Shown here: positions 1-15,050 of the stretch, in pieces | Layout of the letters: every line of letters begins with the position of its first letter | How positions within the stretch are numbered: position 1 is the first letter of the stretch | DNA from: a virus | Taxonomy: Duplodnaviria; Heunggongvirae; Uroviricota; Caudoviricetes | Virus record (IMG/VR): IMGVR_UViG_2713896729_000010 | Location: 1-15,050 of that record | Direction: 5' to 3' (one strand) | DNA: 15,050 bases | Translations under genes and position numbers: made by a program | Notes under the pieces: generated by a model | The model's database searches: none | Seen by the model: the letters and a program-made list of their open reading frames with translations, nothing else | What the model was told of the DNA's origin: nothing

Positions 1-482
1 TTTTTATTTCTCTTTCAGGTGAATAGATCGTTTTTACTATTTTACCCCGCACGAATCATCGTTAAAATCAGATTATAGTGTAGGAATAACTCGTTTTTTA
101 CGAGCAATTAAAGGATTTGCGCCATCAGCGGTGAGATGAGTTTTTGACGGCTGTAAGCGCTAACGGGTGACCCTAAGCCCTGATAATCATAGCTTAAGGT
201 GAGGATTTCTGAGGGATTAATTAGGAAAAGTAATAATTAATTTCTTGTCAGTCGGCGTTATTTGTTAGGACAATATTTCAAAAATAATCCAGCTTGTCGT
301 CAATAATTGCGATAAAGAGATAAATTAAAGTTAAATAATTAAATCATTAAAAAATTACGCCACAAAAATGCGAGGCGTCTTCAGGATTAGAATCGATAAA
401 ACAGAATGGGTTAAAGAGAGCGATATAATAGCGGCGGGTGCTTGAGGCTATCTGTCTCAGGCATTAGCTGAACGGCAGATAG

Positions 483-537
483 AGAAAAGCCCCGAGTGAT
501 ATTTTACTATCAACCCGAGGCCCCCTATATGCTGAAC
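483..537 (-). ncRNA. sokC: Sok-type antisense RNA (approximate placement), antitoxin of the hok/sok type I toxin-antitoxin locus
   Basis: Placed only by analogy with the known hok/sok organisation, where the antisense RNA overlaps the mok start (here 529). No promoter or terminator was verified in the sequence, and the coordinates rest on remembered E. coli K-12 positions. Confidence 0.3.
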
Positions 538-738
538 ACATGTAGAGTGCCTCTTACTGACCGTAAGGTCAAGGAGAAGAGAGCAATGAAGCAGCATAAG
601 GCGATGATTGTCGCCCTGATCGTCATCTGTATCACCGCCGTAGTGGCGGTGCTGGTAACGAGAAAAGACCTCTGTGAGGTTCACATCCGAACTGGCCAGA
701 CGGAGGTTGCTGTTTTCACGGCTTACGAATCCGAGTAA
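529..738 (+). CDS. mokC: MokC, overlapping in-frame leader ORF that regulates hokC translation
   Basis: ATG at 529 in frame with hokC and sharing its stop; translation MLNTCRVPLTDRKVKEKRAMKQHK... The track ORF 496..738 is the same frame from an upstream GTG. Confidence 0.65.
   Translation: MLNTCRVPLTDRKVKEKRAMKQHKAMIVALIVICITAVVAVLVTRKDLCEVHIRTGQTEVAVFTAYESE
586..738 (+). CDS. hokC: Hok/Gef family small membrane toxin (50 aa)
   Basis: Translation MKQHKAMIVALIVICITAVVAVLVTRKDLCEVHIRTGQTEVAVFTAYESE matches the Hok/Gef family as I recall it: single transmembrane helix followed by the conserved RKDLCEV..RTG..EVAVF..YE motif. Confidence 0.9.
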   Translation: MKQHKAMIVALIVICITAVVAVLVTRKDLCEVHIRTGQTEVAVFTAYESE

Positions 739-818
739 GAGCAACGGCGGGGAGTGATCCCATAAGCGCTAACTTAAGGGTTGTGGTATTACGCCTGATA
801 TGATTTAACGTGCCGATG

Positions 819-828
819 NNNNNNNNNN
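819..828. other. N10 run, assembly gap or contig join
   Basis: Ten consecutive N. Flanking sequences (hok locus versus phage gpW) are not collinear in any genome I know. Confidence 0.9.
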
Positions 829-1839
<1,011 letters not shown>

Positions 1840-1915
1840 AACCCTTGCTGCGTCTGGAATGTCGTTTTCCATGCTTTTGATGACCGTTCATCACCCTTCC
1901 AGTTTTTCGCGGTTT

Positions 1916-1970
1916 TGTGTATTGCAATGTGTATTGCAAATTGGCGATCGGGATGGGTGTGTATTGCAAA
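1916..1970 (+). repeat. Three direct copies of GTGTATTGCAA, candidate integrase arm-type binding sites
   Basis: tgtgtattgcaa (1916-1927), tgtgtattgcaaa (1928-1940), gtgtgtattgcaaa (1957-1970), between the core and the int start. The same motif recurs near attR. Confidence 0.6.
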
Positions 1971-1987
1971 TCTCTTGAGGGCTTTTA

Positions 1988-3229
1988 ATGGCTATTGAAA
2001 ACAAACTCAGTGACAAACTGTTAAAGAGTCTTGTCGGAAAACGGCAGGACAAACAAAAAACAATAGCGGATGGGCGCGGGTTGTCTGTGCGTGTAAGCAT
2101 GGTTGGGGGGATCAGCTTTGTTTTTTACTATCGTCTTGGTGGCAGGGAATCCCCTCCGGTATGGCTTACACTTGGTCGCTATCCTGACATGTCTCTTGCA
2201 ACGGCCAGGCGCATGCGTGATCAGTGCCGTGAATGGCTGGCTGAAAATCTGGACCCCCGCAGGCAAATAAAACTTGCTGCCGAAAAAACTATGCAACCAG
2301 TGACCGTAAGGGATGCGCTGTTTTACTGGTACGACAATCACGCCACAACAGCCAGAAAAGAGCATGAATATTTAATAAAACGATTTGAAAAGCATATCTT
2401 CCCCTATATCGGTGATATGGCTATAGAACAGTGCAAATTACACACATGGCTTACCGTCTTTGACAGGATCAAAAAAAATGCGCCTGTTATGTCTGGTGCA
2501 ATTTTTCTTGATATCAAACAGGCGTTGCGTTTTTGTCGCGTCAGGCAATACATCGCGTGCGATCCCTTTGGAGATATTAACGTAAGTTATGTCGGGCGCT
2601 CATCCGGTATAAGGGATCGCGTTCTTAATATCAATGAAACCGCTGATGTATGGTCTTATGCTTACGGTAATAATTTGCTAACTCTGTCATCAATATATAA
2701 CCGAAGAATAATGGTTATCTGCCTGGTGTTTGGTTGCCGACAGCAGGAGGCGAGGCTATCCACCTGGGACGAATGGGATTTAAAAAACTGGGTATGGACA
2801 GTCCCAAAAGAGCACAGCAAAAACAAGGAGGCTATAGTAAGGCCTGTTCCTGACGGAATAAAACAATGGATCGTTAATCTTTACGCAGAAACAAAAAATC
2901 GCGGTTATGTTGTCGGTTGTGCTTTGCAAAGGGCGACAATAACAGGGGCTGCAAACAGAATATGCAGGCGTCTTGGTCATGATACTAATGGCTTGTGGTG
3001 CATACATGATTTCAGGCGCACATTTTCCACTACGCTTAATGATATGGGGGCGGATCCTTATATTGTCGAACTTCTTTTAGGTCATAAAGTGAAAGGGGTT
3101 GCTGGTGTTTACAATAAAAGCAGGCATATAAAGAAAAAACTTGAGGTGCTTAATATGTGGGTTAATTACCTTAATACGATAGCAGGATTTAACAACAACG
3201 TTATCGAGCTTAATAAAGAGGTGGTGTGA
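1988..3229 (+). CDS. int: Tyrosine site-specific integrase, P4-like family
   Basis: 413 aa. N-terminal arm-binding-like region (GRGLSVRVSMVGGISFVFYYRLGG...YPDMSLATARRMRDQ). C-terminal catalytic motifs CRQQEA (R), HDFRRTF (HxxR) and GVYNKS (Y nucleophile). SD gaggg 6-7 nt upstream of the ATG. Confidence 0.95.
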   Translation: MAIENKLSDKLLKSLVGKRQDKQKTIADGRGLSVRVSMVGGISFVFYYRLGGRESPPVWLTLGRYPDMSLATARRMRDQCREWLAENLDPRRQIKLAAEKTMQPVTVRDALFYWYDNHATTARKEHEYLIKRFEKHIFPYIGDMAIEQCKLHTWLTVFDRIKKNAPVMSGAIFLDIKQALRFCRVRQYIACDPFGDINVSYVGRSSGIRDRVLNINETADVWSYAYGNNLLTLSSIYNRRIMVICLVFGCRQQEARLSTWDEWDLKNWVWTVPKEHSKNKEAIVRPVPDGIKQWIVNLYAETKNRGYVVGCALQRATITGAANRICRRLGHDTNGLWCIHDFRRTFSTTLNDMGADPYIVELLLGHKVKGVAGVYNKSRHIKKKLEVLNMWVNYLNTIAGFNNNVIELNKEVV

Positions 3230-3230
3230 T

Positions 3231-3488
3231 ATGGCAATTTATTCTCTTGTTGATGAAAACGATTTGCGCACAATGAAGGACATTGATCGGTTCATTCGTG
3301 AAAAAGAGTGCATAGCACTTACCACGCTGGCAAACTCAACACGCTGGAAAATGGAGCAGGCAGGTAAATTCCCGCGACGTATCAAGATCGGTGAACGTGC
3401 TGCAGGGTATCGACTTTCAGAGGTTCAGGCATGGATCCGTGGTGAGTGGCATCCTGGATGGAAACCTGGAAAAACAAAACAGCAATAA
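3231..3488 (+). CDS. alpA: AlpA-family HTH regulator / excisionase-like protein
   Basis: 85 aa. Translation ...IALTTLANSTRWKMEQAGKFPRRIKIGERAAGYRLSEVQAWIRGEW resembles the AlpA/Vis helix-turn-helix. Start is 1 nt after the int stop, so likely translationally coupled. Confidence 0.85.
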   Translation: MAIYSLVDENDLRTMKDIDRFIREKECIALTTLANSTRWKMEQAGKFPRRIKIGERAAGYRLSEVQAWIRGEWHPGWKPGKTKQQ

Positions 3489-3501
3489 CCAGTAAATAAT
3501 G

Positions 3502-3524
3502 CCCCTCATCACGAGGGGTTTTTT
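3502..3524 (+). terminator. Rho-independent terminator after alpA
   Basis: CCCCTC-ATCAC-GAGGGG stem-loop followed by TTTTTT. Confidence 0.75.
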
Positions 3525-3544
3525 GTCTATAAGGTAAAAACGCG

Positions 3545-4123
3545 ATGAATAAAAATATTGCCGTGACGGGCAAGGGGTACGCTCGTCCAGTGAAAAAATT
3601 CTGCGATATTCGTGATCTCGTCGTTCTGCGCTTTGATAGTGTGAACGTTCGTGTGGTGTATCTGAACGGCGATCCGTGGTTTGTTGCAAAAGATGTTTGT
3701 GCTGCGCTGGAACTAACCAATTCGCGTACGGCGTTGCAGATGCTTGATGATGATGAAAAGGGAGTAAATTTAACTTACACCCCAGGAGGAAATCAGAATA
3801 TGAGAATTATCTCTGAGTCAGGTTTCTACAAACTAATAGCCCGCAGCCGCAAAGCAACGACGCCTGGCACATTTGCTCATCGTTTCAGTAACTGGGTATT
3901 CAGAAATGTGATACCAGGTATCAGAAAAACGGGGACTTATGGTATCCCGTGGGGTGCATTACAGGATTTTTCCCGCCGTAAAGAGCAATATCAAATAAGT
4001 GCCAGCGAGAAGGGGAGGGAGCTACAGGCATGTAAGCGCAAAAAGCGTGAGCTGGAGGAAGAAGAAAAAACGCTGATACGTGAATATCAGCCTGAGTTTT
4101 ACTTTGGTAACCGCATTCAGTGA
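3545..4123 (+). CDS. Bro-N domain protein (antirepressor-like), with a charged coiled-coil-like C-terminus
   Basis: 192 aa. N-terminal region VRVVYLNGDPWFVAKDVCAALELTNSRTALQMLDDDEKGV...RIISESGFYKLIARSRK fits the Bro-N fold as I recall it. C-terminus is K/E-rich (KRKKRELEEEEKTL). Confidence 0.75.
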   Translation: MNKNIAVTGKGYARPVKKFCDIRDLVVLRFDSVNVRVVYLNGDPWFVAKDVCAALELTNSRTALQMLDDDEKGVNLTYTPGGNQNMRIISESGFYKLIARSRKATTPGTFAHRFSNWVFRNVIPGIRKTGTYGIPWGALQDFSRRKEQYQISASEKGRELQACKRKKRELEEEEKTLIREYQPEFYFGNRIQ

Positions 4124-4132
4124 CAAAACAAA

Positions 4133-4153
4133 GGCGACCGCAAAAGGGTCGCC
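4133..4153 (-). terminator. Rho-independent terminator for the leftward regulator operon
   Basis: GGCGACC-gcaaaag-GGTCGCC hairpin. The T-run (tttgttttgtca) lies on the minus-strand 3' side, so it terminates leftward transcription; there is no T-run on the plus side. Confidence 0.65.
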
Positions 4154-4219
4154 AGTGGGAACAAGGGAAAACAAAAGCATCACCAACAATGCCACATTTG
4201 CGGCTGGTGGGCAATGTGA

Positions 4220-4399
4220 TCAGTCAGATTTGGTTCGTTCCAAGGTTTGCAACGAGAGCTTTTTCCTGTGCTCTTTAAGGAATTTCTCAAGAGCAAACGA
4301 ACAAGGTGCGAATCTTTCTGATTCATGTTCATGCGCTATATTTTTGCGTCGTCTCTTACGAGTTGGTGATGGTGTTTTGGTTGATTCTGTGTCGCTCAT
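4220..4399 (-). CDS. Small basic hypothetical protein (59 aa), second gene of the leftward operon
   Basis: Not in the supplied track (below its size cut-off). Hand translation MSDTESTKTPSPTRKRRRKNIAHEHESERFAPCSFALEKFLKEHRKKLSLQTLERTKSD. SD AGGA 7 nt upstream of the ATG. Lies between the 101-aa gene and the minus-strand terminator. Confidence 0.4.
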   Translation of the reverse strand: MSDTESTKTPSPTRKRRRKNIAHEHESERFAPCSFALEKFLKEHRKKLSLQTLERTKSD

Positions 4400-4456
4400 G
4401 GTGCTGTCCTGTAAAGCAATGCGCCTGCGTTCCTCAAACTATGGCGCTGATATTGG

Positions 4457-4762
4457 CTATTCATGCTCTTTGACCTTGCGTCGCTGGAGTTCTTCACGCG
4501 CGACGGTGACGAGTTGCCCGATCTCCTCGGCTGCTTTGATGCCGATTTGTTCGACCTTAGCCAGGGCATCCAGTGACGACACAAGGGGATTTTCTCCGCT
4601 GCCTTCTGCTTGGCGGCGGGCTATTTCTCCGCGCATGGCGGTTACGATAAATCCGGCATTGCTTTCACCGTCCAGCTTAACGGATTCCATCCCTTGCATA
4701 ACATCTAGTGGGACTCTGACAGTTGTCAGTTGTGATTTTGCGTTTTTGTTAGCCGTTGCCAT
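4457..4762 (-). CDS. Hypothetical protein (101 aa), candidate island repressor/regulator by position
   Basis: Strong SD AGGAG 8 nt upstream of the ATG. Divergent from the rightward early operon across a palindromic operator. No family recognised from sequence. Confidence 0.7.
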   Translation of the reverse strand: MATANKNAKSQLTTVRVPLDVMQGMESVKLDGESNAGFIVTAMRGEIARRQAEGSGENPLVSSLDALAKVEQIGIKAAEEIGQLVTVAREELQRRKVKEHE

Positions 4763-4823
4763 TTCTGAAACTCCTAATCATCGGTGTGTTTCAGTATACA
4801 CAAAAAAAGAAATACAAAAAGCC

Positions 4824-4861
4824 TTGACGTGTGTTTCATGCGCTCATAACATGAAACACAC
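4824..4861 (+). promoter_or_regulatory. Candidate sigma-70 promoter of the rightward early operon overlapped by a perfect 12-bp inverted-repeat operator
   Basis: -35 TTGACG (4824-4829), 17-bp spacer, -10 TAACAT (4847-4852). Inverted repeat GTGTGTTTCATG (4829-4840) / CATGAAACACAC (4850-4861) with 9-bp spacer. Extra half-site GTGTGTTTCAG at 4784-4794. Confidence 0.55.
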
Positions 4862-4952
4862 CGAAAGGATTGTTGAAATACAAAGAGCAACGCCCCGCAG
4901 TGCTGGGAACACATACGGGGCGTCTAACCAACAACGTAAACTAGGAGCCGTT

Positions 4953-5150
4953 ATGGTTGCTGTAAATCATATACCACACCTTGTACACACACAAACGGCC
5001 TTTGTGTGGCGTTTTCTGGCACTGAGTGCCGGAGAATCTCAAATCATCCACGTAACCGCCTGGACGGAACGCGAAGCGCGTAGCCGTTGCCCGTCCGGTT
5101 GTGTTGCTGTATTCGCTGCAAAAATCCGCCAGGGAGTGAGTCATGCTTAA
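4953..5150 (+). CDS. Hypothetical small protein (65 aa), first gene of the rightward early operon
   Basis: SD AGGAG (4944-4948) 4 nt before the ATG. Translation MVAVNHIPHLVHTQTAFVWRFLALSAGESQIIHVTAWTEREARSRCPSGCVAVFAAKIRQGVSHA. This is the C-terminal part of the track's 4080..5150 ORF, which I reject as a whole. Confidence 0.55.
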   Translation: MVAVNHIPHLVHTQTAFVWRFLALSAGESQIIHVTAWTEREARSRCPSGCVAVFAAKIRQGVSHA

Positions 5151-5328
5151 AACCTTCCGTGTATTTGCCCGAGCTGTTAACCCAATAGGCCACACAATTG
5201 GTATCGCTCAGAATGTGAAGGCTGTTAATGTTCAGACGGCTATTGCTGCGGTGAGAAGCGAATCATCAGAATATGGCTTATCACAAGTCATTATTTCAGC
5301 AGTGTATGAATTAAAAGAGGTGCATTAA
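5143..5328 (+). CDS. Hypothetical small protein (61 aa)
   Basis: Start overlaps the upstream stop (ATGCTTAA); SD gggag upstream. Confidence 0.5.
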   Translation: MLKTFRVFARAVNPIGHTIGIAQNVKAVNVQTAIAAVRSESSEYGLSQVIISAVYELKEVH

Positions 5329-5519
5329 TGCAGGAAATTACATTACACGAAGCCGCTGAACGTGCGCACCAGACAGAAATTATTTGCCGCCTTCTTGAGG
5401 TATACCCGAACAAAATTACAGATGCTGATATATCCGCACTGGCGAGCCTACTGGCGCGTCTTTCGGGAAGTGTCGCTAGTTTTTTGATTGAGGAAGAAAG
5501 TAAGCTGGTGGGGGATTAA
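5328..5519 (+). CDS. Hypothetical small acidic protein (63 aa)
   Basis: TAATG stop/start overlap with the upstream gene; SD aagagg upstream. Confidence 0.55.
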   Translation: MQEITLHEAAERAHQTEIICRLLEVYPNKITDADISALASLLARLSGSVASFLIEEESKLVGD

Positions 5520-5741
5520 ATGAATACAGAACGGGAAGTCTTTTTTAAATTGTTAGCATGTGCAGAAAGTTCATTAACTTTAAATAATTCAGCAAAAGCA
5601 ATATTAAATATGTGGCTTGATTGCATAAATGACAATGAAGATGCAAATATTGCTTATGGCCTGTTGTCACTTATTGATGAATCAGCAGAAAAACTCAATG
5701 ACGCAATAAATAGTGCCCTGCTATCAAATAAGTCGAGTTAA
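5520..5741 (+). CDS. Hypothetical small acidic protein (73 aa) in an AT-rich segment
   Basis: TAAATG overlap with the upstream gene. Local base composition is visibly AT-richer than its neighbours, suggesting a recently acquired cargo gene. Confidence 0.5.
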   Translation: MNTEREVFFKLLACAESSLTLNNSAKAILNMWLDCINDNEDANIAYGLLSLIDESAEKLNDAINSALLSNKSS

Positions 5742-5758
5742 GTCGAGGAATAAATAAT

Positions 5759-6058
5759 ATGGAAATGAAAAATTCTGGCTTTATTGCCAGCGGCCCCGCT
5801 CGACCTGAATTTATGAACGGCGATATTTACCGCGATAAATACGGCGGCACGGTAACGATTAAAGGCGTGGCAGAACGGCGCATCACTTACCGCCGTGAGG
5901 GGTATAGCTATGACTGCGTGATGCCTGTTTATCAGTTCCGGCGTGATTTTCCCCTGGTATATGCCGCACCCCGCAGTAAGCCCATCAGCAGGGAAAAAGC
6001 GTGGGGAAATATCCAGAAAATGAAAACCATGATTAACGGATTCAGAGGTAAAAAATGA
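5759..6058 (+). CDS. Hypothetical protein (99 aa), translationally coupled to the helicase gene
   Basis: SD gagga upstream. Stop overlaps the helicase start (ATGA at 6055-6058). Confidence 0.6.
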   Translation: MEMKNSGFIASGPARPEFMNGDIYRDKYGGTVTIKGVAERRITYRREGYSYDCVMPVYQFRRDFPLVYAAPRSKPISREKAWGNIQKMKTMINGFRGKK

Positions 6059-7809
6059 AACTGGCACCGAACGTAAAACAGCAGTCACGCGGCATAAAAC
6101 ACAAAGGAACAGAAGTCATTATTTTTGCGGGTAGTGATGCCTGGGCACACGCGAAACAATGGCAGGAACATGATGCGCGTATGGCCGGAGATAATGAGCC
6201 TCCTGTGTGGCTTGGGGAGCAGCAGCTATCCGAACTGGATAATCTGCAAATTGTGCCGGAAGGCCGAAAATCAGCACGCATATACAGGGCCGGATATCTT
6301 GCGCCTGTAATGATAAAGGCGATTGGTCAGAAGCTGGCGGCAGCAGGCGTACAGGATGCAAATTTTTATCCTGAGGGTATGCACGGCCAGGAGGTGCAGA
6401 ACTGGCGCGAATATCTGGCCCGTGAACGCCAGAATCTTTCTGATGGTCTGGTCATTGAGCTTCCGGTAAAGCAAAAGGCGCAACTTTCGCAGATGGCGGA
6501 CAGTGAGCGCGCGCAGTTGCTTGCCGATCGCTTTGATGGCGTTTGCGTACATCCTGAAAGTGAAATCGTTCACGTATGGCGCGGCGGGGTATGGTGTCCG
6601 GTCAGCACAATGGAACTTAGCCGCGAAATGGTGGCGATCTATTCAGAGCACAGGGCCACTTTCAGCAAGCGCGTAATCAATAACGCCGTGGAAGCGTTAA
6701 AAGTTATTGCCGAACCAATGGGCGAGCCGTCTGGCGATTTGCTGCCGTTCGCCAATGGTGCGCTTGACCTGAAAACGGGGGAATTTTCCCCGCACACGCC
6801 GGAGAACTGGATCACCACGCACAACGGCATTGAGTACACGCCACCAGCACCAGGGGAGAACATCCGCGATAACGCGCCAAACTTTCATAAATGGCTTGAG
6901 CACGCAGCCGGAAAAGACCCGCGCAAGATGATGCGTATATGTGCCGCGCTGTACATGATTATGGCGAACCGGTACGACTGGCAGATGTTTATTGAGGCCA
7001 CCGGAGACGGCGGGAGCGGTAAAAGTACATTCACACACATAGCCAGCCTTCTGGCAGGGAAACAGAACACGGTAAGCGCTGAAATGACATCGCTTGATGA
7101 TGCTGGTGGACGTGCGCAGGTTGTCGGGAGTCGTCTTATCGTCCTGGCTGACCAGCCGAAATATACAGGCGAAGGAACGGGCATCAAGAAAATCACAGGC
7201 GGCGACCCCGTGGAAATTAACCCGAAATATGAAAAGCGTTTCACGGCGGTAATCAGGGCGGTGGTGCTGGCGACCAACAACAACCCGATGATATTCACCG
7301 AACGGGCCGGAGGTGTGGCACGTCGTCGCGTGATTTTCCGTTTCGACAATATCGTCAGTGAGGCCGAAAAAGACAGGGAGCTACCGGAAAAGATTGCGGC
7401 TGAAATCCCCGTTATTATCCGCCGATTGCTGGCGAACTTTACCGACCCTGAGAAGGCACGGGCTTTACTACTGGAACAGCGTGACGGTGATGAAGCACTG
7501 GCAATAAAGCAACAGACGGATCCGGTTATTGAGTTTTGCCAGTTCCTGAATTTTCTGGAGGAAGCGCGCGGCCTGATGATGGGTGGCGGTGGTGATTCAG
7601 TGAAGTACACGACCAGGAACAGCCTTTACCGCGTCTATCTGGCGTTTATGGCATACGCGGGCAGGAGCAAACCGCTAAACGTGGCTGAGTTCAGCAAGGC
7701 CATGAAGCCAGCGGCGAAAGTTTACGGGCATGAATATATTACGCGAAAAGTTAAGGGAGTAACGCAGACCAACGCAATTACAACAGACGATTGCGACGCG
7801 TTTTTATAA
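6055..7809 (+). CDS. Replication initiator / SF3 helicase (D5_N-like domain plus NTPase, resembling the P4 alpha C-terminal half); no clear primase motif seen in the N-terminus
   Basis: 584 aa. Walker A GDGGSGKST and Walker B-like LIVLADQ. The conserved region before the NTPase resembles the D5_N / P4-family C-terminal domain. Iteron origin immediately downstream. Confidence 0.88.
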   Translation: MKLAPNVKQQSRGIKHKGTEVIIFAGSDAWAHAKQWQEHDARMAGDNEPPVWLGEQQLSELDNLQIVPEGRKSARIYRAGYLAPVMIKAIGQKLAAAGVQDANFYPEGMHGQEVQNWREYLARERQNLSDGLVIELPVKQKAQLSQMADSERAQLLADRFDGVCVHPESEIVHVWRGGVWCPVSTMELSREMVAIYSEHRATFSKRVINNAVEALKVIAEPMGEPSGDLLPFANGALDLKTGEFSPHTPENWITTHNGIEYTPPAPGENIRDNAPNFHKWLEHAAGKDPRKMMRICAALYMIMANRYDWQMFIEATGDGGSGKSTFTHIASLLAGKQNTVSAEMTSLDDAGGRAQVVGSRLIVLADQPKYTGEGTGIKKITGGDPVEINPKYEKRFTAVIRAVVLATNNNPMIFTERAGGVARRRVIFRFDNIVSEAEKDRELPEKIAAEIPVIIRRLLANFTDPEKARALLLEQRDGDEALAIKQQTDPVIEFCQFLNFLEEARGLMMGGGGDSVKYTTRNSLYRVYLAFMAYAGRSKPLNVAEFSKAMKPAAKVYGHEYITRKVKGVTQTNAITTDDCDAFL

Positions 7810-7824
7810 TTTTTTGTAAAAGCC

Positions 7825-8042
7825 ATCTACCCCATCTACCTGAACAAAATAAACGCATATTATTCAACATGATAAGTGGGTATAGGGCTAGGTAGAAGGC
7901 TAATAAAAGCTCTCTACCTCTTCTACCTGATTTTATCAGTTTCAGGTAGCAGGGTAGACGGCAGGTAGAGGAGTCAAAAAGCTATCTACCCGCTGAAAGC
8001 CGCGCCATTACTGACATGATGAGCATTCGGGTAGATGGGTAG
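7825..8042. repeat. Iteron-type replication origin: at least 11 copies of GGTAG / CTACC arranged as inverted clusters
   Basis: ccatctaccccatctacc (7823-7840); ggtag at 7891, 7945, 7953, 7964, 8030, 8038; ctacc at 7914, 7923, 7986. Terminal clusters are mutual reverse complements (catctacc / ggtagatg). Lies directly after the initiator gene. Confidence 0.8.
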
Positions 8043-8157
8043 AGGGGGGGAGGCACAACTAAAAACTTTTTAAACGAGGGGGGGGTGAAAATAAATGCGC
8101 ATACATAAAAATCACTTAATAAACATGCCAGCCGAAAACATGAATCAGGGGCGACAA

Positions 8158-8409
8158 ATGACCAAAATTCGCAGAGACAGAACACAGGCAAAATATAAAG
8201 CGTTAGACATGACAGAGCTTTCCTTAAAGGTGGCAATCAAAGCGATAGACCACCACACACGGGCAGGATACGCGAAGGAACATCCCGACCTGATAAGCGC
8301 ATTCATGACCACAGCAGCGGCAAACTTTGCCACGCTGACAGAACGGGAGATTGCCGAAGCGGAACAGGTGACAACCATCAATGTTAAAACCGGAGAGCAG
8401 ACAGCATGA
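8158..8409 (+). CDS. Hypothetical protein (84 aa; start uncertain, alternative starts at 8139 or 8095)
   Basis: SD agggg 6 nt before ATG 8158. Stop overlaps the SSB-like gene start (ATGA at 8406). Confidence 0.55.
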   Translation: MTKIRRDRTQAKYKALDMTELSLKVAIKAIDHHTRAGYAKEHPDLISAFMTTAAANFATLTEREIAEAEQVTTINVKTGEQTA

Positions 8410-8855
8410 CAGCACAGATAGCGGCTTACGGGCGGCTGGTGGCTGACCCGCAGTTAAAGACCACCAGCAAAGGGACACAAATGGCGATGGCGAGTATGGC
8501 GGTTCCCCTGCCGTGCAGCCAGGCAGATGACGGAACGGCGACGATGTGGTTATCCGTCCTGGCGTTTGGCAGACAGGCCGACGCACTGGCAAAACACCAC
8601 AAAGGCGAACTGGTGAGCGTGGCGGGTAACATGCAGGTAAGCCAGTGGACAGGCCAGAACGGCGAAACGCGGCGGGGCTGGCAGGTTATCGCAGACAGCG
8701 TAATCAGTGCGCGAACGGCGCGACCGGGCGGCAAAAAAGGCCAACAGGGGCAGGCTACTGACGAACTGAACAGAGCAAAACAACAGGCAGATCAGCAAGG
8801 AAGCCAGCCACCAGTGGGAGATAATGAGCAATGGGGAGATGATATCCCGTTTTAA
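8406..8855 (+). CDS. ssb: Single-stranded DNA-binding protein homologue with SSB-like acidic C-terminal tip
   Basis: 149 aa. OB-fold-like N-terminus (GRLVADPQLKTTSKGTQMAMASMAV...WLSVLAFGRQADALAKHHKGELVSVAGNMQVSQW), Gly/Gln-rich linker, and C-terminus ...WGDDIPF resembling the DDDIPF tip of bacterial SSB. Confidence 0.8.
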   Translation: MTAQIAAYGRLVADPQLKTTSKGTQMAMASMAVPLPCSQADDGTATMWLSVLAFGRQADALAKHHKGELVSVAGNMQVSQWTGQNGETRRGWQVIADSVISARTARPGGKKGQQGQATDELNRAKQQADQQGSQPPVGDNEQWGDDIPF

Positions 8856-8873
8856 ATATTGCCAATAAAAAAG

Positions 8874-8897
8874 GCCGGAAAAAATAAATTTTCCGGC
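8874..8897 (+). other. Perfect hairpin between the replication and capsid modules
   Basis: GCCGGAAAA-aataaa-TTTTCCGGC, 9-bp stem. No T-run after it, so not a canonical terminator on the plus strand. Confidence 0.5.
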
Positions 8898-9071
8898 ATG
8901 CTACATAAATCCCGACCAAAGGGAGTGAAGATATTAACACTAATTGTCCGCACTGAAGTTGTCACCCCAAAACTTTATACAACATTGCACTCGGTTGCAT
9001 GTGTTCGCATGACAAATATCGGTGGTAGCATATATCCACAATTATTTTTAATGAATGCAAAGAGGATGCGT

Positions 9072-10112
9072 ATGGTTGATTTATATTCGCCTACTCAGCT
9101 TGTACAGGTGGTTAATGCTGTAGATGTACAAAAACAACTAAATGCGTTGTTTACCAGTTTGTTTTTTACTCGCTCGGTAATGTTTGAATCGCGCGATATT
9201 ATTCTTGATACAATCGACGATCCAAATATCCCAATTGCAGCGTTTTGTTCTCCTATGGTGGGTAGTAAAGTTTCACGTGACGAAGGGTACGAATCAAAAA
9301 CAATTCGTCCAGGCTATATGAAGCCGAAAAGCAGCATTGATCCAAATAAGTTAGCTGTGCGCCCTGCTGGTGTATCACCTGAGCAATACAATGCTTTTGG
9401 GGCACGTAATATTAAAGTTAAACAGGCGATTGTAAATCAGGCTAAAGCTATTCGTGCACGTATTGAATGGCTTGCTGTTCAGGCAATCACAACGGGGAAA
9501 AATATCATTGAGGGCGATGGTATTGAACGTTATGAGCTGGACTGGAATATAAAACCACAAAATATCATCACTCAGTCTGGCGGTACTGAGTGGTCAGGTA
9601 AGGATAAAGAAACTTTTGATCCAAATGATGATATTGAGAGCTACGCAGAATTTAGTGAGGGCGTCACTAATATCATCATTATGGGTGGTAATGTATGGAA
9701 GAAATACCGTTCATTCAGAGCGATAAAAGAGGCTTTGGATACCCGTCGTGGTTCTAATTCCGAACTGGAAACGGCCCTTAAAGACCTTGGTGATTCGGTG
9801 AGTTTTAAAGGGTATATGGGCGATGTTGCGATTGTTGTTTACAGCGGGCGTTATACCGACGAGGACGGAACAGAAAAACATTTCCTTGATCCTGATTTGA
9901 TGGTGCTTGGCAATACGGCTCTTCAGGGGATTGTCGCCTATGGCGGTATTCAGGATCCGGAGCTAATCCGAATGGGGCTGACTAAAGCCGAACTTGCACC
10001 GAAAAACTATATTGTGCCTGGTGATCCGGCTATTGAATATGTGCAGACACATTCAGCACCACAGCCAATACCGGCCCGCATCAATCGTTTTGTTACCGTT
10101 CGCATTGGCTAA
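9072..10112 (+). CDS. Major capsid protein, homologue of lambda gpE
   Basis: 346 aa from ATG 9072 (SD aagagg 8 nt upstream). Collinear similarity to lambda E as I recall it: N-terminus MVDLYSPTQL versus MSMYTTAQL; NIITQSGGTEWSGKDKETFDPNDDIESYA versus NITQSGGTEWSKRDKSTYDPTDDIEAYA; LDTRRGSNSELETALKDLG...GDVAIVVYSG nearly identical. The track ORF starts at an upstream TTG (8859), which I reject. Confidence 0.9.
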   Translation: MVDLYSPTQLVQVVNAVDVQKQLNALFTSLFFTRSVMFESRDIILDTIDDPNIPIAAFCSPMVGSKVSRDEGYESKTIRPGYMKPKSSIDPNKLAVRPAGVSPEQYNAFGARNIKVKQAIVNQAKAIRARIEWLAVQAITTGKNIIEGDGIERYELDWNIKPQNIITQSGGTEWSGKDKETFDPNDDIESYAEFSEGVTNIIIMGGNVWKKYRSFRAIKEALDTRRGSNSELETALKDLGDSVSFKGYMGDVAIVVYSGRYTDEDGTEKHFLDPDLMVLGNTALQGIVAYGGIQDPELIRMGLTKAELAPKNYIVPGDPAIEYVQTHSAPQPIPARINRFVTVRIG

Positions 10113-10121
10113 GGGGGAGCA

Positions 10122-10463
10122 ATGGCTACTCATTACACTGAACTCATGGCTGGCACTGAAGCACTGGTGACTACGCTGGGGATATTTTCAGCTAATAAAG
10201 GGGTAATTCCTGCATTTACGCCACTGATGCAGGAAGATGCAACAGGTGCACTGGTGGTATGGGATGGTTCGAGCGTAGGTAAAGCGGTTTATGTTTCCGC
10301 TGTACAAATCGACACAGCGAAAAAAACACAGGCACAGGTTTATAAGACAGGTGTTTTAAATGTTGATGCTCTGAACTGGCCTGAGTCTGTAAAAGAACTG
10401 TCGGCAAAGGTTGCCGCGTTTGTTGGCTCAGGTATTTCTGTTCAGCCGCTGGCTCGTGTGTAA
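10122..10463 (+). CDS. Head decoration protein, homologue of lambda gpD
   Basis: 113 aa, SD gggggag. Similar to lambda D as I recall it: TPLM..D....LVVWDG...YK.G......WPE......AF.G..IS. Confidence 0.85.
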   Translation: MATHYTELMAGTEALVTTLGIFSANKGVIPAFTPLMQEDATGALVVWDGSSVGKAVYVSAVQIDTAKKTQAQVYKTGVLNVDALNWPESVKELSAKVAAFVGSGISVQPLARV

Positions 10464-10474
10464 AGGGGGATACA

Positions 10475-10858
10475 ATGCAGAATCATTACAATGACCTTAA
10501 GCCAATTGCCGAAATGATGTATCCGGATCCAGCAGTAGAGGAATTAAAGGCTATTGCTGACAAAATGCGTTTAAGTGAACGCCTTGTTGATATGAATCAG
10601 GTGATGGAACTTACTACCCTTAGCCGTCGCACATTGCTAAACCTTGAGGCTAGTGGAGAGTTCCCGGAGCGTGTGCAGGTTACGGAAGGGCGTAAGGCCT
10701 GGTATTTAAGTGAAGTGATCGACTGGATAAACAATATTCCTCGATCTTCTGAATATTGCCGCGTACCTGTCCCAAAAAAGCCAGATGCGGCGCTATGCCT
10801 CAAGATTGAGCGTGTACGTCGCAATGCACGGGATGGTCGCTATAAGTTGATTGGTTGA
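10475..10858 (+). CDS. Second AlpA-family HTH protein (127 aa, with an N-terminal extension), immediately upstream of cos
   Basis: SD aaggggga. Translation ...MELTTLSRRTLLNLEASGEFPERVQVTEGRKAWYLSEVIDWIN is an AlpA-like helix-turn-helix. Confidence 0.7.
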   Translation: MQNHYNDLKPIAEMMYPDPAVEELKAIADKMRLSERLVDMNQVMELTTLSRRTLLNLEASGEFPERVQVTEGRKAWYLSEVIDWINNIPRSSEYCRVPVPKKPDAALCLKIERVRRNARDGRYKLIG

Positions 10859-10884
10859 TGAAATTAGGGCCCGTTCTGGCTGGC

Positions 10885-10948
10885 GGGTCCTTTCCGGCGA
10901 TCCGGTAGGCTACGGGGCGGCGACCTCGCGGGTTTTCGCTATTTATGA
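10885..10948 (+). other. cos site: lambda-type cosN (12-nt cohesive-end sequence GGGCGGCGACCT at 10915-10926) with lambda-like flanks
   Basis: gggtcctttccggcgatccggtaggctacg|GGGCGGCGACCT|cgcgggttttcgctatttatga agrees almost base for base with the lambda cos junction as I recall it. Sequence downstream (10949-11059), where cosB would be, is unlike lambda. Confidence 0.85.
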
Positions 10949-11059
10949 GCCTTTTTCGGGTGCTGGTGGTGGTTTTGTTGTTCGCTCTATCTCTATGAAT
11001 AAAAAGGAAAAGATAAAGCCAATACACCAACCTGAAACATTACTTAAGTGGGGATATTG

Positions 11060-11530
11060 ATGAAATCGCACCTGATGAACAAAAAAAACATGGCGCAAAG
11101 CTGCCGTGTAAGTGCGACAGCGTTCGACAAGTGGGGAGTGACTCCCGTTGAACGTAAAGGCCGCGAGGCGTTTTATGATGTTGCCAGCGTAATAGACAAT
11201 CGGGTTAGCAATGCAATTAACCAGATTACAGACGACAAAGGCGAGATTGATGATGATGAACTCCTACGAGTCAGGATCAGATTGCTGACAGCACAGGCAG
11301 AGGCGCAGGAGCTTAAAAACGAGCGCGAACGCGGCGACGTTATTGATACAGCGTTTTGTATATACGTGCTTTCAAAATTGGCGAGTCAGATTTCTTCAAT
11401 CATGGACAGCCTGCCGCTTGCCATGACAAGGAAGTTTCCCGACATGAAGCCGTCTATGCTGGATGGACTGAAAAAGAAGTTATCAGAGCCTGTAACGCAT
11501 GCGCAAAACTTGACGAAAACATACCGCTGA
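11060..11530 (+). CDS. Terminase small subunit, homologue of lambda Nu1; the C-terminal Nu1-like segment continues in the -1 frame to 11601
   Basis: N-terminal ..NKKNMAQSCRVSATAFDKWGV aligns with the Nu1 N-terminus (NKKQLADIFGASIRTIQNWQEQG). Central block LTAQAEAQELKNERERGDVIDTAFCIYVLSKLASQISSIMDSLPLAMTRKFP is nearly collinear with Nu1 (LTRAQADAQELKNARDSAEVVETAFCTFVLSRIAGEIASILDGLPLSVQRRFP). Start could also be 11075 or 11090. Confidence 0.85.
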   Translation: MKSHLMNKKNMAQSCRVSATAFDKWGVTPVERKGREAFYDVASVIDNRVSNAINQITDDKGEIDDDELLRVRIRLLTAQAEAQELKNERERGDVIDTAFCIYVLSKLASQISSIMDSLPLAMTRKFPDMKPSMLDGLKKKLSEPVTHAQNLTKTYR

Positions 11531-11612
11531 TGCTGTCCGATTATCTGATGGAAACTGCCGGAAACGTACCGGATAAGTTGCAGCCGAATAAAGATAAGTA
11601 ACGTAGTACGCT

Positions 11613-11894
11613 ATGACTGAATCCGAAATACTGCGATTAATCCGCCGTGCTTGTGGAATCAGCAAGCAGCATGACGAACAGGCCACGCAGCCGGACAGCG
11701 TGACCGCAGATAATTATGTGCGTGTAGTGGCTGAGGTGATGCGCCGTGACGGTATTGAGCTTAACGGCGTGGATATGCGCAACATACGAACAAGAGTCCT
11801 TGAGTTGCTGGCATATCGTCGCCGTTCTCAACAACGGAGGGAGAGCGCGAAAAATACTTACCAGTGGAAGAAGCCGGAACGATTGCGGCGGTAA
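11613..11894 (+). CDS. Hypothetical basic protein (93 aa) downstream of the small terminase gene
   Basis: ORF with Arg-rich C-terminus (RRRSQQRRESAKNTYQWKKPERLRR). Weak SD and no recognisable family. Confidence 0.45.
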   Translation: MTESEILRLIRRACGISKQHDEQATQPDSVTADNYVRVVAEVMRRDGIELNGVDMRNIRTRVLELLAYRRRSQQRRESAKNTYQWKKPERLRR

Positions 11895-12146
11895 CTTGCT
11901 GATATTCCCGATAACGCAAAATTGCGCTGGCTGACTTGTTGCATTGCAAAAAGTTAAGCAGGAAGGCACGGCCTGTAAGATGGGATGCAGTAAGTAGTTC
12001 AAGGCTACCTTGTGCTGGCACGCACAGTTAAGCCGTCGGTGCTGGATATCCCCCACTGGGGGAAAAGCTGGCTACATCCCTCACATCTGAGGACTGATAA
12101 CGCGACATTGCGCTGGCTGGCAAAGTGCAAAATTGCACGATGGCCT

Positions 12147-12290
12147 AACCCATTGATTATTTCGAAAACCTGCAATGCAGGAAATCGGGGAAGTAAGCCT
12201 AAGCTATTGATTGTTTCGAAAACCCCCATTGGGGGATGTCGGGAAAGTAAGACTAACCCATTGATTCTTCCACAATCCTCAATTTGAGGA
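12147..12290. repeat. Tandem ~54-bp repeat, 2.7 copies, each with a different 13-bp palindrome
   Basis: Conserved unit (C/G)C(C/T)ATTGATT.TT.C.A.AA.CC followed by cctgcaAtgcagg (12169-12181), cccccaTTggggg (12223-12235) and cctcaaTttgagg (12277-12289). Confidence 0.75.
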
Positions 12291-12608
12291 GGCCGGAACG
12301 TCTACATAGCTGCATCGCCGTAATGATGATTCAGCCCACCAGCCAAATCAGCACAGCAACGACAGAATAGCCCGACACAGAAAAACCACGAATATGGGGT
12401 TTTTGTTATGACATGGTCATGATGACCACTCATACAAAACAGGTAAAGCCCACCAGCCTGATTAAAGGTTAACCGGAAAAAAGCCAGGTATCCAATCTCG
12501 ATATGGGGATCCCTATATCGACATTAACGCCCACTAAAACTGTGCATATATGCATAGAAAAAGCATCCACCAGCTTTATGACGGATGCCGCTCATCTTAT
12601 AAATAATC

Positions 12609-12630
12609 GTGTATTGCAGTGTGTATTGCG
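12609..12630 (+). repeat. Two further direct copies of the GTGTATTGC(A/G) arm-type motif near attR
   Basis: gtgtattgca (12609-12618) and gtgtattgcg (12621-12630), about 75-95 bp from the right core, same orientation as the three copies near attL. Confidence 0.6.
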
Positions 12631-12703
12631 ACTCCTTTAAACGATAGGTCTGAGCATTCGTAATGTACTGTTTTTAAATTTTATTTTTTCCTGTCTTTTC
12701 ATA

Positions 12704-12716
12704 AAGGCGATGTATG
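12704..12716. repeat. attR core (right copy of the 13-bp direct repeat)
   Basis: AAGGCGATGTATG; phage-identical sequence continues rightward (gtatgccgccaccattgag). Confidence 0.8.
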
Positions 12717-12933
12717 CCGCCACCATTGAGAGTGAGCTGGATACGCAGTCAGCGATGGATTTTATTCTGGGCGCGAACAGTCAGGAGCAGCGGGAAAGGC
12801 TGACCGGCTGGATTGGTGAAATTGCCGCGTATTACGCCGCAGCGCCGGTCCGGCTGGGAGGCGCAAAAGTACCGCACCTGATGCCGGGGGACTCACTGAA
12901 CCTGCAGACGGCTCAGGACACGGATAACGGCTA
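12704..12933 (+). CDS. B: lambda-type portal protein B, continuation after the island (truncated at the N10 gap)
   Basis: In frame from the core: KAMYAATIESELDTQSAMDFILGANSQEQRERLTGWIGEIAAYYAAAPVRLGGAKVPHLMPGDSLNLQTAQDTDNG, matching the region of lambda B that follows ...QSAIVKA. Confidence 0.9.
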
Positions 12934-12943
12934 NNNNNNNNNN
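12934..12943. other. N10 run, assembly gap or contig join
   Basis: Ten N; flanks are portal gene versus a glutamate decarboxylase fragment. Confidence 0.9.
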
Positions 12944-13063
12944 ATCGGCCTGGAATTTATCCAGCGCATCGTGCAGCGGTTGTGGGAACTCATAGTTACC
13001 AGTGTAGGTCACGCCGAAAGTCGGCACCACGCCGATGGTGTTTTCGTCACAGGCTTCAATCAT
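12944..13063 (-). CDS. Internal 40-codon fragment of glutamate decarboxylase (GadA/GadB-like), isolated between two N10 runs
   Basis: Minus-strand translation [40 protein letters not shown] matches an internal segment of E. coli Gad as I recall it. Confidence 0.6.
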
Positions 13064-13073
13064 NNNNNNNNNN
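13064..13073. other. N10 run, assembly gap or contig join
   Basis: Ten N. Confidence 0.9.
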
Positions 13074-13673
<600 letters not shown>

Positions 13674-13683
13674 NNNNNNNNNN
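13674..13683. other. N10 run, assembly gap or contig join
   Basis: Ten N; the J frame does not continue across it. Confidence 0.9.
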
Positions 13684-15050
13684 ATAACGCGTCCGCAGTG
13701 GCACAGAACACGGCAGCCGCAAAGAAGTCAGCCAGCGATGCCGGCACATCTGCCCGTGAGGCGGCAACCCATGCAACCGATGCTGCAGGCTCAGCACGTG
13801 CCGCCAGCACGTCAGCCGGACAGGCTGCATCATCTGCTCAGTCAGCATCTTCCAGCGCAGGAACGGCATCAACAAAGGCCACTGAAGCATTAAAAAGTGC
13901 TGCCGCTGCAGAGTCCTCAAAAAGCGCGGCAGCCACCAGTGCCGGTGCGGCGAAAACGTCAGAAACGAATGCCGCAGCATCACAACTATCAGCAGCCACT
14001 TCTGCATCCACCGCGACCACGAAGGCGTCAGAAGCTGCCACCTCAGCCCGGGATGCGGCGGCCTCAAAAGAGGCAGCGAAATCATCAGAAACGAACGCAT
14101 CATCAAGTGCCAGTAGTGCAGCTTCCTCGGCAACGGCGGCAGGAAATTCCGCGAAGGCCGCAAAAACGTCTGAGACGAATGCGGATAACAGCGCACAGGC
14201 GGCAGCAGACTCACAAACTGCATCGGCAAACTCCGCGACAGCCGCCAAAAAATCAGAAACCAACGCGAAAAATAGCGAGGCAGCAGCAAAGAGCAGCGAA
14301 ACAAACGCTAAAGCCAGCGAAACTAATGCTAAATCCAGTGAAACAAACGCGGCGAAATCTGCGGCGGACGCACTTAATTATCGCAACCATGCTCAGGGTA
14401 TTGTTGGTGCTAACATCGGTTTGGGATCATCACCGCGCAATTGTCCTGATATTTCCGGTGATCCATCCGGTTATATTGGCTTTATGCGCATTTTTGCTTC
14501 CGCAACAGGTTTTCCGTCTATTGCATCAGGCGAAGGTAATCTTACTGGTTTTATTAGTCAGGTAGATGGAACACCAGCGTATACAGGTGTATTTCAGGGA
14601 TGGACTACTCGCTCGCTTTATACCTATCGCTGGAGTCCGACAATAGGCCCGCAATGGACACGCCACGCTCGCAAAAATGAAGTGGACCGTCTTGACCAAT
14701 TGAATAGCGAAACATGGTTATATAACCATGATAAATCCATGCGCCTGGGTTTAACCGCCTCATCATGGGGTTGTTACAGCGATACACAAAAAAAATGGAT
14801 ACCGCTTGATGTTTCTCATGGTGGCACTGGCGCGGCAACTATTGATGGTGCCAGAACTAATCTTGGATTAGGCAGGGATAACAGCCCTCAGCTTAATAGT
14901 CTATTTCTCGATAGGACTAGTGATTCTACTGGCGCATACACTACTGGCGGGATGCTCCATACGAGACTGTTAGCAAATGATAACACTGTGCGCCTTGCCG
15001 CTGATATGTATGTTCAGACTTTTCCAAATGAGCAAGGTCGATTAACAATA
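13684..15050 (+). CDS. stf: Side tail fiber protein (lambda Stf family), partial at both ends, with an Ala/Ser-rich SETNA repeat region
   Basis: Open frame (codons from 13686) with no stop to the window end. Repeats AKTSETNAAAS, AKSSETNASSS, AKTSETNADNS, KKSETNAKNS, KSSETNAKASETNAKSSETNAAKS, then a globular region (..NYRNHAQGIVGANIGLGSSPRNCPDISGDPSGYIGF...). Not in the track because it lacks a start and stop inside the window. Confidence 0.85.

Follow-up and report, generated by a model that had tools for sequence, protein, structure and literature searches.

A doubled repeat in both attachment arms of a portal-inserted phage satellite as the probable arm-type site of its integrase

The locus described here raises the question of which protein recognizes a short motif that is repeated near both ends of an integrated island. 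The window, meaning the whole stretch of DNA analysed, comprises 15,050 nucleotides of a virus of the Caudoviricetes (IMG/VR record IMGVR_UViG_2713896729_000010, positions 1 to 15,050). The original prediction proposed five direct repeats, three between the left core and the integrase gene (int) and two inside the right core, as arm-type sites for the N-terminal domain of the integrase. The 9-mer GTGTATTGC occurs exactly five times, always on the + strand, and no further exact copy is present in the 15,050 bases, in agreement with the single orientation and the confinement to the island ends that had been claimed. An exact-match scan with the 10-mer GTGTATTGCA found four copies, all on the + strand. 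On the int side (P' arm), half-site 1 (1917-1926) and half-site 2 (1929-1938) form a doublet, the second half lying 12 bp downstream of the first, and a lone fifth half-site (1959-1968) follows 30 bp past half-site 2, which places it 28 bp upstream of the int start codon. On the far side (P arm), half-site 1 (12609-12618) is again GTGTATTGCA, and half-site 2 (12621-12630, + strand), 12 bp downstream, reads GTGTATTGCG and matches the 10-mer at 9 of 10 positions. Counted from start to start, the int-side copies are 12 and 30 bp apart and the far-side pair 12 bp. The five predicted repeats thus stand for the 9-mer, but only four of the five do so for the full 10-mer, and the predicted span of 1916-1970 is right in position but not in its start base, which is 1917. 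Tandem Repeats Finder reported a 12-bp unit, TGTGTATTGCAA, in two copies at 1916-1939. The 10-mer was observed four times versus 0.04 expected, and 0 of 200 shuffles reached four copies.

The repeats lie within an island of about 10.9 kb (approximately 1788-12711) that splits the lambda-like portal gene of a helper prophage. The 5' part of this gene (the gpB cognate, 958-1792, + strand) is cut by the island, and its frame runs into island DNA until a stop at 1839. The shared core, AAGGCGAT[T/G]TATG, is found at 1780-1792 as the attL copy AAGGCGATtTATG and at 12704-12716 as the attR copy AAGGCGATgTATG, both on the + strand, and the 8-bp identity block AAGGCGAT holds the presumed crossover. The left junction reads ...GTG AAGGCGAT T TATG tct and the right junction ...ttt CAT AAAGGCGAT G TATG ccg. 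The attR copy is followed by the 3' part of the portal gene, with a translation (MYAATIESELD...) that continues the portal protein. Unbroken 'phage portal protein' genes from about 3,100 E. coli genomes align to the window only as far as 1792. With both core copies in place and the alignments of intact portal genes ending there, the assigned att boundaries hold. Joining of the two ends would give an attP core with the dyad CATAAA-GGCGA-TTTATG, an inverted pair as expected for core-type sites. This dyad (CATAAA/TTTATG) has no sequence relation to GTGTATTGC. Copies of the island that are at least 97% identical are found in approximately 64 of 5,426 complete E. coli genomes.

The main island genes are all on one strand. 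The first of them, int (1988-3229, + strand), encodes a tyrosine integrase with N-terminal, central, and catalytic domains (Pfam PF13356, E 3e-17; PF00589, E 1.7e-14; PF22022), and it is adjoined by a gene for an AlpA-family protein, presumably an excisionase or regulator (3231-3488, + strand; PF05930, E 5.4e-14). Pfam also identified a Bro-N protein (3545-4123), a D5-type primase (D5_N, 6055-7809), an SSB (8406-8855), a lambda E-type capsid protein (8859-10112), a D-type decoration protein (10122-10463), a second AlpA (10475-10858), and a Nu1-like small terminase (11048-11530). This gene order, with int-alpA, a Bro-N zone, primase and SSB, and a late zone with captured capsid genes, matches that of a PICI. 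Judged from the split portal ORF, the identity block 'aaggcgat', the gene order, and doublets at fixed distances, the island belongs to the helper-embedded PICIs (HE-PICIs), site group B:Phage_portal_2:241. By pairwise identity only, its integrase is 54% identical to the integrase of capsid-gene (11capE-type) islands and 69-88% identical to those of other portal-inserted islands. Relatives in other genera split portal, capsid, Clp-protease, and terminase genes.

Several minor features of the window were also recorded. The capsid ORF as called (8859-10112) begins at TTG and the Phage_cap_E match starts only at residue 83, so that the true start is probably an internal ATG near 9060; the capsid genes of relatives encode 346-348 aa. 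Runs of ten N at 819-828, 12934-12943, 13064-13073, and 13674-13683 lie in the prophage flanks and fragment the portal 3' ORF and neighbouring ORFs. At 4784-4883, words resembling GTGTGTTTC and TTGTATTTC are clustered on both strands, between a leftward ORF of 101 aa (4457-4762) and the rightward gene block. This cluster may be a regulatory switch region of the island.

HE-PICIs have been described as satellites inserted in the late genes of helper prophages at 14 sites (Tommasini, Mageeney and Williams 2023, NAR Genom Bioinform 5:lqad036; PMC10111431). The supplement of that study contains E. coli islands of 11 kb in the group B_Phage_portal_2_241 with the identity block 'aaggcgat', such as Eco14781.11.B_Phage_portal_2_241 (PMC10111431). 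A doubled motif, tgTGTATTGCantgTGTATTGCa, was reported there to occur twice in each attP, in one orientation, at distances from the centre of 81 +/- 2 bp upstream and 132 +/- 2 bp downstream, and integrase arm domains, AlpA, or an unknown protein that binds DNA were proposed as candidate binders (PMC10111431). In the window, 132 bp separate the start of the int-side doublet from the centre of AAGGCGAT, and the far-side doublet ends approximately 78 bp from that centre, in agreement with the published -81/+132 within the stated tolerance. Measured from the right core, the far-side copies lie 74-95 bp inside, where about 80 bp had been predicted. The published islands and the present one share the motif sequence, the 12-bp doubling, the co-orientation, the positions, the island type, the site group, and the integrase-arm hypothesis. 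The motif and the arm-site hypothesis are therefore already known since 2023, and for the motif as given our analysis is an independent rediscovery with very little that is new. In the literature searched, no later paper testing binding to the motif was found. The published description has four half-sites and does not mention a fifth, whereas the window has a lone fifth copy 30 bp further on. It regards the motif as unique to HE-PICIs, whereas we found the architecture to be common to hpt-site, fis-site, and other clades with variant half-sites. It also leaves the choice between integrase, AlpA, and another protein open, whereas AlpA is disfavoured here. What is new is thus the fifth site in B:241, the family-wide doublet architecture, and the tracking of the half-site with the integrase N-domain over AlpA. 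These additions are useful leads and no surprises.

The integrase itself carries a domain suited to binding arm sites. PF13356 (Arm-DNA-bind_3) covers residues 7-94 with 63 bits against a cutoff of 27 (E 3e-17), and the catalytic residues R251, K278, H340, R343, H366, and Y375 are invariant in an alignment of ten sequences. Sequence relatives of the N-domain in the PDB are 3JU0 and 3JTZ/3RMP (E 9e-7 and 3e-6), which belong to P4/CP4-57-type integrases. Their N-terminal domain is homologous to that of the window integrase by sequence, but the structures are without DNA, and in the material searched no arm-site recognition code is known for them. Between the window and related islands, the N-domain (residues 1-95) is 62-69% identical, compared to 39-54% for the core-binding and catalytic domains. 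Within the N-domain, the strands GLSVRVS, SFVFFYRL, and PVWLTLG are nearly constant among HE-type islands of the same motif. A clean code based on a single N-domain residue was not found across the motif classes; an Erwinia island (L136), for example, has the TGTATTGC motif but carries S where most members of the class have F or Y.

Relatives of the island were gathered both via the integrase and via the motif. The original prediction had proposed a check of conservation in such relatives, and the repeats are kept in position, spacing, and orientation across genera. Three int-side copies at spacings of 12 and 30 are retained in Edwardsiella tarda (integrase 88% identical), Serratia (77%), and a metagenome contig (69%), all of them portal-inserted islands, whereas the 20 bp that separate copies 2 and 3 have diverged. 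In a comparison of four genera, E. coli included, no non-core block of either arm is invariant apart from the repeats. An alignment of the far arm from islands at three target sites (two portal sites and the capsid gene) has a mean column identity of 60%, and the doublet holds 20 of its 29 invariant columns. Moreover, the motif is unchanged in islands of capsid, Clp-protease, and terminase genes, with integrases that are 48-55% identical. Constancy across integrases down to about 48% identity and at differing targets indicates that the motif is independent of core specificity. Of 26 HE-type loci with sufficient flanking sequence, 17 have another doublet in the same orientation 9.7-11.5 kb downstream.

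A chance or compositional origin of the repeats might be suggested by the shortness of the motif, and a relaxed 16-base doublet pattern also matches unrelated tandem repeats in viral contigs. Of its 135 hits there, 45 are int-side and 25 are far-side HE-PICI ends, and many of the 65 unclassified ones are unrelated 12-bp tandem repeats; only the full consensus is diagnostic. Nevertheless, 70 of the 135 hits fall at such ends, none of the shuffles reproduced the copy number, and position, spacing, and orientation are conserved across genera. The conservation refutes a chance origin, which we regard as scarcely credible. The original prediction had treated frequent occurrence of the motif elsewhere in the genome as evidence against it. 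This is a weak refutation, because any 10-mer is expected several times in 5 Mb, and it is doublets at fixed positions that matter.

The lone fifth copy deserves separate consideration. A copy 30 bp after the int-side doublet is present in all B:241 relatives examined (integrase 69-100% identical) and absent at that place in the other site groups examined. The predicted asymmetry of three plus two copies is therefore correct for this window but not as a general pattern, the family having two plus two, with one doublet per arm. In the other groups, the doublet lies at -35/-23 from the int start codon with nothing after it, and in some of these groups a copy with one mismatch, which may or may not matter, is found 17, 24, or 41 bp upstream. 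In B:241, the doublet is still at +132 from the core, the int start is 38 bp further away, and the lone copy is at -28, where the other groups have the proximal half-site. All groups thus retain a half-site at 20-45 bp upstream of the int start, a pattern that would suggest selection for an integrase site adjoining int. A decayed element in Serratia quinivorans (L002:8968-11504) retains a truncated portal gene, the three int-side repeats, int, and alpA, and adjoins unrelated chromosomal genes (MFS transporter, type VI secretion). The int-side module can therefore outlast the loss of the remaining island and the helper.

Doublets of the same design were also found in islands with other insertion sites. 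The hpt-site island L134 of E. coli (integrase 46% identical) has GGTGTATCACTC twice, at a spacing of 12, in both arms (19179-19202 and 34579-34598; half-site TGTATCAC). One pair starts 144 bp after the core, 31-43 bp before int, and the other ends approximately 70 bp before the other core copy. The fis-site island L135 of E. coli has CTGTATAAACAT twice in both arms at corresponding places (17883-18065 and 1930-2100, minus strand; half-site TGTATAAAC). Uniqueness to HE-PICIs is accordingly true of the motif sequence but untrue of the architecture. Both islands are non-embedded, capsid-forming satellites, and their AlpA proteins are 98% identical to each other. To extend the comparison, 80 further loci (L136-L215) were collected by an integrase alignment scan with one genome per species. 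A doublet with 12-bp spacing 20-55 bp before int was found in 61 of the 80; a few loci have a spacing of 10-11 bp and about a dozen are without a doublet. The half-sites fall into the classes TGTATTGC, TGTATCAC, TGTATCAA, TGTATAAAC, TGGGGTAA/C, GTGTAGTC, GTGCAGTC, GTGTAGTT, GGGGTACAT, and a GTGTAC type. Outside the HE-PICI type, the second-arm doublet was confirmed in a few loci, most islands exceeding the 10-kb flank. Three tandem copies occur in L152, L180, and L194. In the distant GTGTAC-type clade (e.g., L209), an 11-bp doublet is followed by a lone third site about 27 bp on, which echoes the two-plus-one layout of the window.

The most direct competitor of the integrase for these sites is the AlpA protein encoded beside int, which could bind the repeats as an excisionase (directionality factor), as an activator of int, or as both. 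Its gene directly follows int in every HE-type island, the int-side sites are located immediately ahead of int, and AlpA is among the published candidate binders, its relatives being excisionases and possible activators of the int promoter (PMC10111431). The doublet can in addition be read as the inverted repeat TTGCAAT-n4-ATTGCAA, which would suit a dimeric helix-turn-helix protein. This inverted-repeat reading was rejected, as the conserved block is the direct 8-mer TGTATTGC, variants such as GTGTATTGCG and TTGTATTGCT break the palindrome, and the half-sites of other clades are non-palindromic. The sites also occupy both arms at fixed distances from the core. Furthermore, the identical motif occurs with at least seven versions of the AlpA recognition helix (ANSTRWK, GRRHRSL, PKSTRAF, GASTRHY, SQAGLYR, GRNHRYY, and SRKIRAG), and AlpA is as little as 35% identical among HE-type islands of the same motif. 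The site therefore does not follow the AlpA recognition region, as the site of a directionality factor would.

Pairwise statistics were used to compare the two proteins as predictors of the half-site. Whole-protein identity was indecisive as a discriminator between integrase and AlpA, and per-domain and pairwise comparison was needed. Across 98 distinct loci, pairs were scored in ten motif classes, the GTGTAC type being an eleventh label that is based on a loose pattern and has no AlpA data; the AUC for 'same motif' among pairs was 0.946 for the integrase N-domain versus 0.790 for AlpA. Pairs with different motifs reach an identity of 85% in the N-domain (one-base motif variants only) versus 98% in AlpA, and pairs with the same motif fall to 51% and 35%, respectively, so that the ranges of N-domain identity overlap (same motif down to 51%, different motif up to 85%). 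The pairs in which AlpA is 98% identical yet the half-sites differ are hpt versus fis (TGTATCAC vs TGTATAAAC) and a Xenorhabdus pair (TGTATAAAC vs TGGGGTAA). The co-variation is partly phylogenetic, because int, alpA, and the att arms are inherited together. The argument about the binder is correlative and rests on a handful of natural recombinants, and it points to a half-site that tracks the integrase N-domain and not AlpA. On this comparative evidence, the question of integrase, AlpA, or another protein in PMC10111431 is narrowed to the integrase N-domain, and binding by AlpA appears quite unlikely.

A third possibility is that another protein, such as a host nucleoid or bending protein or a further satellite or helper factor, binds the repeats for architecture or regulation. 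An unknown DNA-binding protein was kept possible in the published account (PMC10111431), and a search for the IHF consensus with up to one mismatch found no site in 1793-1916 or 12631-12703. With no IHF site between the arms and the core, the DNA bending of the proposed complex lacks an explanation, and some bending factor is missing from the scheme. On the other hand, TGTATTGC, TGTATCAC, and TGTATAAAC all occur within E. coli, so that a host factor cannot set a clade-specific sequence. In the Serratia remnant, only int and alpA accompany the three int-side copies; no right end could be located for it, and its remaining genes do not resemble those of an island. As the motif also tracks the integrase N-domain, we consider such a protein an unlikely owner of the sites. 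The DNA from the attL core to the doublet contains a perfect inverted repeat, TGATGA-n4-TCATCA (1878-1893). The block GATGA..GTTCAT.A is invariant in an attL alignment of four genera (E. coli, Edwardsiella, Serratia, metagenome) while its flanks diverge, and the palindrome does not stand out in other site groups. We regard it as a candidate accessory-factor site.

Two characterized systems offer a guide to how such sites may work. In phage lambda, the P' arm, which is the one nearer int, has three arm sites and the P arm has two, a distribution also seen in the window; different subsets of the lambda sites are used for integration and excision. Lambda and the window have in common a heterobivalent tyrosine integrase with a small N-domain, repeated sites in both arms far from the core, and five sites in all. 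The window differs in its N-domain, which is of the Arm-DNA-bind_3 / DUF4102 type, in sites that are all co-oriented in strict 12-bp doublets, and in that no consensus sites for IHF, Xis, or Fis were seen from the arms to the core; moreover, its five-site layout is confined to its own subgroup, the relatives having four. The five arm-type sites of lambda are bound by the N-domain of Int (PMC4880445). In prophage KplE1 (CPS-53), the arm sites of IntS overlap the intS promoter and IntS represses its own gene (PMC2951348). The order of core, arm sites, and int is the same as in the window, with the attL arm sites just upstream of int. However, KplE1 is a tRNA-inserted prophage in which a sigma70 promoter has been mapped in attL, whereas no such promoter was detected in the window, and its directionality factor TorI and AlpA are of separate families.

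These precedents also bear on whether the int-side repeats serve only to control int transcription, with the far pair as a leftover duplication without a role in recombination. In every group, the int start codon is preceded by the int-side copies at 20-70 bp, and regulation of int by such sites has the KplE1 precedent (PMC2951348). No sigma70-like promoter was found in 1750-2050, around the int-side copies, and a search for a terminator around these sites found none. Within the far arm, which is otherwise 60% identical, only the doublet is invariant as a block, and it keeps a fixed distance from the core across targets; roles in regulation and recombination are in any case not exclusive. A purely regulatory function is thus very unlikely. 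With no sigma70-like promoter near the sites, autoregulation by the integrase is itself speculative. Late transcription of the helper has been proposed to read into the satellite (PMC10111431), and the lack of a visible promoter at int fits this read-through. It is more likely that int is read from the helper late transcript.

Taken together, the five GTGTATTGC copies are most likely arm-type sites that the island's own tyrosine integrase binds through its N-terminal domain (Arm-DNA-bind_3), as originally predicted, and this is the best-supported reading. It draws on the enrichment of the motif, the footprint, the arm-binding domain, the co-variation with the N-domain, the published geometry, and the lambda and KplE1 precedents. 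The integrase has its catalytic residues and its N-terminal arm-binding domain, and the sites are conserved in position in both arms and are not core-like. In the excised circle, attP would carry a co-oriented doublet approximately 87-99 bp to one side of the core dyad and a second doublet approximately 133-145 bp on the other side, with the lone extra site of B:241 at about +175. Each of four integrase protomers would contact one arm half-site through the N-domain and one core site through the C-terminal domains. The arms would fold back on the core, and the complex would cut and rejoin within AAGGCGAT, leading to insertion into, or precise removal from, the helper portal gene. By analogy with KplE1 IntS, integrase on the int-side sites probably damps its own expression. 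The lone fifth site may be an operator-proximal or alternative site, comparable to the arm-site subsets of lambda. We infer the stoichiometry, the binding, the autoregulation, and the role of the fifth site in this scheme.

A broader reading would join the window with the other clades. All Arm-DNA-bind_3 integrases of enterobacterial satellites would share one arm plan, with a co-oriented 12-bp doublet per arm and the int-side doublet 20-55 bp before int. A few residues in the beta-sheet of the N-domain would determine the half-site (TGTATTGC, TGTATCAC, TGTATCAA, TGTATAAAC, TGGGGTAA, GTGTAGTC, GGGGTACAT, and others), and this would constitute a readable, swappable code that does not depend on core specificity. 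The fifth site of the portal subgroup would be an operator that couples the integrase level to helper late transcription. We hold this combined proposal only tentatively, at somewhat less than an even chance. If the code linking N-domain and half-site is true, it could be used to predict att arms in enterobacterial satellites and to design orthogonal integrase/attP pairs. The natural hpt and fis pairs, with near-identical AlpA but different integrases and half-sites, represent ready-made material for swaps.

The non-coding right end of the island contains further repeats outside the arms. The only perfect IHF matches are within a 54-bp tandem repeat at 12143-12266 (2.3 copies, 80% match), at 12146, 12200, and 12254 on the minus strand, and each unit carries a short hairpin-like palindrome. 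This repeat could function in packaging (cos) or in the control of replication. In addition, 12438-12532 is 80-94% similar to unannotated DNA in approximately 1,100 other E. coli genomes and has within it a pair of 16-bp palindromes (12494-12525). This stretch may be a cos region common with lambdoid helpers, and the HE-PICI study places cos at this end of the island (PMC10111431).

Follow-up and report, generated by a model that had tools for sequence, protein, structure and literature searches.

A probable immunity and early-control switch in an Escherichia coli phage satellite, with a putative ribbon-helix-helix repressor, a candidate antisense RNA and a conserved open frame

How does a satellite island hold its early genes off until a helper phage appears, and what then releases them? 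The question is raised by a divergent region of the window, the whole 15,050-nt stretch of viral DNA analysed here, where two small leftward genes face a rightward operon. The original prediction read this region as an immunity-type switch, a reading that survives, but it missed the satellite context (P4/PICI type).

Gene content and place of insertion identify the window as a phage satellite of E. coli, a Gram-negative PICI lying within the portal gene of a prophage. Many E. coli chromosomes are 100% identical to it, and part of the switch region is matched in 1,865 of 5,426 complete E. coli genomes. The annotation of NZ_CP006834 shows a prophage portal gene split by the island, with two portal pseudogene halves flanking int, alpA, BRO-N, primase, SSB, capsid and small terminase genes. 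Pfam matches the integrase, AlpA and D5_N primase in the window, and the annotation of the island includes capsid, decoration and small-terminase genes. With int, alpA and primase in the same direction, phage late genes at the far end and insertion within a helper prophage late gene, the island fits the helper-embedded PICI layout described in PMC10111431. Gram-negative PICIs have AlpA as their known master regulator (PMC10111431, PMC11773190) and are described as AlpA-activated and essentially unidirectional (PMC10111431). The current account of control in such islands is activation by AlpA or, in P4, an RNA repressor (PMC10111431, PMC11773190); the literature searched made no mention of a protein repressor with operators in Gram-negative PICIs or P4-like satellites.

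The leftward side of the region, in which both predicted open reading frames are present, consists of the following:

4771–4775, minus strand: Shine–Dalgarno sequence (AGGAG) of rhh, read from sequence and kept in relatives
4457–4762, minus strand: rhh, 101 aa, YlcI/YnfO-family ribbon-helix-helix (RHH) protein, proposed repressor
4220–4399, minus strand: orf59, 59 aa, ORF that may encode a small basic/helical protein
4133–4153, minus strand: intrinsic terminator of the leftward genes, stem GGCGACCCTTTTGCGGTCGCC (4153–4133), then TTTGTTTTGT

The 101-aa protein had been held to resemble no known repressor family, which proves wrong. The YlcI/YnfO model (NCBIfam NF041551) matches residues 9–50 with an E-value of 1.6e-17 and 63.3 bits (curated cut-off 30), and an identical protein is named as a member of this family in RefSeq. 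The AF2 model places a strand–helix–helix at the N terminus (residues ~10–54), followed by a long C-terminal helix (residues 59–100). The strand and two helices of ~45 residues of the ribbon-helix-helix (Arc/MetJ/CopG) fold are thus present in the model, which speaks against orphan status, and the protein is an RHH protein by predicted fold. No curated RHH family (Pfam Arc, RHH_1, CopG and similar) matches it above threshold, the Pfam matches being sub-threshold only (PSK_trans_fac, E 0.022; DUF5610, E 0.016). A PDB profile search found no RHH protein, and tblastn against 50,697 phage records matched nothing. A weak PDB match (E 0.009) to the helix-hairpin-helix of Hef at residues 45–86 was dropped, as AF2 makes this segment one continuous helix.

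Between the leftward genes and the rightward operon lie three copies of one repeat and two promoters:

4781–4793: O_L, third operator copy, TCGGTGTGTTTCA, 13/13 complementary to 4852–4864 (repeat search)
4793–4798, minus strand: P_L -10 hexamer TATACT for rhh, with a weak -35
4824–4852, plus strand: P_R, sigma-70 promoter, TTGACG(4824)-N17-TAACAT(4852), called by consensus scan
4826–4840 and 4850–4864, no strand assigned: O_R1 and O_R2, inverted operator copies
4829–4840 and 4850–4861: GTGTGTTTCATG and CATGAAACACAC, perfectly complementary 12-bp inverted repeat, 9 nt apart

The perfect 12-bp inverted repeat with its 9-nt gap is present as claimed, by direct reading and by repeat search; with up to three mismatches allowed, a single instance of the pattern is found in the window and none in 200 shuffles. 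The extra half-site, first placed at 4784–4794, is a better match than reported. Inside the island, GGTGTGTTTCA with at most one mismatch occurs at three sites only, all within 4783–4862 (operator copies within 4775–4870 are also designated GTGTGTTTCA copies). That the palindrome overlaps a -35/-10 pair is borne out by the promoter scan: O_R1 and O_R2 overlap the -35 of P_R and flank or overlap its -10 and its start site, expected near 4859. P_R serves the rightward operon, from the Kil/Icd-like gene through the primase and onward, and is also called in relatives L021 and L002, with an identical 17-nt spacer and position relative to the repeats. For P_L the scan made no call and a good -35 is absent; TATAAT, TATACT or TATATT nevertheless stands at its -10 place in nearly all of 24 related loci, despite differing neighbouring operator sequence. 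Abutting this -10, O_L covers the expected P_L start site, a position suggestive of autoregulation.

Across the same 24 loci we compared the N-terminal strand of the RHH protein with the repeat sequence. The repeat changes with the strand, giving about 12 pairings or specificity classes, six of which are spelled out here:

LTTVRVP with repeat GGTGTGTTTCA (E. coli, Xenorhabdus, Photorhabdus)
SLTARIP with repeat GGTGTAAG (E. coli, Enterobacter)
QLNARFP with repeat TGGTATTCA
QINARFP with repeat TGGGATTCA
KKLEARVP with repeat GGTGTCAGCCAC
TVAARVP with repeat GGTGTTRAACAC

The promoter scaffold is constant across classes (TTGAC at -35, TATAMT at -10), the repeats occur in both inverted and direct arrangement, and a strain without the YlcI/YnfO gene carries at this place another, Arc-like ORF that comes with repeats of its own. 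Co-variation of strand and repeat on a fixed promoter supports the predicted divergent repressor/operator layout, with immunity types; strand residues of a putative RHH dimer may set operator specificity. It also bears on whether something else binds the repeats. AlpA, as the master regulator, is one candidate, the BRO-N protein another, and the primase a third if the repeats are replication-origin iterons, the short repeats of the P4 origin being annotated as bound by the P4 primase. The repeat sequence follows the RHH strand and not the neighbouring genes, however, and a given strand and its repeat are found beside differing alpA, bro and primase partners (BRO-N, AntA/B, DUF927, RepA-type); PICI origins, moreover, are reported downstream of the primase gene (PMC10111431). 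We regard binding by one of these other proteins as highly improbable.

The second leftward ORF is less firmly tied to the switch. Its predicted KRRRK cluster lies within RKRRRK. Homologues were found in Escherichia only, in 29 clusters of 63–100% identity that keep the core EHESERFAPCAFALEKFLKEH and differ by in-frame indels; the sequence matches phrog_21027, is annotated by PGAP in some genomes though not in NZ_CP006834, and gives a moderate AF2 model (pLDDT 67). Its pN/pS of 0.19–0.6 is inseparable from the 0.29–0.66 of the overlapping plus frame, since the mirrored frame shares wobble positions. In all 12 loci from other genera orf59 is absent beside the RHH gene, alpA following directly in some, and it is present in a strain lacking the YlcI/YnfO RHH gene. 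Judged by these neighbourhoods, orf59 does not belong to the invariant part of the module. Of the proposed two-gene leftward operon, both ORFs and the terminator stand, and orf59 as a constant partner does not. The terminator itself is called on the minus strand, as the leftward genes were predicted to end there; its stem, GGCGACC/GGTCGCC, has seven pairs, six of them G-C, and on the plus strand no T-run follows. Reading on the minus strand only, it would not stop rightward transcription at 4133–4153.

These observations also weigh on a different reading of the leftward pair, as a type II toxin–antitoxin system in which the RHH protein is the antitoxin, orf59 the toxin and the repeats serve only to autoregulate the pair. 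A conserved toxin always paired with the RHH antitoxin is not what the loci show, given the 12 RHH genes without orf59 and the strain with the converse. Neither leftward protein matches Pfam above threshold, orf59 has no toxin or defence family match in Pfam, NCBIfam or PADLOC, and PADLOC places rhh, the Icd-like protein and the neighbours in no defence or toxin family either. Of the three repeats, two lie around the -35/-10 of P_R and not of P_L, and short, 59-aa forms of the RHH protein exist from which the C-terminal partner-binding region is absent. We regard this reading as very improbable.

The original prediction had described a rightward early operon but missed the identity of its first gene, a Kil/Icd homologue that lies within a long open frame.

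4953–5150, plus strand: Icd-like gene, 65 aa, P4 Kil homologue, first gene of the rightward operon (RefSeq annotation)
4943–4947, plus strand: Shine–Dalgarno sequence (AGGAG) of the Kil/Icd-like gene
4080–5150, plus strand: long open frame of 356 codons, in phase with the Kil/Icd-like gene

Family model NF033153 matches both the window protein (E 1.2e-17) and the 65-aa P4 Kil (E 1.6e-21); pairwise BLAST between the two gave no alignment, so that the link to P4 Kil comes from this model only. Searched by tblastn against the 50,697 phage records, the Icd-like protein had one match. As in P4, a 65-aa Kil/Icd-family gene comes first after the early promoter, and it closes a longer ORF of the same phase, within which this promoter lies.

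From its start within the 3' end of BRO-N, the long frame runs antisense to orf59 and rhh and spans the whole intergenic region, where it has no stops against three and six in the other two frames. It opens inside the upstream gene in 16 of the 24 loci, stops 17–28 nt before the start codon in six more and has early stops in L007 and L011. In 13 of 15 operator-class representatives the frame runs without a stop to 30 nt or less from the Kil/Icd start, for an expected 0.013–0.062 per locus. Within rhh and orf59, composition predicts an open frame (P 0.66 and 0.40), which limits the improbable openness to the intergenic part. The frame was also considered as a degraded Bro/Ash gene and this was rejected, as PHROG and Pfam show no family match in residues 1–291, upstream of the Icd-like end; the Ash domain (PF10554), which matches P4 Eta at E 4.5e-23, is absent from the whole ORF. 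By sequence its product looks like antisense junk.

Overlying the start of the Kil/Icd-like gene is a two-hairpin element, for which the following features are proposed:

4880–4959, minus strand: cis-antisense RNA of ~80 nt, both ends predicted
~4958–4926, minus strand: stem-loop 1, carrying anti-Shine–Dalgarno/anti-AUG sequence
4924–4889, minus strand: stem-loop 2, the stem of the original prediction, then a U-rich tail
4966–4971, minus strand: candidate antisense promoter -10, TATGAT, inside codons 5–7 of the Kil/Icd-like gene
4989–4994, minus strand: possible antisense promoter -35, TTGTGT

The stem AACGCCCCG/CGGGGCGT predicted for a structured rightward leader is present at 4889–4923 and is real by covariation. 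Across the alignment, its element's 17 pairs are 89.7% paired, compared with 24–40% in slid controls; compensatory changes occur in nine pairs, and this pairing level is reached in 0 of 500 shuffles. In the relatives searched with a covariance model, the element recurs at the same position, even in one without the YlcI/YnfO gene. Rfam has no relevant match for the leader on either strand in the whole window, on which ground a C4/isrK/sok-type identity was rejected, nor for the two-hairpin element at E up to 10 over 4100–5200 on both strands.

Which strand carries the structure decides between two readings. The hairpins could act in the rightward mRNA leader, stabilising its 5' end or masking the Kil/Icd-like ribosome-binding site, with no antisense RNA in a switch that is otherwise real: they are downstream of the P_R start (~4859) and upstream of the start codon (4953), stem-loop 1 includes the Shine–Dalgarno sequence, and Watson–Crick covariation alone is compatible with either strand. 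Simple scans, too, call no leftward promoter in the window or a relative, a good -35 being absent, and no terminator at 4889–4923 in either, the U-rich tail being interrupted; the 3' end of an antisense RNA is accordingly uncertain, and the structure could instead belong to the rhh 5' leader. Against the rightward leader stands the strand bias. The non-Watson–Crick cells comprise 29 A·C, which are G·U on the minus strand (many of them inherited and not independent events), compared with a single plus-strand G·U. Single-sequence folding gives -33.5 kcal/mol and a z-score of -4.07 on the minus strand, compared with a z-score of -0.92 on the plus strand, and the RNAalifold consensus is -26.7 kcal/mol with 21 pairs on the minus strand, compared with -6.8 kcal/mol and 11 pairs on the plus. 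In all loci, moreover, TGGTATGAT, TGGTATAAT, TATGCT, TAGACT or TACTAT lies 4–10 nt upstream of the start-codon complement, and this minus-strand -10-like hexamer is kept even where the encoded residues change. We consider the rightward-leader reading unlikely. Covariation, G·U strand bias and consensus energy together point to an antisense RNA covering the ribosome-binding site of the Kil/Icd-like gene, and indicate that the signal, assigned to the wrong strand in the original prediction, is best read as a candidate leftward cis-antisense RNA.

Taken as a whole, the region is probably the immunity and early-control switch of a Gram-negative satellite, combining an RHH repressor, an antisense RNA and a read-through frame. 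In the first layer, YlcI/YnfO RHH repressor dimers, probably joined through the C-terminal helix, would bind the three GGTGTGTTTCA copies. The two inverted copies bracket the -35 and -10 of P_R, where bound repressor would shut off the Kil/Icd-like, primase and late operon, and the third, on the start site of the repressor's own promoter, would provide autoregulation. In the second, the ~80-nt cis-antisense RNA, transcribed leftward from a putative promoter inside the first Kil/Icd-like codons, would pair with the Shine–Dalgarno sequence and start codon of that gene, leaving leaky P_R transcripts untranslated and, by analogy with P4 kil, prone to premature termination. The third layer, which we infer from the conserved long open frame, would come into play after helper induction: transcripts from upstream alpA–bro would be translated straight through, in phase with the Kil/Icd-like gene and, as suggested by P4 eta, would be insensitive to both controls and would oppose repressor expression. 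A more far-reaching version, which we put forward only tentatively, is that the long ORF (at least 350 codons, with rhh antisense inside it) is kept open only for ribosomes on AlpA-driven transcripts, so that translation itself, and not the product, overrides repressor and antisense RNA while converging transcription silences rhh.

Gram-negative PICIs and P4-like satellites are present in a large share of Enterobacterales. If the model holds, the uncharacterised YlcI/YnfO family gains a likely function, and satellites carry, at a single constant position, interchangeable cassettes for immunity (YlcI/YnfO RHH types, an Arc-like ORF, C4 RNA). Incompatibility or immunity groups would then be predicted among co-resident satellites, the cassettes would be a source of small, orthogonal repressor/operator pairs, and one previously undescribed antisense RNA would be added. 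A three-layer satellite switch of protein operator, cis-antisense RNA and translational read-through, in many immunity types, would, if true, explain both the silence of Gram-negative PICIs and their turn-on by AlpA.

Several known systems share parts of this arrangement. The immI region of phage P22 has the RHH repressors Mnt and Arc, divergent promoters Pmnt and Pant, the antisense sar RNA and the antirepressor Ant. Common to it and the window are a small RHH repressor gene (proposed here) divergent from the repressed operon, operators overlapping back-to-back promoters, a short antisense RNA (here predicted) over a ribosome-binding site in that operon, and an antirepressor-type gene (BRO-N/Ant) nearby. 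Unlike Arc, the window protein lacks a Pfam Arc match and has an extra long C-terminal helix; unlike arc–ant, the window switch would control a satellite replication and late operon headed by a Kil/Icd homologue, and the BRO-N gene, situated upstream on the opposite side, is not under P_R. The immI region of P1 and P7 has the order c4 RNA–icd–ant and, as proposed for the window, an Icd-family gene translated first, with an antisense-acting RNA (here predicted) that targets its ribosome-binding site. In P1 the C4 RNA comes from an upstream position on the same strand and targets its own transcript in trans, whereas the window RNA is predicted from the opposite strand and lacks a C4 match.

The immunity region of P4 has the promoters PLL and PLE and the CI RNA, of the C4 family with seqA/isrK, and its eta/kil genes were reportedly studied by Forti et al. 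in 1999. P4 and the window share the gene order of an alpA/vis homologue, a long ORF, a nested 65-aa Kil/Icd-like gene and a primase operon, as well as the match of both Kil proteins to NF033153, a constitutive-looking promoter inside the long ORF and an RNA (predicted in the window) acting on the leader and ribosome-site region; the nested eta/kil account is given in PMC10111431. Rfam finds C4 and isrK in P4 and, at thresholds as loose as E 10, no C4 or seqA/isrK element in the window; in relative L022, isrK and C4 occupy the corresponding position, on the downstream side of the RHH operators. Unlike P4 Eta, the long ORF of the window is without an Ash domain. The window also has a protein repressor gene (proposed) antisense in its long ORF and a predicted cis-antisense RNA, whereas P4 has no RHH gene and is not matched by the antisense-RNA covariance model.

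In Gram-positive PICIs the master repressors are the Stl proteins of SaPIs, helix-turn-helix proteins unrelated to RHH proteins. As proposed for the window, a divergent repressor there keeps the replication and packaging operon off until the helper phage acts. Unlike Stl, the window repressor would be an RHH protein, and it would act in a class of islands described as AlpA-activated and essentially unidirectional (PMC10111431).

The window DNA is from E. coli and is identical across many RefSeq chromosomes. In the annotation of NZ_CP006834, an island of ~10.8 kb splits the portal gene of a lambdoid prophage in two, with genes for an integrase, an AlpA-type regulator, BRO-N, YlcI/YnfO, an Icd-like protein, DUF4222, primase and SSB, followed by a major capsid protein, a decoration protein, a second HTH protein and a small terminase. 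Pfam, NCBIfam and PHROG scans are consistent with this content; the genes for major capsid, decoration protein and small terminase are the satellite's own. Between the latter two is the second, AlpA/excisionase-like HTH gene (10475–10858, plus strand; phrog_2790), whose product is 33% identical to the island AlpA over 57 aa. Outside the island, a full-length match to sok/CssrC (RF01794, 436–588, plus strand; 122 bits, E 4.8e-28) falls within the large terminase gene of the helper prophage (RefSeq, identical region), an odd location for a hok/sok antitoxin RNA. The arrangement is that of a 'helper-embedded PICI' (Tommasini, Mageeney and Williams, PMC10111431); in that account Gram-negative PICIs are essentially unidirectional and AlpA-controlled, P4-type immunity RNAs are located in the 'Bro zone', and a leftward repressor gene is unmentioned.

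Features of the window
958–1839 and ~12674–13456: halves of the portal gene
~1840–12650: island
4153–4133, minus: terminator
4220–4399, minus: orf59, 59-aa ORF
4457–4762, minus: rhh, 101-aa YlcI/YnfO-family gene, proposed ribbon-helix-helix (RHH) repressor
4781–4793: O_L, proposed operator
4798–4793, minus: TATACT, conserved −10 of the rhh promoter P_L, abutted by O_L
4824–4852, plus: rightward promoter P_R, TTGACG (4824), 17 nt, TAACAT (4852), from a consensus scan
4826–4840 and 4850–4864: O_R1 and O_R2, proposed operators
about 4959–4880, minus: candidate antisense RNA
4953–5150, plus: Icd-like gene, first rightward gene

As the original prediction had it, 101-aa and 59-aa leftward ORFs are both found, and GTGTGTTTCATG (4829–4840) forms a perfect inverted repeat with CATGAAACACAC (4850–4861), the arms being 9 nt apart. 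The terminator is terminator-like on the minus strand only. A third copy, TCGGTGTGTTTCA at 4781–4793, is complementary to 4852–4864 at 13 of 13 positions, and the repeats overlap the single rightward promoter called. With up to three mismatches allowed, the window holds a single instance of the inverted-repeat pattern, against none in 200 shuffles; operator copies with at most one mismatch inside the island are all confined to 4783–4862. An extended imperfect palindrome spans 4815–4875. Absent from the window, unlike many relatives, is a short extra palindrome (CCTTGA..TCAAGG type) adjoining the promoter-distal operator, seen in the related locus L002 (2882–2907, flagged terminator-like by the scan) with equivalents in L004, L006, L021, L024 and L025. 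Beyond the island, in the helper prophage, GGTGTATTTCA (14586–14596, plus strand) differs from the operator half-site at one position and matches the half-site class of the relative L026 exactly; it is probably a chance occurrence (about 0.2 expected).

Regions upstream of rhh homologues were aligned from 13 other-genus and 12 diverged E. coli loci, of which 24 were usable. Common to all 24 is one scaffold: site, ~9–13 nt including the P_R −10, site, TTGAC −35, T-rich stretch, TATA(A/C/T)T, site, Shine-Dalgarno sequence and start codon. In L021 (TTGACA/TAAAGT) and L002 (TTGACG/TAACAT) the scan called the corresponding rightward promoter, again with the −35 and −10 spaced by 17 nt. The site sequence varies among loci together with the residues of the N-terminal strand that follow a conserved K-S-Q.

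N-terminal strands and their operator sites, with hosts where noted
LTTVRVP: GGTGTGTTTCA (E. coli, Xenorhabdus, Photorhabdus)
MTTVRIP: GGTGTATTTCAC
SLTARIP: GGTGTAAG (E. coli, Enterobacter soli)
KKLEARVP: GGTGTCAGCCAC
ALKARVP: GGTGTGGYCCAC
TVAARVP: GGTGTTRAACAC
QLNARFP: TGGTATTCA
QINARFP: TGGGATTCA
IKNVRVP: GGTGTGCATYC
LKNIRIP and VKNVRIP: GTGTGTATTTA

The repeats are inverted at some loci and direct at others, a mixture common among RHH proteins in which each repeat takes up one dimer. AlpA, Bro/Ant and primase are disfavoured as binders, since an identical strand and site pair is found beside differing types of each. On the basis of co-variation and geometry, the 101-aa protein is predicted to repress P_R through O_R1 and O_R2, and probably regulates its own promoter through O_L. 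The likeness to a repressor/operator immunity region, put forward before, thus gains from both, and we consider the repressor/operator part of the model well supported.

The 101-aa protein had been thought to resemble no known repressor family, but its residues 9–50 match NF041551 (YlcI/YnfO, NCBIfam) well above the cut-off. Its 216 homologues span the Enterobacterales, and some are named 'Arc-like DNA binding domain' in UniRef. The AlphaFold model (21 sequences, pLDDT 80) consists of an extended N-terminal segment, helices 19–28 and 35–54, and a long helix 59–100. The RHH assignment is good but not beyond doubt, because the protein does not reach the threshold of the Pfam RHH models and a PDB sequence profile search retrieved no RHH protein. 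A weak helix-hairpin-helix match of residues 45–86 (…SSLDALAKVEQIGIKAAEEI…) to archaeal Hef (1x2i, E 0.009) was rejected, AlphaFold giving one continuous helix instead. Cleanly missing from natural 59-aa short forms are residues ~52–93, so the C-terminal helix is an optional module; it may serve to join RHH dimers.

In E. coli O157:H7 EC4115 (L023), an unannotated ORF of 57 aa (1750–1923, minus strand; MSTPLEKRSPPYQMRLPEDF...), with a weak Pfam Arc match (E 0.038) and two CATGGTAATTACC repeats upstream (1921–1966), stands in for YlcI/YnfO without loss of the antisense-RNA element or the Icd-like gene. As the substitution is at the identical spot, the rhh position seems to hold exchangeable repressor cassettes. 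On the opposite strand there, PGAP has an 'Icd-like pseudogene'.

The second leftward gene, orf59, has homologues in Escherichia only, with a kept core (EHESERFAPCAFALEKFLKEH), in-frame indels and variable ends. PGAP calls it in a number of genomes, the window's twin not being among them. Loci of the other genera have the RHH gene with no orf59 next to it, and one strain has orf59 although this RHH gene is missing. For orf59 (0.19–0.6) and the mirrored rightward frame (0.29–0.66) alike, pN/pS stays below 1, and the AF2 model has a basic tail and helices at moderate confidence. It is probably a real accessory gene, considered to lie outside the core switch; a toxin role found no support.

Of the structured rightward leader proposed earlier, the stem at 4889–4923 exists, but G·U bias and folding favour the minus strand. 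Aligned across 23 sequences, the stretch from the operators to the first rightward gene supports two hairpins: over 17 pairs in all, 89.7% of cells are paired (24–40% with slid partners), and 9 pairs have compensatory changes, values reached in none of 500 shuffles. The exceptions are one-sided: in 29 cells, many inherited and not independent, the plus strand has A·C or C·A and the minus strand G·U, against one cell with plus-strand G·U. The RNAalifold consensus has 21 pairs at −26.7 kcal/mol on the minus strand, and 11 pairs at −6.8 kcal/mol on the plus; for the window's own sequence, the minus-strand energy is −33.5 kcal/mol (z −4.07), the plus-strand leader having a z of −0.92. On the minus strand, hairpin 1 presents the Shine-Dalgarno complement in its loop and the start-codon complement in its stem; hairpin 2, the stem first proposed, is followed by a U-rich but interrupted tail.

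The element could also be a 5′ segment of a longer transcript running into rhh; simple consensus scans called neither a promoter nor a terminator for an antisense RNA. At every locus a −10-like hexamer (TGGTATGAT, TGGTATAAT, TATGCT, TAGACT or TACTAT; often of extended type) lies 4–10 nt upstream of the start-codon complement, inside codons ~3–7 of the rightward gene, and is kept despite residue changes (e.g. His-Thr, Ser-Thr, Ser-Asn). Relatives searched with a minus-strand covariance model, among them the strain carrying the Arc-like cassette, have the element at the matching position; P4 has no copy, and Rfam holds no family for it. L020 has a second full-length copy (1907–2004, minus strand; 77 bits) ~870 bp farther upstream, where a rightward frame of 607 codons stays open antisense to three leftward genes. 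Covariation, one-sided G·U, minus-strand folding, the kept hexamer and the model matches together make a candidate cis-antisense RNA of ~80 nt, which would block translation of the first rightward gene, fairly well supported.

The 65-aa Icd-like protein belongs to NF033153, a family matched (E 1.6e-21) by the last 65 codons of P4 ORF 8168–8812 (214 codons). The rest of that ORF is a Pfam Ash domain, with the isrK and C4 RNA elements inside the ORF, and the whole corresponds to the eta/kil pair (PMC10111431). As kil is nested at the end of a long in-phase ORF, so is the Icd-like gene: its frame is open back to 4080, within the end of the BRO-N gene, running antisense through orf59 and rhh and then across the entire intergenic region. 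The eta/kil account reportedly goes back to Forti et al. 1999.

Openness across rhh and orf59 is unsurprising from composition (P 0.66 and 0.40, synonymous shuffling); across the 190-nt intergenic region it is surprising (P 0.02–0.06), the other two frames having 3 and 6 stops. The frame is in phase into the Icd-like gene at 16 of 24 loci, stops 17–28 nt before the start codon at 6 more, and is open to within 30 nt in 13 of 15 operator-class representatives (shuffles 0.013–0.062 per locus). Upstream of the Icd-like end its product has no family match and the appearance of antisense translation. By analogy with P4, translatability itself may tentatively be the selected property: ribosomes could follow transcripts of the upstream alpA-bro unit across the switch, keeping them clear of the antisense RNA and of polarity. 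Of the model's steps, this is the least secure.

In L022 (1750–2684), a 59-aa RHH form, direct-repeat operators, the antisense element, isrK (2253–2329), C4 (2351–2438) and the Icd-like gene stand in one row, and their combination indicates that the control layers are modular. Protein immunity and RNA immunity of the P4 type are in series in this E. coli relative.

YlcI/YnfO proteins as repressors, operators in Gram-negative PICIs and the two-hairpin antisense RNA are not described in the literature searched, an absence that is no proof of novelty. The window protein lacks the Arc/Mnt sequence match that defines P22 immI, and the window lacks the C4/isrK element and Ash domain that define the P4 immunity region. 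The likeness to P22 immI is one of logic, with a divergent RHH repressor, an antisense RNA and a nearby antirepressor, and that to the eta/kil region of P4 is one of ancestry.

Follow-up and report, generated by a model that had tools for sequence, protein, structure and literature searches.

Three conserved small genes in a mosaic accessory slot of an EcCICFT073-type phage-inducible chromosomal island

Three short open reading frames (ORFs), termed A, B and C, occupy a mosaic accessory slot in an operon of a phage-inducible chromosomal island (PICI), which is itself inserted in a prophage, in the window that we analyzed (15,050 nucleotides; IMG/VR record IMGVR_UViG_2713896729_000010). They are real, independently evolving small genes, and we consider it fairly probable that they encode early, accessory, non-enzymatic binding proteins. 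On present evidence, they are ordinary satellite dark matter and no new kind of system. E. coli abounds in PICIs and helper-embedded satellites, and least is understood about the small genes that such elements express first upon induction.

ORF A (positions 5143-5328, 61 aa), ORF B (5328-5519, 63 aa) and ORF C (5520-5741, 73 aa) all lie on the plus strand, with exactly the coordinates and lengths given in a first-pass annotation made from the nucleotide sequence alone. ORF length by itself does not prove that these are genes, because six-frame scans commonly yield ORFs this long; the window holds 104 with a length of 40 aa or more. The frequency of such lengths in six-frame scans, together with the fact that translation is here read from the sequence alone, would be compatible with untranslated chance ORFs or annotation artefacts, but conservation at the protein level renders this explanation barely credible. 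Each ORF yields a full-length PHROG match that covers essentially the whole profile (A, phrog_3672, 9.1e-46; B, phrog_1478, 2.5e-34; C, phrog_2196, 1e-28), all 3 are annotated in RefSeq, and their dN/dS values of 0.20-0.26 indicate purifying selection; homologues and profile (HMM) searches point the same way, and ORF A folds confidently (see below). The exact proteins A, B and C are each found on at least 1000 contigs, and word-indexed searches recovered close relatives only, from Escherichia/Shigella. A, B and C are genuine, conserved small genes. An origin of B and C as paralogues of each other was considered and rejected (hhalign probability 1.3%).

The order of the genes is icd-like, A, B, C, DUF4222/RgdR-like and P4-type primase. 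The string opens with the icd-like gene (4953-5150, plus strand; 65 aa, pI 9.7; NCBIfam NF033153, E 1.2e-17, and RefSeq); downstream of C follow the DUF4222/RgdR-like gene (5759-6058, plus strand; 99 aa, pI 10.1; Pfam PF13973, E 3.7e-23) and the P4-family primase, that is, the replicase (6055-7809, plus strand; TIGR01613, E 1.9e-31, and RefSeq), which is the last gene of the packed string. The small ORFs had been described as overlapping by 1-4 nt. The tight head-to-tail packing is borne out, with a 1-nt overlap at the A/B junction (TAATG), but B and C abut with zero overlap (TAAATG), and ATGCTTAA is no A/B/C junction at all: it is the site where ORF A begins and shares its first 8 nt with the end of the icd-like gene. 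A gap of 17 nt separates C from DUF4222, and DUF4222 and the primase overlap by 4 nt. The Shine-Dalgarno sequences claimed for each of the 3 ORFs were recovered as SD-like purine runs (AGGGAG, GAGGTG and GGGGGA before A, B and C, respectively). A putative regulatory region of the operon (4781-4864, plus strand) lies between icd and a divergent ylcI/ynfO-like gene on the minus strand (4457-4762); it includes a sigma-70-like promoter, TTGACG-17-TAACAT, at 4824-4852, the function of which we infer from the consensus match only, flanked by a perfect 13-bp inverted repeat (4781-4793 and 4852-4864). The string from the icd-like gene to the primase probably forms one translationally coupled transcription unit. 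Downstream of the primase, a cluster of iterons (CCATCTACC-type repeats, 7817-8040) is the probable origin of replication, in a position that agrees with the PICI ori described previously (PMC6092414).

By gene content and layout, the element carrying ORFs A-C is an EcCICFT073-type PICI. It has int (1988-3229, plus strand; RefSeq and gene calls) and alpA (3231-3488, plus strand; PF05930, E 5e-14) at one end, the primase followed by iterons, a size in the range of roughly 10-15 kb and an incomplete structural/lysis gene set. The co-oriented genes of the island comprise int, alpA, Bro-N, icd-like, DUF4222, primase with the downstream iterons, ssb, major capsid, decoration protein and terS-like, among which the last 3 are the only late-type genes, as in EcCICFT073. 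An Rfam scan of the whole window detected no P4 CI-type (C4/isrK) RNA. Measured between the att cores, the island spans approximately 1793-12703 (10.9 kb) and splits the portal gene of a lambdoid prophage, the cognate of lambda B, at 1792/12704, with island and portal gene in the same orientation, a 13-bp att repeat at the split, prophage terminase genes upstream and the protease downstream. By its insertion site, the island is a helper-embedded satellite (HES), a kind already known: HES have been described by Tommasini, Mageeney and Williams (bioRxiv 10.1101/2022.07.18.500453), and the split portal gene and the 13-bp att repeat fit that description. The same work reports a doubled DNA sequence motif in the attP arms of HES; in the present island, copies of GTGTATTGCA are located at 1917, 1929, 1959 and 12609, the last of them adjoined by a near-copy, as read from this sequence on its own. 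The portal-gene junction is also present in 62 of 5426 complete E. coli genomes, and DNA resembling positions 4900-6100 of the window is detectable in 1626 of these 5426.

Between icd and DUF4222 lies a mosaic accessory slot. It occurs in 63 distinct architectures with 1-5 genes each, as called with a preference for ATG starts and with coverage limits; a few calls still fuse neighbouring genes (F12, F13, F18 and F21). ORF A is present in 24 of these architectures and the C family in 48, and the alternatives found in related satellites are likewise small, mostly acidic, helical proteins, with frameshifted copies of slot genes occasionally seen. Across elements, A, B and C occur independently of one another: EcCICFT073 carries a B-like gene and a C-family member without A, an A-like gene is found without B or C in E. 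albertii, and Klebsiella temperate phages with a B-like gene have no detectable homologue of A or C. At the same time, the A-B-C block is a shared cassette, 95-100% identical across satellites in which the integrase shows only ~55%, icd ~48% and the primase ~80% identity; its B-C core is 100% identical on divergent backbones.

The AT-rich patch pointed out in the first-pass annotation is real. ORF C has a GC content of 0.32 and a GC3 of 0.23, compared to 0.475 for the island. Among 222-nt windows taken across the whole island, those poorest in GC begin at 5536-5564, and just 0.46% have a GC content as low as that of ORF C (z ~ -2.7). The patch had been taken as a sign of recently acquired cargo. 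For C alone, this finds no support, because C belongs to a positional family all alleles of which are AT-rich (GC 0.32-0.43 versus 0.49-0.55 in the neighbouring genes), so that low GC is a trait of the family rather than a mark of new arrival; the notion survives in part for the A-B-C block, as a cassette on divergent backbones. Alternatively, the patch could act at the DNA level, as newly inserted foreign DNA, as an H-NS-binding/silencing segment or as a regulatory RNA preceding the replication genes. That no other part of the island is as poor in GC, that a promoter-like site is located within it on the minus strand (5635-5607), and that low GC throughout the C-family alleles could reflect a DNA-level constraint would all be in line with such a role. 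Nevertheless, we judge it very unlikely, given that the frame of ORF C is conserved (dN/dS 0.21) within a protein family detectable by profiles, that the homologous position in relatives argues against a new insertion, and that no iterons or origin and no notable repeats were found in the patch, nor any RNA by an Rfam scan of the A-C region.

By sequence, ORF C is a divergent member of phrog_2196, the family usually found next to DUF4222. Against an HMM of the other alleles, it scores 36.2 bits, whereas 2000 shuffled sequences reach at most 11.9 bits, and all 13 aligned C-family alleles match phrog_2196; the family alignment is too divergent for a pattern scan. When 1.84 billion representatives were searched exhaustively by HMMER with ORF C as the query, the only hits were ORF C itself and 3 long repetitive proteins, which look like low-complexity artefacts. 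The protein is acidic (pI 4.21) and is predicted to form 3 helices.

The neighbour, DUF4222, belongs to the family of ECs1581 (RgdR) and C1493, both characterized previously (PMC3378721); RgdR is a small basic protein that binds DNA non-specifically (PMC3378721), and as a regulator it affects virulence, type III secretion and motility in EHEC. ORF C could thus be an acidic partner, chaperone or antagonist of the RgdR-like protein that tunes its DNA binding and, thereby, the regulation of the host (LEE/motility in EHEC) or of the satellite. A phrog_2196 member lies directly upstream of DUF4222 in 48 of the 63 distinct slot architectures, whichever type of replicase they carry, the charges of the two proteins are complementary (pI 4.2 and 10.1), their allele classes mostly travel together, and RgdR, the DNA binding of which is non-specific, has been proposed to need a co-factor (PMC3378721). 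However, the linkage may be mere adjacency, which alone could explain the co-inheritance; 15 architectures hold another family or nothing at the position of C, one locus (L044) combines a DUF4222 protein of 92% identity with a different C-family class, and plasmid-borne ecs1581 on its own complements type III secretion without ECs1580 (PMC3378721). We therefore regard a dedicated partnership as quite unlikely.

ORF A differs from the other two in being basic (pI 9.40). Structure prediction and a Foldseek search, suggested as a check in the first-pass annotation, gave a confident beta-beta-alpha-beta model (pLDDT 91) without a significant structural relative: the fold is eL20/LX-like, with a best Foldseek E-value of 1.6e-3, which is not significant. 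Sequence identity to eL20/LX, and to PurS, is 10-25%, ORF A has no match in Pfam, and eL20 is, to our knowledge, absent from bacteria. Membership of the eL20/LX family was rejected; the likeness is one of fold only and gives no functional clue, the same small generic fold being found in dozens of uncharacterized phage proteins.

ORF B is acidic, with 3 predicted helices, so that B and C have the acidic character attributed to them (pI 4.66 and 4.21, respectively); the single-sequence model of a B+C fusion has a pLDDT of 48 and is usable for secondary structure only. Homologues of ORF B number 42 in Escherichia/Shigella, at 73-98% identity, and its dN/dS is 0.20. When A, B and C were compared by tblastn with 50,697 phage records, A and C had no match and B matched only Klebsiella temperate phages, in which a homologue of 59% identity is located in the early-left operon. 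Because these are true temperate phages, with no helper involved, B is probably directed at the host. Scans of a contig collection with one genome per species revealed no B-family locus and DUF4222 at only two loci.

The Klebsiella relatives also bear on whether A-C are replication accessory factors, which would bind the origin, load a helicase or modulate the primase on behalf of the downstream replicase. Such a role might be expected of genes that share a packed string with the primase upstream of an iteron origin, but the B relatives in Klebsiella phages lie in an early-left operon on the strand opposite to the primase/helicase genes. Moreover, the A, B and C families accompany four unrelated replicases (P4-type primase, DUF927, RepA helicase and DUF5906), and A-C are missing or swapped in many relatives that retain the replicase. 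A function in replication is, on this evidence, highly improbable.

As noted in the first-pass annotation, no named family could be recognized. Searches of A, B and C against Pfam and NCBIfam gave no usable match (hits such as Effector_1, at E 0.03, were rejected as sub-threshold noise), PADLOC models had no match at E up to 1 among the 3 proteins and six neighbouring ones, and neither the single sequences nor the family profiles matched the PDB. No catalytic or DNA-binding motif emerged from Pfam, NCBIfam, PADLOC or PDB, the annotation of phrog_3672, phrog_1478 and phrog_2196 names no function, and a literature search found no functional test of ORFs A-C reported.

These searches are relevant to the possibility that at least one of the small proteins blocks host immunity or a non-helper phage by stoichiometric binding, to the benefit of satellite and helper. 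B and C are small, acidic and early-expressed, a mosaic of alternative small acidic proteins is a frequent trait of counter-defence loci, and the complete identity of the B-C core over divergent backbones suggests a recent spread. Yet sequence and profile comparisons (Pfam, PDB) showed no likeness to any solved or named protein, and the PDB searches found no homology to characterized anti-defence or host-takeover inhibitors (Ocr/ArdA-type DNA mimics, Gp2, p56, Dmd and the like). In addition, dN/dS of ~0.2 gives no hint that alleles of one class are engaged in an arms race, and in EcCICFT073 deletion of rppA alone restores lambda plaquing almost fully (PMC6739421), a result that speaks against a major anti-lambda effect of slot genes such as the homologue of ORF C. 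An anti-defence or anti-competitor role is thus unlikely.

To place the slot among known systems, we compared it with two characterized islands. EcCICFT073 has an icd-like gene, small ORFs, DUF4222 (c1493, an RgdR homologue) and the primase in the same order; its four slot proteins are all small and acidic (pI 4.4-4.9), the first being a homologue of ORF B (55%) and the last, like ORF C, a member of phrog_2196. It differs in lacking ORF A, in carrying two other families mid-slot, in having a C-family allele only ~20% identical to ORF C, and in its chromosomal site, which adjoins roxA instead of lying within a prophage gene. The EcCICFT073 genes tested in two previous studies are other than the slot ORFs (PMC6092414, PMC6739421). 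The second island is represented by ECs_1578, ECs_1579 and ECs_1580 of O157:H7 Sakai Sp7/EDL933 CP-933C (O-island 51, the capsid-forming PICI EcCIEDL933), which lie in the same order before RgdR (ECs_1581). ECs_1578 is 97% identical to ORF A, and ECs_1580 (80 aa) is a different phrog_2196 allele, 33% identical to ORF C; the position filled by ECs_1579 in Sakai is held in the same element of O157:H7 strain 3384 by an ORF B homologue of 78% identity. The integrase, the replicase (DUF927) and the packaging module with its full capsid gene set set EcCIEDL933 apart. In the Sakai region, function has been assigned to RgdR only, type III secretion activation having been mapped to ecs1581 and not to the neighbouring ORFs (PMC3378721).

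Returning to the reading that we favour, in which A-C are early accessory binding proteins, the unit would be silent in the lysogen and be switched on through AlpA when the helper is induced. In EcCICFT073-type PICIs, induction depends on AlpA, and only int, alpA and pri have been shown to be required (PMC6092414). Given the switch-on by AlpA at helper induction, A, B and C should be among the first products of the satellite cycle, alongside the replicase; this supports the earlier placement of the operon early in the induction of the mobile element, with a timing of transcription that we infer from relatives. The 3 proteins would stand outside the core machinery of excision, replication and packaging and would condition the cell after induction through binding to proteins of the host, the helper or the satellite. 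A is a small basic beta-beta-alpha-beta protein to which no target can be assigned, and C is the local allele of a family that normally accompanies a basic DNA-binding RgdR-like protein, with or on which it may act. In the case of B and C, the designation as candidate binding proteins draws on their size, charge, helicity and context. More speculatively, and with rather little probability, the icd-rgdR interval might be an unrecognized diversity hotspot of small inhibitors, with phrog_2196 proteins as antagonists or partners of RgdR and B-type proteins as host-directed inhibitors shared with temperate phages, possibly for counter-defence. A slot of small acidic proteins beside RgdR offers a short list of candidates for host takeover, counter-defence or modulation of a regulator, each of them ~200 bp in length and readily cloned.

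The left operon of satellite P4 carries the small genes kil, eta, epsilon and orf151, which precede the alpha primase and are expressed as the lytic programme begins; epsilon acts by binding a helper protein. The island described here resembles P4 in being a satellite whose P4-family primase is preceded by small genes, an analogy that is functional only: tblastn among the 50,697 phage records showed no homology of A-C to epsilon, kil/eta or orf151, and regulation in the present element proceeds via AlpA.

The three small genes occupy the forward strand of the satellite's string of genes leading from the icd-like gene to the primase, at the positions and with the lengths of 61, 63 and 73 codons that the first-pass annotation had assigned: ORF A at 5143-5328 (61 aa), ORF B at 5328-5519 (63 aa) and ORF C at 5520-5741 (73 aa). 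The last two products are acidic, as had been claimed (pI 4.66 and 4.21), and ORF A is basic (pI 9.40); SD-like purine runs precede all three. The packing is as tight as had been described, but the overlaps needed correction: ATGCTTAA, the ORF A start, belongs to an 8-nt overlap with the stop of the upstream icd-like gene (4953-5150, +; ATG-initiated, 65 aa), the A/B junction TAATG is a 1-nt overlap, and B and C only abut (TAAATG). A 17-nt gap separates ORF C from the DUF4222 gene (5759-6058, +; 99 aa), which in turn overlaps the P4-family primase gene (6055-7809, +; 584 aa) by 4 nt. Judging from these junctions and flanking genes, A-B-C lies centrally in a head-to-tail string of six genes. 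A 356-aa GTG-initiated ORF (4080-5150, +) that ends together with the icd-like gene was rejected as an artefact of the mechanical ORF list, because it is merely open on the strand antisense to the ylcI-like gene, and 4953-5150 is the genuine gene.

In six frames the window contains 104 ORFs of 40 aa or more, so that length alone is no evidence for a gene. However, each of the three proteins matched a PHROG profile of unknown function over its full length (ORF A, phrog_3672, E 9e-46; ORF B, phrog_1478, E 2.5e-34; ORF C, phrog_2196, E 1e-28). RefSeq carries protein annotations for all of them, and each exact sequence is found on at least 1000 public contigs, always as a 'hypothetical protein'. 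Among the alleles of 120-odd related loci, dN/dS came to 0.26 (A), 0.20 (B) and 0.21 (C), the counts being small for A and C (13 and 9 variable sites); the 77-aa class within the ORF C family gave 0.20. These values are comparable to the 0.30-0.36 of the icd-like and DUF4222 genes on either side. In addition, Escherichia albertii carries a full-length, ungapped homologue of ORF A (49% identity), and the structure model of ORF A, described below, is confident. Thus, A, B and C are real, conserved genes.

Of 5426 complete E. coli genomes, 281 contain a match to a 701-nt region covering the locus, and in 130 the match extends over 80% or more of that region. In the annotation of strain EC93, the gene order is integrase, AlpA-type HTH, BRO-N protein, divergent YlcI/YnfO-like gene, Icd-like protein, three hypothetical proteins, DUF4222, P4-family primase, hypothetical protein, SSB, major capsid protein, head decoration protein, HTH protein and small terminase subunit. 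This architecture matches that of EcCICFT073, the model Gram-negative phage-inducible chromosomal island, which we fetched and compared (PMC6092414). Directly 3' of the primase, at 7817-8040, a cluster of CCATCTACC-type direct and inverted repeats represents iterons and is probably the replication origin of the satellite. The late-type genes, namely those for the major capsid protein (about 9070-10112), head decoration protein (10122-10463) and 'small terminase' (11048-11530), the last possibly Rpp-like, come without portal, protease or large terminase, a partial set identical to that of EcCICFT073 (c1499/c1500).

The island (about 1793-12703) splits the portal gene of a lambdoid prophage, with which it is co-oriented, into halves at 958-1792 and 12704-13460, with the att core AAGGCGAT(T/G)TATG present as a 13-bp imperfect repeat at 1780-1792 and 12704-12716. 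The partial late-gene set is notable here because the island interrupts the portal gene of its host prophage. The portal/island junction was found in 62 of the 5426 complete E. coli genomes, and about 3200 match the portal half only. Helper-embedded satellites have been reported to integrate in cognates of lambda A, B, C, E, V, T, H, L and J (bioRxiv 10.1101/2022.07.18.500453). The island matches this published class and is of a known kind, both element and configuration having already been described. Copies of GTGTATTGCA, three inside the left end (1917-1968) and one at the right end doubled with a near-copy (12609-12629), are probably arm-type sites of the integrase and possibly correspond to the 'doubled motif' reported for the attP regions of such satellites. 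In the prophage flanks, a strong match to the sok antitoxin RNA 5' of the portal gene (436-588, +; Rfam RF01794, 122 bits, E 5e-28) implies that the helper prophage carries a toxin-antitoxin locus of the hok/sok type, and four masked runs of ten Ns (819-828, 12934-12943, 13064-13073 and 13674-13683) interrupt the apparent frames of the C-terminal part of the portal gene and of the genes after it.

Helper induction switches EcCICFT073 on through AlpA, and a requirement has been shown for int, alpA and pri (PMC6092414). In the island, a sigma-70-like promoter-like site (4824-4852) lies 5' of icd, after the divergent ylcI/ynfO-like gene, and is flanked by a perfect 13-bp inverted repeat, TCGGTGTGTTTCA / TGAAACACACCGA (4781-4864), a candidate operator of the operon containing A, B and C. 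Given this site and the AlpA switch of EcCICFT073, placing the three genes in an early operon is a reasonable inference. The earlier observation was essentially correct, and its reading of them as small, early genes of unrecognised family was right in that part.

To compare the interval between the icd-like and DUF4222 genes, hereafter the slot, we assembled DUF4222-anchored loci (80 from IMG/VR, together with loci of E. coli, Shigella and E. albertii). They displayed 63 distinct slot architectures of one to five small genes each. The ORF A family occurs in 24 of these and the ORF B family in at least 24, with further relatives of B if 55% variants are counted, whereas family F2, to which ORF C belongs, is present in 48, always directly 5' of DUF4222. 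This assignment is based on BLASTP clustering, on the score of ORF C against an HMM of the other F2 alleles only (36.2 bits, E 5.5e-10; best of 2000 composition-matched shuffles, 11.9 bits) and on phrog_2196, matched independently by all 13 aligned F2 alleles. ORF C shares only 15-34% identity with other F2 alleles; hence a single-sequence HMMER search against 1.84 billion representatives recovered nothing beyond ORF C itself.

The AT-rich patch was confirmed: the GC of ORF C is 0.32 (GC3 0.23) versus 0.475 for the island, only 0.46% of island windows are as low as ORF C, and the lowest-GC 222-nt windows of the entire island start at 5536-5564. It had been read as recently acquired cargo. However, all F2 alleles are AT-rich (0.32-0.43, mean 0.37, against 0.55 for icd-like and 0.49 for DUF4222 genes), so that low GC is a property of the family, with the ORF C allele at its extreme, and no mark of a new insertion. 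The idea of recent acquisition has some truth for the whole block, rather than for the AT-rich gene alone. In loci with the 73-aa ORF C allele (L086, L113, L117 and others), A, B and C are 95-100% identical to those of the window, most strongly B and C (100%), as is DUF4222 (95-100%), even on divergent islands that lack the Bro gene and share about 55% identity in integrase, 65% in AlpA, 45-50% in icd and 80% in primase. Such identity on divergent backbones indicates that A-B-C(-DUF4222) (5143-6058) is a cassette recently exchanged between at least two satellite lineages.

As judged from their distribution, the three families are independent modules. In E. albertii (L127, 3276-3461), an A-like gene is the sole occupant between icd and DUF4222 and has the same 8-nt icd overlap, which suggests a link of A to icd and not to B or C. 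The EcCICFT073 slot lacks A; it contains a B-like gene (55%) and an F2 member along with two further acidic families. Temperate phages of Klebsiella encode a 59% homologue of B in the early-left operon, between repressor and xis-int. In an hhalign comparison, the B family showed no relationship to the C family.

A, B and C are accessory and modular, and are co-oriented and tightly packed with replication genes. They are probably small binding proteins produced as satellite induction begins. No catalytic or DNA-binding signature was detected in them. The AlphaFold2 model of ORF A is confident (pLDDT 91.3) although built from just six near-identical sequences, and predicts a beta-beta-alpha-beta unit (strands 3-12, 18-27 and 47-57; helix 30-43). 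Its consensus Foldseek resemblance is to eL20/LX, with no E-value at or below 0.001, and dozens of uncharacterised phage proteins in a viral structure library share the fold (TM up to 0.87); the modelled fold is small, generic and uninformative on function. The model of B and C, fused into a single chain and run with no alignment (pLDDT 48), is usable only for the prediction of three helices per protein.

A role in replication, which the neighbouring genes might suggest, is unlikely, because these same small genes occur alongside four unrelated replicase types. Inhibition of host defence is compatible with everything observed but has no specific support, and defence models gave no match to A, B or C. 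The slot genes are also unlikely to be major anti-lambda factors, given that in EcCICFT073 lambda interference maps to rppA, the deletion of which restores plaquing almost fully (PMC6739421). For ORF B, relatives in true phages, which have no helper, point to a host-directed role. The most specific testable idea is that ORF C is functionally linked to the adjacent basic RgdR-like protein: its position beside the DUF4222 gene is constant, the two charges are opposite, and RgdR itself is reported to bind DNA without specificity and perhaps to require a co-factor (PMC3378721). Nevertheless, ecs1581 by itself restores its phenotype (PMC3378721), and the co-inheritance is explained by adjacency. 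We regard it as rather improbable that the slot is a hotspot of small inhibitors in which phrog_2196 proteins are RgdR partners; A, B and C are best described as uncharacterised genes within the accessory repertoire of these satellites.

Follow-up and report, generated by a model that had tools for sequence, protein, structure and literature searches.

The region described here (6055-8409) is the replication zone of a helper-embedded Gram-negative PICI of E. coli, and its initiator gene, rep, together with the iteron origin lying next to it, very probably constitutes the unit by which the island replicates itself. This reading as a replicon is right but already described, with the exception of the question raised by the N-terminal domain of the Rep protein. 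Throughout, the window designates the whole 15,050-bp stretch of DNA that was analysed, and its features are collected in the table.

Table. Features of the island and of its replication zone (positions in the window; aa, residues of Rep)
Feature	Position	Strand	Basis or remark
Portal fragment	958-1839		Matches the profile up to position 242 of 354
attL	1780-1787		AAGGCGAT
int	1988-3229	+	
alpA	3231-3488	+	
Bro-N	3545-4123	+	
DUF4222 ORF, 99 aa	5759-6058	+	Pfam DUF4222, E 4e-23
rep ('pri-rep'), 584-aa initiator-helicase	6055-7809	+	ORF; Pfam, NCBIfam and PDB matches
N-terminal alpha/beta domain, aa 1-135	6055-6459	+	Occupies the place of the Zn-ribbon/Toprim primase of P4 alpha-type relatives
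D5_N domain, aa 153-282	6511-6900	+	Pfam PF08706, E 1e-15
SF3 P-loop ATPase core, aa 316-417	7000-7305	+	Pfam DUF5906, E 5e-10
Walker A GDGGSGKS, aa 317-324	7003-7026	+	Sequence and alignment A3
Walker B LIVLADQ, aa 361-367	7135-7155	+	Sequence and alignment A3
C-terminal origin-binding domain, aa 487-576	7513-7782	+	Pfam Pox_D5, PDB 1KA8
Origin of replication (predicted)	7818-8046	.	Three ~85-bp units, 12 GGTAGA-type iterons
Origin unit 1	7826-7896	.	TCTACC 7826, 7835; GGTATA 7879; GGTAGA 7891
Origin unit 2	7913-7969	.	TCTACC 7913, 7922; GGTAGC 7945; GGTAGA 7953, 7964
Origin unit 3	7985-8043	.	TCTACC 7985; GGTAGA 8030, 8038
Conserved 21-bp block CTGAAAGCCGCGCCATTACTG, in unit 3	7993-8013	+	Almost unchanged across 10 E. 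coli origins
Conserved leader AAAACTTTTTAAACGAGGGGG..AAAATAA	8062-8094	+	Invariant columns in origin alignment
Small conserved ORF, 104 aa	8095-8409	+	phrog_1231, E 1e-48
Island SSB	8406-8855	+	Pfam SSB, E 6e-16; TIGR00621
attR	12704-12711		AAGGCGAT

The island is bounded by the att identity block, present at both 1780 and 12704, and is inserted within a lambdoid portal gene. Its genes lie on one strand in the order int, alpA, Bro-N, DUF4222, rep, ori, SSB, capsid and terS, a unidirectional arrangement which, together with the att repeats, places the region in a Gram-negative PICI context; two AlpA-like HTH proteins are encoded in all. In NZ_AP045067 the two parts of the portal gene flank the island, and this split, with the att words in place, identifies a helper-embedded PICI of the site type B_Phage_portal_2_241. 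Compared with the intact composite in that genome, the surrounding prophage of the window is interrupted at 829 and 12933; the helper is thus a remnant, and induction of the island may for that reason be rare. It is very unlikely that the module is itself an inactive relic, an island stranded in a deleted prophage whose replicon no longer fires: the broken prophage and one degenerate iteron would fit such decay, but rep retains a full reading frame with 98% identity to an allele that works, nine or more iterons have the canonical sequence, identity with the island copy in the intact helper stands at 99.8%, and the 2.35-kb segment recurs at no less than 99% identity in 51 complete E. coli genomes. 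The segment is absent from phage records at the megablast level, positions 6055-8409 have no Rfam match, and PADLOC assigned no defence family to Rep or to the neighbouring genes.

An initial annotation, made from the letters of the sequence, had proposed a Walker A/B NTPase with a D5_N-like region, and both parts are borne out by the Pfam matches to D5_N and DUF5906 and by the two legible Walker motifs. Rep also matches NCBIfam TIGR01613 ('primase_Cterm, P4 family'), and its SF3 core matches the SaPI5 primase-helicase (PDB 7OLA, E 4e-15). Motif C is centred on N409, the sensor 1 Asn, with R423/R424 as candidate arginine finger; both are read from the sequence and alignment A3, in which G317, G320, G322, K323, S324, Q367, N409, R423 and R424 are invariant. 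With Walker A and B, motif C, the arginine finger and a preceding D5_N domain, Rep has the make-up of an SF3 helicase of the D5/P4 alpha clade. A search for Rep homologues returned only near-identical E. coli copies, and alignment depth was taken from a 50%-cluster search with the N-terminal domain; AlphaFold run on the single full-length sequence gave an unusable model (pLDDT 36). At the other end of Rep, Pox_D5 is matched by aa 487-575 and the P4 alpha origin-binding domain (PDB 1KA8, E 8e-6) by aa 488-576, so that Rep possesses the C-terminal origin-binding domain of P4 alpha-type proteins. This domain is the predicted reader of the iterons, because it is homologous to that of P4 alpha and because iteron words and domain change together across species.

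The pentamer GGTAG/CTACC occurs 19 times in the window, overall no more often than in shuffled sequences (mean 15.7), and 11 of these copies lie within 216 bp (7827-8042) directly after the rep stop codon, where the density elsewhere in the window would predict 0.12 (Poisson P = 1.2e-18), in agreement with the earlier count of at least 11 iterons right after the gene. The true repeat unit is the hexamer GGTAGA/TCTACC, of which 10 of the 11 copies in the window fall within 7826-8043, the first iteron standing 17 bp past the stop codon. The array had been described as inverted terminal clusters, and its leftmost pair (7826 and 7835, minus sense) and rightmost pair (8030 and 8038, plus sense) are indeed inverted; what does not hold is the overall plan, for the array really consists of three units of ~85 bp, each running from minus-sense iterons through a spacer to plus-sense iterons. 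The spacer of unit 1 (7841-7878, 38 bp, 74% A+T) is a candidate melting site, that of unit 2 (7928-7944) has 17 bp and 76% A+T, and that of unit 3 has 46% A+T; facing iteron sets around the first two correspond to the origin design of Gram-negative PICIs. Across ten E. coli origins that are 56-80% identical to that of the window, 72% of iteron columns are invariant versus 24% of those outside the iterons (Fisher P = 5e-12). The degenerate iteron of unit 1, at 7879, is GGTAGA in relatives, and the GGTAGC at 7945 is lineage-specific. Within the origin there is no IHF consensus and no GATC site, and a DnaA-box search gave a single match, at 7813, with one mismatch. A hairpin in the spacer of unit 3 (TTACTGGC..GCCAGTAA), considered as a further element, occurs in CFT073-type origins, is absent from the window and was dropped.

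Other conserved elements lie within and around the array. The DUF4222 ORF ends in an ATGA overlap with the start of rep, and the relatives inspected, CFT073 among them, have this gene annotated directly before rep; together with the SSB gene, it flanks the replication zone. Of the 21-bp block in unit 3, 19 columns are identical in the 10 E. coli origins and the remaining two are shared by at least 90% of sequences, and its position is retained in Raoultella, Symbiopectobacterium, Kluyvera and Aeromonas relatives. Past the origin, where a small hypothetical ORF is annotated in every relative inspected, a Shine-Dalgarno-like GAGGGG precedes the ATG at 8095; RefSeq places the start of this ORF at 8158, giving 83 aa.

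The closest functional evidence comes from EcCICFT073, a characterised PICI whose Pri-Rep is orthologous to Rep of the window (571 of 584 residues identical, 98%). A pri-rep-ori segment of EcCICFT073 maintained a temperature-sensitive plasmid in E. coli, loss of rep abolished replication of the plasmid, and loss of ori significantly reduced it (Fillol-Salom 2018, PMC6092414). That the unit would suffice for replication in E. coli is drawn solely from this 98%-identical counterpart, and it is the conserved iterons that point to origin function in the window, because identity between its origin DNA and that of the tested CFT073 unit is no higher than ~63%. The array could instead be an auxiliary cis site like crr of P4, or a copy-control (handcuffing) array, with the true start elsewhere in the island. 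The P4 array that adjoins the 3′ end of alpha is crr, with the origin proper 4.5 kb distant, and the array of the window is likewise built of repeated units. We nevertheless consider this unlikely to a high degree, since EcCICFT073 rep and the adjacent region replicated alone, A+T-rich spacers are present between facing iterons, and no second cluster, including a P4-like second ori, was found in the island, the lone outside GGTAGA lying at 14561, past attR.

Iteron words were then compared across a set of 80 loci from different species, with repeats sought over the 330 bp that follow rep. In most relatives this stretch carries 5-13 copies of a word characteristic of the lineage, the words being GGTAGA, GGTGAACA, ATGAACA, GTAGGGA and GGTATAC; GGTGAACA is the P4 type-1 repeat and is used by many relatives of Rep. 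Words were set against protein domains for 66 proteins (given as 65 loci plus the window and P4 alpha), in 27 of which, mostly from Xenorhabdus, Photorhabdus and Proteus, no repeat was callable at the threshold in those 330 bp. Pairs of loci sharing a word have 57% identity in the C-terminal domain versus 42% for pairs with different words, the corresponding values for the helicase core being 61% and 56%; label permutation gave P < 0.0005 for the association of word and C-terminal domain, although the loci are related by descent and P values overstate their independence. In these sequences, the iteron word tracks the C-terminal origin-binding domain and not the helicase core. The Kluyvera locus L030 shows a concerted change from GGTAGA to GTAGGGA at every iteron position with the three-unit layout unchanged; L028 and L072 are exceptions, in which GGTAGAC-type repeats accompany an unrelated C-terminal domain. 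The series provides a ready table of cognate protein-site pairs, useful for origin specificity and incompatibility among enterobacterial satellites. It also bears on the idea that the repeats bind another protein, for instance a regulator of the downstream operon such as an AlpA-type protein or the product of the small ORF at 8095. The array is intergenic and upstream of the next genes, and the AlpA-like proteins of the island would be at hand; such a role is nonetheless extremely unlikely, as the repeat word changes with the C-terminal domain of Rep, an origin-binding domain of solved structure is a homologue of this domain, and no sigma-70-like promoter was detected in 7700-8200. An intrinsic terminator was likewise not found in that stretch.

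The satellite-type autonomous replicon first proposed, an SF3 initiator with an iteron origin, therefore draws support from the near identity to the tested Pri-Rep, the homology of the C-terminal domain to that of P4 alpha, the invariance of the hexamers among relatives with diverged spacers, and the joint change of word and domain. After induction and excision, Rep would be made from the rightward operon, and its C-terminal winged-helix domain would recognise the GGTAGA hexamers that directly follow rep on its 3′ side. If SaPI Rep and P4 alpha are a guide, Rep bound to facing iterons would melt the A+T-rich spacers of units 1 and 2 and form a hexameric SF3 helicase moving 3′ to 5′, needing no separate loader. 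The island SSB would coat the single strands and host DnaG would prime, this last being the weakest step.

Priming is where Rep departs from its relatives. The initial annotation had seen no primase motif in the N-terminal ~170 residues, and domain searches agree, nothing in Pfam, NCBIfam or the PDB sequences being matched at thresholds up to E = 10; its doubt was well placed, for P4 alpha and relatives of Rep (L027, L032, L086, L021 and L030) match Zn_Ribbon_Prim and Toprim_3 in this place, and Pfam finds neither in Rep of the window. Rep accordingly lacks the N-terminal zinc ribbon and Toprim (EGYATA motif, DxD) of a P4 alpha-type primase. The 135-aa N-terminal domain that it has instead is rare and falls in no assigned family. 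Compared with the Toprim regions of the P4 alpha-type relatives, it gave an hhalign probability of 1%, and its profile found nothing significant among PDB sequences, in P4 alpha or in the P4-type Toprim alignment. Because all three profile searches were without a significant match, the domain was not classed as Toprim. Its fold resembles Toprim weakly, with a Foldseek match that is not significant and generic flavodoxin-like folds scoring almost as high, and it is likewise without sequence-profile similarity to DnaG-type Toprim and to the primase-like N-terminal region of Twinkle. Residues E20, I23, A25, G26, A29, P50, L58 and G80 of the N-terminal domain are invariant. Those conserved in Toprim are missing: there is no DxD, and the Glu stands at the beginning of strand 1, whereas the conserved Glu of Toprim follows that strand. 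In our own reading, which neither hhalign nor structural alignment supports, A25 would occupy the place of the Toprim Glu, and R75/Y77 that of DxD.

Since Rep is without a Zn-ribbon/Toprim primase and the domain replacing it is without the acidic residues of Toprim, host DnaG most likely lays the primers. The N-terminal domain occurs elsewhere fused to three further helicase families, DUF927, AAA_25 (RepA-like) and VapE. One tentative and rather doubtful idea is that aa 1-135 form an undescribed, portable priming module, either a primase of new chemistry or an adaptor bringing host DnaG to the self-loaded SF3 helicase, which has been transferred among the unrelated D5/SF3, DUF927, AAA_25 and VapE helicases in place of the Zn-ribbon/Toprim primase and recombines independently of the origin-binding domain. 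The protein is named 'primase' in the literature and in RefSeq and has no recognisable primase domain; if the domain recruits DnaG or primes anew, this would explain helper-independent satellite replication, and a widespread annotation would be corrected.

As a replicon, the region is of little weight, being a further copy of a bench-tested PICI rep-ori unit in a catalogued island type. With EcCICFT073, it shares the gene order DUF4222, rep, ori, small ORF and SSB. The origin spacers have diverged (~63% identity in the multiple alignment, 77% by BLAST over 7702-8125), the plus-sense iterons at 7891 and 7945 are absent from CFT073, which has an additional minus-sense iteron, and the CFT073 island occupies a chromosomal site beside roxA, in contrast to the prophage portal gene of the window. 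Helper-embedded PICIs of the type B_Phage_portal_2_241 were documented by Tommasini, Mageeney and Williams 2023 (PMC10111431), where the origin and the Rep domains were not dissected. The island agrees with them in its ~11-kb length, its co-oriented insertion near profile position 242 of a lambda-family portal gene, the att identity AAGGCGAT and the zones Integration, Bro, Replication and Late, and differs in that the helper around it is deleted on both sides. What is added here is the layout of three ~85-bp units of facing GGTAGA/TCTACC hexamers, the invariance of these hexamers while spacers diverge, and the variation by lineage, across 80 species, of the word repeated 3′ of rep, following the C-terminal domain.

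More distantly, Rep has 40% identity with P4 alpha across aa 141-573 (D5_N, SF3 helicase and origin-binding domain), and in both an iteron array in both orientations lies directly 3′ of the gene, crr of P4 having two 120-bp repeats with type-1 iterons in either orientation. P4 differs in its iteron word, in the N-terminal Zn_Ribbon_Prim and Toprim_3 primase of alpha, and in needing two cis sites (ori and crr) where the window has a single cluster. In SaPIs, rep is immediately followed by 6-12 iterons of five or six nucleotides, with at least two per side in opposite orientation and an A+T-rich centre (PMC9371898); the iterons are read by the C-terminal winged helix of SaPI Rep, whose helicase is self-loading (Qiao et al. 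2022, PMC9371898), and a primase is fused to Rep in SaPI5 (PriRep5) but encoded by a separate gene, pri, in SaPI1 (PMC9371898). Although sequence similarity to the SaPI proteins is confined to the ATPase core and the SaPI host is Gram-positive, the window shares with them this SF3 core, a C-terminal winged helix and 5-6-nt iterons after rep around an A+T-rich centre.

The product of rep (Rep) matches the NCBIfam model TIGR01613, 'primase_Cterm, P4 family', and the Walker A/B NTPase with a D5_N-like region proposed in the initial annotation is borne out by Pfam, with matches to D5_N and to the superfamily 3 (SF3) P-loop family DUF5906, and by motifs legible in the protein sequence. In a search of solved structures, the SaPI5 primase-helicase 7OLA matches the Rep core (E 4e-15) and the origin-binding domain of phage P4 alpha, 1KA8, matches the final 90 residues (E 8e-6). 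Both Walker motifs, N409 and R423/R424 are invariant in an alignment extending to P4 alpha. A DUF4222 ORF (5759-6058) shares its last four bases with the start of rep (ATGA), and the relatives inspected likewise have an annotated DUF4222 gene immediately ahead of rep, an arrangement that points to translational coupling and to involvement in replication.

Features of the replication module and its surroundings
Feature	Position	Strand	Detail
rep ORF	6055-7809	+	584 aa
Rep N-terminal domain	6055-6459		~135 aa
D5_N domain of Rep	aa 153-282		Pfam
DUF5906 of Rep	aa 316-417		Pfam; SF3 P-loop family
Walker A of Rep	aa 317-324		GDGGSGKS; read from sequence
Walker B of Rep	aa 361-367		LIVLADQ; read from sequence
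Pox_D5 of Rep	aa 487-575		Pfam
ori unit 1	7826-7896		spacer 38 bp, 74% A+T
ori unit 2	7913-7969		spacer 17 bp, 76% A+T
ori unit 3	7985-8043		spacer 46% A+T
21-bp block	7993-8013		CTGAAAGCCGCGCCATTACTG; after single minus-sense iteron of ori unit 3
Island SSB	8406-8855
Second AlpA-like HTH gene	10475-10858		late zone
Nu1-like small terminase gene	11048-11530		late zone

GGTAG shows no overall enrichment in the window (19 copies versus 15.7 in shuffles). Eleven of the 19 copies lie in 7827-8042, where the remaining window predicts 0.12 (Poisson P = 1.2e-18), in keeping with the earlier count of at least 11 GGTAG/CTACC iterons right after rep. Because the Rep domains are present and the GGTAG/GGTAGA repeats cluster directly 3′ of the gene, the initial observation is confirmed. 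The true repeat unit is the hexamer GGTAGA (plus-sense) or TCTACC (minus-sense), with 10 of its 11 window copies within 7826-8043. The 'inverted terminal clusters' described previously hold for the outermost iteron pairs, but that description missed an internal structure of three units of ~85 bp each (repeat families D1-D3), in which minus-sense hexamers are followed by a spacer and then by plus-sense hexamers. No promoter-like or terminator-like site was found between rep and the next ORF.

Origins of graded similarity were retrieved, and ten were aligned and compared over 7810-8050, where their identity to the window is just 56-80%. Invariant columns make up 72% of iteron positions versus 24% of the others (Fisher P = 5e-12, a generous value given that the aligned origins are related by descent). 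In EcCICFT073, a Gram-negative PICI, Rep is 98% identical to that of the window whereas the origin is ~63% identical in this alignment; selection therefore holds the hexamers while the spacers drift. The 21-bp block has 19 of its 21 columns identical in ten aligned E. coli origins, the other two being at least 90% conserved, and holds its position in relatives from Raoultella (Rep core 46% identical), Symbiopectobacterium, Kluyvera and Aeromonas. Some relatives that keep the block use iteron words other than GGTAGA, and its conservation spans far deeper divergence than that of the iteron word; scanning it for a DnaA box, an IHF site, GATC or the oriC 13-mer gave no match.

Across 80 loci, scanned with one genome per species, the 330 bp after rep mostly carry one word in 5-13 copies that differs by lineage, including GGTAGA, GGTGAACA (the annotated 'ori type 1 repeat' of P4), ATGAACA, GTAGGGA, GGTATAC and others; for 27 of 66 proteins (65 loci plus P4 alpha and the window), this stretch contained no strong repeat at the threshold used. 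The C-terminal domains of GGTAGA loci are mostly 46-54% identical to that of the window regardless of core identity (46-67%), and those of loci with a -GAACA- word or GGTATAC are at most 35% identical, despite cores that are no more distant and in part closer (up to 67%). Loci with GTAGGGA, CAGTGAC or CAGTGCC are intermediate (44-49%). In a set of 29 dereplicated proteins, C-terminal identity is 57% for pairs with the same word versus 42% for different-word pairs, the corresponding core values being 61% and 56% and the C-terminal-to-core ratios 0.93 and 0.76 (label permutation P < 0.0005). A Kluyvera locus (L030) retains the full three-unit layout with GTAGGGA at every iteron position. Such covariation is the signature expected if the C-terminal domain reads the iterons. 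There are exceptions besides the 27 proteins without a strong repeat: Escherichia ruysiae (L028) and Kluyvera georgiana (L072) have GGTAGAC-type repeats in the 330 bp after rep, together with an unrelated C-terminal domain, only ~30% identical to that of the window, and a different origin layout. These two could have converged on a similar word or could read it with another domain.

The absence of a primase motif from the N-terminus, as first described, stands: this region had no match among Pfam, NCBIfam or PDB sequences even at E = 10. The alignment of P4 alpha with Rep does not start before residue 141 of Rep (40% identity over alpha residues 324-756), and the 323 leading residues of P4 alpha bear Zn_Ribbon_Prim and Toprim_3, where Rep has a different domain. 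Relatives at loci L027, L032, L086, L021 and L030 also bear Zn_Ribbon_Prim and Toprim_3, several of them with GGTAGA iterons. With 81 cluster representatives in 1.84 billion proteins, the Rep N-terminal domain is rare; its match usually begins at residue 1 where the protein's N-terminus is present, and it is joined elsewhere to DUF927, AAA_25 and VapE helicases (for example P0122, P0124, P0131, P0140 and P0172) and to other D5_N/DUF5906 helicases. Present in 15 of the 80 species loci, it covers at least five iteron words, so its shuffling is independent of the origin-binding domain. It opens with eight nearly invariant residues, MKxAPN[LV]K, and E20, I23, A25, G26, A29, P50, L58 and G80 are invariant, with no DxD among them; the conserved Glu stands where strand 1 begins rather than where it ends. 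We hold with roughly even confidence that it is a Toprim-like or Toprim-derived fold lacking the catalytic acidic residues, which makes priming by host DnaG the most economical guess; it may instead be a new primase or a DnaG-recruiting domain. This domain without a family, in a protein widely annotated as a primase, is the sole part with real potential for novelty.

Among 5,426 complete E. coli genomes, 1,580 have a match to the 2.35-kb segment; none of the phage records searched does. In NZ_AP045067, the island interrupts a lambdoid portal gene and reads int, HTH (AlpA), Bro-N, YlcI, Icd-like, three small ORFs, DUF4222, 'DNA primase family protein', hypothetical, SSB, major capsid, decoration protein, HTH and small terminase; the window carries the same domains. 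The island is a helper-embedded PICI of the kind described in PMC10111431 (Tommasini et al. 2023), whose supplementary table includes E. coli islands of 11 kb that are assigned to type B_Phage_portal_2_241 and have 'aaggcgat' as their att identity. That identity is the octamer AAGGCGAT found at both island ends (1780-1787 and 12704-12711), and the portal fragment in the window stops at profile position 242. Direct repeats of GTGTATTGC near both ends (~1915-1970 and 12608-12630) are candidate integrase arm sites. The captured head and packaging genes of the late zone (8859-11530), among them lambda E-like major capsid and D-like decoration genes, make up a partial set. A 356-aa ORF from the mechanical ORF list (4080-5150, +) is probably not a gene, since it has no family match and overlaps the YlcI/YnfO (minus strand, 4457-4762) and Icd-like (~4953-5150) genes of the identical island. 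Island and split portal gene match the intact NZ_AP045067 helper-satellite composite at 99.8% identity, but solely within 829-12933 (6775-18880 of that locus, L001). To the left of this stretch the window has hok/sok instead, and to the right a J tip-attachment Ig-like ORF (12982-13893), so the helper prophage is a deletion remnant that leaves the satellite stranded. Left of the remnant, the sok antitoxin RNA of the hok/sok module (436-588, +) is a full-length match to Rfam RF01794 (122 bits; gathering score 59).

The rep-ori design matches that of SaPIs, in which 6-12 iterons lie immediately 3′ of rep, in opposite orientation on the two sides of an A+T-rich centre, and the C-terminal winged helix of Rep recognises penta- or hexanucleotide iterons; SaPI Reps are loader-free, bind and melt independently of ATP, and unwind with 3′-5′ polarity (PMC9371898). 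By analogy, the window Rep would follow the same sequence of iteron binding, melting and loader-free 3′-5′ unwinding, helped by the island SSB. The main rival would make the array a crr-like site, as is the array after alpha in P4, rather than ori; two things weaken it, the lack of a second iteron cluster in the island and an experiment with EcCICFT073. There, rep and the adjoining putative ori maintain a temperature-sensitive plasmid at 44 °C, deletion of rep leaving no colonies and deletion of ori significantly fewer (PMC6092414, Fillol-Salom et al. 2018). Sufficiency of rep-ori, the one step shown, is that of the CFT073 allele alone, and the protein annotated after the DUF4222 gene of EcCICFT073 is identical to the window Rep at 571 of 584 residues. 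We assign the replication function to rep-ori with high confidence; the satellite-type autonomous replication proposed at the outset is an accurate reading, already established through the near-identical EcCICFT073 Rep.

Follow-up and report, generated by a model that had tools for sequence, protein, structure and literature searches.

A bacterial-type SSB with a conserved C-terminal tip, encoded beside the putative replication origin of a helper-embedded PICI

Satellites are otherwise sparing with genes, yet about one in three complete E. coli genomes contains a satellite with an ssb gene kept beside its origin, which raises the question of what the encoded protein does for the island. The question was addressed for one such gene in a window of 15,050 nucleotides, the whole stretch of viral DNA analysed. 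A sequence-only reading of this DNA had described an SSB homologue with a host-like C-terminal tip, and had proposed that it could redirect host replisome factors to island DNA or saturate SSB partners at the expense of the helper.

The gene lies in an island of about 10.9 kb (1780-12711) inside the portal gene of a lambdoid prophage. In complete genomes, the portal gene is found as two pseudogene halves flanking the island, with AAGGCGAT at both junctions. The borders and the leftmost genes are as follows:

1780..1787, + strand, attL core AAGGCGAT, marking the island's left end within the disrupted portal gene of the lambdoid prophage
1988-3229, integrase, at the left end of the island
3231-3488, AlpA-like gene, at the left end of the island
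12704..12711, + strand, attR core AAGGCGAT, marking the island's right end; the reading frame of the portal gene picks up again here

The island presents the features of a PICI, namely an integrase and an AlpA-type regulator at the left, unidirectional genes (nearly all on the + strand), a size within about 10-15 kb, and a pri/rep gene with an iteron origin. The carriage of ssb by a satellite, as first supposed, was thus borne out, the satellite being a helper-embedded PICI. Helper-dependent induction, replication and packaging have been experimentally demonstrated for the relatives EcCICFT073 and 11capE (PMC6092414, PMC10111431). Helper-type lambdoid prophages bear exo/bet/gam beside such islands, for example in CFT073. 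The pair formed by ssb and the small ORF upstream of it was found in 1852 of 5426 complete E. coli genomes, and 2606 of the 2608 places recovered in the E. coli search were chromosomal. Plasmid matches with at least 60% identity to the island SSB amounted to 10 of 839, one of them being a 4.9-Mb record.

The gene itself and its product were assigned by profile searches:

8406..8855, + strand, ssb coding sequence, 149 aa plus stop, ending ...NEQWGDDIPF

PF00436 (SSB, Pfam) matched residues 5-99 with an E-value of 6.4e-16 and 58.7 bits against a cut-off of 26, and PHROG 44, "single strand DNA binding protein", matched the product with an E-value of 7e-40. TIGR00621 (ssb, NCBIfam) scored 67.6 bits against a cut-off of 53.95, with an alignment spanning positions 7-165 of the 165 of the profile; since it runs to the profile end, the tip is included in the family match. 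A stretch matching at 100% in strain JNE23-011 carries the RefSeq label WP_057688280.1, an SSB. In contrast to these matches, NF006533/PRK09010, the NCBIfam model of the enterobacterial housekeeping SSB, gave 23.1 bits, far below its cut-off of 260. As judged from these scores, the island SSB belongs to a subfamily distinct from the housekeeping protein, and ssb is a genuine but ordinary SSB gene, already annotated in databases.

Other origins of the gene were considered. A recent capture of the host ssb was ruled out by the low PRK09010 score and by an identity of 26% between the OB core and that of E. coli SSB, and it is also disfavoured because the Gram-positive and Thermus/Thermotoga PDB matches listed outscore E. 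coli SSB. Derivation from a sequenced phage was rejected, since no match with at least 60% identity was obtained in 50,697 phage records, the matches listed being about 28-31% identical. The antisense ORFs at 8224-8592, 8426-8734 and 8550-8831 were discounted, and with them a spurious ORF or opposite-strand coding, because conservation across genera is seen for the + strand product, which also scores above the family cut-offs. A role as a defence-system component was likewise rejected, as neither the SSB nor the upstream small ORF was matched by a PADLOC model. Two other island proteins showed marginal, sub-threshold PADLOC matches with E-values of about 0.003.

The product is an SSB in which a flexible linker joins the OB fold to a conserved tip at the C-terminus. 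Its three parts are:

8406..8717, + strand, OB-fold ssDNA-binding domain (predicted binding), residues 1-104, from alignments, AlphaFold2 and Foldseek
8718..8828, + strand, junction SARTxRPGG (conserved), then a linker of variable sequence and low model confidence, residues 105-141
8829..8852, + strand, C-terminal tip QWGDDIPF, residues 142-149, with the terminal Phe free and the stop codon next

The structure was predicted with AlphaFold2 using an alignment of 98 sequences, the single-sequence prediction reaching a pLDDT of only 46. The resulting model has a mean pLDDT of 83, with ten-residue block means of 89-97 over residues 1-100, and consists of six predicted strands and a helix at 55-62. 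Confidence is low from about residue 105, with block means of 43-67 over residues 101-149. In a Foldseek search against the PDB, the best 50 matches were all bacterial SSBs, with target-normalised TM values up to 0.79; the best match, 7ym1_B, had an E-value of 1.3e-9 and a target-normalised TM of 0.78. The structure prediction that the sequence-only reading had called for therefore yields a model that superposes on solved bacterial SSBs, and its assignment of an SSB homologue with an OB-fold-like core agrees with the Pfam, TIGR00621 and Foldseek results alike.

The residues expected to contact ssDNA are largely kept. W54, F60 and W88 of E. coli SSB align with W48, F54 and W81 of the island SSB in pairwise and multiple alignments, so that three of the four stacking aromatics appear to be retained; a counterpart of W40 was absent in these alignments, and the loop preceding that position is 5 residues shorter than in E. 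coli SSB. Neither W48 nor F54 varies in a set of 22 relatives. H55 and Y78 of E. coli SSB, which are important for tetramer stability, are replaced by Leu49 and Ser71.

Beyond the OB core, the frequency of the most common residue falls from 0.61 to 0.30. With this low column conservation, frequent indels and low pLDDT, residues 105-141 are predicted to form a disordered linker, and the indels in it account for the family length range of 132-151 aa. The alignment behind both frequencies had been pre-filtered for tip-like endings, so the tip conservation within it is biased, and unfiltered counts were used for the tip. In the unfiltered set of close relatives of at least 125 aa, 104 of 113 end in [ILVM]-P-F, and among representatives of at least 125 aa from clustering at 50% identity, 66 of 107 have a PF or an acidic-plus-aromatic ending. 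The family motif is P-[FYW]-x-D-x-[IL]-P-F at a free C-terminus. Between loci, the codons for the tip Ile (ATC/ATA/ATT) and Pro (CCG/CCA/CCC/CCT) differ synonymously while the residues stay constant. Since the ending is kept in relatives despite this codon variation, the comparison indicates that it is not a chance occurrence.

The C-terminus WGDDIPF had been noticed for its resemblance to the bacterial SSB tail, and both the translation and the extent of the TIGR00621 alignment bear this out. The term "host-like" holds for the last residues only, where aromatic-x-D-x-I-P-F is kept; it does not hold for the OB core, given the identity and PRK09010 score above, nor for the acidity of the tip. 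The last 8 residues include 2 acidic ones in the island SSB versus 4 in E. coli SSB, and most close relatives have 1, their endings being YGDNIPF or YGDGIPF. Other genera have DDEAPF, DDETPF or YDDDF instead, with the Ile replaced or the ending reduced to DDF. In E. coli SSB, the partner contacts that have been studied, including those with chi and DnaG, are made through the DDDIPF tip with its penultimate Pro and terminal Phe (PMC3632105). The low acidity of the tip and the loss of Ile elsewhere suggest that host partners may be bound weakly or selectively.

The position of the gene is as informative as its product, ssb standing immediately downstream of an iteron cluster and a primase/helicase-family gene:

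6055..7809, + strand, P4-family primase/helicase-type replication protein (Rep), 584 aa, with D5_N, DUF5906, Pox_D5 and TIGR01613
7826..8043, no strand, iteron cluster, putative island replication origin, with 10 of the 11 GGTAGA hexamers of the window, in both orientations
8158..8409, + strand, upstream small ORF, 83 aa, hypothetical (RefSeq WP_000161636.1), PHROG 1231 of unknown function
8392..8397, + strand, Shine-Dalgarno GGAGAG for ssb, 8 nt before the ATG and within the 3' end of the upstream ORF, read from sequence
8874..8897, no strand, G+C-rich hairpin, 19 nt past the ssb stop, with an A-run upstream and a T-run on the opposite strand

The total of 11 GGTAGA hexamers in the window was reached in none of 200 shuffles. 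The cluster occupies the position described for the E. coli PICI origin, the origin of EcCICFT073 having been mapped just 3' of rep (PMC6092414). Profile searches of the 584-aa Rep found no Zn-ribbon or Toprim match. On the other side, the hairpin separates the replication genes from the capsid genes.

This arrangement extends well beyond the present island. In 30 loci (window included) from different Enterobacterales species, ssb lies directly downstream of a large co-oriented ORF with primase or helicase domains (Toprim_3 in 24, Zn_Ribbon_Prim in 23, DUF927 in 19, and D5_N/DUF5906/Pox_D5 in 8-9). All 28 intervening stretches examined contain iteron-like repeats, seen as over-represented 7-mers in 3-12 copies, with a shuffle p of at most 0.01 in 27 of them and 0.03 in one; the repeated words vary by locus. 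Throughout the Enterobacterales compared, the order of primase/helicase-type ORF, iteron-like repeats and ssb is thus preserved despite changes in Rep type, in repeat sequence and in the neighbouring small ORF. A small plasmid bears the same rep-ssb module with no helper involved.

The ssb start codon (ATG, 8406-8408) overlaps the stop codon of the upstream ORF (TGA, 8407-8409) as ATGA, the longest version of that ORF beginning at 8095. Together with GGAGAG, the overlap is, as read from the sequence, the classical arrangement for translational coupling. Of the coupling to an unknown upstream gene proposed earlier, the start/stop overlap is therefore present, and the coupling itself is predicted from the layout. 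The upstream partner is conserved only within the Escherichia lineage. A universal two-gene module was rejected, since an ORF overlaps the ssb start in only 11 of 35 loci and these ORFs are mostly unrelated to each other, one having a ProQ/FinO domain.

Taken together, ssb probably encodes a working bacterial-type SSB of the replication module of a Gram-negative PICI. Its most likely role is to coat the single-stranded DNA of the island and to recruit replisome partners through the tip. Upon induction by the helper, the island would excise and its Rep/helicase would open the AT-rich DNA that lies between the iterons. The single strands exposed in this way would be coated by the island SSB, which is presumably a homotetramer and would supplement the host SSB pool, on which the replicating helper would also draw. 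The ...DDIPF tip could then dock onto host SSB partners, in pockets that are hydrophobic with a basic rim. Of these partners, the clamp-loader subunit chi of Pol III and the DnaG primase would presumably matter most, and replisome assembly and priming would then take place on island DNA. Recruitment of DnaG may have special weight here because the island Rep has no recognisable primase domain, and the role of ssb could explain how such an island is primed. The redirection of host replisome factors to island DNA, as originally suggested, is plausible on this basis. Since an EcCICFT073 rep-ori clone maintains a plasmid in DH5alpha and ssb is not named as part of the clone (PMC6092414), the island SSB is, by analogy, probably not required for origin firing.

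The less acidic tip raises the question of whether its partners equal those of the host SSB. One proposal, which we regard as rather doubtful, is that PICI SSBs are partner-selective, their pared-down tip (P-aromatic-x-D-x-I/A-P-F, usually with one acidic residue) having evolved to recruit only their own primase-helicase or a narrow host subset (DnaG, chi) and to avoid repair and nuclease partners. If true, the tip would form a private satellite replication hub competing with the helper for the host replisome.

The physical linkage of ssb to a primase/helicase-type gene in the loci examined and the lineage-specific divergence from DDDIPF (DDEAPF, DDETPF, YDDDF, GDNIPF) could also be read as signs of a tip serving mainly as an adaptor for a partner of the element, either the primase-helicase or the protein encoded by the small overlapping ORF, and not for host proteins. 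There is a precedent in HK620, where the last six residues of the SSB (tail NDYPPF) are needed to load the cognate Sak4 (PMC5928155). Nevertheless, this explanation is unlikely, since the same SSB subfamily occurs beside Reps with Toprim_3/Zn-ribbon/DUF927 or with D5_N/DUF5906/Pox_D5, and several domain compositions beside one subfamily argue against a single co-evolved pocket. Moreover, the upstream ORFs that overlap ssb mostly lack homology from one genus to another.

An accessory role in recombination is quite unlikely. The island SSB would act with helper SSAPs of the Red-beta/RecT type or with host RecO, promoting concatemers or recombination-dependent late replication and so providing the substrate for cos-cut packaging. 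The exo/bet/gam genes beside such islands would fit this, as does the HK620 Sak4 system, in which the SSB tail governs SSAP function (PMC5928155), and matching between SSAP and SSB tail is a theme in recombineering papers. However, no recombinase gene was found within the island in Pfam and PHROG searches, and ssb is conserved beside the origin and not beside any recombination gene.

The second half of the original proposal, that the island SSB titrates host SSB partners or coats helper DNA and so slows the helper, is improbable and was not supported. PICIs generally interfere with their helpers (PMC6092414), and a foreign SSB ending in IPF might in principle compete with host SSB for the pockets of its partners. 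However, a tip of such low acidity would be expected to compete weakly, not strongly, the conserved place beside the origin points to replication of the island itself, and the small plasmid has the rep-ssb module with no helper involved. In EcCICFT073, interference is reportedly due to a TerS-like island protein that redirects helper packaging. An immune-related role, with the SSB as a decoy or trigger for Retron-Eco8 or DARNA, both of which sense phage SSBs, or as a shield of island ssDNA from such sensors, is very improbable, the argument being one of analogy throughout, with PADLOC models matching neither the SSB nor the small ORF and with a conserved position in the replication module.

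As part of a PICI replication module, the island SSB has a close counterpart in EcCICFT073. The SSB of that island (WP_000126698.1; NC_004431.1 1384538-1384948) is an orthologue with 72% identity that ends in YGDDIPF and has 136 aa, compared with 149 here, owing to a shorter linker. The gene order is shared (DUF4222, a 584-aa primase-family gene, iterons, small ORF, ssb and late genes), with AGGTAGA in 6 copies as the iteron, a small hypothetical ORF 66% identical to the one here, and capsid E-like and decoration D-like late genes. In contrast to the present island, which lies within a prophage, EcCICFT073 occupies a chromosomal site, and a PerC-family gene and a further small ORF separate its ssb from the capsid gene. 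The helper-embedded islands of site class B:Phage_portal_2:241 (PMC10111431) are also about 11 kb, co-oriented in a lambdoid portal gene with the att core AAGGCGAT, and share the zones of integration, Bro, replication (Primase, SSB, DUF5906) and late genes. The present island appears to be a member of this catalogued class, no difference having been found.

The finding is therefore already known, through the RefSeq annotation, the EcCICFT073 orthologue and the inclusion of SSB among PICI replication genes in the 2023 HE-PICI survey. In that survey, Tommasini, Mageeney and Williams list SSB in the "replication zone" as a gene family only, without analysis of tip or function (PMC10111431). No functional study of a PICI SSB was found in the literature, and the two experimental papers on EcCICFT073 do not mention its SSB. 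The annotation is thus correct but routine, and its remaining value is as a pointer to the role of SSBs in satellites.

Compared with the chromosomal SSB of E. coli, the island protein shares the OB fold, residues aligned with W54, F60 and W88, a disordered linker and a tip with an aromatic residue (-7), D (-5), D (-4) and I-P-F. It differs in the 26% identity of the OB core, the missing W40 equivalent, the shorter loop, Leu in place of His55, and a linker that is about 20 residues shorter in a four-sequence alignment and not Gly/Pro/Gln-rich. Several conjugative-plasmid SSBs complement E. coli ssb mutants. The SSB of HK620 is likewise an E. coli mobile-element protein, and its tail resembles that of the host while diverging from it, the last six residues being essential for function (PMC5928155), but this tail is NDYPPF and the gene adjoins the recombinase sak4 rather than a replication origin. 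Finally, the Ssb proteins of F-type leading regions are also SSB paralogues on mobile elements of the same hosts, being translocated or expressed in the service of the element's own DNA (PMC8406263). They are encoded in the leading region with psiB/parB and act on incoming ssDNA in conjugation, whereas the neighbours of the island ssb are not the psiB/ardA-type genes of such plasmid regions but rep/ori and the capsid genes.

The island that carries ssb spans 10.9 kb and has AAGGCGAT at both edges (1780-1787 and 12704-12711). Its features are, in order:

1988-3229, integrase, first island gene
after the integrase, AlpA-like regulator
after the AlpA-like regulator, Bro-N protein
after the Bro-N gene, minus strand, YlcI/YnfO family gene
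after the YlcI/YnfO family gene, Icd-like gene
between the Icd-like and Rep genes, three small ORFs, then a DUF4222 gene
6055-7809, after DUF4222, P4-family primase/helicase-type protein (Rep), 584 aa
3' of Rep, an intergenic region, then an 83-aa hypothetical gene, then ssb
8406-8855, plus strand, ssb, 149 residues, C-terminus ...NEQWGDDIPF, then TAA
8874-8897, G+C-rich 9-bp hairpin, 19 nt 3' of the ssb stop, flanked by an upstream A-run and an opposite-strand T-run
9063-10463, 3' of ssb, lambda E-like major capsid gene, then D-like decoration gene
10475-10858, late zone between the decoration and TerS-like genes, second HTH regulator, AlpA/excisionase-type, PHROG 2790
11048-11530, TerS-like gene, RefSeq label 'terminase small subunit'
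after the TerS-like gene, small ORF, last island gene

Complete E. coli genomes contain this island at 98.9-99.9% identity within a lambdoid prophage, where it splits the portal gene into two pseudogene halves, and it is co-oriented with the interrupted gene (window, loci L001 and L002). Of 5426 complete E. coli genomes, 53 contain 80% or more of the island. Insertion in a prophage portal gene corresponds to the 'helper-embedded PICI' layout (PICI, phage-inducible chromosomal island) described by Tommasini, Mageeney and Williams in 2023 (PMC10111431), whose supplementary table includes E. coli elements of 11 kb, class B_Phage_portal_2_241, with an att core identical to that of the window island. 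The satellite setting proposed from the sequence alone is therefore upheld, with assignment to that class. The same paper puts 'Primase, SSB and DUF5906' in the Gram-negative PICI replication zone. The TerS-like protein might be the counterpart of the packaging-redirection protein of EcCICFT073, the model E. coli PICI. The hairpin could act as a bidirectional terminator between the replication and late modules, and the 165 bp between it and the capsid gene are non-coding.

The window has the appearance of a scaffolded or masked draft, since it holds four runs of exactly 10 N (819-828, 12934-12943, 13064-13073 and 13674-13683) and the sequence outside the island is made up of short stretches of prophage that are not colinear with complete genomes, in which terminase genes come before the portal gene. 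The contiguous part is the island only, 1780-12711. A hok/sok toxin-antitoxin module lies at 436-738, left of the first N-run; the Rfam sok antitoxin RNA was matched at 436-588 with 122 bits (gathering score 59), and the last 50 codons of ORF 496-738, MKQHKAMIVALIVICITAVVAVLVTRKDLCEVHIRTGQTEVAVFTAYESE, presumably encode a Hok-family-like peptide.

The identity of the ssb product as an SSB homologue with an OB-fold-like core was borne out by profile and fold searches. Pfam SSB PF00436 matched with E=6.4e-16 (58.7 bits, cut-off 26), NCBIfam TIGR00621 with 67.6 bits (cut-off 53.95) and an alignment extending to the final profile position, and PHROG 44 'single strand DNA binding protein' with E=7e-40. 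AlphaFold gave an unusable model from the single sequence (pLDDT 46) and a pLDDT of 83 with a 98-sequence alignment; in the latter, ten-residue block means were 89-97 within residues 1-100, and the model was of low confidence from about residue 105 onward. Using Foldseek against the PDB, the top 50 matches were all bacterial SSBs, including S. aureus SsbA 7ym1 (E=1.3e-9, target-normalised TM 0.78). Structure prediction, proposed as a check in the sequence-only reading, is thus in agreement with it. The WGDDIPF ending is as that reading described, and of its translational coupling to the upstream gene the layout is present: ssb ATG and small-ORF TGA overlap as ATGA at 8406-8409, with a Shine-Dalgarno GGAGAG 8 nt 5' of the ATG, and coupling may occur.

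The relationship to the host protein is distant. The OB domain is 26% identical to that of E. coli SSB, the protein reaches 23 bits on the enterobacterial housekeeping SSB model, whose cut-off is 260, and the listed Gram-positive and Thermus/Thermotoga SSBs outrank E. coli SSB in sequence and fold searches; a recent copy of host ssb was rejected on these grounds. W48, F54 and W81 are the aligned counterparts of E. coli W54, F60 and W88, whereas W40 has no equivalent, the loop before it being 5 residues shorter, and His55 is replaced by a Leu that is invariant in 22 relatives. A phage lineage was also rejected, with 0 of 50,697 phage records at 60% identity or above and about 28-31% among the matches listed. 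From its distance to the host protein, the island SSB is a separate SSB lineage.

Only ten plasmid records carry an SSB of at least 60% identity. In several small circular records of 10-23 kb (L041 and plasmid search matches H45, H54 and H63-H65), ssb follows a large ORF. L041 (OW969629.1), a 10.6-kb Enterobacter cloacae 'plasmid', has a 951-aa ORF whose function is unannotated and, after it, an ssb of this type truncated to 104 aa, without linker or tip, as well as a serine recombinase gene. Such records may be small plasmids with a shared replicon, or satellites that had excised as circles and were deposited under the name of plasmids.

The C-terminal tip is conserved beyond the linker, which varies in length and sequence (family lengths 132-151 aa). 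The [ILVM]PF ending is kept in 104 of 113 close relatives (unfiltered sets), and after clustering at 50% identity, 66 of the 107 representatives end in PF or acidic-aromatic residues; many of the others look like truncated or frameshifted predictions by length and ending. The tip Ile and Pro codons show synonymous variation between loci. The tip described as host-like shares with host FDDDIPF the features of the family motif P-[FYW]-x-D-x-[IL]-P-F, namely the aromatic at -7, Asp at -5 and IPF, but it is less acidic, with 2 acidic residues in the last 8 (1 in most close relatives, YGDNIPF or YGDGIPF) against 4 in host SSB, and it sits on a divergent core. In other genera, where the host tip is DDDIPF, the ending of the relatives drifts (DDEAPF, DDETPF, YDDDF, HEDDF).

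For the surroundings of ssb, 36 loci with SSB relatives were fetched from different species, mostly Enterobacterales, and 30 were compared, window included. In these 30 loci a large co-oriented ORF precedes ssb, the gap being mostly about 170-760 bp and in one case 1.4 kb. The large ORFs contain Toprim_3 (24 loci), Zn_Ribbon_Prim (23), DUF927 (19) and D5_N/DUF5906/Pox_D5 (8-9). All 28 stretches examined between the large ORF and ssb hold an over-represented 7-mer in 3-12 copies (shuffle p ≤0.01 in 27, 0.03 in one), and the repeat word varies by locus (AACCAAC, AGACAAC, CGGGTTA, GTAGACA, ATCCCTA, GGTAGA), although some 7-mers recur in several of the loci L003-L036. In the window, 10 of the 11 GGTAGA hexamers lie at 7826-8043, between rep and the small-ORF/ssb pair, and a count of 11 was reached in none of 200 shuffles. 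Since a large ORF and over-represented 7-mers precede ssb across the loci compared, the order primase/helicase-type gene, iteron-like repeats, ssb is a conserved architecture, within which Rep type, repeats and neighbouring small gene vary. If repeat words track Rep type, these loci would be a ready data set for Rep-iteron specificity.

The small-ORF/ssb pair, labelled 'hypothetical protein | single-stranded DNA-binding protein' in RefSeq, is carried by 1852 of the 5426 complete E. coli genomes, at most 6 times in one genome; 2606 of its 2608 places are chromosomal. In L034, from the metagenome-assembled genome of a gammaproteobacterium, a ProQ/FinO-domain protein (Pfam E=4e-12) is encoded by the ORF at 7720-8001, the stop of which overlaps the start of ssb, and the ssb frame is open for just 50 codons, counted from the matched start; the overlapping ORFs of other loci encode unrelated hypothetical proteins.

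Neither Zn-ribbon nor Toprim was matched in the 584-aa Rep (EcCICFT073 Rep is likewise 584 aa), while both are present in longer relatives of 780-950 aa. Its N-terminus aligns solely with the C-terminal part of their Toprim region, the conserved acidic motif AADND is replaced by FAGSDA, and the EGLATAL segment upstream of AADND has no counterpart in the alignment. Rep may have lost primase activity and act as a helicase/initiator, and priming of the window island and EcCICFT073 may therefore depend on host DnaG.

In E. coli SSB, the partner contacts studied so far are mediated by the DDDIPF tip, its penultimate Pro (the residue altered in ssb-113) and its terminal Phe; among the partners, the Pol III chi subunit and DnaG primase compete for the tip in the primase-to-polymerase switch (PMC3632105). 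Combining these contacts with the island anatomy, the most likely function of the island SSB is to coat island ssDNA and tether host replisome components to it. The protein would cover the unwound origin and lagging-strand DNA, its tip would hold host replisome components there, and it would top up the host SSB pool on which the replicating helper also draws. Host DnaG may prime island DNA by docking at the tip, since an SSB tip is a docking site known for DnaG. The observation on ssb is confirmed, and the first interpretation is supported in part.

Alternatively, the tip would serve a partner encoded by the island itself, as the NDYPPF tail of HK620 SSB loads its cognate Sak4 (PMC5928155). 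Lineage-specific tip drift fits this, but the SSB accompanies Reps of differing domain composition and upstream ORFs that are not homologous, which argues against a single co-evolved partner. A recombination accessory role alongside helper Red functions is possible, though gene position gives it no support. Helper interference through titration of SSB partners is unsupported, and the less acidic tip speaks against strong competition; interference by EcCICFT073 is reportedly due to redirected helper packaging. An immune decoy or trigger role, whose sole basis is that phage SSBs are sensed by Retron-Eco8 and DARNA, would sit poorly with 0 PADLOC model matches for the SSB.

No experiments on any PICI SSB were found in the literature searched. 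It is rather improbable that the pared-down tip makes PICI SSBs partner-selective hubs for satellite replication. The gene is of a known kind, in a type of satellite that has been catalogued, and is both annotated and very common. EcCICFT073 has the same gene arrangement around ssb, with a 136-aa SSB (tip YGDDIPF, 72% identical to the window SSB) and a small ORF 66% identical to the window's. Fillol-Salom et al. 2018 (PMC6092414) mapped E. coli PICI origins just 3' of rep, as iteron sets around an AT-rich stretch, the position of the window GGTAGA cluster. Since their cloned EcCICFT073 rep-ori segment was maintained in DH5alpha, apparently without ssb, the island SSB is more likely a booster than a requirement.

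Follow-up and report, generated by a model that had tools for sequence, protein, structure and literature searches.

The window analysed here (15,050 nucleotides, positions 1 to 15,050 of the IMG/VR virus record IMGVR_UViG_2713896729_000010) contains a satellite island carrying two adjacent genes, one for a major capsid protein of the lambda gpE type (E, 9072..10112) and one for a head decoration protein of the lambda gpD type (D, 10122..10463). Both are set apart, as a lineage associated with satellites, from the E and D genes of every sequenced phage, and they are under strong purifying selection. The island is a classical Gram-negative PICI of the helper-embedded class of Tommasini et al. 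2023, located inside prophage gene B. Published work already covers the E-D pair, this type of island and its position within a gene of the helper; new here are the separate PICI E clade, with at most 43% identity to phage proteins, the purifying selection and the E-D order in nine loci. Taking all the evidence together, we favour with moderate confidence the explanation that this conserved module would provide a redundant full-size shell and its cement, built upon the portal and scaffold of the helper.

Several contigs are concatenated in the window, with N-runs at 819-828, 12934-12943, 13064-13073 and 13674-13683, and only 829-12933 is contiguous. Within this part, the island, 10,924 bp long and co-oriented with the helper late operon, splits the portal gene of a lambda-like prophage near codon 241 (all oriented features given below lie on the plus strand). 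The 5′ part of this gene, cognate of lambda B and split by the island (958..1792), matches Pfam Phage_portal_2 (6.9e-64, profile positions 2-242 of 354) and bears the RefSeq label ‘phage portal protein, missing C-terminus’. Its 3′ continuation (12717..12933) is a reading frame running to the contig end, with a weak Phage_portal_2 match, below the family cutoff, at profile positions 238-304. The attL core AAGGCGATtTATG (1780..1792) is a 13-mer repeated with one mismatch at attR, AAGGCGATgTATG (12704..12716), and when 958-1792 is joined to 12717-12933, the portal gene reads through the att sites as one open frame. Lying inside a co-oriented prophage late gene, between precise 13-nt att cores and without replacement of the target gene, the island is thus helper-embedded. 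The same island is found within a split portal gene in 37 complete E. coli genomes, so that an assembly artefact is unlikely to be behind the portal halves or the likeness to EcCICFT073 genes described below; the helper late genes continue downstream in locus L001.

In length the island falls within the range of about 10-20 kb of classical Gram-negative PICIs, and the order of its genes is theirs, with an inward integrase gene at the left end, followed by alpA, primase and SSB genes. The tyrosine integrase (1988..3229; Pfam Arm-DNA-bind_3, Phage_int_M and Phage_integrase) is adjoined by AlpA, an excisionase/activator (3231..3488; Pfam Phage_AlpA, 5.4e-14). Then come a Bro-N domain protein (3545..4123; Pfam Bro-N, 4.9e-20; PHROG 2593 anti-repressor, 3.8e-85), a primase/helicase with D5_N, DUF5906 and Pox_D5 Pfam domains (6055..7809; PHROG 864 DNA primase, 2e-175) and a single-strand DNA-binding protein (8406..8855; Pfam SSB, 6.4e-16). 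Directly 3′ of D lies a second AlpA-family gene (10475..10858; Phage_AlpA, 1.1e-08; PHROG 2790, 2e-48), also found at this place in loci L004, L006, L007, L008 and L010, and the last island gene (11613..11894) encodes a conserved 93-aa protein of unassigned function (PHROG 1561, 1.2e-55). Pfam and PHROG searches of all island ORFs revealed no homologue of B, C, Nu3, A, FI, FII or any tail gene, as a first-pass annotation made from the sequence had read between the att cores; with no lysis or tail genes and an incomplete set of head genes, the gene content is also that of a classical PICI. An Rfam scan at gathering thresholds gave no match inside the island, and none to a C4 or isrK immunity RNA; the sole Rfam match in the window is sok, on an unrelated contig. 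A hairpin at 8874-8897, considered as a terminator after ssb, carries a T-run on the minus strand alone and was discarded as a plus-strand terminator.

Three copies of GTGTATTGC lie near attL (1917..1967) and two more at 12609 and 12621. These repeats are probably binding sites for the recombinase or AlpA. In HE-PICIs alone, the attP core is flanked by a ‘doubled DNA motif’ (Tommasini et al., PMC10111431), and we infer that the GTGTATTGC copies correspond to it. The integrase shares 88% identity with its counterpart from an Edwardsiella island that occupies this portal site too, 54% with that of an E-site HE-PICI and 40% with that of EcCICFT073; these pairwise values would fit site-linked subclades of a clade related to 11capE.

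The E gene starts with ATG, preceded 6 nt upstream by AGAGGA, and its product has 346 aa. Pfam Phage_cap_E (PF03864) covers it over its full length (E=1.1e-41, 143.4 bits against a curated cutoff of 22.9; residues 12-343 on profile positions 4-327 of 329), and PHROG 29 ‘major head protein’ matches at 2e-89. Of the solved structures, it matches 3BQW (2.7e-121) and lambda gpE 7VI9 (4.7e-77, residues 12-345 on 8-340), and the AlphaFold model superposes with TM 0.85 on 3BQW and 0.80-0.82 on lambda gpE. The full-length match above the cutoff, together with the HK97 fold, places E in the lambda gpE family; in the model the fold appears complete and superposable on gpE, with no obvious truncation. 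Three segments are conserved specifically in PICI-type E (residues 56-70, 129-143 and 318-332), whereas residues 173-262 are common to PICI-type and phage E. In the monomer model, on which the assignment of these segments to domains rests, 129-143 falls where the long helix H110-141 ends, and 318-332 in the C-terminal strands. The stretch 56-73, where model confidence is low, we take to be the E-loop from what is known of HK97-fold capsids; the domain names of the segments and their presumed contact with gpD come from the same knowledge.

Upstream of E, a candidate promoter-like element (8979..9031) consists of ACAACATTGCAC, TTGCATG and the extended -10-like TGGTAGCAT. It can be aligned between the window, E. 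coli L007, Cedecea L010 and Serratia L004, with TGnTAnnAT kept in all four. A consensus scan upstream of E detected no canonical sigma-70 promoter match, and it is this conservation across islands that makes the element a candidate for driving the pair.

The D gene, with GGGGGAG upstream of its start, encodes 113 aa matching Pfam HDPD (PF02924; 4.1e-15, 56.4 bits against a curated cutoff of 29.1) and PHROG 49 ‘head decoration’ (6e-26). Among solved structures it matches phage 21 SHP (1TD0, 3.8e-16) and lambda gpD (7.9e-12); with a match above the cutoff and a predicted gpD fold, D belongs to the gpD/SHP family, whose members attach as trimers to capsids that have expanded, and stabilise them. 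The identification of the two genes as gpE and gpD homologues in the first-pass annotation is therefore borne out by Pfam, PHROGs, solved structures and models, and the structure prediction it had called for, now run, gives TM 0.80-0.85 for E and, against SHP and gpD, 0.81-0.85 for D. The strong Shine-Dalgarno sequences it had seen before both genes are those given above. It had also remarked that the order E then D is opposite to that of lambda, and this extends to the helper prophage itself, where D precedes E (L001 19940-20272 and 20328-21353).

Downstream of the pair, the island carries its own cos site (10883..10960), with GGGCGGCGACCT at 10915. Its cosQ/cosN part is almost identical to that of the helper and the cosB side diverges: aligned with the helper cos region (L001 3220-3500), the match is near-perfect over about 70 nt, then divergent. 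It is followed by a Nu1-type small terminase gene (11060..11601; Pfam Phage_Nu1, 9.5e-22, C-terminal half only; PHROG 57, 7e-42), whose frame is broken in the assembly by the loss of 1 nt from the A-run 11471-11475, where the window has A5 and the intact 180-aa versions of L001 and L007 have A6. The window island may therefore be defective, unless this is a homopolymer sequencing error. A copy of the helper cos together with its own specificity factor, here this frameshifted Nu1-type TerS, is the packaging equipment of a classical PICI. Two other assignments suggested by EcCICFT073 were rejected: the gene after the module is not an Rpp, since BLASTP found no similarity to RppA and the gene is a Nu1-type TerS instead, and the gene after D has no similarity to the 137-aa EcCICFT073 protein that could suggest a scaffold, being the AlpA-family gene. 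The cos site, the small terminase, the position of the island within the portal gene and the concatenation of contigs had all escaped the first-pass annotation.

By identity, order and position, the E-D pair is the counterpart of c1499/c1500 of EcCICFT073, the model Gram-negative PICI, described in 2018 with c1499 as capsid and c1500 as head decoration gene (Fillol-Salom et al., PMC6092414). Window E and D are 55% and 54% identical to c1499 and c1500, in the same order and at the same place after pri-ssb, and structure 3BQW is described as a CFT073 capsid protein whose sequence matches c1499 in the alignments shown. The two islands are also alike in size, in their int-alpA-pri layout, in having the pair before the packaging genes and in their last gene (76% identity). 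They differ in that EcCICFT073 lies in the chromosome between roxA and phoQ, has an integrase sharing only 40% identity with that of the window island, and encodes RppA where the latter has a Nu1-type TerS. After D, EcCICFT073 has the 137-aa protein, with a weak Nu3/protease C-terminal match, in place of the AlpA-family gene, and it carries a 68-aa ORF abutting E that the window island lacks. A C-type protease in locus L009 and the possible Nu3-like remnant of EcCICFT073, set against the window island where no scaffold-like gene is present, raise the point that the E-D module could need a scaffold of its own.

For EcCICFT073, helper-induced excision, replication, high-frequency transfer and helper interference have been shown, all packaged DNA was phage-sized, and deletion of c1499 or c1500 neither restored lambda plaques nor changed island transfer (PMC6092414). 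In a 2019 plasmid-expression screen of the genes after ori, c1503 (RppA) alone inhibited lambda, and the other genes gave no inhibition of lambda, phage 80 or HK97 (PMC6739421). A review by Dokland reaches the same conclusion as these tests on size redirection. A literature search on what c1499/c1500 do, or on the capsid and decoration proteins of PICIs, turned up no work other than the papers of 2018, 2019 and 2023 and one review. The view in the first-pass annotation that a satellite supplying only E and D homologues follows a distinct strategy is thus no novelty: the same pair has been known in EcCICFT073 since 2018, and a major capsid gene, the commonest late gene of these islands, is present in 21 of the 29 reference Gram-negative PICIs (Tommasini et al., PMC10111431).

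The evolution of the pair gives a different picture from these null phenotypes. Compared with an 85%-identical E. coli allele, E shows a dN of 0.097 for a dS of 1.04 (dN/dS 0.094), and the dN/dS of D is 0.079. PICI copies are intact in nine of nine loci from six genera (E 343-351 aa, D 110-113 aa), all nine with E before D, and the divergence of D tracks that of E. Every PICI-type copy whose context was examined belongs to a PICI and is immediately followed by D, while the site of integration and the genes for replication and packaging vary around the conserved pair. The closest phage E among 437 phage records is that of lambda, at 42.3% identity, and identity to the helper E is 42%. PICI-type and phage-type E clades separate in 200 of 200 neighbour-joining bootstraps in a tree that leaves out the metagenomic protein P0043, a helper/PICI chimera; with P0043 included, as in the first such test, the split appeared in 3 of 100. 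This allele group by itself occurs in about 7% of complete E. coli genomes (395/5426).

In the explanation that we favour, the E-D pair would be expressed late, either from the 8979-9031 element or from helper late transcripts that, antiterminated by Q, run on through the island. PICI E would assemble into full-size (T=7-type) shells on helper portal, protease and scaffold, and the expanded shells would be cemented by the cognate PICI D. The helper gpA would cut island DNA at the island cos, directed by the island Nu1-type TerS, and packaging would proceed as head-full multimers, four island copies amounting to 43.7 kb or about 90% of lambda. At about 90% filling, lambda needs a D-type cement. 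Under laboratory conditions the module would be redundant with helper E and D, and we propose that this is why the EcCICFT073 deletions have no phenotype; selection would presumably come from other helpers, from limiting or disabled helper shell supply, or from competition.

The small-capsid or out-competition proposal of the first-pass annotation, in which PICI E, alone or with helper E, would build small capsids that hold one or two island genomes and exclude the helper genome, or would capture portals and scaffold at the cost of the helper, has precedents in the small isometric capsids made by SaPIbov5 Ccm and in PmCI172, which encodes a capsid homologue and makes small capsids; an island of only 10.9 kb would also suit it. 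It fails, however, in the closest characterised relative: EcCICFT073 packages phage-sized DNA, and losing c1499 or c1500 neither relieves interference nor alters transfer. Unchanged island transfer after deletion of the capsid gene was the very outcome that the annotation had named as speaking against its idea, although it was obtained with EcCICFT073 and not with the window island. As the latter has a Nu1-type TerS and not Rpp, EcCICFT073 is not an identical test case. Still, the modelled E fold is complete and superposable on gpE, and four island copies fit a lambda head, so that we consider size redirection or out-competition improbable for the window island. We give about as little credit to the possibility that the pair consists of captured late genes serving as an intact spare, able to stand in for a helper gene that the embedded island disables or delays until it excises (Tommasini et al., PMC10111431). 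Helper gene E is indeed the commonest HE-PICI site (201 of 491; PMC10111431), and the E-site islands of L008 and L010 carry the same module. The gene split by the window island, however, is B and neither E nor D, and the island has no B of its own; the module is also present in chromosomal PICIs that leave phage genes uninterrupted (EcCICFT073, the fis islands L004 and L009, and L007); and PICI E, in its separate clade at 42% identity, is not a recent copy of helper E.

The two proteins might instead have a non-structural role, as regulator, decoy or anti-phage factor, for instance by poisoning the heads of non-helper lambdoid phages or by modulating a capsid-sensing defence. PICIs often carry interference or defence genes at this place, a TIR gene adjoins the module in L010, and the null phenotypes extend no further than lambda, phage 80 and the prophages resident in CFT073. 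Against this, c1503 apart, none of the EcCICFT073 genes expressed inhibited lambda, phage 80 or HK97, E and D appear in the models to have the complete fold and length of functional shell and cement proteins, and it is hard to see why a decoy should retain a cement protein; we regard such a role as unlikely. A shell role is preferred to a decoy because D is retained along with E, the two diverge in parallel, and E has clade-specific segments. That the genes are decaying remnants of captured phage late genes, without present function, is in our opinion very improbable. The phenotype-free deletions in EcCICFT073, the frameshifted neighbouring TerS of the window copy and the description of the PICI late zone as dynamic would agree with decay, but dN/dS values of 0.08-0.09 at dS up to 1.0, nine intact copies in six genera, an E-D order and adjacency kept while the surroundings are exchanged and the lack of a close phage donor would not.

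The shell-and-cement explanation can be placed among known satellites. The window island resembles HE-PICIs (Eco567.11capE; the B:Phage_portal_2:241 group; PMC10111431) in lying within a co-oriented lambdoid late gene that is not replaced, in its succession of integration, Bro, replication and late zones, in having its own capsid gene and in the GTGTATTGC repeats near both ends. 11capE, for which excision and replication have been shown experimentally, sits in gene E, whereas the window island is in gene B. In PMC10111431, capsid genes are treated as captured helper late genes, whereas here they form an old separate lineage, 42% identical to helper E. With the capsid-forming cf-PICIs (EcCIEDL933; Alqurainy et al., bioRxiv 10.1101/2022.09.08.507074), the island shares an int-alpA-rep organisation and its own HK97-fold capsid protein, and the cf-PICI capsid proteins are likewise phylogenetically apart from their phage homologues. 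The cf-PICIs add portal, protease, head-tail connectors, HNH, TerS and TerL, and make small PICI-sized capsids (bioRxiv 10.1101/2022.09.08.507074). The window island is not one of them, portal, protease, connectors and TerL being absent between the att cores and the portal fragments being those of the helper.

A satellite capsid homologue combined with other head proteins from the helper is also found in SaPIbov5, with Ccm, and in PmCI172. SaPIbov5 Ccm, 23% identical to the helper capsid protein, redirects capsid size, whereas the EcCICFT073 counterpart goes with phage-sized DNA and can be deleted without effect; the text consulted on Ccm mentions no accompanying decoration gene, whereas window E is paired with D. 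P4, whose heads are stabilised by Psu, encodes no capsid protein, and its Sid makes small heads from helper gpN. Psu resembles the window proteins as a satellite-encoded capsid building block or decoration (PMC11718236), but it is unrelated to gpD in sequence and fold. On a broader and more tentative reading, to which we give less credence than to the shell-and-cement explanation itself, the E-D pair would represent an intermediate satellite grade between classical PICIs, which steal whole heads, and cf-PICIs, which steal tails only. Such islands would supply shell and cement and use the portal, scaffold, protease and large terminase stolen from the helper to form full-size heads specific to the satellite, with a benefit only with other helpers or under other conditions than those assayed. 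An old lineage free of phage members, purifying selection and obligatory co-retention of D are compatible with this possibility.

There remains a puzzle in a shell-and-cement pair that has no laboratory phenotype in EcCICFT073, yet is intact, strongly selected and retained in at least six enterobacterial genera while neighbouring modules swap. Explaining this retention would clarify how far satellites substitute single virion parts of their helpers, and would show whether classical and capsid-forming PICIs are the ends of one continuum.

The two genes at 9072-10112 and 10122-10463 are, as the first-pass annotation had proposed, homologues of lambda gpE and gpD. The product of the former (E, 346 aa) is matched end to end by Pfam Phage_cap_E (E=1.1e-41) and matches PHROG 29 'major head protein' (2e-89), the solved structure 3BQW (2.7e-121) and lambda gpE (7VI9, 4.7e-77, residues 12-345 on 8-340). 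The latter (D, 113 aa) matches Pfam HDPD (4.1e-15), PHROG 49 'head decoration', phage 21 SHP (3.8e-16) and lambda gpD (7.9e-12). Structure prediction, which had been suggested as a check, gave AlphaFold models that superpose on these proteins (E: pTM 0.78, TM 0.85 to 3BQW and 0.80-0.82 to lambda gpE; D: pTM 0.73, TM 0.81-0.85 to SHP and gpD). The annotation was also right that each gene has its Shine-Dalgarno, a purine-rich ribosome-binding site, that E precedes D (the helper prophage has D before E), and about the head and tail genes it had listed as missing: Pfam and PHROG scans of every other ORF returned no homologue of portal (B), protease (C), scaffold (Nu3), large terminase (A), FI, FII or tail genes. 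There is little room for doubt about the identity of these genes and of the island. The E stop and the D start share one frame, 9 nt apart (10110-10124), and a 463-aa database protein (P0005) with both Pfam domains has the length of an E-D read-through fusion (346+4+113). This in-frame spacing is not kept in other PICIs, so the arrangement is probably incidental.

Runs of ten N at 819-828, 12934-12943, 13064-13073 and 13674-13683 are contig joins. Several separate contigs thus make up the window; only 829-12933 is contiguous, and the island lies on this segment. Consequently, the J-protein fragments and the hok/sok toxin-antitoxin locus on the separate contig to the left (436-738; Rfam sok 122 bits; Hok ORF 496-738, Pfam HOK_GEF 1.2e-23) are uninformative on the island surroundings. 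The contig 829-12933 opens with the end of a lambdoid W-like gene, then the portal gene, whose 5′ part (958-1839) covers Phage_portal_2 positions 2-242 and whose 3′ part (12710 onward) covers positions 238-304 with a weak match below the family cutoff. The att-core 13-mer AAGGCGAT(T/G)TATG is present at both 1780-1792 and 12704-12716; joining the sequence across the two cores yields a single uninterrupted portal reading frame, and the element between them measures 10,924 bp. Complete E. coli genomes, 37 in all, have this island flanked by the two halves of a portal pseudogene (98.9-99.8% identity among the matches listed), with Nu1, A and W upstream and C, D, E, FI, FII and tail genes downstream. 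Near-identical copies are therefore present in RefSeq. The island belongs to a published class, the 'helper-embedded PICI', described from 491 elements and 14 sites in lambda late-gene cognates, including B:Phage_portal_2:241 (Tommasini, Mageeney and Williams, PMC10111431). In this class integrase subclades track the integration site (PMC10111431), and pairwise identities of the window integrase are compatible with this rule (88% to that of an Edwardsiella island at this portal site, 54% to a gene E-site one, 40% to EcCICFT073). Elsewhere, a Salmonella PICI (L006, GCA_005980655.1) with the E-D-AlpA module lies among contractile-tail genes (baseplate, tail fibre, tube), and the helper of a Cedecea island (L010) has a contractile tail together with head genes of lambda type.

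From the left, int (1988-3229), alpA (3231-3488) and a Bro-N gene (3545-4123) are followed by small conserved genes, a gene with DUF4222 and one for a D5-type primase (6055-7809), after which lie a small conserved ORF and the SSB gene (8406-8855). After E and D come a second AlpA-family gene (10475-10858), the small terminase gene, a conserved 93-aa gene (11613-11894) and about 800 bp of non-coding right end up to attR, where 12143-12304 holds a 54-nt sequence in three tandem copies (the later two 80% and 61% identical to the first), each copy with a short hairpin. A 356-aa ORF at 4080-5150 from the mechanical ORF list is probably spurious: its family match (Icd-like, PHROG 29966 and 1743) lies only in the last 65 codons (4953-5150), the only stretch annotated by RefSeq, and a conserved gene occupies 4457-4762 on the opposite strand. 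About 40 nt upstream of E, 8979-9031 contains ACAACATTGCAC, TTGCATG and an extended -10-like TGGTAGCAT, an arrangement kept upstream of E in three divergent PICIs. It is a candidate activator-dependent promoter, and its ATTGCA core recurs in GTGTATTGC repeats near the att sites.

The island possesses its own cos (10883-10960), directly upstream of its small terminase gene, mirroring lambda cos-Nu1. The cosQ/cosN part is nearly identical to that of the helper, including GGGCGGCGACCT, and the cosB side is divergent. The small terminase is of Nu1 type, and its likeness to helper Nu1 lies mostly in the C-terminal half, as would be expected if TerS guides the helper large subunit to another cosB. 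Its gene, as assembled here, has A5 at 11471-11475 versus A6 in two relatives; the lost A causes a frameshift that swaps the last ~40 residues, those aligning with the C-terminal part of helper Nu1, and leaves a truncated C-terminus. This reflects either real inactivation or a homopolymer sequencing error.

A satellite supplying only E and D, which had been suggested to look like a distinct strategy, is not new: the pair has been known since 2018 as the capsid (c1499) and head decoration (c1500) genes of the model Gram-negative PICI EcCICFT073, where their order and position are the same (PMC6092414). Window E and D are 55% and 54% identical to c1499 and c1500, and only 42% and 38% identical to E and D of the helper prophage; the crystal structure 3BQW was solved for the CFT073 capsid protein, and in the alignments shown its sequence agrees with that of c1499. 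Some PICIs may carry a scaffold or protease in addition to E and D, judging from their sequences. In lambda, the nested scaffold gene Nu3 is the C-terminal part of the C-type protease region. PHROG 53 'head maturation protease' is matched at its C-terminal end (1e-8) by the 137-aa product of the gene after D in EcCICFT073 (L003 15084-15497), and a Lelliottia island in fis (L009 11409-12752) has a full S49 C-type protease after E-D, with whose C-terminal part the 137-aa protein aligns weakly (E=0.001). The window island, unlike the Lelliottia one and possibly EcCICFT073, has neither gene. The commonest late gene of the reference Gram-negative PICIs is the major capsid gene, found in 21 of the 29 (Tommasini et al., PMC10111431).

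Both genes are under purifying selection. Against an 85%-identical E. coli allele, E gives dN 0.097, dS 1.04 and dN/dS 0.094, and dN/dS of D is 0.079; all nine extracted PICI copies (Escherichia, Serratia, Edwardsiella, Salmonella, Lelliottia, Cedecea) are intact, and their length is constant. Decay is not what these genes show, and their reading as remnants on the way out, most improbable in our opinion, is contradicted by the selection. They also form a separate lineage. No phage record exceeds 43% identity to window E (437 matching records, 50,697 phage genomes), lambda being best at 42.3%, and in a large protein collection homologues fall either at 50-99% identity or at 43% or less, with a gap separating the two ranges. 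Once one chimeric sequence was taken out, PICI-type and phage-type groups split in 200/200 bootstraps (neighbour-joining, 107 full-length sequences). By these comparisons, PICI E and D are not recent captures from helpers. A chimeric capsid protein from an ENA metagenome contig of 4432 nt (P0043) has lambda-like helper E over its first ~240 residues, and, by comparison in four 30-residue windows, its last ~105 match window PICI E in three and share 25/30 positions in the fourth; the junction lies near a stretch conserved in both clades, and the protein is either a natural helper/satellite recombinant or an assembly chimera.

In the higher-identity group, every member whose context was read sits in a PICI with D immediately downstream. 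Around the pair, the integration site (portal gene, E gene, contractile-tail gene cluster, fis, other chromosomal sites), the replication gene (D5-type primase, DUF927 or AAA_25) and the genes after D (AlpA-family gene with Nu1-type TerS, Rpp, C-type protease, TIR gene, or none) all vary, E-D being what stays constant in this region. Window and Edwardsiella islands have integrases 88% identical and E proteins 59% identical, which shows that the module is swapped among backbones. Within E, residues 173-262 are largely common to PICI and phage proteins, whereas segments 56-70, 129-143 and 318-332 are kept within each clade and differ between clades. In the model, these map to a low-confidence stretch (56-73), the end of a long helix (110-141) and C-terminal strands, which, going by this monomer model and by HK97-fold capsids in general, we take to be the E-loop, spine helix and P-domain. 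These elements contact neighbours and the cement protein at threefold positions, and the clade-specific segments would be the parts meeting such partners.

The mechanism that had been proposed, PICI E redirecting capsid size or out-competing the helper shell, is contradicted in the nearest relative. With lambda and EcCICFT073, packaged DNA was all phage-sized, and deletion of c1499 or c1500 neither restored lambda plaque formation nor affected island transfer by resident prophages (Fillol-Salom et al. 2018, PMC6092414), the latter being the outcome that had been named beforehand as refuting; when the EcCICFT073 genes after ori were cloned, lambda was blocked by c1503 (RppA) only (2019, PMC6739421), and the Dokland review concurs on this element. 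That packaged DNA is phage-sized and that transfer and interference do without the pair are results for EcCICFT073 only, and the window island differs in its Nu1-type terminase; we nevertheless consider this mechanism improbable. Of the earlier interpretation, the gene content stands, and the novelty and, by experiment in that relative, the mechanism do not. A back-up function for interrupted helper genes seems equally improbable, as it misfits an island in B and islands in the chromosome. A non-structural, defence-type role of the pair is also unlikely. Our literature search found no later paper giving c1499/c1500-type PICI genes a function.

We tentatively prefer, at somewhat less than even chances, an assembly model in which PICI E would assemble on helper portal and scaffold into full-size shells that PICI D would cement after expansion. 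A cement protein would have no obvious use unless shells of its cognate E get filled with DNA. Four island copies would make 43.7 kb, about 90% of a lambda head, and lambda needs D at ~90% head filling. If the pair is redundant with helper E and D, this would account for deletions having had no phenotype.

What the first reader, a model, noticed from the sequence alone, without database searches (positions are those of the whole stretch)
10475..10858. A second, longer AlpA-like regulator sits directly upstream of cos and the small terminase gene
Seen in sequence: the island has two AlpA-family HTH proteins, one coupled to int (3231..3488) and a 127-aa paralogue with a ~40-residue N-terminal extension at the end of the capsid module. 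In known Gram-negative PICIs AlpA acts as the island activator; a dedicated late-module paralogue could control the packaging genes or act on helper promoters.
Basis: partly seen in the sequence, partly recalled or inferred. Interest (0 to 1): 0.5.

Follow-up and report, generated by a model that had tools for sequence, protein, structure and literature searches.

The report
Satellite late-operon AlpA-like regulator
A phage satellite embedded in a lambda-like prophage carries a second, longer AlpA-type DNA-binding protein at the end of its capsid operon, and it most likely switches on that operon by binding an array of short repeats at the operon's own promoter.

Summary
ORF 10475-10858 (127 aa) is a real gene under purifying selection. 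It has a Pfam Phage_AlpA winged-helix core (residues 36-85) and is 33% identical to the int-linked AlpA (3231-3488). It ends 56 bp before the cosN nick, and a Nu1-like terS follows.

New findings:
- The island is a helper-embedded PICI inside a lambdoid portal gene.
- The gene has no match in the phage collection and always lies in the block mcp-gpD-alpA2-cos.
- That block travels with unrelated integrases, primases, cosB types and downstream genes. This argues against an excisionase role or a cosB/TerS-specific role.
- A unique array of direct hexamers at 10-bp spacing (TTATAC/TTGCAC/TTGCAT/TCGCAT, 8975-9010) lies 15 nt upstream of an extended -10 (9023-9031) in front of mcp.
- The array is present in 88 of 89 alpA2 loci. 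It is absent elsewhere in those loci, in the helper prophage, and in the CFT073-type cassette that lacks alpA2.
- The hexamer sequence changes in the lineages where the recognition helix changes.

Best reading (about 0.5): alpA2 is an auto-activating regulator of the satellite late operon. I found no sign that it targets helper promoters. It is a new variant of a known regulator family, and nothing here has been tested experimentally.

The parts
10475..10858 (+). alpA2: 127-aa AlpA-family winged-helix protein. N-extension 1-34, wHTH 35-90, linker, conserved basic C-terminal helix about 105-119.
   Evidence: Pfam PF05930 E=1.1e-8. phrog_2790 E=2e-48. PDB 8c3t GIsul2 excisionase E=7e-10 by sequence and best Foldseek hit. 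AF2 model has pLDDT about 90 in the core. Conservation. dN/dS.
8975..9010 (+). Array of four direct hexamer repeats at 10-bp period (TTATAC, TTGCAC, TTGCAT, TCGCAT); proposed AlpA2 operator.
   Evidence: It is the only 3x hexamer array at 10-bp period in the 15-kb window, and 0 of 2000 shuffles reproduce it. It lies 50-120 nt upstream of mcp in 88 of 89 alpA2 loci, with no other hit in 772 kb. It is absent from the helper prophage and from cassettes lacking alpA2. The hexamer sequence varies together with the AlpA2 helix.
9023..9031 (+). Extended -10-like element TGgTAGCAT of the proposed late promoter. No good -35; the third or fourth repeat occupies that position.
   Evidence: The sequence is conserved as TGnTA(G/A/C)(C/A)AT across genera, 15 or 25 nt after the last repeat, so on the same helical face. 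The consensus promoter scan did not call it. The assignment is inferred.
8874..8897 (.). Perfect 9-bp-stem hairpin after ssb that separates the replication module from the late module.
   Evidence: I11.
9072..10112 (+). Major capsid protein (lambda gpE family), first gene of the late operon.
   Evidence: Pfam Phage_cap_E E=2e-41. PGAP start in an identical genome. RBS AAGAGG at 9060-9065.
10122..10463 (+). Head decoration protein (lambda gpD family).
   Evidence: Pfam HDPD E=4e-15.
10885..10926 (+). cos core: cosQ-like GGGTCCT (10885-10891) and cosN GGGCGGCGACCT (10915-10926).
   Evidence: About 91% identity to lambdoid phages over 10883-10960 only. Alignment with the helper cos. cosN search. 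Element names are from my own knowledge of lambda.
10927..11059 (+). Satellite-specific cosB-like region (GGTGCTGGTGGTGGTTTTGTTGTT...). It is shared only by satellites that encode the Nu1-like TerS.
   Evidence: Alignment A3.
11060..11601 (+). Nu1-like small terminase gene. It is frameshifted in this window by loss of one A at 11471-11475.
   Evidence: Pfam Phage_Nu1 E=1e-21 on the C-terminal half. phrog_57. Intact 180-aa annotation in L001. Indel located.
11613..11894 (+). Conserved 93-aa ORF of unknown function (phrog_1561), last gene of the island.
3231..3488 (+). alpA1: canonical int-coupled AlpA (85 aa), presumed master activator or recombination directionality factor (RDF) of the island.
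   Evidence: Pfam E=5e-14. Its position 1 nt after int. Role by analogy to EcCICFT073 AlpA (PMC6092414).

Best explanation
alpA2 encodes a satellite-specific, monomeric Xis/AlpA/BldC-type winged-helix DNA-binding protein. It is the dedicated regulator of a portable late cassette with the order: repeat array + promoter, mcp, gpD, alpA2, cos. I propose that several AlpA2 molecules bind head-to-tail to the 3-5 direct hexamers spaced one helical turn apart (8975-9010). These lie immediately upstream of, and overlap, the missing -35 of an extended -10 promoter (9023-9031). From there AlpA2 would activate transcription of mcp-gpD-alpA2, with read-through across cos into terS and orf93. Because alpA2 sits inside the operon, this gives positive feedback. 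The first molecules would come from read-through of the upstream early operon or of helper late transcription. Shown here: family membership, fold, conservation, synteny, the existence and uniqueness of the repeat array, and its co-occurrence and co-variation with the gene. Inferred: that AlpA2 is the protein that binds the array, that the element is a promoter, and that the effect is activation.
For: 1. AlpA-family wHTH: Pfam and the closest solved structure, the 8c3t excisionase. The other top fold matches are RdfS and BldC. To my knowledge these proteins bind direct repeats as head-to-tail oligomers.
2. Recognition helix and wing are nearly invariant across genera.
3. The gene is always in the block mcp-gpD-alpA2-cos, in 92 of 92 loci with enough sequence. 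This includes the most distant members at about 50% identity.
4. The integrase (25-53% identity or a different family), AlpA1, primase/helicase type and downstream genes all vary.
5. The repeat array is unique in the window, present 50-120 nt upstream of mcp in 88 of 89 loci, and absent elsewhere in 772 kb.
6. It is absent from CFT073-type cassettes that have mcp-gpD but no alpA2.
7. The distance from the array to the -10 is 15 or 25 nt, so helical phase is kept.
8. Hexamers change where the protein changes:
- TTGCAY with helix SRRTLLNLE
- TTGTAC with the R52G variant
- TTATAC with SRRTLLDME and wing GRTAWLLSEI
- TTAGAC/TTGTGC with SRQTILDME
9. AlpA1 helices differ between loci that keep the same array, and the true ori iterons are elsewhere, at 7817-8046.
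10. A hairpin after ssb suggests that the late module needs its own promoter.
Against: There is no experimental evidence of binding or of a transcription start. The generic promoter scan did not call the proposed promoter. The co-variation rests on about five sequence classes, and many of the 89 loci are near-identical E. coli copies (30 distinct upstream sequences). The array and the gene are physically linked in one cassette, so co-occurrence could reflect linkage rather than interaction. An activator encoded inside its own target operon needs an unexplained trigger. The hexamers overlap the -35 position in the E. coli class, which is also compatible with auto-repression. TTGC-N6-TTGC is, to my knowledge, also the lambda CII recognition motif.
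Confidence: 0.5

Rival explanations
1. Auto-repressor: AlpA2 binds the same hexamer array but limits, rather than activates, late-operon transcription. It would be a homeostatic brake on capsid gene expression.
For: In the E. coli class the last hexamer occupies the -35 position, with 15 nt to the -10. The gene is encoded inside its own target operon.
Against: In several genera the whole array sits 10 bp further upstream, about -43 to -78, where it would not occlude RNA polymerase, and helical phase is preserved. The promoter lacks a -35 and looks activator-dependent.
Confidence: 0.12
2. Second recombination directionality factor: AlpA2 is an excisionase for the satellite, or a stand-in excisionase for the helper prophage, as reported for alpA_1 of EcCIMP1.
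For: The closest solved relatives are excisionases, 8c3t and RdfS. PHROG annotation reads 'excisionase and transcriptional regulator'. EcCIMP1 carries two AlpA-family genes, and the second supports helper excision (PMC11773190).
Against: alpA2 stays 77-85% identical while the integrase is 25-37% identical or of another family and the att site differs (portal gene, cspD/clpS, tRNA-Pro, fis). It has no similarity to the helper Xis. The att-arm doubled motif TGTATTGCA follows the Int/AlpA1 clade, not alpA2. The hexamer array is not at the att sites. EcCIMP1 alpA_1 is on the opposite strand at the island end, which is a different arrangement.
Confidence: 0.1
3. Packaging accessory: AlpA2 binds or bends DNA at cos (the cosQ side or cosB), or partners with terminase, to favour satellite packaging. 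This would be analogous to Rpp or to the Nu1 DNA-binding domain.
For: It is always the last gene before cos, with its stop codon 26 nt from cosQ. It has the same MerR-like wHTH fold as TerS and Rpp DNA-binding domains, and TerS N-domain entries 7lwr/7lxs appear among the fold hits (PMC6739421).
Against: The HTH is invariant while cosB is satellite-type, helper-type (L007) or belongs to a different cosN type (L009, L099), and terS may be absent. No hexamer array lies near cos. There is no sequence similarity to RppA/RppC or Nu1. The CFT073-type cassette packages without it (PMC6092414, PMC6739421).
Confidence: 0.1
4. The array is read by something else, and AlpA2 acts in trans on the helper or the host. 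The alternative reader could be helper CII (TTGC-N6-TTGC), AlpA1 or a host factor. AlpA2 would then regulate helper or host promoters, including interference with the helper.
For: TTGCAC-N4-TTGCAT contains TTGC-N6-TTGC (the CII motif is from my own knowledge).
Against: The helper of an identical satellite has no lambda-type cII; a YdaT-like gene sits in that position. The divergent classes (TTATAC, TTAGAC/TTGTGC) lose the TTGC motif. AlpA1 varies while the array does not. No array is found in about 36 kb of helper sequence.
Confidence: 0.08

Closest known systems
Canonical Gram-negative PICI AlpA (EcCICFT073 AlpA; Pfam Phage_AlpA PF05930)
   Same: Same Pfam family and wHTH fold, and 33% identity to the island's own copy. 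The EcCICFT073 protein is an activator that stimulates its own promoter (PMC6092414), which is the logic I propose here.
   Different: AlpA2 is not int-linked. It sits at the end of the capsid operon, carries N- and C-terminal extensions that are conserved only in this narrow clade, and is inherited with mcp-gpD rather than with int.
Xis/RDF-type wHTH proteins and BldC (GIsul2 excisionase 8c3t, RdfS 8dgl, BldC 6ama)
   Same: These are the best structural matches. To my knowledge they are small monomeric MerR-like wHTH proteins that oligomerise head-to-tail on direct repeats, which matches a 10-bp-phased direct-repeat array.
   Different: No link to an integrase or att site. The extra terminal helices are absent from these proteins.
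EcCIMP1 alpA_1 (second AlpA-family gene of a PICI; PMC11773190)
   Same: It is a precedent for two AlpA-family genes with diverged roles in one PICI, and the second copy lies at the far end of the island.
   Different: alpA_1 is on the opposite strand, resembles the helper Xis and acts as a back-up helper excisionase. alpA2 is co-oriented within a capsid operon and is unrelated to the helper Xis.
P4 delta (activator in the sid-delta-psu late operon)
   Same: Analogy only, from my own knowledge: a satellite late operon that combines capsid-related genes with its own transcription activator.
   Different: It is an unrelated protein family (Ogr/Delta zinc finger), and delta also activates helper late promoters. 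I found no sign of helper targets here.
Rpp (RppA/RppC) and lambda Nu1 DNA-binding domain
   Same: MerR-like wHTH next to a PICI cos site (PMC6739421).
   Different: No sequence similarity. Rpp lies after cos, has its wHTH at the N-terminus and a coiled-coil dimerisation domain. alpA2 presence is independent of the terS/rpp choice.

Membership tests
Pfam Phage_AlpA (PF05930) / AlpA-family wHTH | Significant match to the family profile above the curated cut-off | tested here: met
   35.3 bits against a cut-off of 21, E=1.1e-8, residues 36-85 covering profile positions 2-51 of 51.
Pfam Phage_AlpA (PF05930) / AlpA-family wHTH | MerR/excisionase-like winged helix-turn-helix fold | tested here: met
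   The AF2 core has pLDDT about 90 with H-H-strand-strand-H topology. Foldseek match to 8c3t has rmsd 0.9 A, TM(target) 0.85 and 42% identity.
PICI master activator AlpA (EcCICFT073 type) | Located directly downstream of, or next to, int and inherited with it | tested here: not met
   That position is held by ORF 3231-3488. alpA2 lies about 7 kb away and travels with mcp-gpD, not int.
PICI master activator AlpA (EcCICFT073 type) | Required for island induction, and activates its own promoter | not testable with these tools
   This needs genetics or reporters. Only a candidate autoregulatory site was found.
Recombination directionality factor (excisionase) | Co-inheritance and co-variation with a cognate integrase and att site | tested here: not met
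   The same alpA2 (77-85% identity) occurs with integrases of 25-37% identity at different att sites. The att-arm motif follows Int/AlpA1 only.
Recombination directionality factor (excisionase) | Stimulates excisive recombination | not testable with these tools
Rpp (redirecting phage packaging) | Homology to RppA/B/C, with an N-terminal wHTH and a C-terminal coiled-coil dimeriser | tested here: not met
   No PDB hit to RppC at E<=1, whereas CFT073 RppA hits 6hlk at 5e-31. The wHTH here is central, not N-terminal.
Small terminase (lambda Nu1 family) | Match to the Phage_Nu1 profile and TerL-binding C-terminal domain | tested here: not met
   alpA2 has no Nu1 hit. The neighbouring ORF 11060-11601 does.
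Q-like antiterminator 'AlpA' of Pseudomonas aeruginosa | Eight-helix Q-like fold with a C-terminal HTH and an N-terminal ring that enters the RNA exit channel | tested here: not met
   By its published description it is a different architecture (PMC9371919). Apart from 8c3t, the sequence search of PDB chains returned only a methyltransferase at E=0.89. The shared name is coincidental.
Helper-embedded PICI (HE-PICI; Tommasini, Mageeney, Williams 2023) | [quoted passage not shown] | tested here: met
   The portal gene is split at 958-1839 and 12710 onward. In complete genomes the island lies between the portal halves, flanked by the terminase and head/tail genes of the prophage. Zone order is shown. 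The doubled att-arm motif is present.

The most novel reading that the evidence does not exclude
alpA2 together with its hexamer array forms a self-contained, portable transcriptional switch. It makes the satellite's capsid/decoration/packaging cassette an autonomous 'late regulon', independent of both the island's master AlpA and helper Q-dependent late control. The cassette (operator, promoter, mcp, gpD, regulator, cos) is exchanged as one unit among PICIs that have unrelated integration and replication modules. The clade-specific C-terminal helix would be the RNA-polymerase or oligomerisation contact of a new AlpA subfamily.
Probability: 0.3. Interest if true: 0.55.

Novelty: new variant of a known kind. 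Interest (0 to 1): 0.42.

Why it matters
Gram-negative PICIs are currently described as having one regulator, AlpA, next to int. The published HE-PICI survey files all Phage_AlpA hits under 'integration', and the EcCIMP1 paper states that typical E. coli PICIs encode only one. About 7% of complete E. coli genomes, and many other Enterobacterales, carry this second, architecturally distinct AlpA inside the capsid operon. If it drives a separate late promoter, satellite capsid and terminase genes are under their own timed control rather than riding passively on early or helper transcription. That bears on why these satellites keep capsid genes whose function is still unknown. The prediction is directly testable: one protein, one 36-bp operator and one promoter. 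The repeat/helix co-variation also offers a small natural specificity series for AlpA/Xis-type wHTH-DNA recognition.

Tried and rejected
1. Rpp identity: rejected. There is no similarity to RppC structures, and true RppA in CFT073 lies after cos.
2. Positional homologue in EcCICFT073: the slot between gpD and cos there holds an unrelated 137-aa protein. That protein resembles the C-terminal (Nu3/scaffold) part of the head protease. The published c1501::tetA and overexpression data therefore say nothing about alpA2.
3. Phage origin: tblastn against 50,697 phage records found nothing.
4. Antiterminator like P. aeruginosa AlpA: a different fold.
5. The repeats as replication iterons: rejected. 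The real iteron field is at 7817-8046, and the repeats persist with unrelated initiators.
6. AlpA1 as the binder: unlikely, because AlpA1 helices vary while the array is constant.
7. Helper CII: unlikely.
8. Helper Xis similarity: none.
9. Helper promoter targets: no array in the helper.
10. NCBIfam gave no named family.
11. The afdb50 fold library was unavailable.
12. The genome-contig scan returned only 4 loci. Diversity came from the protein search and the contig look-ups.
13. The generic sigma-70 scan did not call the proposed promoter, nor any + strand promoter in 8300-12100.

Full report
CONTEXT. The window is a draft scaffold with N-runs at 819-828, 12934-12943, 13064-13073 and 13674-13683. 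Between 1988 and about 12700 it holds a 10.7-kb PICI-type satellite with these genes:
- int (1988-3229)
- alpA1 (3231-3488)
- Bro-N protein (3545-4123)
- primase (6055-7809)
- SSB (8406-8855)
- lambda-E-like capsid protein (9072-10112)
- gpD-like decoration protein (10122-10463)
- the 127-aa ORF of the finding (10475-10858)
- cos
- Nu1-like terS (11060-11601)
- a 93-aa ORF (11613-11894)

The satellite interrupts a lambda-like portal gene, whose 5' part is at 958-1839 and whose 3' part starts at 12710. In complete genomes with 99.6-99.9% identical copies, it sits between the two portal halves of an icd-integrated lambdoid prophage and is co-oriented with the late operon. This is the 'helper-embedded PICI' configuration of Tommasini, Mageeney and Williams (10.1101/2022.07.18.500453; PMC10111431).

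The ORF matches Pfam Phage_AlpA above threshold over residues 36-85. It matches phrog_2790 and the solved GIsul2 excisionase 8c3t. It is 33% identical to alpA1 over the HTH.
- It has a strong Shine-Dalgarno sequence and starts 12 nt after gpD.
- There are 99 homologues, almost all exactly 127 aa, in Escherichia, Enterobacter, Citrobacter, Klebsiella, Salmonella, Pluralibacter, Kosakonia, Kluyvera, Cedecea, Buttiauxella and others.
- dN/dS is about 0.1, and the HTH is the most constrained part.
- 408 of 5426 complete E. coli genomes carry it.
- The AF2 model (pLDDT 74 overall, about 90 in the core) has two N-terminal helices of low to moderate confidence, a canonical wHTH, a proline-rich linker and a C-terminal basic helix at 105-119.
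- A profile search of 1.84 billion representatives finds the full-length architecture only in this narrow clade. All other relatives match only the HTH core.
- The signature WINNIP...L.LK.ER in the C-terminal part is conserved even in the most distant members.

cos follows immediately. The cosQ-like GGGTCCT is at 10885-10891 and cosN GGGCGGCGACCT at 10915-10926. Only 10883-10960 resembles lambdoid phages. alpA2 is therefore the last gene of the packaged linear genome and terS the first.

WHAT IT IS NOT.
- Not Rpp. There is no similarity to RppC structures. In EcCICFT073, RppA lies after cos (PMC6739421).
- Not phage-derived. tblastn against 50,697 phage records found no match.
- Unlikely to be a recombination directionality factor. 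The same protein (77-85% identity) accompanies integrases of 25-37% identity at other att sites: cspD/clpS, tRNA-Pro, fis, and other prophage late genes. It does not resemble the helper Xis. The doubled att-arm motif TGTATTGCA follows the Int/AlpA1 clade, not alpA2.
- Not tied to a packaging specificity. It occurs with satellite-type cosB plus terS, with helper-type cosB and no terS (Kluyvera, L007), with a TIR-like cargo gene downstream (Cedecea, L009), and with a different cosN type.
- Not related to the P. aeruginosa 'AlpA' antiterminator, which is a Q-like protein of different architecture.

WHAT TRAVELS WITH IT. In every locus with enough sequence (92 of 92) the order is mcp-gpD-alpA2, with 8-12-nt gene spacers. 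This includes the most divergent members at about 50% identity. In E. coli, this mcp-gpD lineage covers at least 80% of the query in 395 genomes, against 366 for alpA2. A second E. coli cassette, the EcCICFT073 type, has a 68-aa ORF, a 66%-identical mcp-gpD, and a 137-aa protein in the alpA2 slot. It is combined with either rppA or the same Nu1-like terS. That 137-aa protein is unrelated to alpA2 and resembles the Nu3/scaffold end of the head protease. The slot gene therefore follows the capsid lineage and its upstream region, not terS or rpp.

THE CANDIDATE OPERATOR. Aligning the 130-170 nt upstream of mcp across genera reveals four direct hexamers at exactly 10-bp spacing:
- TTATAC (8975)
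- TTGCAC (8985)
- TTGCAT (8995)
- TCGCAT (9005)

Fifteen nt further on lies TGgTAGCAT (9023-9031, an extended -10), and then the mcp ribosome-binding site and start codon.
- This is the only 3x hexamer array at 10-bp period in the 15-kb window, and 0 of 2000 shuffles reproduce it.
- Across 89 alpA2 loci, 88 have the array 50-120 nt upstream of mcp, with no other occurrence in 772 kb on either strand. These loci give only 30 distinct upstream sequences, so the count overstates independence.
- It is absent from the helper prophage (about 36 kb scanned) and from all three CFT073-type cassettes.
- The gap between the last good hexamer and the -10 is 15 nt in some lineages and 25 nt in others, so helical phase is preserved. 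That is expected for an activator contacting RNA polymerase.
- The hexamers change where the protein changes:
  - TTGCAY with SRRTLLNLE / GRKAWYLSEV
  - TTGTAC with the R52G variant
  - TTATAC with SRRTLLDME / GRTAWLLSEI
  - TTAGAC x2, TTGGGT and TTGTGC x2 with SRQTILDME / GRYGWRLTDI
- The int-linked AlpA1 recognition helices differ between loci that keep the same array.
- Replication initiators vary from D5-type primase to DUF927 to RepA-like helicase. The real iteron field is at 7817-8046. Neither AlpA1 nor Rep is therefore a good candidate reader.
- A perfect hairpin after ssb (8874-8897) separates the late module from upstream transcription.
- The best structural relatives are excisionases and BldC. 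To my knowledge these are the wHTH proteins that bind phased direct repeats as head-to-tail oligomers.

MECHANISM PROPOSED. AlpA2 binds the array cooperatively and activates a -35-less, extended -10 promoter, with a start expected near 9038. This drives mcp-gpD-alpA2. Because no + strand terminator or promoter is predicted between 10582 and 12100, transcription would continue across cos into terS and orf93 in the integrated, circular or concatemeric form. Positive feedback would be primed by read-through from the AlpA1-dependent early operon or, in the embedded configuration, from Q-modified helper late transcription. These steps are inferred. An auto-repressor reading, an excisionase role, a cos-accessory role and a trans role on the helper remain possible at lower probability (see the rival explanations).

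COMPARISON WITH THE LITERATURE. The HE-PICI survey places all Phage_AlpA/HTH_17 hits in the 'integration' category and does not describe a late-zone copy. The founding PICI papers describe one AlpA per E. coli PICI, an activator of its own promoter. EcCIMP1 is the one reported PICI with two AlpA-family genes. Its second copy is a divergently oriented, Xis-like back-up excisionase for the helper, which is a different arrangement from the one here. RefSeq already annotates alpA2 as 'AlpA family / helix-turn-helix transcriptional regulator'. Family membership is therefore known. The new points, all computational, are the distinct subfamily architecture, the strict cassette linkage and the candidate operator.

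VERDICT. alpA2 is a late-module regulator, probably of its own operon's promoter. I found no evidence for helper targets or for a terS-specific role. It is a new variant of a known kind and of moderate interest.

Noticed in passing
window 958-1839 and 12710-12933; L001, L002: The whole satellite is inserted in, and co-oriented with, the portal gene (lambda B cognate) of an icd-integrated lambdoid prophage. This makes it a helper-embedded PICI. The window itself is a scaffold with four 10-N gaps, and it jumps from the portal 3' part to a lambda-J-like tail fibre fragment (12982-13893).
   Followed up: yes
window 11471-11475: terS carries a 1-bp deletion in an A-run (A5 against A6 in a 99.9% identical genome). 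This splits the 180-aa Nu1-like TerS into ORFs 11048-11530 and 11356-11601. It is either a homopolymer sequencing error or a real inactivation.
   Followed up: partly
window 7817-8046: A dense field of about 12 TCTACC-type iterons in both orientations lies directly downstream of the primase gene. It is probably the satellite replication origin.
   Followed up: partly
window 1918-1968 and 12610-12630: A doubled motif TGTATTGCA-N3-TGTATTGCA lies upstream of int and near attR. It matches the attP arm motif described for the HE-PICI integrase clade. It is present only in loci with that Int/AlpA1 clade (window, L006, L009, L011). Its ATTGCA core resembles the TTGCAY hexamers of the late promoter, which may hint at related specificities of the two AlpA paralogues.
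   Followed up: partly
L005 9995-10185 (NZ_CP054665.1): A complete lambdoid prophage carries a frameshifted remnant of the 3' half of alpA2 (88% nucleotide identity) immediately upstream of its own cos and terS. This suggests satellite-to-helper recombination through the shared cosQ-cosN segment. About 10% of E. coli genomes with a hit have only partial copies.
   Followed up: no
L010 2084-2497 (EcCICFT073, presumably c1501); L097, L098: In the CFT073-type cassette the slot between gpD and cos holds a 137-aa protein annotated as hypothetical. It matches the C-terminal region of head maturation proteases (phrog_53, E=1e-8), so it may be a Nu3-like scaffold. This is the gene in which the tetA marker was placed in published EcCICFT073 work.
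   Followed up: partly
window 11060-11400 versus 11400-11601; alignment A3: The satellite TerS matches Nu1 only in its C-terminal (TerL-binding) half. The N-terminal DNA-binding part and the cosB region (GGTGCTGGTGGTGGTTTTGTTGTT) are satellite-specific and co-occur. This is an alternative to Rpp for redirecting helper terminase.
   Followed up: partly
L009 10678-11826 (- strand); L007 10660-11259: In Cedecea, a 382-aa protein with a TIR-like N-terminus lies just after alpA2/cos. It is likely defence cargo. In Kluyvera, the satellite ends right after a helper-type cos and abuts a lambda gpI-like tail gene.
   Followed up: no
window 8933-8947 / 9038-9052 and 9032-9040: A 15-nt inverted repeat (87% complementary) brackets the proposed late promoter. 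A DnaA-box-like ATATCCACA sits at the predicted transcription start. It is conserved only in the E. coli class.
   Followed up: no
window 436-744: A hok/sok-type toxin-antitoxin locus lies on the left flank, before the first N gap. Rfam sok scores 122 bits, and there is a Hok-like ORF at 496-738.
   Followed up: no

Follow-up and report, generated by a model that had tools for sequence, protein, structure and literature searches.

An N15-like small terminase and conserved cosB blocks beside lambda-type cosQ and cosN in a PICI embedded in a prophage portal gene

Redirection of helper packaging by satellites is known from the SaPIs, which act through TerS and pac, and from PICIs of E. coli, which act through Rpp and cos. 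The pac-type SaPIs (Ubeda 2007; Chen 2015) encode only a TerS and rely on the large subunit of the helper, a published principle that operates with headful packaging from pac, a TerS family unrelated to the one considered here and a separate inhibitor, Ppi. In the Rpp-type cos PICIs (Fillol-Salom 2018, 2019; Murialdo & Feiss 2022), lambda-like cosQ and cosN are combined with a foreign cosB in elements that lack TerL (PMC6092414, PMC6739421), and an equivalent of R3 has been proposed at bp 48-65 (PMC9026076). Homologues of terS have already been remarked in some Gram-negative PICIs, and TerS has been described as a core PICI marker (PMC10085698). In our literature search, no paper emerged that tests a Nu1-type PICI TerS or describes its cosB, and such a TerS is missing from a list of strategies for satellite packaging published in 2022.

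Two further systems provide direct points of comparison. The helper-embedded PICIs (HE-PICIs), which capture late genes of their helpers, include a type at site B:Phage_portal_2:241 catalogued by Tommasini, Mageeney & Williams 2023 (PMC10111431); for B_Phage_portal_2_241, the supplementary table of that paper gives E. coli elements of 11 kb whose identity block is 'aaggcgat', and a doubled attP motif is among the features that it describes. The second is phage N15, in which R3 (GAGGTTGTTGTT, bp 48-59) is the single critical site and scrambling of its GTTGTT reduces yield 100-fold (PMC4669245). Neither lambda nor 21 is able to package N15 DNA, the N15-specific terminase also packages lambda DNA, and a chimeric TerS with the N15 DNA-binding domain and a lambda tail packages cosB-N15 DNA together with lambda TerL, so that cosB specificity is switched (Feiss 2015, PMC4669245).

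The window, by which we mean the whole stretch of 15,050 nucleotides analysed here, is a scaffold with runs of 10 N at 819-828, 12934-12943, 13064-13073 and 13674-13683. The contig that holds the island covers just 829-12933. The sequences outside it, a mokC/sok locus to the left and pieces of J and tail fibre to the right, come from other contigs. A reading of these flanks as a decayed prophage was ruled out by the 10-N joints and by the different flanks found in four sister assemblies. Within the contiguous stretch, where all features given below lie on the plus strand, the N-terminal part of a lambda-family portal gene, B (958-1793; Pfam Phage_portal_2 positions 2-242, E 7e-64), is cut by the island at profile position ~240, and the C-terminal portal fragment follows the right end of the island and runs to 12933, where the contig stops. 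The same split of portal B is annotated in APEC O2-211. There, an element with 99.9% identity to this island interrupts the portal gene of a prophage. Nu1 and A of that prophage match those of lambda at 99% identity, and its own cos is situated 12.7 kb upstream in the same orientation.

The island measures ~10.9 kb between its att cores, AAGGCGATTTATG at 1780-1793 (attL) and AAGGCGATGTATG at 12704-12717 (attR), both of the form AAGGCGAT(T/G)TATG. The shared block AAGGCGAT, which recurs at 12704-12711, is the 'aaggcgat' catalogued for 11-kb HE-PICIs at B_Phage_portal_2_241. Repeated TGTGTATTGCAA motifs beside int (1916-1971, repeat families D2 and D10, and again at 12609-12633) are probably arm-type sites of the integrase. 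The element resembles HE-PICIs in its length of ~11 kb, its int, alpA, Bro-zone gene, primase and late-zone genes, its co-oriented insertion in a portal gene, its aaggcgat att block and the repeated motifs in its attP arms. Judged by its ends and gene content, it is an 11-kb helper-embedded PICI that interrupts portal gene B in a lambda-like prophage and, as such, already catalogued. It differs from the HE-PICIs in its terS/cosB module, which does not appear in the main text of PMC10111431; the model element 11capE is without terS and has 258 bp of cos in common with its helper.

The genes run in one direction, with a tyrosine integrase (1988-3229; annotated in the 99.9% identical element, relatives matching Phage_integrase) and an AlpA regulator/excisionase (3231-3488; Pfam Phage_AlpA, E 5e-14) at one end and a primase/helicase (6055-7809; Pfam D5_N, DUF5906) further in, and they include a BRO-N protein, an Icd-like protein, a DUF4222 protein and an SSB. 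This combination within 10-20 kb, without lysis or tail genes, is that of a PICI, and the traits of cf-PICIs (an own TerL, portal, protease, head-tail connectors and HNH) are absent. The head-related genes are confined to TerS and to homologues of major capsid protein E (9072-10112; Pfam Phage_cap_E, E 1e-41; 41% to helper E) and of head decoration protein D (10122-10463; Pfam HDPD, E 4e-15). These are followed by a second AlpA-family protein of 127 aa directly upstream of cos (10475-10858; Pfam Phage_AlpA; PDB 8c3t, E 7e-10), which has counterparts of 69-74% identity in islands from other genera, and then by cos, by terS (11060-11601) and by a conserved 93-aa protein (11613-11894) that is 76% identical to its CFT073 homologue. 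In EcCICFT073, the right end reads capsid, decoration, 137-aa ORF, cos1, rppA and 93-aa ORF. The module order is thus the same in the two islands, with terS in the slot of rppA and the 93-aa gene following either. A TerS variant with 79% identity replaces rppA in PICIs at the EcCICFT073 locus, between roxA and phoQ, and was found in 659 contigs.

The sequence-only reading had placed a lambda cos junction at 10885-10948, and comparison with lambda NC_001416 bears this out. The cosQ heptamer GGGTCCT (10885-10891) is identical to that of lambda, the cohesive-end sequence GGGCGGCGACCT of cosN (10915-10926) agrees in 12/12 positions and occurs once in the window, and its right flank (10927-10948) agrees in 22/22 positions with lambda bp 13-34. 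Counted from the first cohesive-end base, 34/34 bp are therefore identical, and to the left of the cohesive end 27/33 bp are shared, cosQ included. An exact pattern of GGGTCCT, 23 free bases, GGGCGGCGACCT and CGCGGGTTTTCGCTATTTATGA had its single match in the window at 10885-10948 and matched in 0/200 shuffled sequences. The island thus holds a lambda-type cosQ heptamer and 12-nt cosN complete with the spacing and flanks of lambda.

Past bp 34, identity to lambda falls to chance level: the three segments of 10949-11059 score 8/13, 8/18 and 33/79, and a lambda-type R3-I1-R2-R1 cosB is absent from the island cos region in this comparison. The claim that cosB is unlike lambda is confirmed by these values; it is not without precedent, since a partial resemblance to the R3 of N15 is seen. 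The sequence-only reading had proposed a search for repeated Nu1-site-like motifs. A repeat finder run on the cos region returned no R-type repeats and only one family, which consists of a 9-nt match in two copies next to cosQ and cosN. Nor was an IHF consensus present in the cosB spacer at one mismatch or fewer.

Conserved blocks in cosB emerged only from an alignment across islands. We compared the cos regions of 12 islands from E. coli, other Enterobacteriaceae, Kosakonia and Superficieibacter, with TerS proteins 57-100% identical, and found that cosQ, most of cosN, the GCGCTATTTATGAG part of its right flank, a block at bp 51-68 and a second cosB block are invariant while the remainder of cosB drifts. 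The first block, GGTGGTGGTTTTGTTGTT at 10965-10982 in the window (bp 51-68 from the cohesive end), has the 18-bp consensus GGTGGTGGT[T/G]TTGTTGTT, i.e. GGTGGTGGT[T/G]TTGTT[G/A]TT, with GGTGGTGGT at bp 51-59; GTTGTT occupies bp 63-68 in the window, and other islands have GTTGTTGTT spanning bp 60-68. It is present in one copy per island locus, always directly upstream of terS, and is nearly constant across ~110 instances in which the cohesive-end sequence takes 10 forms. We read it as a candidate cognate R3-type site for TerS binding. The island L009, with a 6-bp deletion in the GGT run that removes two GGT units, would be awkward for this model if spacing is critical. The second block, CAATACACCAACCT at 11020-11033 (bp 106-119), stands without gaps relative to the first and has the consensus AATAYAsCCACyT across islands, which covers approximately bp 107-119, or 11021-11033 in the window. 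It may be an inverted R2-like site, the evidence being its conservation and a 10/15 match, weak alone, between its reverse complement AGGTTGGTGTATTG and N15 R3 GAGGTTGTTGTT.

The gene downstream of this region had been described as a clear Nu1 homologue, which holds for its ancestry and not for its integrity. By BLASTP, the island TerS is 38% identical to lambda Nu1 (E 2e-36) and 48% identical to N15 gp1 (E 3e-57), each over the full length, and N15 gp1 is the closest phage TerS. With Pfam Phage_Nu1 the protein reaches 85.8 bits (cutoff 30), over residues 66-148 only. As regards an N-terminal winged helix-turn-helix fold, the top PDB match of the TerS profile was lambda TerS 1-98 (6hn7_B), in register, at an E of only 0.013. 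An AlphaFold model from a 17-sequence alignment reached a pLDDT of 54 and was left out of the fold search. In the window, terS carries a 1-nt deletion that shortens an A-run from A6 to A5 (11471-11475), giving CTGAAAAAGAAG where intact alleles in near-identical elements of complete genomes have CTGAAAAAAGAAG. Frame 0 consequently extends from the ATG at 11060 to 11530 and yields a 156-aa product ending ...LDGLKKKLSEPVTHAQNLTKTYR, while the wild-type tail, ...LKKEVIRACNACAKLDENIPLMLSDYLMETAG..., can be read in the -1 frame up to 11601. The intact protein has 180 aa and a Nu1 C-terminal domain, and the part lost is the counterpart of the C-terminal ~40 Nu1 residues, which bind gpA (PMC9026076). 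Because the presumed TerL-binding tail is removed, the window copy is probably defective unless a sequencing error in the homopolymer explains the change or ribosomal slippage bypasses it. The A6 to A5 change may be either a real mutation or such an error; 61 sample blocks contain exactly this 156-aa product, and the same shifted tail occurs in two other terS alleles and in one IMG/VR locus.

Selection has acted differently along the protein. Among island alleles of terS, dN/dS is ~0.2 overall, 0.05-0.09 for residues 1-50 and 0.17-0.4 for the tail, and purifying selection on the DNA-binding domain is strong. The C-terminus, judged by alignment, is mosaic: the TerS of the Superficieibacter island joins an island DNA-binding domain to a lambda-like C-terminus, an indication that the tail is exchangeable, as would be expected if it is matched to the helper. 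Over the final ~55 residues of the island TerS, identity to lambda-type Nu1 is ~44-49% with no closer phage match found, and a search for a phage with a closer tail, as candidate cognate helper, ended at a best match of 49%. Compatibility with lambda gpA is therefore uncertain; the terminase subunits of lambda and 21 are incompatible at comparable divergence.

Comparison with N15 brings the DNA-binding half of the protein and its presumptive site together. The DNA-binding domains are much alike (LLNKSDMASSLGISVQAFDKWGVQPVEKRGRE in N15, LMNKKNMAQSCRVSATAFDKWGVTPVERKGRE in the island), with a difference in the recognition helix (SATAFDKW versus SVQAFDKW), and a G/T-rich triplet repeat containing GTTGTT lies at R3 of N15 and in the candidate R3-type site of the island. 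The two systems differ in that the island GTTGTT lies 9 bp further from cosN, with GGTGGTGGT in the position of N15 R3, and in that the island has its second block at bp 106-119 where N15 has a remote rR2 instead. N15 is, moreover, a phage and the island a satellite. The architecture of the Superficieibacter TerS is that of the functional chimera lambda-N15hy4 (PMC4669245).

No large terminase was detected in the window by tblastn with lambda, CFT073 and N15 TerL queries, in agreement with the earlier statement that the island has no gpA-like gene. That statement applies to the island and not to its surroundings, given that the Nu1 and A genes of the helper lie ~10-12 kb upstream in intact genomes. 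We extended the survey by scanning IMG/VR with the pattern GCTATTTATGA-N14-20-GGTGGTGGTKTTGTT, which returned 108 stretches, and analysed 80 of these. An island-type terS was directly downstream of the cos and block pattern in 78 of the 80 loci; among the 24 loci whose sequence continues for 3 kb or more downstream, none had a TerL there. TerL occurred only 10-12 kb upstream, in five IMG/VR loci, as the gene of the embedding helper (92-100% identical to lambda A), and no island locus examined had a TerL of its own. A true phage carrying the island cosB type beside TerL was sought in IMG/VR and not found. The cos/TerS pairing was found only in satellites and never adjoining TerL. A near-identical form of the module is present in 297/5426 complete E. 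coli genomes, and variants occur in hundreds more contigs at many integration sites in several genera. A separate contig scan gave 6 loci only, 4 of them marine lambdoid prophages that were used as outgroups. In two marine lambdoid prophages in which the island-type DNA-binding-domain family adjoins a gpA-like TerL, the R3 position is taken by the GTTGTT-type sequences GTTGTTGTTTAGT or GGTTGTTTAGTT, which come after ...CTATTTATGA, a lambda-like stretch.

The interpretation that we favour, with moderate confidence, is that the island combines a lambda-type cosQ and cosN with a satellite-specific TerS/cosB pair that would redirect the TerL of the helper. In other words, the island probably steals the packaging enzyme of its helper by means of its own TerS and recognition site. 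Induction of the helper would lead to excision of the island, with restoration of the portal gene, and to replication by the island primase and SSB. The island TerS would bind island cosB and, through its Nu1-like oligomerization and C-terminal region, bring in the lambda-type TerL of the helper, which would nick cosN and package island concatemers, with cosQ serving termination. Four island units would amount to 43.6 kb, ~90% of the lambda genome, and should fall within packaging range; packaging of multimers has been proposed, and not demonstrated, for EcCICFT073 (PMC6092414). By analogy with lambda and N15 DNA, a lambda-type Nu1 alone should fail on island cosB. Exclusion of the helper is less certain because an N15-type TerS tolerates lambda cosB. 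Binding, TerL recruitment, cos cleavage and helper interference are all steps that we infer from comparative data. The central proposal of the sequence-only reading, that TerS reads cosB and TerL cuts cosN, thus gains from the fixed cosB blocks, the 78/80 loci and the dN/dS values, and is weakened by the diverged tail and the frameshifted copy.

The main rival is that TerS acts like Rpp and has no contact with TerL of its own, forming mixed oligomers with helper Nu1 through its conserved central domain, in which the helper protein contacts TerL, the island DNA-binding domains redirect the complex to island cosB and the packaging of the helper is poisoned. We consider this unlikely, although several observations speak for it. 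The stretch of TerS most like lambda is the self-association region (approximately residues 96-130), its extreme C-terminus is more diverged and the fastest evolving, terS sits exactly in the rppA position of EcCICFT073-type islands, the tail-less frameshifted allele persists in many samples, and Rpp itself is known to act via a heterocomplex with TerS (PMC6739421). Set against these, TerS has no sequence similarity to RppA and gave no BLASTP alignment with it, PDB searches with TerS returned no match to the RppC structure, and the linker that holds the Rpp-contacting residues of lambda Nu1 is shorter in the island TerS. Homology to Rpp was sought for both TerS and the 127-aa upstream protein, and none was found. 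The RppA DNA-binding domain is lambda-Nu1-like (RTIxxWxxQGMP) and that of the island TerS is not, which indicates that Rpp was not derived from the island TerS type. The cosB regions also differ, with (GGT)3-TTTGTTGTT in the island and ACCACCACC in the opposite orientation in EcCICFT073. Rpp consists of 135-153 aa without a TerL-binding tail, whereas the island slot is occupied by a full-length 180-aa Nu1/N15-type TerS whose complete Nu1-like C-terminus has been kept under purifying selection (dN/dS 0.17-0.4), and the lambda-like tail swapped in by one lineage suggests that the tail matters.

Alternatively, helper-type cosQ and cosN could suffice for packaging, as is presumed for 11capE, an HE-PICI without terS, with the island terS serving as a TerL-titrating decoy or in some other role. 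Low-level transfer by lambda of the cloned EcCICFT073 cos, with its foreign cosB, in the absence of Rpp (PMC6739421) is consistent with this possibility. The invariance of the cosB blocks across genera together with the TerS DNA-binding domain argues instead for a cognate protein-DNA pair, and DNA with an N15-type cosB is not packaged by lambda (PMC4669245); we regard this explanation as improbable. That the cos/terS segment is a relic of captured phage late genes without present function, as the known capture of such genes by HE-PICIs and the frameshift in the window terS might suggest, is very improbable given the purifying selection on terS, the conservation of non-coding cosB blocks and the presence of the module in hundreds of contigs at many sites in several genera, always without TerL.

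Returning to a satellite TerS/cosB pair acting on helper TerL, a more far-reaching version can be formulated. TerS-type cos PICIs could represent a third hijack strategy, in which a packaging specificity peculiar to satellites, built from an N15-like DNA-binding domain and an R3/R2-type cosB, is combined with the cosN and cosQ of the helper and a swappable C-terminal tail tunes the choice of helper TerL; we put this forward as a speculation that stands a small chance of being correct. The logic would match that of pac-type SaPIs except that the island must keep the exact cleavage and termination sites of its helper. In the boldest form, the A-run at 11471-11475 may switch between a full-length TerS that recruits TerL and a tail-less, Rpp-like form confined to blocking or redirecting, either through mutation or through -1 slippage on G_AAA_AAG that would give back the LKKEV of the wild type.

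Here we have characterized a packaging module in an island of an already catalogued type. What is new is the N15-like DNA-binding domain of its TerS, the invariant block at the R3 position and the second cosB block, the restriction of the pairing to satellites and the mosaic tail. If confirmed, the proposed mechanism would fill a gap between packaging redirection by TerS and pac in SaPIs and by Rpp and cos in E. coli, and would bear on how the Rpp proteins arose. It would also provide a natural experiment on the domains of TerS, on cosB specificity and on TerL partnering in lambda-like terminases. Finally, the cos and terS module, at less than 750 bp, could render any replicon packageable by lambda-type helpers with a specificity of its own.

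The window is a scaffolded draft, since it contains four runs of 10 N (819-828, 12934-12943, 13064-13073 and 13674-13683). Sequence to the left of 819 and to the right of 12943 belongs to other contigs and is uninformative on the neighbourhood of the island, an identical copy of which is present in four sister assemblies, each with different flanks (four flank sets). One such separate contig of the scaffold carries a hokC/mokC toxin gene with its sok antisense RNA (436-738; Rfam RF01794, 122 bits).

At the ends of the island, TGTGTATTGCAA motifs are repeated in both att arms (1916-1971 and 12609-12633) and probably represent the doubled attP motif that has been described for the integrase clade of this island. 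A non-coding stretch of ~800 nt lies between a 93-aa gene and attR, and within it are three tandem units of 54 nt (12143-12304) that are 61-100% alike. Each unit contains a short G+C hairpin and, on the minus strand, a perfect IHF consensus (12146-12158, 12200-12212 and 12254-12266); no Rfam family matched these units.

Directly 5' of cos is a second AlpA-family gene (10475-10858), encoding a protein of 127 aa with the AlpA domain at residues 36-85. This protein is conserved at 69-74% identity across helper-embedded islands of other genera, whereas islands of the EcCICFT073 type, which carry rppA in place of the small-terminase gene terS, have an unrelated 137-aa ORF in this slot. Within terS, one A has been deleted at 11471-11475 (A6 to A5), and the resulting shifted tail, LKKKLSEPVTHAQNL, is also present in two other TerS alleles (P0078 and P0082) and in an IMG/VR locus (L101). 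The A5 allele may reflect a sequencing error or a mutational hot spot that recombination has spread, or it may mark a site of slippage. The wild-type reading, LKKEV, would be recovered by a -1 slip on G_AAA_AAG.

A stretch within the primase gene, GGCGGCGACCCCGTGG (7198-7213), matches the cosN core at 14 of 16 positions. This likeness is probably due to chance, because both cosQ and lambda-like flanks are absent there.

Among islands sharing the cosB block, a candidate R3-type TerS site, at least 10 different 12-nt cohesive ends were found (L012 9851-9862, L013 9851-9862 and IMG/VR loci), examples being GGGCGGCAGACT, GGGCGTCGACCT and GGGCGTCAGGCG, with the variation concentrated mostly in the right half. 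A natural spacing variant of cosB occurs in L009 (9880-9925), an island at the EcCICFT073 site, where the cosB repeat is short by two GGT units; this loss of 6 bp displaces the GTTGTT part relative to cosN.

Murialdo and Feiss proposed ACCACCACC as the Rpp-bound core of the PICI R3 site, and this sequence lies at bp 55-63, counted from the first cohesive-end base, in cos1 of EcCICFT073 (L004 2613-2621). Its reverse complement, GGTGGTGGT, occupies bp 51-59 in TerS-type islands (window 10965-10973). The two kinds of island share the triplet repeat and its distance from cosN but the orientation is reversed, a correspondence that may be a coincidence or may reflect common ancestry of the two cosB types.

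Follow-up and report, generated by a model that had tools for sequence, protein, structure and literature searches.

In the window, as the whole analysed stretch of 15,050 nucleotides is called here, a terS-like gene appears in two pieces that lie in different reading frames. This arrangement could indicate programmed frameshifting, a real mutation that either destroys the gene or is tolerated, or it could simply be an error of base calling. The terS-like ORF starts with ATG at 11060 and extends over 156 codons to TGA at 11528-11530; its translation begins with MKSHLMNKKN and ends with SMLDGLKKKLSEPVTHAQNLTKTYR. No stop interrupts the -1 frame from about 11356 onward; its translation from GAA at 11476 is EVIRACNACAKLDENIPLMLSDYLMETAGNVPDKLQPNKDK, ending at TAA 11599-11601. 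The stop at 11530 and the Nu1-like C-terminus in the -1 frame from 11476, both noted in a preliminary description of the locus, were reproduced by translation. The point at which the frame switches was also placed correctly, at CTG AAA AAG AAG (11468-11479), but the run of six A residues (A6) attributed to the window is the state of its relatives, the window itself having five (A5). The relevant features are the following.

11060-11530, plus strand: zero-frame terS ORF, 139 native residues followed by 17 out-of-frame residues and TGA (translation, Pfam)
11476-11601, plus strand: -1-frame continuation, 41 codons (EVIRAC...PNKDK) and TAA, corresponding to residues 140-180 of the intact TerS (translation, alignment)
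11471-11475, plus strand: A5 run, site of a one-base deletion compared with A6 in all same-island relatives (alignment, probe counts)
11081-11088, plus strand: A8 run in terS codons 7-10 (AAC AAA AAA AAC), intact in the window

The state of the run in related islands was determined by searching 5,426 complete E. coli genomes. A 581-nt query across terS matched 765 of them, and the best matches cover 582 nt in the record, the extra base being a sixth A in the same run. In the relatives, terS is a single 543-nt ORF of 180 aa annotated in RefSeq as 'terminase small subunit'; relatives with a near-identical island have the 180-aa protein WP_000835282.1. Alignment to the closest relative, strain JNE23-011, revealed 18 substitutions and one gap, the missing A, in 12,105 aligned bases. 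Probes across the site, 74 nt long for A5 and 75 nt for A6, found matches in 56 of the 5,426 complete genomes. The A6 probe matched exactly in 51 of the 56, the A5 probe in none. This comparison of A5 and A6 among related islands had been suggested in the preliminary description, and the A6 run together with an in-frame 180-aa gene in near-identical islands agrees with its proposal of a 1-bp deletion in an A6 homopolymer, either natural or introduced by sequencing. Thus, terS is split because the window has A5 where close relatives have A6.

More distant homologues keep the frame without an A-run, the corresponding sequences being CTT AAA AGG GAA in the island of Nissle 1917 and CTG AAA CGG GAT in lambda nu1. 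A comparison of three island variants, the JNE23-011/O121, Ec1115 and Nissle 1917 forms, showed 180 codons and an open 41-codon tail in each, despite many amino-acid changes. Frame and length of terS are kept in all relatives examined, amino-acid changes having been counted in these three. An A7 (+1) allele was also considered and discarded: its predicted products, with three possible start codons, are absent from a collection of 15 billion proteins.

We consider it likely that terS in the window is a natural, clonal allele that has lost one A and with it its function, and not a designed case of recoding. The main alternative is a sequencing or assembly artefact, in which A6 is the true state of the strain and one base of the homopolymer is missing from the consensus. 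To distinguish these possibilities, the occurrence of the allele in public data is indicative. The exact 156-aa product is present on 34 public contigs and a version starting at Met11 on 10 more, while the intact TerS protein is found on at least 1,000 contigs. A5 is contained in at least ten sister draft assemblies (GCA_001412975 to GCA_001413885, WGS prefixes JRRM to JRSS). Ten of the sister assemblies were read, and none differs from the window (100% identity) over 9.8 kb, A5 included, the identity continuing up to the same contig boundary. Their contigs end at 12871, 12931 or 12933, and these differing ends indicate that each assembly was made independently.

Several observations would fit an artefact. 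Homopolymers are the classic place for base-calling errors, and on some platforms this A6 is demonstrably misread. The contiguity of the window is low, with N10 spacers in the scaffold and contigs down to 120 bp, no complete E. coli genome has A5 (0 of 56 probe matches), and the sister assemblies apparently come from one project, so that a pipeline artefact could be shared among them. Furthermore, the A5 product is carried by nine Logan contigs from unrelated runs, of which seven (L020-L026) have one to ten more 1-nt deletions relative to intact relatives. Against this stands that the missing A is the sole indel across 9.8-12.1 kb in the window and ten sister assemblies, and that independent assemblies with different contig ends agree on it. 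The other 83 homopolymers of at least 5 nt in the island contig, A7, A8 and G8 among them, do not differ from the relative in a single case; these longer runs are correct in the window and its sisters, whereas A8 is wrong in every noisy-read contig called from Met11. Frameshifts are also absent from the flanking core genes. Over about 60 kb, the flanking E. coli chromosomal genes of the sister assemblies have what we take to be the full lengths expected from K-12, the exception being one product of 927 aa, presumably 931 aa in K-12. A lone indel, 83 correct homopolymers and full-length flanking genes indicate base-accurate data, which argues for a real clonal mutation, and an artefact appears rather unlikely.

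The Logan contigs themselves have to be judged differently. The additional deletions in L020-L026 are nearly all homopolymeric (A8 to A7, A5 to A4, T5 to T4), and such multiple under-calls mark A5 in these contigs as a read-error artefact and the run as a recurrent miscall site. The Logan contigs were therefore rejected as support for the natural allele on a second island haplotype, most of them being error-rich with multiple homopolymer deletions. Contigs L018 and L019 show few or no other indels, and one of the two shares its accession series with an error-rich contig; A5 is best treated as ambiguous in both. Noisy-read contigs aside, the A5 allele occurs only in a single set of draft genomes that are closely related to each other.

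A second site with the same behavior is the A8 run at 11081-11088, which is read as A7 in seven noisy-read public contigs called from Met11. Reading A8 as A7 leads gene callers to start terS at Met11. Since A6 and A8 (codons 7-10) are recurrent miscall sites in noisy reads, 'frameshifts' of terS in this island family need read-level confirmation. Downstream of terS, an ORF of 106 aa in place of 93 aa was observed in L020, L023, L026 and in L019, at about position 1680 of the latter (about 11839 of the window). These variants, which result from further 1-nt deletions, are more likely read errors than alleles.

What the deletion removes is apparent from comparisons with lambda Nu1. The Pfam profile PF07471 (Phage_Nu1, cut-off 30 bits) scored 77.9 bits with the zero-frame product and 85.8 bits with the frame-restored product. 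The intact protein of a relative was aligned to lambda Nu1 over residues 6-167 of 180 with 38% identity (E 2e-36), and judged by this alignment the resemblance is far beyond chance. The alignment extends to the last residue of Nu1, with LKKEVIRACNACAKLDENIPLMLSDYLMETA opposite LKRDIIKAMNKAAALDELIPGLLSEYIEQSG. As it is free of gaps from residue 108 on, the break after K139 can be placed at Nu1 residue 153. The domain of Nu1 that binds TerL (gpA) has been placed in the C-terminal ~40 residues (PMC9026076, PMC6739421), and consequently the zero-frame product of the window is without most of that domain. The alignment and these two reports also confirm that the lost tail is the homologue of the Nu1 segment contacting the large terminase, as had been stated before. 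This C-terminal TerL-binding segment is out of frame in the window and in frame in all relatives examined; the gene is a broken member of the Nu1-type terminase small subunit family.

The change is an ordinary one-base deletion in a homopolymer, and both the gene affected and the element carrying it are of known types. Most likely, replication slippage cut A6 by one A and converted AAA AAA GAA to AAA AAG AAG. The resulting 156-residue protein would combine the N-terminal DNA-binding and the central Nu1-like part (residues 1-139) with 17 unrelated residues. Intact satellite TerS is expected to recognise its own cosB and to hand the helper TerL over to satellite DNA; both cosB binding and TerL recruitment by the island protein are deduced from sequence, the latter by homology with lambda Nu1, according to which the lost 41-residue tail would recruit the large terminase of the helper. 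By analogy with lambda, the truncated TerS is predicted to be no longer able to bring TerL to the cos site of the island, and self-directed packaging of the island would be lost or greatly reduced. Full-length TerS could be produced from the A5 allele only by background slippage at A_AAG, at about 0.1-0.2%.

Beyond annotation, the finding has little significance: terS should be annotated as a Nu1-type small terminase (pseudo)gene with a frameshift and not as a recoding case. If the mutation is real, the set of strains carrying it represents a natural tail-less TerS, with which the need for the 41 C-terminal residues in TerL hijacking can be tested.

A loss of function would not follow if the A5 allele were real, circulating and still mobile, either through A_AAG slippage at a rate giving sufficient full-length TerS or through borrowing of TerL by the tail-less protein; we regard this as very improbable. 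The second of these routes corresponds to a real but tolerated truncation, in which the short TerS acts like an Rpp protein, binds the island cosB and obtains TerL through hetero-oligomers with the TerS of the helper. Borrowing of TerL via helper TerS would make the protein a natural intermediate between satellite TerS and packaging redirectors of the Rpp type. The characterised Rpp proteins have 144-153 aa, are proposed to be without the TerL-binding tail and to gain TerL via helper TerS (PMC9026076, PMC6739421), and the 156-aa product, which retains the DNA-binding and central Nu1-like regions, resembles them in length and in the missing tail. RppA, RppB and RppC (Fillol-Salom et al. 2019, PMC6739421; Murialdo & Feiss 2022, PMC9026076) are likewise satellite DNA-binding proteins redirecting lambda-type packaging to a satellite cos.

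These similarities do not extend to the sequence or to the normal form of the gene. Rpp proteins are naturally short (144-153 aa) and tail-less, whereas members of the island family normally have 180 aa and a Nu1-like tail, the mutant alone being short. With a TerL-binding tail of its own in its normal form, a full-length Nu1 homologue, island TerS should act directly and not through helper TerS. A phmmer search against all PDB chains gave no relevant match, to a Nu1 or Rpp structure or otherwise, at E values up to 1; the chains presumably include the RppC structure, to which, as to any other solved structure, similarity was not detectable at this level. The allele is also rare, it is found in one clonal set only and shows no sign of spread or selection, and the undamaged tail in the -1 frame points to a recent event. 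A tolerated, Rpp-like truncation is therefore highly doubtful.

The weakest of the explanations, that programmed -1 frameshifting or transcriptional slippage at G_AAA_AAG yields two forms of TerS, with and without the TerL-binding tail, as a regulatory device, as suggested in the preliminary description, is hardly credible, since related islands have the gene in frame, the site is not conserved and a stimulatory structure was not detected. In-frame genes in related islands are part of what that description itself had named as speaking against its proposal. Transcriptional slippage to any appreciable extent would need a run longer than A5. For ribosomal slippage, it could be argued that A_AAG, which is read by the shift-prone lysyl-tRNA of E. 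coli, is the best tetramer motif (PMC4066793), and that the -1 frame, open from about 11356, encodes the homologous tail without further damage. However, the gene is in one frame in every relative examined, and the A-run is missing from the Nissle 1917 homologue and from lambda nu1. There is no canonical X_XXZ_ZZN heptamer; the zero frame is CTG_AAA_AAG with the tetramer A_AAG only, and a -1 shift would re-pair the P-site codon AAA to GAA. The stability of the RNA folds predicted for 11477-11560 and 11440-11620 does not exceed that of shuffled sequences (z = +0.16 and +0.58, respectively). In a systematic study in E. coli, tetramers without a stimulator were close to background, 0.147% versus 0.112%, and A_AA.G reached a few percent only in combination with a strong pseudoknot (PMC4066793). 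The in-frame relatives and the missing stimulatory structure led us to reject a programmed frameshift. Compared with sites of the dnaX or IS911 type, which consist of A_AAA_AAG plus stimulators, the window shares the A_AAG motif in lysine codons and the need for a -1 shift, but not the full heptamer, its conservation, a standout upstream SD-like stimulator or a downstream structure, and its homologues are in frame. Slippage by -1 at G_AAA_AAA in the relatives with A6, which would give a short isoform similar to Rpp, was also considered; it was dropped because the run is not conserved in Nissle 1917 and lambda nu1.

The deletion thus resides, in the reading preferred here, in a terS gene lost by natural mutation. 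The element carrying it is a helper-embedded PICI of a published class, belonging to site group B:Phage_portal_2:241 (PMC10111431). Its gene set spans 1988-11894 and was assigned from RefSeq relatives and from Pfam searches on the sister assemblies. Besides terS, the following features were defined.

829-12933, unstranded: island de novo contig, a single contig lying between the N10 scaffold spacers 819-828 and 12934-12943
1988-3229, plus strand: integrase
3231-3488, plus strand: AlpA-type regulator
3545-4123, plus strand: Bro-N protein
6055-7809, plus strand: primase
8406-8855, plus strand: SSB
9072-10112, plus strand: major capsid protein, lambda-E-type (PF03864)
10122-10463, plus strand: decoration protein (PF02924)
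10475-10858, plus strand: second AlpA-type regulator
10915-10948, plus strand: cos site, 34 nt identical to lambda nt 1-34 (left end)
10949-11059, plus strand: island-specific stretch, by its position the presumed cosB that would be bound by island TerS
11613-11894, plus strand: 93-aa ORF after terS

Runs of N10 are present at 819-828, 12934-12943, 13064-13073 and 13674-13683, and one contig comprises just 120 bp. Because of these joins, the flanks 1-818 and 12944-15050 are not true neighbors of the island. In the first of them a hok/gef toxin ORF was noticed (496-738), in the second a fragment of the J tip-attachment protein and tail-fibre sequence. Past the same spacer, the ten sister assemblies show unrelated chromosomal genes. 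Real rearrangements were considered for these differing downstream genes and discarded, the N10 scaffold joins being the explanation.

The island splits a lambda-family portal gene, the N-terminal part of which (958-1839) precedes it and the C-terminal part of which (12710-12933) follows it. The same split around the island is seen in two complete genomes (L001 and L005), where the portal gene belongs to a lambdoid prophage. The portal fragment in the window ends at Pfam position 242 of 354. Nu1, TerL, protease, capsid and tail genes and the other late genes are provided in the complete genomes by the prophage around the island, in agreement with the dependence of the island on a helper large terminase assumed in the preliminary description. 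The island has its own capsid and decoration genes (9072-10463), yet it needs a helper for portal, protease and the terminase large subunit. With the helper-embedded PICIs described by Tommasini, Mageeney & Williams (2023, PMC10111431) it shares the integrase, AlpA, Bro-N, primase and late-zone layout and an insertion site within a lambdoid prophage portal gene, which is interrupted near profile position 242. It differs from their model element 11capE, described without terS, in having this gene, albeit in broken form.

The cos site is located 112-145 nt upstream of the terS ATG and contains the cosN cohesive-end sequence GGGCGGCGACCT at 10915-10926. The stretch following it, 10949-11059, differs from both lambda and the helper prophage, as would be expected if island TerS recognised a cosB of its own, and reaches the terS start codon; it occupies the place of cosB in the description of PMC9026076. 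Island terS follows closely on a lambda-type cosN, the same arrangement as for nu1 in lambda, and the frame-restored protein aligns with gpNu1 over nearly its whole length, including the C-terminal TerL-binding segment. In contrast to gpNu1, the island protein belongs to a satellite that does not encode a large terminase, its N-terminal DNA-binding region and the sequence behind cosN (cosB) are different, and in the window the tail is out of frame.

A number of repeats were noted toward the ends of the island. The motif TGTGTATTGCAAAT is present in three copies just upstream of the integrase gene (1916-1971) and is doubled near the right end (12609-12633); these copies are probably arm-type sites of the integrase flanking attL and attR. 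A 24-nt direct repeat (11910-11933 and 12096-12119) is located in the non-coding DNA that separates the last island ORF from attR. Three tandem units of 54 nt, each with a short palindrome such as CCTGCAATGCAGG, are found at 12143-12304.

Follow-up and report, generated by a model that had tools for sequence, protein, structure and literature searches.

Tandem units in an E. coli phage satellite match segments of lambdoid roi genes and may form a capture platform for Roi/Rha proteins and IHF

A tandem array of 54-bp units lies at one end of a phage satellite in E. coli, and its three units each correspond, in reverse complement, to a single segment (codons ~41-58) of roi, a gene of lambdoid phages. 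From the sequence comparisons set out below, we give about an even chance to the reading that these units are double-stranded DNA protein-binding modules copied from the regulator genes of helper phages, which would act as a decoy or sensor for Roi/Rha proteins and IHF. The window is the whole 15,050-nt stretch of DNA that was analysed, from a Caudoviricetes virus (IMG/VR record IMGVR_UViG_2713896729_000010).

The island in the window is a helper-embedded PICI (HE-PICI) inserted in the portal gene of an E. coli prophage. The halves of this lambda-family gene lie at 958-1839 and 12710-13081, and joining the attR crossover block AAGGCGATGTATG (12703-12715, plus strand) and its attL counterpart AAGGCGATTTATG (1783-1795) at AAGGCGATNTATG restores the prophage portal ORF. 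A doubled TGTATTGC motif is found at 12608-12630 (plus strand), with a second copy at 1916-1939; this motif is the arm-type site of HE-PICI attP (Tommasini, Mageeney & Williams 2023, PMC10111431). The same paper describes insertion in prophage late genes and a succession of Integration, Bro, Replication and Late zones, both shared by our island, and the assignment to the HE-PICIs follows from the portal gene restored on excision, the doubled attP motif and the zones. The placement of attR in the preliminary description stands in one part only: the array does precede the attR core, but the TGTGTATTGCA repeats are arm-type motifs and not the att core, the crossover being AAGGCGATNTATG.

The island encodes a P4-type integrase (1988-3229) followed by AlpA, a Bro-N gene, a D5_N primase/helicase (6055-7809), an SSB, lambda E-like capsid and D-like decoration genes and a second AlpA-like gene. 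Repeats were found at 7823-7840 and 8029-8047, near the primase gene, and the replication origin of the island is likely to be located there, in line with PMC6092414. Exact lambda cosN and left-end sequence, GGGCGGCGACCTCGCGGGTTTTCGCTATTTATGA, is present at 10915-10948 on the plus strand (cosN, 10915-10926), upstream of a Nu1-like small terminase gene, terS (11048-11530), a layout that agrees with known E. coli PICIs (PMC9026076). After terS comes a conserved 93-aa ORF (orf93, 11613-11894), and the array sits behind this last island gene, 400-565 bp from the attR core. E. coli PICIs mimic the cos sites of their helpers and use Rpp/TerS redirection (PMC6739421 and PMC9026076), and in both cases a satellite would copy a cis-acting site of its helper to use a helper protein. 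However, the array was rejected as a cosB or packaging site, being located ~1.2 kb downstream of cosN, past terS and orf93, whereas a lambda-type cosB lies ~50-170 bp from cosN, before the small terminase gene, and contains R repeats; the array contains no R-type repeats and matches roi, not cosB.

Tandem Repeats Finder detected a 54-bp period at 12143-12266 (2.3 copies, 80% matches), and the second and third copies align in register with the first at 80% and 61% identity. Unit 1 (class A, 12143-12196) contains the palindrome CCTGCAATGCAGG at 12169-12181 and an IHF consensus, AATCAATGGGTTA, at 12146-12158; unit 2 (class B, 12197-12250) contains CCCCCATTGGGGG at 12223-12235 and the IHF consensus AATCAATAGCTTA at 12200-12212; and unit 3 (class C, 12251-12304) contains TCCTCAATTTGAGGA, that is (T)CCTCAATTTGAGG(A), at 12276-12290 and the IHF consensus AATCAATGGGTTA at 12254-12266. 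All three IHF matches are on the minus strand. They fit the consensus WATCAANNNNTTR perfectly, and they are the only matches to it in the 15-kb window, where 0.8 would be expected by chance.

Directly 5' of the first unit, in this and all other arrays observed, lies box 2 (12125-12138), with the palindrome GTGCAAAATTGCAC. Further upstream, a degenerate unit that we call unit F (11893-11940) consists of TAACTTGCTGATATTCCCGATAAC followed by the palindrome CGCAAAATTGCG (11915-11926); it overlaps the stop codon of the 93-aa ORF and, aligned by eye, is in register with units 1-3. A second copy of unit F, split by an insertion, occupies 12045-12120 and contains the palindromes TCCCCCACTGGGGGA (12049-12063) and CCTCACATCTGAGG (12079-12092). 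Its 24-bp repeat at 12096-12119 matches 11910-11933 at 92%, and GATAT(T/C)CC is present at 11901 and again at 12045. Between the two copies lies an inserted segment (11941-12044) that is conserved in some related islands (L004 and L095) and absent from others (L005). As the 186 bp between the unit F copies are missing from related islands such as L005, an insertion or duplication in the window is indicated. Searches of the phage collection retrieved no counterpart of unit F, box 2 or the inserted segment, and no relatives of the array were found by scanning one-genome-per-species contigs.

Nine palindromes (arms of at least 5 bp, loop of at most 4 nt) were counted in the 411 bp from 11895 to 12305. 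Dinucleotide shuffles of the same interval gave 1.8 +/- 1.4 palindromes, and none of 500 shuffles reached nine. The density of palindromes in the window peaks at the array, against a median of 2 per 411 bp. These results bear out most of what the preliminary description had observed here: the recurrence of a 34-bp segment, three tandem units of ~54 bp and five named palindromes are all found, the last together with four others in the region, which include TTGCATTGCAA (11939-11949) and CAAGGCTACCTTG (12000-12012). Its statement that no credible ORF covers the array is also essentially right, RefSeq annotation being empty where identical array copies lie. The minus strand can be read in the roi frame through all three units without a stop, as ...PQIEDCGRINGL / ...PPMGVFETINSLG / ...PALQVFEIINGLG, which we regard as a trace of the coding-sequence origin of the units. 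We discarded a protein gene on this strand: the only start is an ATG within the palindrome of unit 2, without a Shine-Dalgarno sequence, and neither RefSeq annotation nor a Pfam match is present.

Allele classes of roi were drawn from 80 IMG/VR roi loci and HK022. In each class, palindromic DNA is found at codons ~43-47 and an IHF consensus follows 10-11 nt later, at codons 51-55. The sense-strand palindromes are CCTGCATTGCAGG in class A, CCCCCAATGGTGG in class B and CCTCAA(A/T)TTGAGG in class C. Unit 1 reverse-complements class A, unit 2 class B and unit 3 class C, and their palindromes CCTGCAATGCAGG, CCCCCATTGGGGG and CCTCAATTTGAGG, each with arms of at least 5 bp, are identical to those of the corresponding phage genes. 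Unit 1 corresponds to the class A segment (LPALQVFEKINNLG; CCTGCATTGCAGG). Unit 2 matches the interior of roi in antisense at 90.6% over 53 nt (HK629, VT2-Sakai and other Stx phages), and unit 3 matches the interior of a KilAC antirepressor gene, a roi allele, also in antisense, at 96% over 50 nt (phi330 and E. coli prophages). The match of three units to three different roi alleles rules out simple duplication followed by drift as an explanation of the array. The roi alleles are mosaic, and a junction lies shortly past the captured segment.

The IHF matches of the array are in phase, and the spacing of 10-11 nt between palindrome and IHF consensus equals that of the roi alleles and of HK022, where the only IHF consensus in 8 kb coincides with the palindrome module at roi codons 44-55. 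The HK022 Roi protein reportedly binds within its own gene beside an IHF site, with IHF stabilising the binding (Clerget & Boccard, J Bacteriol 1996). The array differs from the phage genes in being non-coding: it is not inside an ORF with a pRha domain, 30 nt after a recognition helix, and it has neither a start codon nor a ribosome-binding site.

The dyad symmetry was also examined in the phage genes themselves. The N-terminal pRha winged-helix domain (Pfam) matched 559 phage records, including Stx phages and Vibrio phage ICP1, and it also scores against HTH_Crp_2 and HTH_24. A search of solved structures with Roi yielded nothing relevant, the only matches being to spectrin at chance-like values (E about 0.1-0.2). 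We compared 141 distinct pRha/Roi variants from phage records of E. coli, Klebsiella, Pseudomonas, Acinetobacter, Ralstonia, Vibrio (including ICP1) and APSE, and from uncultivated IMG/VR viral contigs. In 102 of the 141 variants, the centre of an odd palindrome (arms, 5-12 bp) falls exactly 30 nt past the putative recognition helix; palindrome centres account for 48% of nucleotide positions at that codon and for about 0.2-0.7% at most others. The six inner pairs are Watson-Crick in 92% of cells, whereas a slid control, with the partner shifted by 1-3 nt, gave 21-41%. At pair +/-4, each of the four Watson-Crick types is represented (in 66, 23, 21 and 12 variants), G-T is limited to two cells, and the left-arm base is the synonymous third position of a Pro codon. 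On these alignments, dyad symmetry in the phage genes is selected at the nucleotide level.

The identity of pair +/-4 follows the protein. Helix residue x1, just before a conserved Val, predicts this pair in 102 of 102 palindrome-bearing variants, a covariation that could partly be inflated by joint inheritance, as the two sites are only ~10 codons apart. Asn at x1 goes with T on the left and A on the right, Ser with A and T, Lys or His with C and G, and Asp with G and C. Asn-A, Lys/His-G and Asp-C, in terms of the +4 base, are commonly cited amino-acid/base preferences. Two further helix positions track the inner triplet, which is CAA, CCA or GCA. Where x1 is Asn, the codon containing the +4 base may specify Glu or Gln; what covaries is therefore the base, not the residue. 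Taken at the level of sequence, the palindromes look like putative cognate operators of the Roi/Rha proteins, as has been reported for HK022 Roi.

With the array as query, matches were obtained in 714 of 5426 complete E. coli genomes, roi genes and island arrays being counted together. Among the fetched examples and 24 viral contigs, the unit combinations were A-B-C, B-C, A-C, C alone, A-B-insert-C and D-E-F-B-C; the order of units was constant and unit F and box 2 always preceded them. Some related islands carry no units. Classes D and E were found in island L007 of O157:H7 and match, more weakly (81-86% over about 40 nt, E about 0.01-0.03), the corresponding codons of further pRha genes located beside cro in Stx phages, one of which holds a perfect palindrome of 25 bp. 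Across islands, the palindromes amount to a small set of fixed words (A, B, C, D and E) that are nearly invariant within a class while their flanks vary, and the class C spacers exist in two forms, matching two sub-alleles of the phage gene. The idea that the islands hold 'perfected' forms of palindromes that are imperfect in phages was dropped, as perfect CCCCCAATGGGGG alleles occur in other phages. The fetched arrays adjoin at least six chromosomal loci (a prophage portal gene, thiM, phoQ, clpS, dinD and the yagU region). The distance between array and att varies among islands, and in one of them a Q gene separates the two. Arrays face either way with respect to the genes beside them, although most arrays, in the window and in most related islands, are co-directional with the late operon.

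No pRha gene was found in any array-bearing island locus examined or in the 49-kb helper-plus-island locus L114, and the nin region of the NZ_CP031134 prophage, which hosts an identical island, contains no roi gene. The experimentally studied relative EcCIMP1 has no array, and its helper Kapi1 carries a class C roi; only a related island, L116, has an array. It follows that no validated helper-satellite pair supports the link between array and helper roi, and that the array is dispensable for induction and transfer, EcCIMP1 being functional without it. Its absence from EcCIMP1 and its position at the variable end of the island mark the array as accessory, outside the functions of excision, replication and packaging.

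An accessory array on a replicating satellite suggests a capture platform (a decoy or a sensor) to which an early regulator of a helper or competitor phage would bind. Under this reading, each 54-bp unit would combine the allele-specific palindromic operator of a Rha/Roi winged-helix protein with an adjacent IHF site at a fixed spacing, and the window would hold one module for each Roi specificity class (A, B and C). In phages, the module occupies codons ~43-56 of the protein's own gene. With a phasing of 54 bp, or about five helical turns, neighbouring complexes would sit on the same face of the helix. When a lambdoid phage that encodes Roi grows lytically, dimers of Roi could assemble on the array together with host IHF, and possible outcomes are titration of Roi, a transcription roadblock at the end of the island or recruitment of the KilAC domain. 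We hold only tentatively, and with some doubt, the more specific version in which a DNA-only cassette of high-affinity decoy operators, one per Rha/Roi class and amplified by satellite replication, titrates or re-localises the regulator and IHF, altering the growth of helper or competitor phages.

Other explanations of the array were weighed against the capture platform. The preliminary description had noted that the stem sequence changes while complementarity is kept, and had taken this to point to selection on hairpin structure rather than on a fixed protein-binding sequence. The observation is upheld by the compensatory changes in the 141 variants (92% Watson-Crick against 21-41% in the slid control), yet the evidence runs opposite to the conclusion. 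The island palindromes are fixed words without drift, each word being the palindrome of one allele class of a gene for a phage DNA-binding protein; the +/-4 pair is tied to a helix residue in all 102 variants; hardly any G-T intermediates are seen at the pairs that covary; the stems of just 5-7 bp surround centres of 1-3 nt, poor for hairpin loops; and the orientation of the array relative to neighbouring genes varies among islands. The fixed spacing between palindrome and IHF site also argues for a duplex nucleoprotein complex. Generic structural hairpins (RNA or single-stranded DNA) that act in transcription, replication or packaging, with structure alone under selection, are therefore very unlikely in our view, even though the complementarity is preserved in homologous phage elements, the predicted stems appear in centroid folds and C-to-T changes in two variant units (L003 and L095) still allow G-U pairing on the plus strand. 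The fold z-scores are modest (-1.8 on the plus strand and -2.7 on the minus strand), and the packaging site is located elsewhere. The same folds would fit an antisense RNA, in which the transcript of the late operon (terS, orf93, array) would carry the units at its 3' end and pair with the 5' part of helper roi/rha mRNAs of several allele classes, the palindromic hairpins serving as kissing loops in the manner of classical antisense systems and of P4 CI/seqA. This is distinctly unlikely. A transcript co-directional with the upstream genes would indeed be antisense to roi mRNA, with 90-96% complementarity over 50-53 nt, and RNA-based immunity is known from P4-like and PICI Bro zones (PMC10111431). 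However, every captured segment is confined to the operator-plus-IHF module, without the ribosome-binding site or any other portion of the gene; within a class, conservation centres on the palindrome instead of extending over the whole unit; and the gene next to the array in perC-type islands reads into it in the sense orientation. No promoter or terminator bracketing the array was detected in a scan, and no Rfam family reached the gathering threshold in the region, the only sub-threshold match at E <= 10 being STnc310 in the inserted segment (E = 4.8, 15.9 bits against 40). A promoter or terminator function for the array itself was also set aside: the scan was unconvincing, and the appearance of a hairpin plus T-run on the minus strand breaks down at unit 3.

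Functionless relics of recombination between the late or accessory zone of the island and the Bro-network (pRha) genes of phages, persisting only through recent spread of the islands, would account for the open roi frame, for the mosaic roi alleles with a junction right after the segment and for a functional relative, EcCIMP1, that lacks the array; PICI late zones take up phage DNA (PMC10111431). We regard this as unlikely, though, since relics would not be expected to show the same 54-bp operator-plus-IHF trimming from at least five alleles in constant register and order. The flanks diverge but the palindromes are intact, the IHF cores match the consensus or differ from it by a single mismatch, and the array matches are widely spread in complete E. 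coli genomes (roi genes counted too) and at the at least six chromosomal loci. Three phased IHF sites at the int-distal end, which would come to lie upstream of attP and int once the island is circularised, could also suggest an accessory attP arm whose bends aid the integrase/AlpA intasome. Such a role is highly improbable: the array is separated from the crossover by 400-565 bp and thus lies outside the arm-type motifs, which are found here at about -90 and +138 (about -81 and +132 in HE-PICI attP), and it contains no doubled TGTATTGC motif; its distance to att is variable, with a Q gene possible in between; the same array is found in islands at thiM, phoQ, clpS, dinD and the yagU region; and the match to roi alleles would be left unexplained.

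The closest known system is the HK022 Roi/IHF site, which has the same module, a palindrome of the class A type followed by an IHF consensus 10-11 nt on. The HK022-type site is a single coding copy in cis to its own gene, whereas the array has three non-coding tandem copies of different specificities in a satellite without a pRha protein. The lambda ori, with dyad-symmetric O-protein iterons within gene O and an allele-linked specificity, is another case of sites for a phage DNA-binding protein embedded in its own coding sequence, but its four iterons share one specificity and serve replication. Among plasmid centromeres, F sopC is a tandem series of 43-bp units that each contain an inverted repeat, and in P1 parS an IHF site lies between ParB boxes; like the array, they have phased inverted-repeat and/or IHF-bend units, which build a higher-order nucleoprotein complex. 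Their units bind one protein, whereas the array palindromes all differ and partition genes are absent. No description of such an array was found in the parts of the PICI literature available to us (PMC6092414, PMC9026076, PMC10111431 and PMC11773190).

Roi/Rha genes are said to have been reported ~30 years ago as the cause of IHF dependence in some phages, and we know of little follow-up since that early report. If the decoy reading is true, the pRha/Roi proteins would be autoregulators with an operator inside the coding sequence of their own DNA-binding domain and a simple residue-to-base code, and the rule that links one residue to one base pair (102/102) could be used to predict or re-engineer their specificity. 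A satellite would then engage phages not by encoding a protein but by copying the operators of their regulators, in several allelic versions, and the unit content of an island would predict the phages to which it responds or with which it interferes. This would also provide a testable function for the widespread Roi/Rha family.

The island of the window is inserted in the lambda-family portal gene of a prophage, parts of which lie at 958-1839 and 12710-13081. The att cores are found at 1783-1795 and 12703-12715, and joining them restores the portal reading frame (...AIVKAIY|AATIESELD...). The island is a helper-embedded PICI, a kind of phage satellite that Tommasini et al. 2023 described (PMC10111431). 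In the window, 40 positions are N. Of these, the first 20 form runs of ten at 819-828 and 12934-12943, and two further runs lie elsewhere; one N run interrupts the region of the portal 3′ fragment. The runs at 819-828 and 12934-12943 are presumably masked stretches.

In the left flank, a full-length sok antitoxin RNA was detected at 436-588 (Rfam RF01794, 122 bits); the portal fragment is therefore immediately preceded by a hok/sok module. NZ_CP031134, a genome carrying in a prophage an identical island right end, array included, has terminase and W genes in place of this module.

The satellite encodes a lambda E-like major capsid protein, a D-like decoration protein and a Nu1-like small terminase (8859-10463 and 10915-11530), and its capsid and small terminase genes adjoin an exact lambda cosN. 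Portal, protease and large terminase are all absent from the satellite's own gene set, which for capsid and packaging is a partial set captured from a lambda-like phage. The small terminase gene is followed by a 93-aa ORF (11613-11894; phrog_1561) with no Pfam match; of 5426 E. coli genomes, about 1500 gave a match to it. In the examined islands that have this ORF, no other gene stands between it and the array, and the start of the degenerate unit F overlaps the ORF's stop codon.

The spacer that separates the array from the attP arm motif (12305-12607) holds further small repeats: three copies of CCACCAGCC (12336, 12450 and 12567), a 32-bp near-palindrome at 12494-12525, AATCTCGATATGGGGATCCCTATATCGACATT, and, at about 12381-12404, a terminator-like AAAAACCACGAATATGGGGTTTTT. 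Versions of these elements are present in different orders in related islands (L004, L007). In another PICI, L115 (NZ_CP027440.1, 9001-9795), several PerC-family genes lie upstream of the array and the island's own Q-family antiterminator gene directly downstream; a satellite-encoded Q is unusual.

The pRha/Roi genes have a presumed operator of their own within the coding sequence of their DNA-binding domain, at codons ~43-47. Some alleles (Ralstonia phage Heva; Stx1 phage L118) contain perfect 21-25-bp palindromes within the ORF. Across the pRha/Roi phage loci examined (L009-L089 and L117-L286), a single residue, just before the conserved Val of the putative recognition helix, predicted the base pair at ±4 of the putative operator in 102/102 distinct variants, with Asn corresponding to A, Ser to T, Lys or His to G, and Asp to C.
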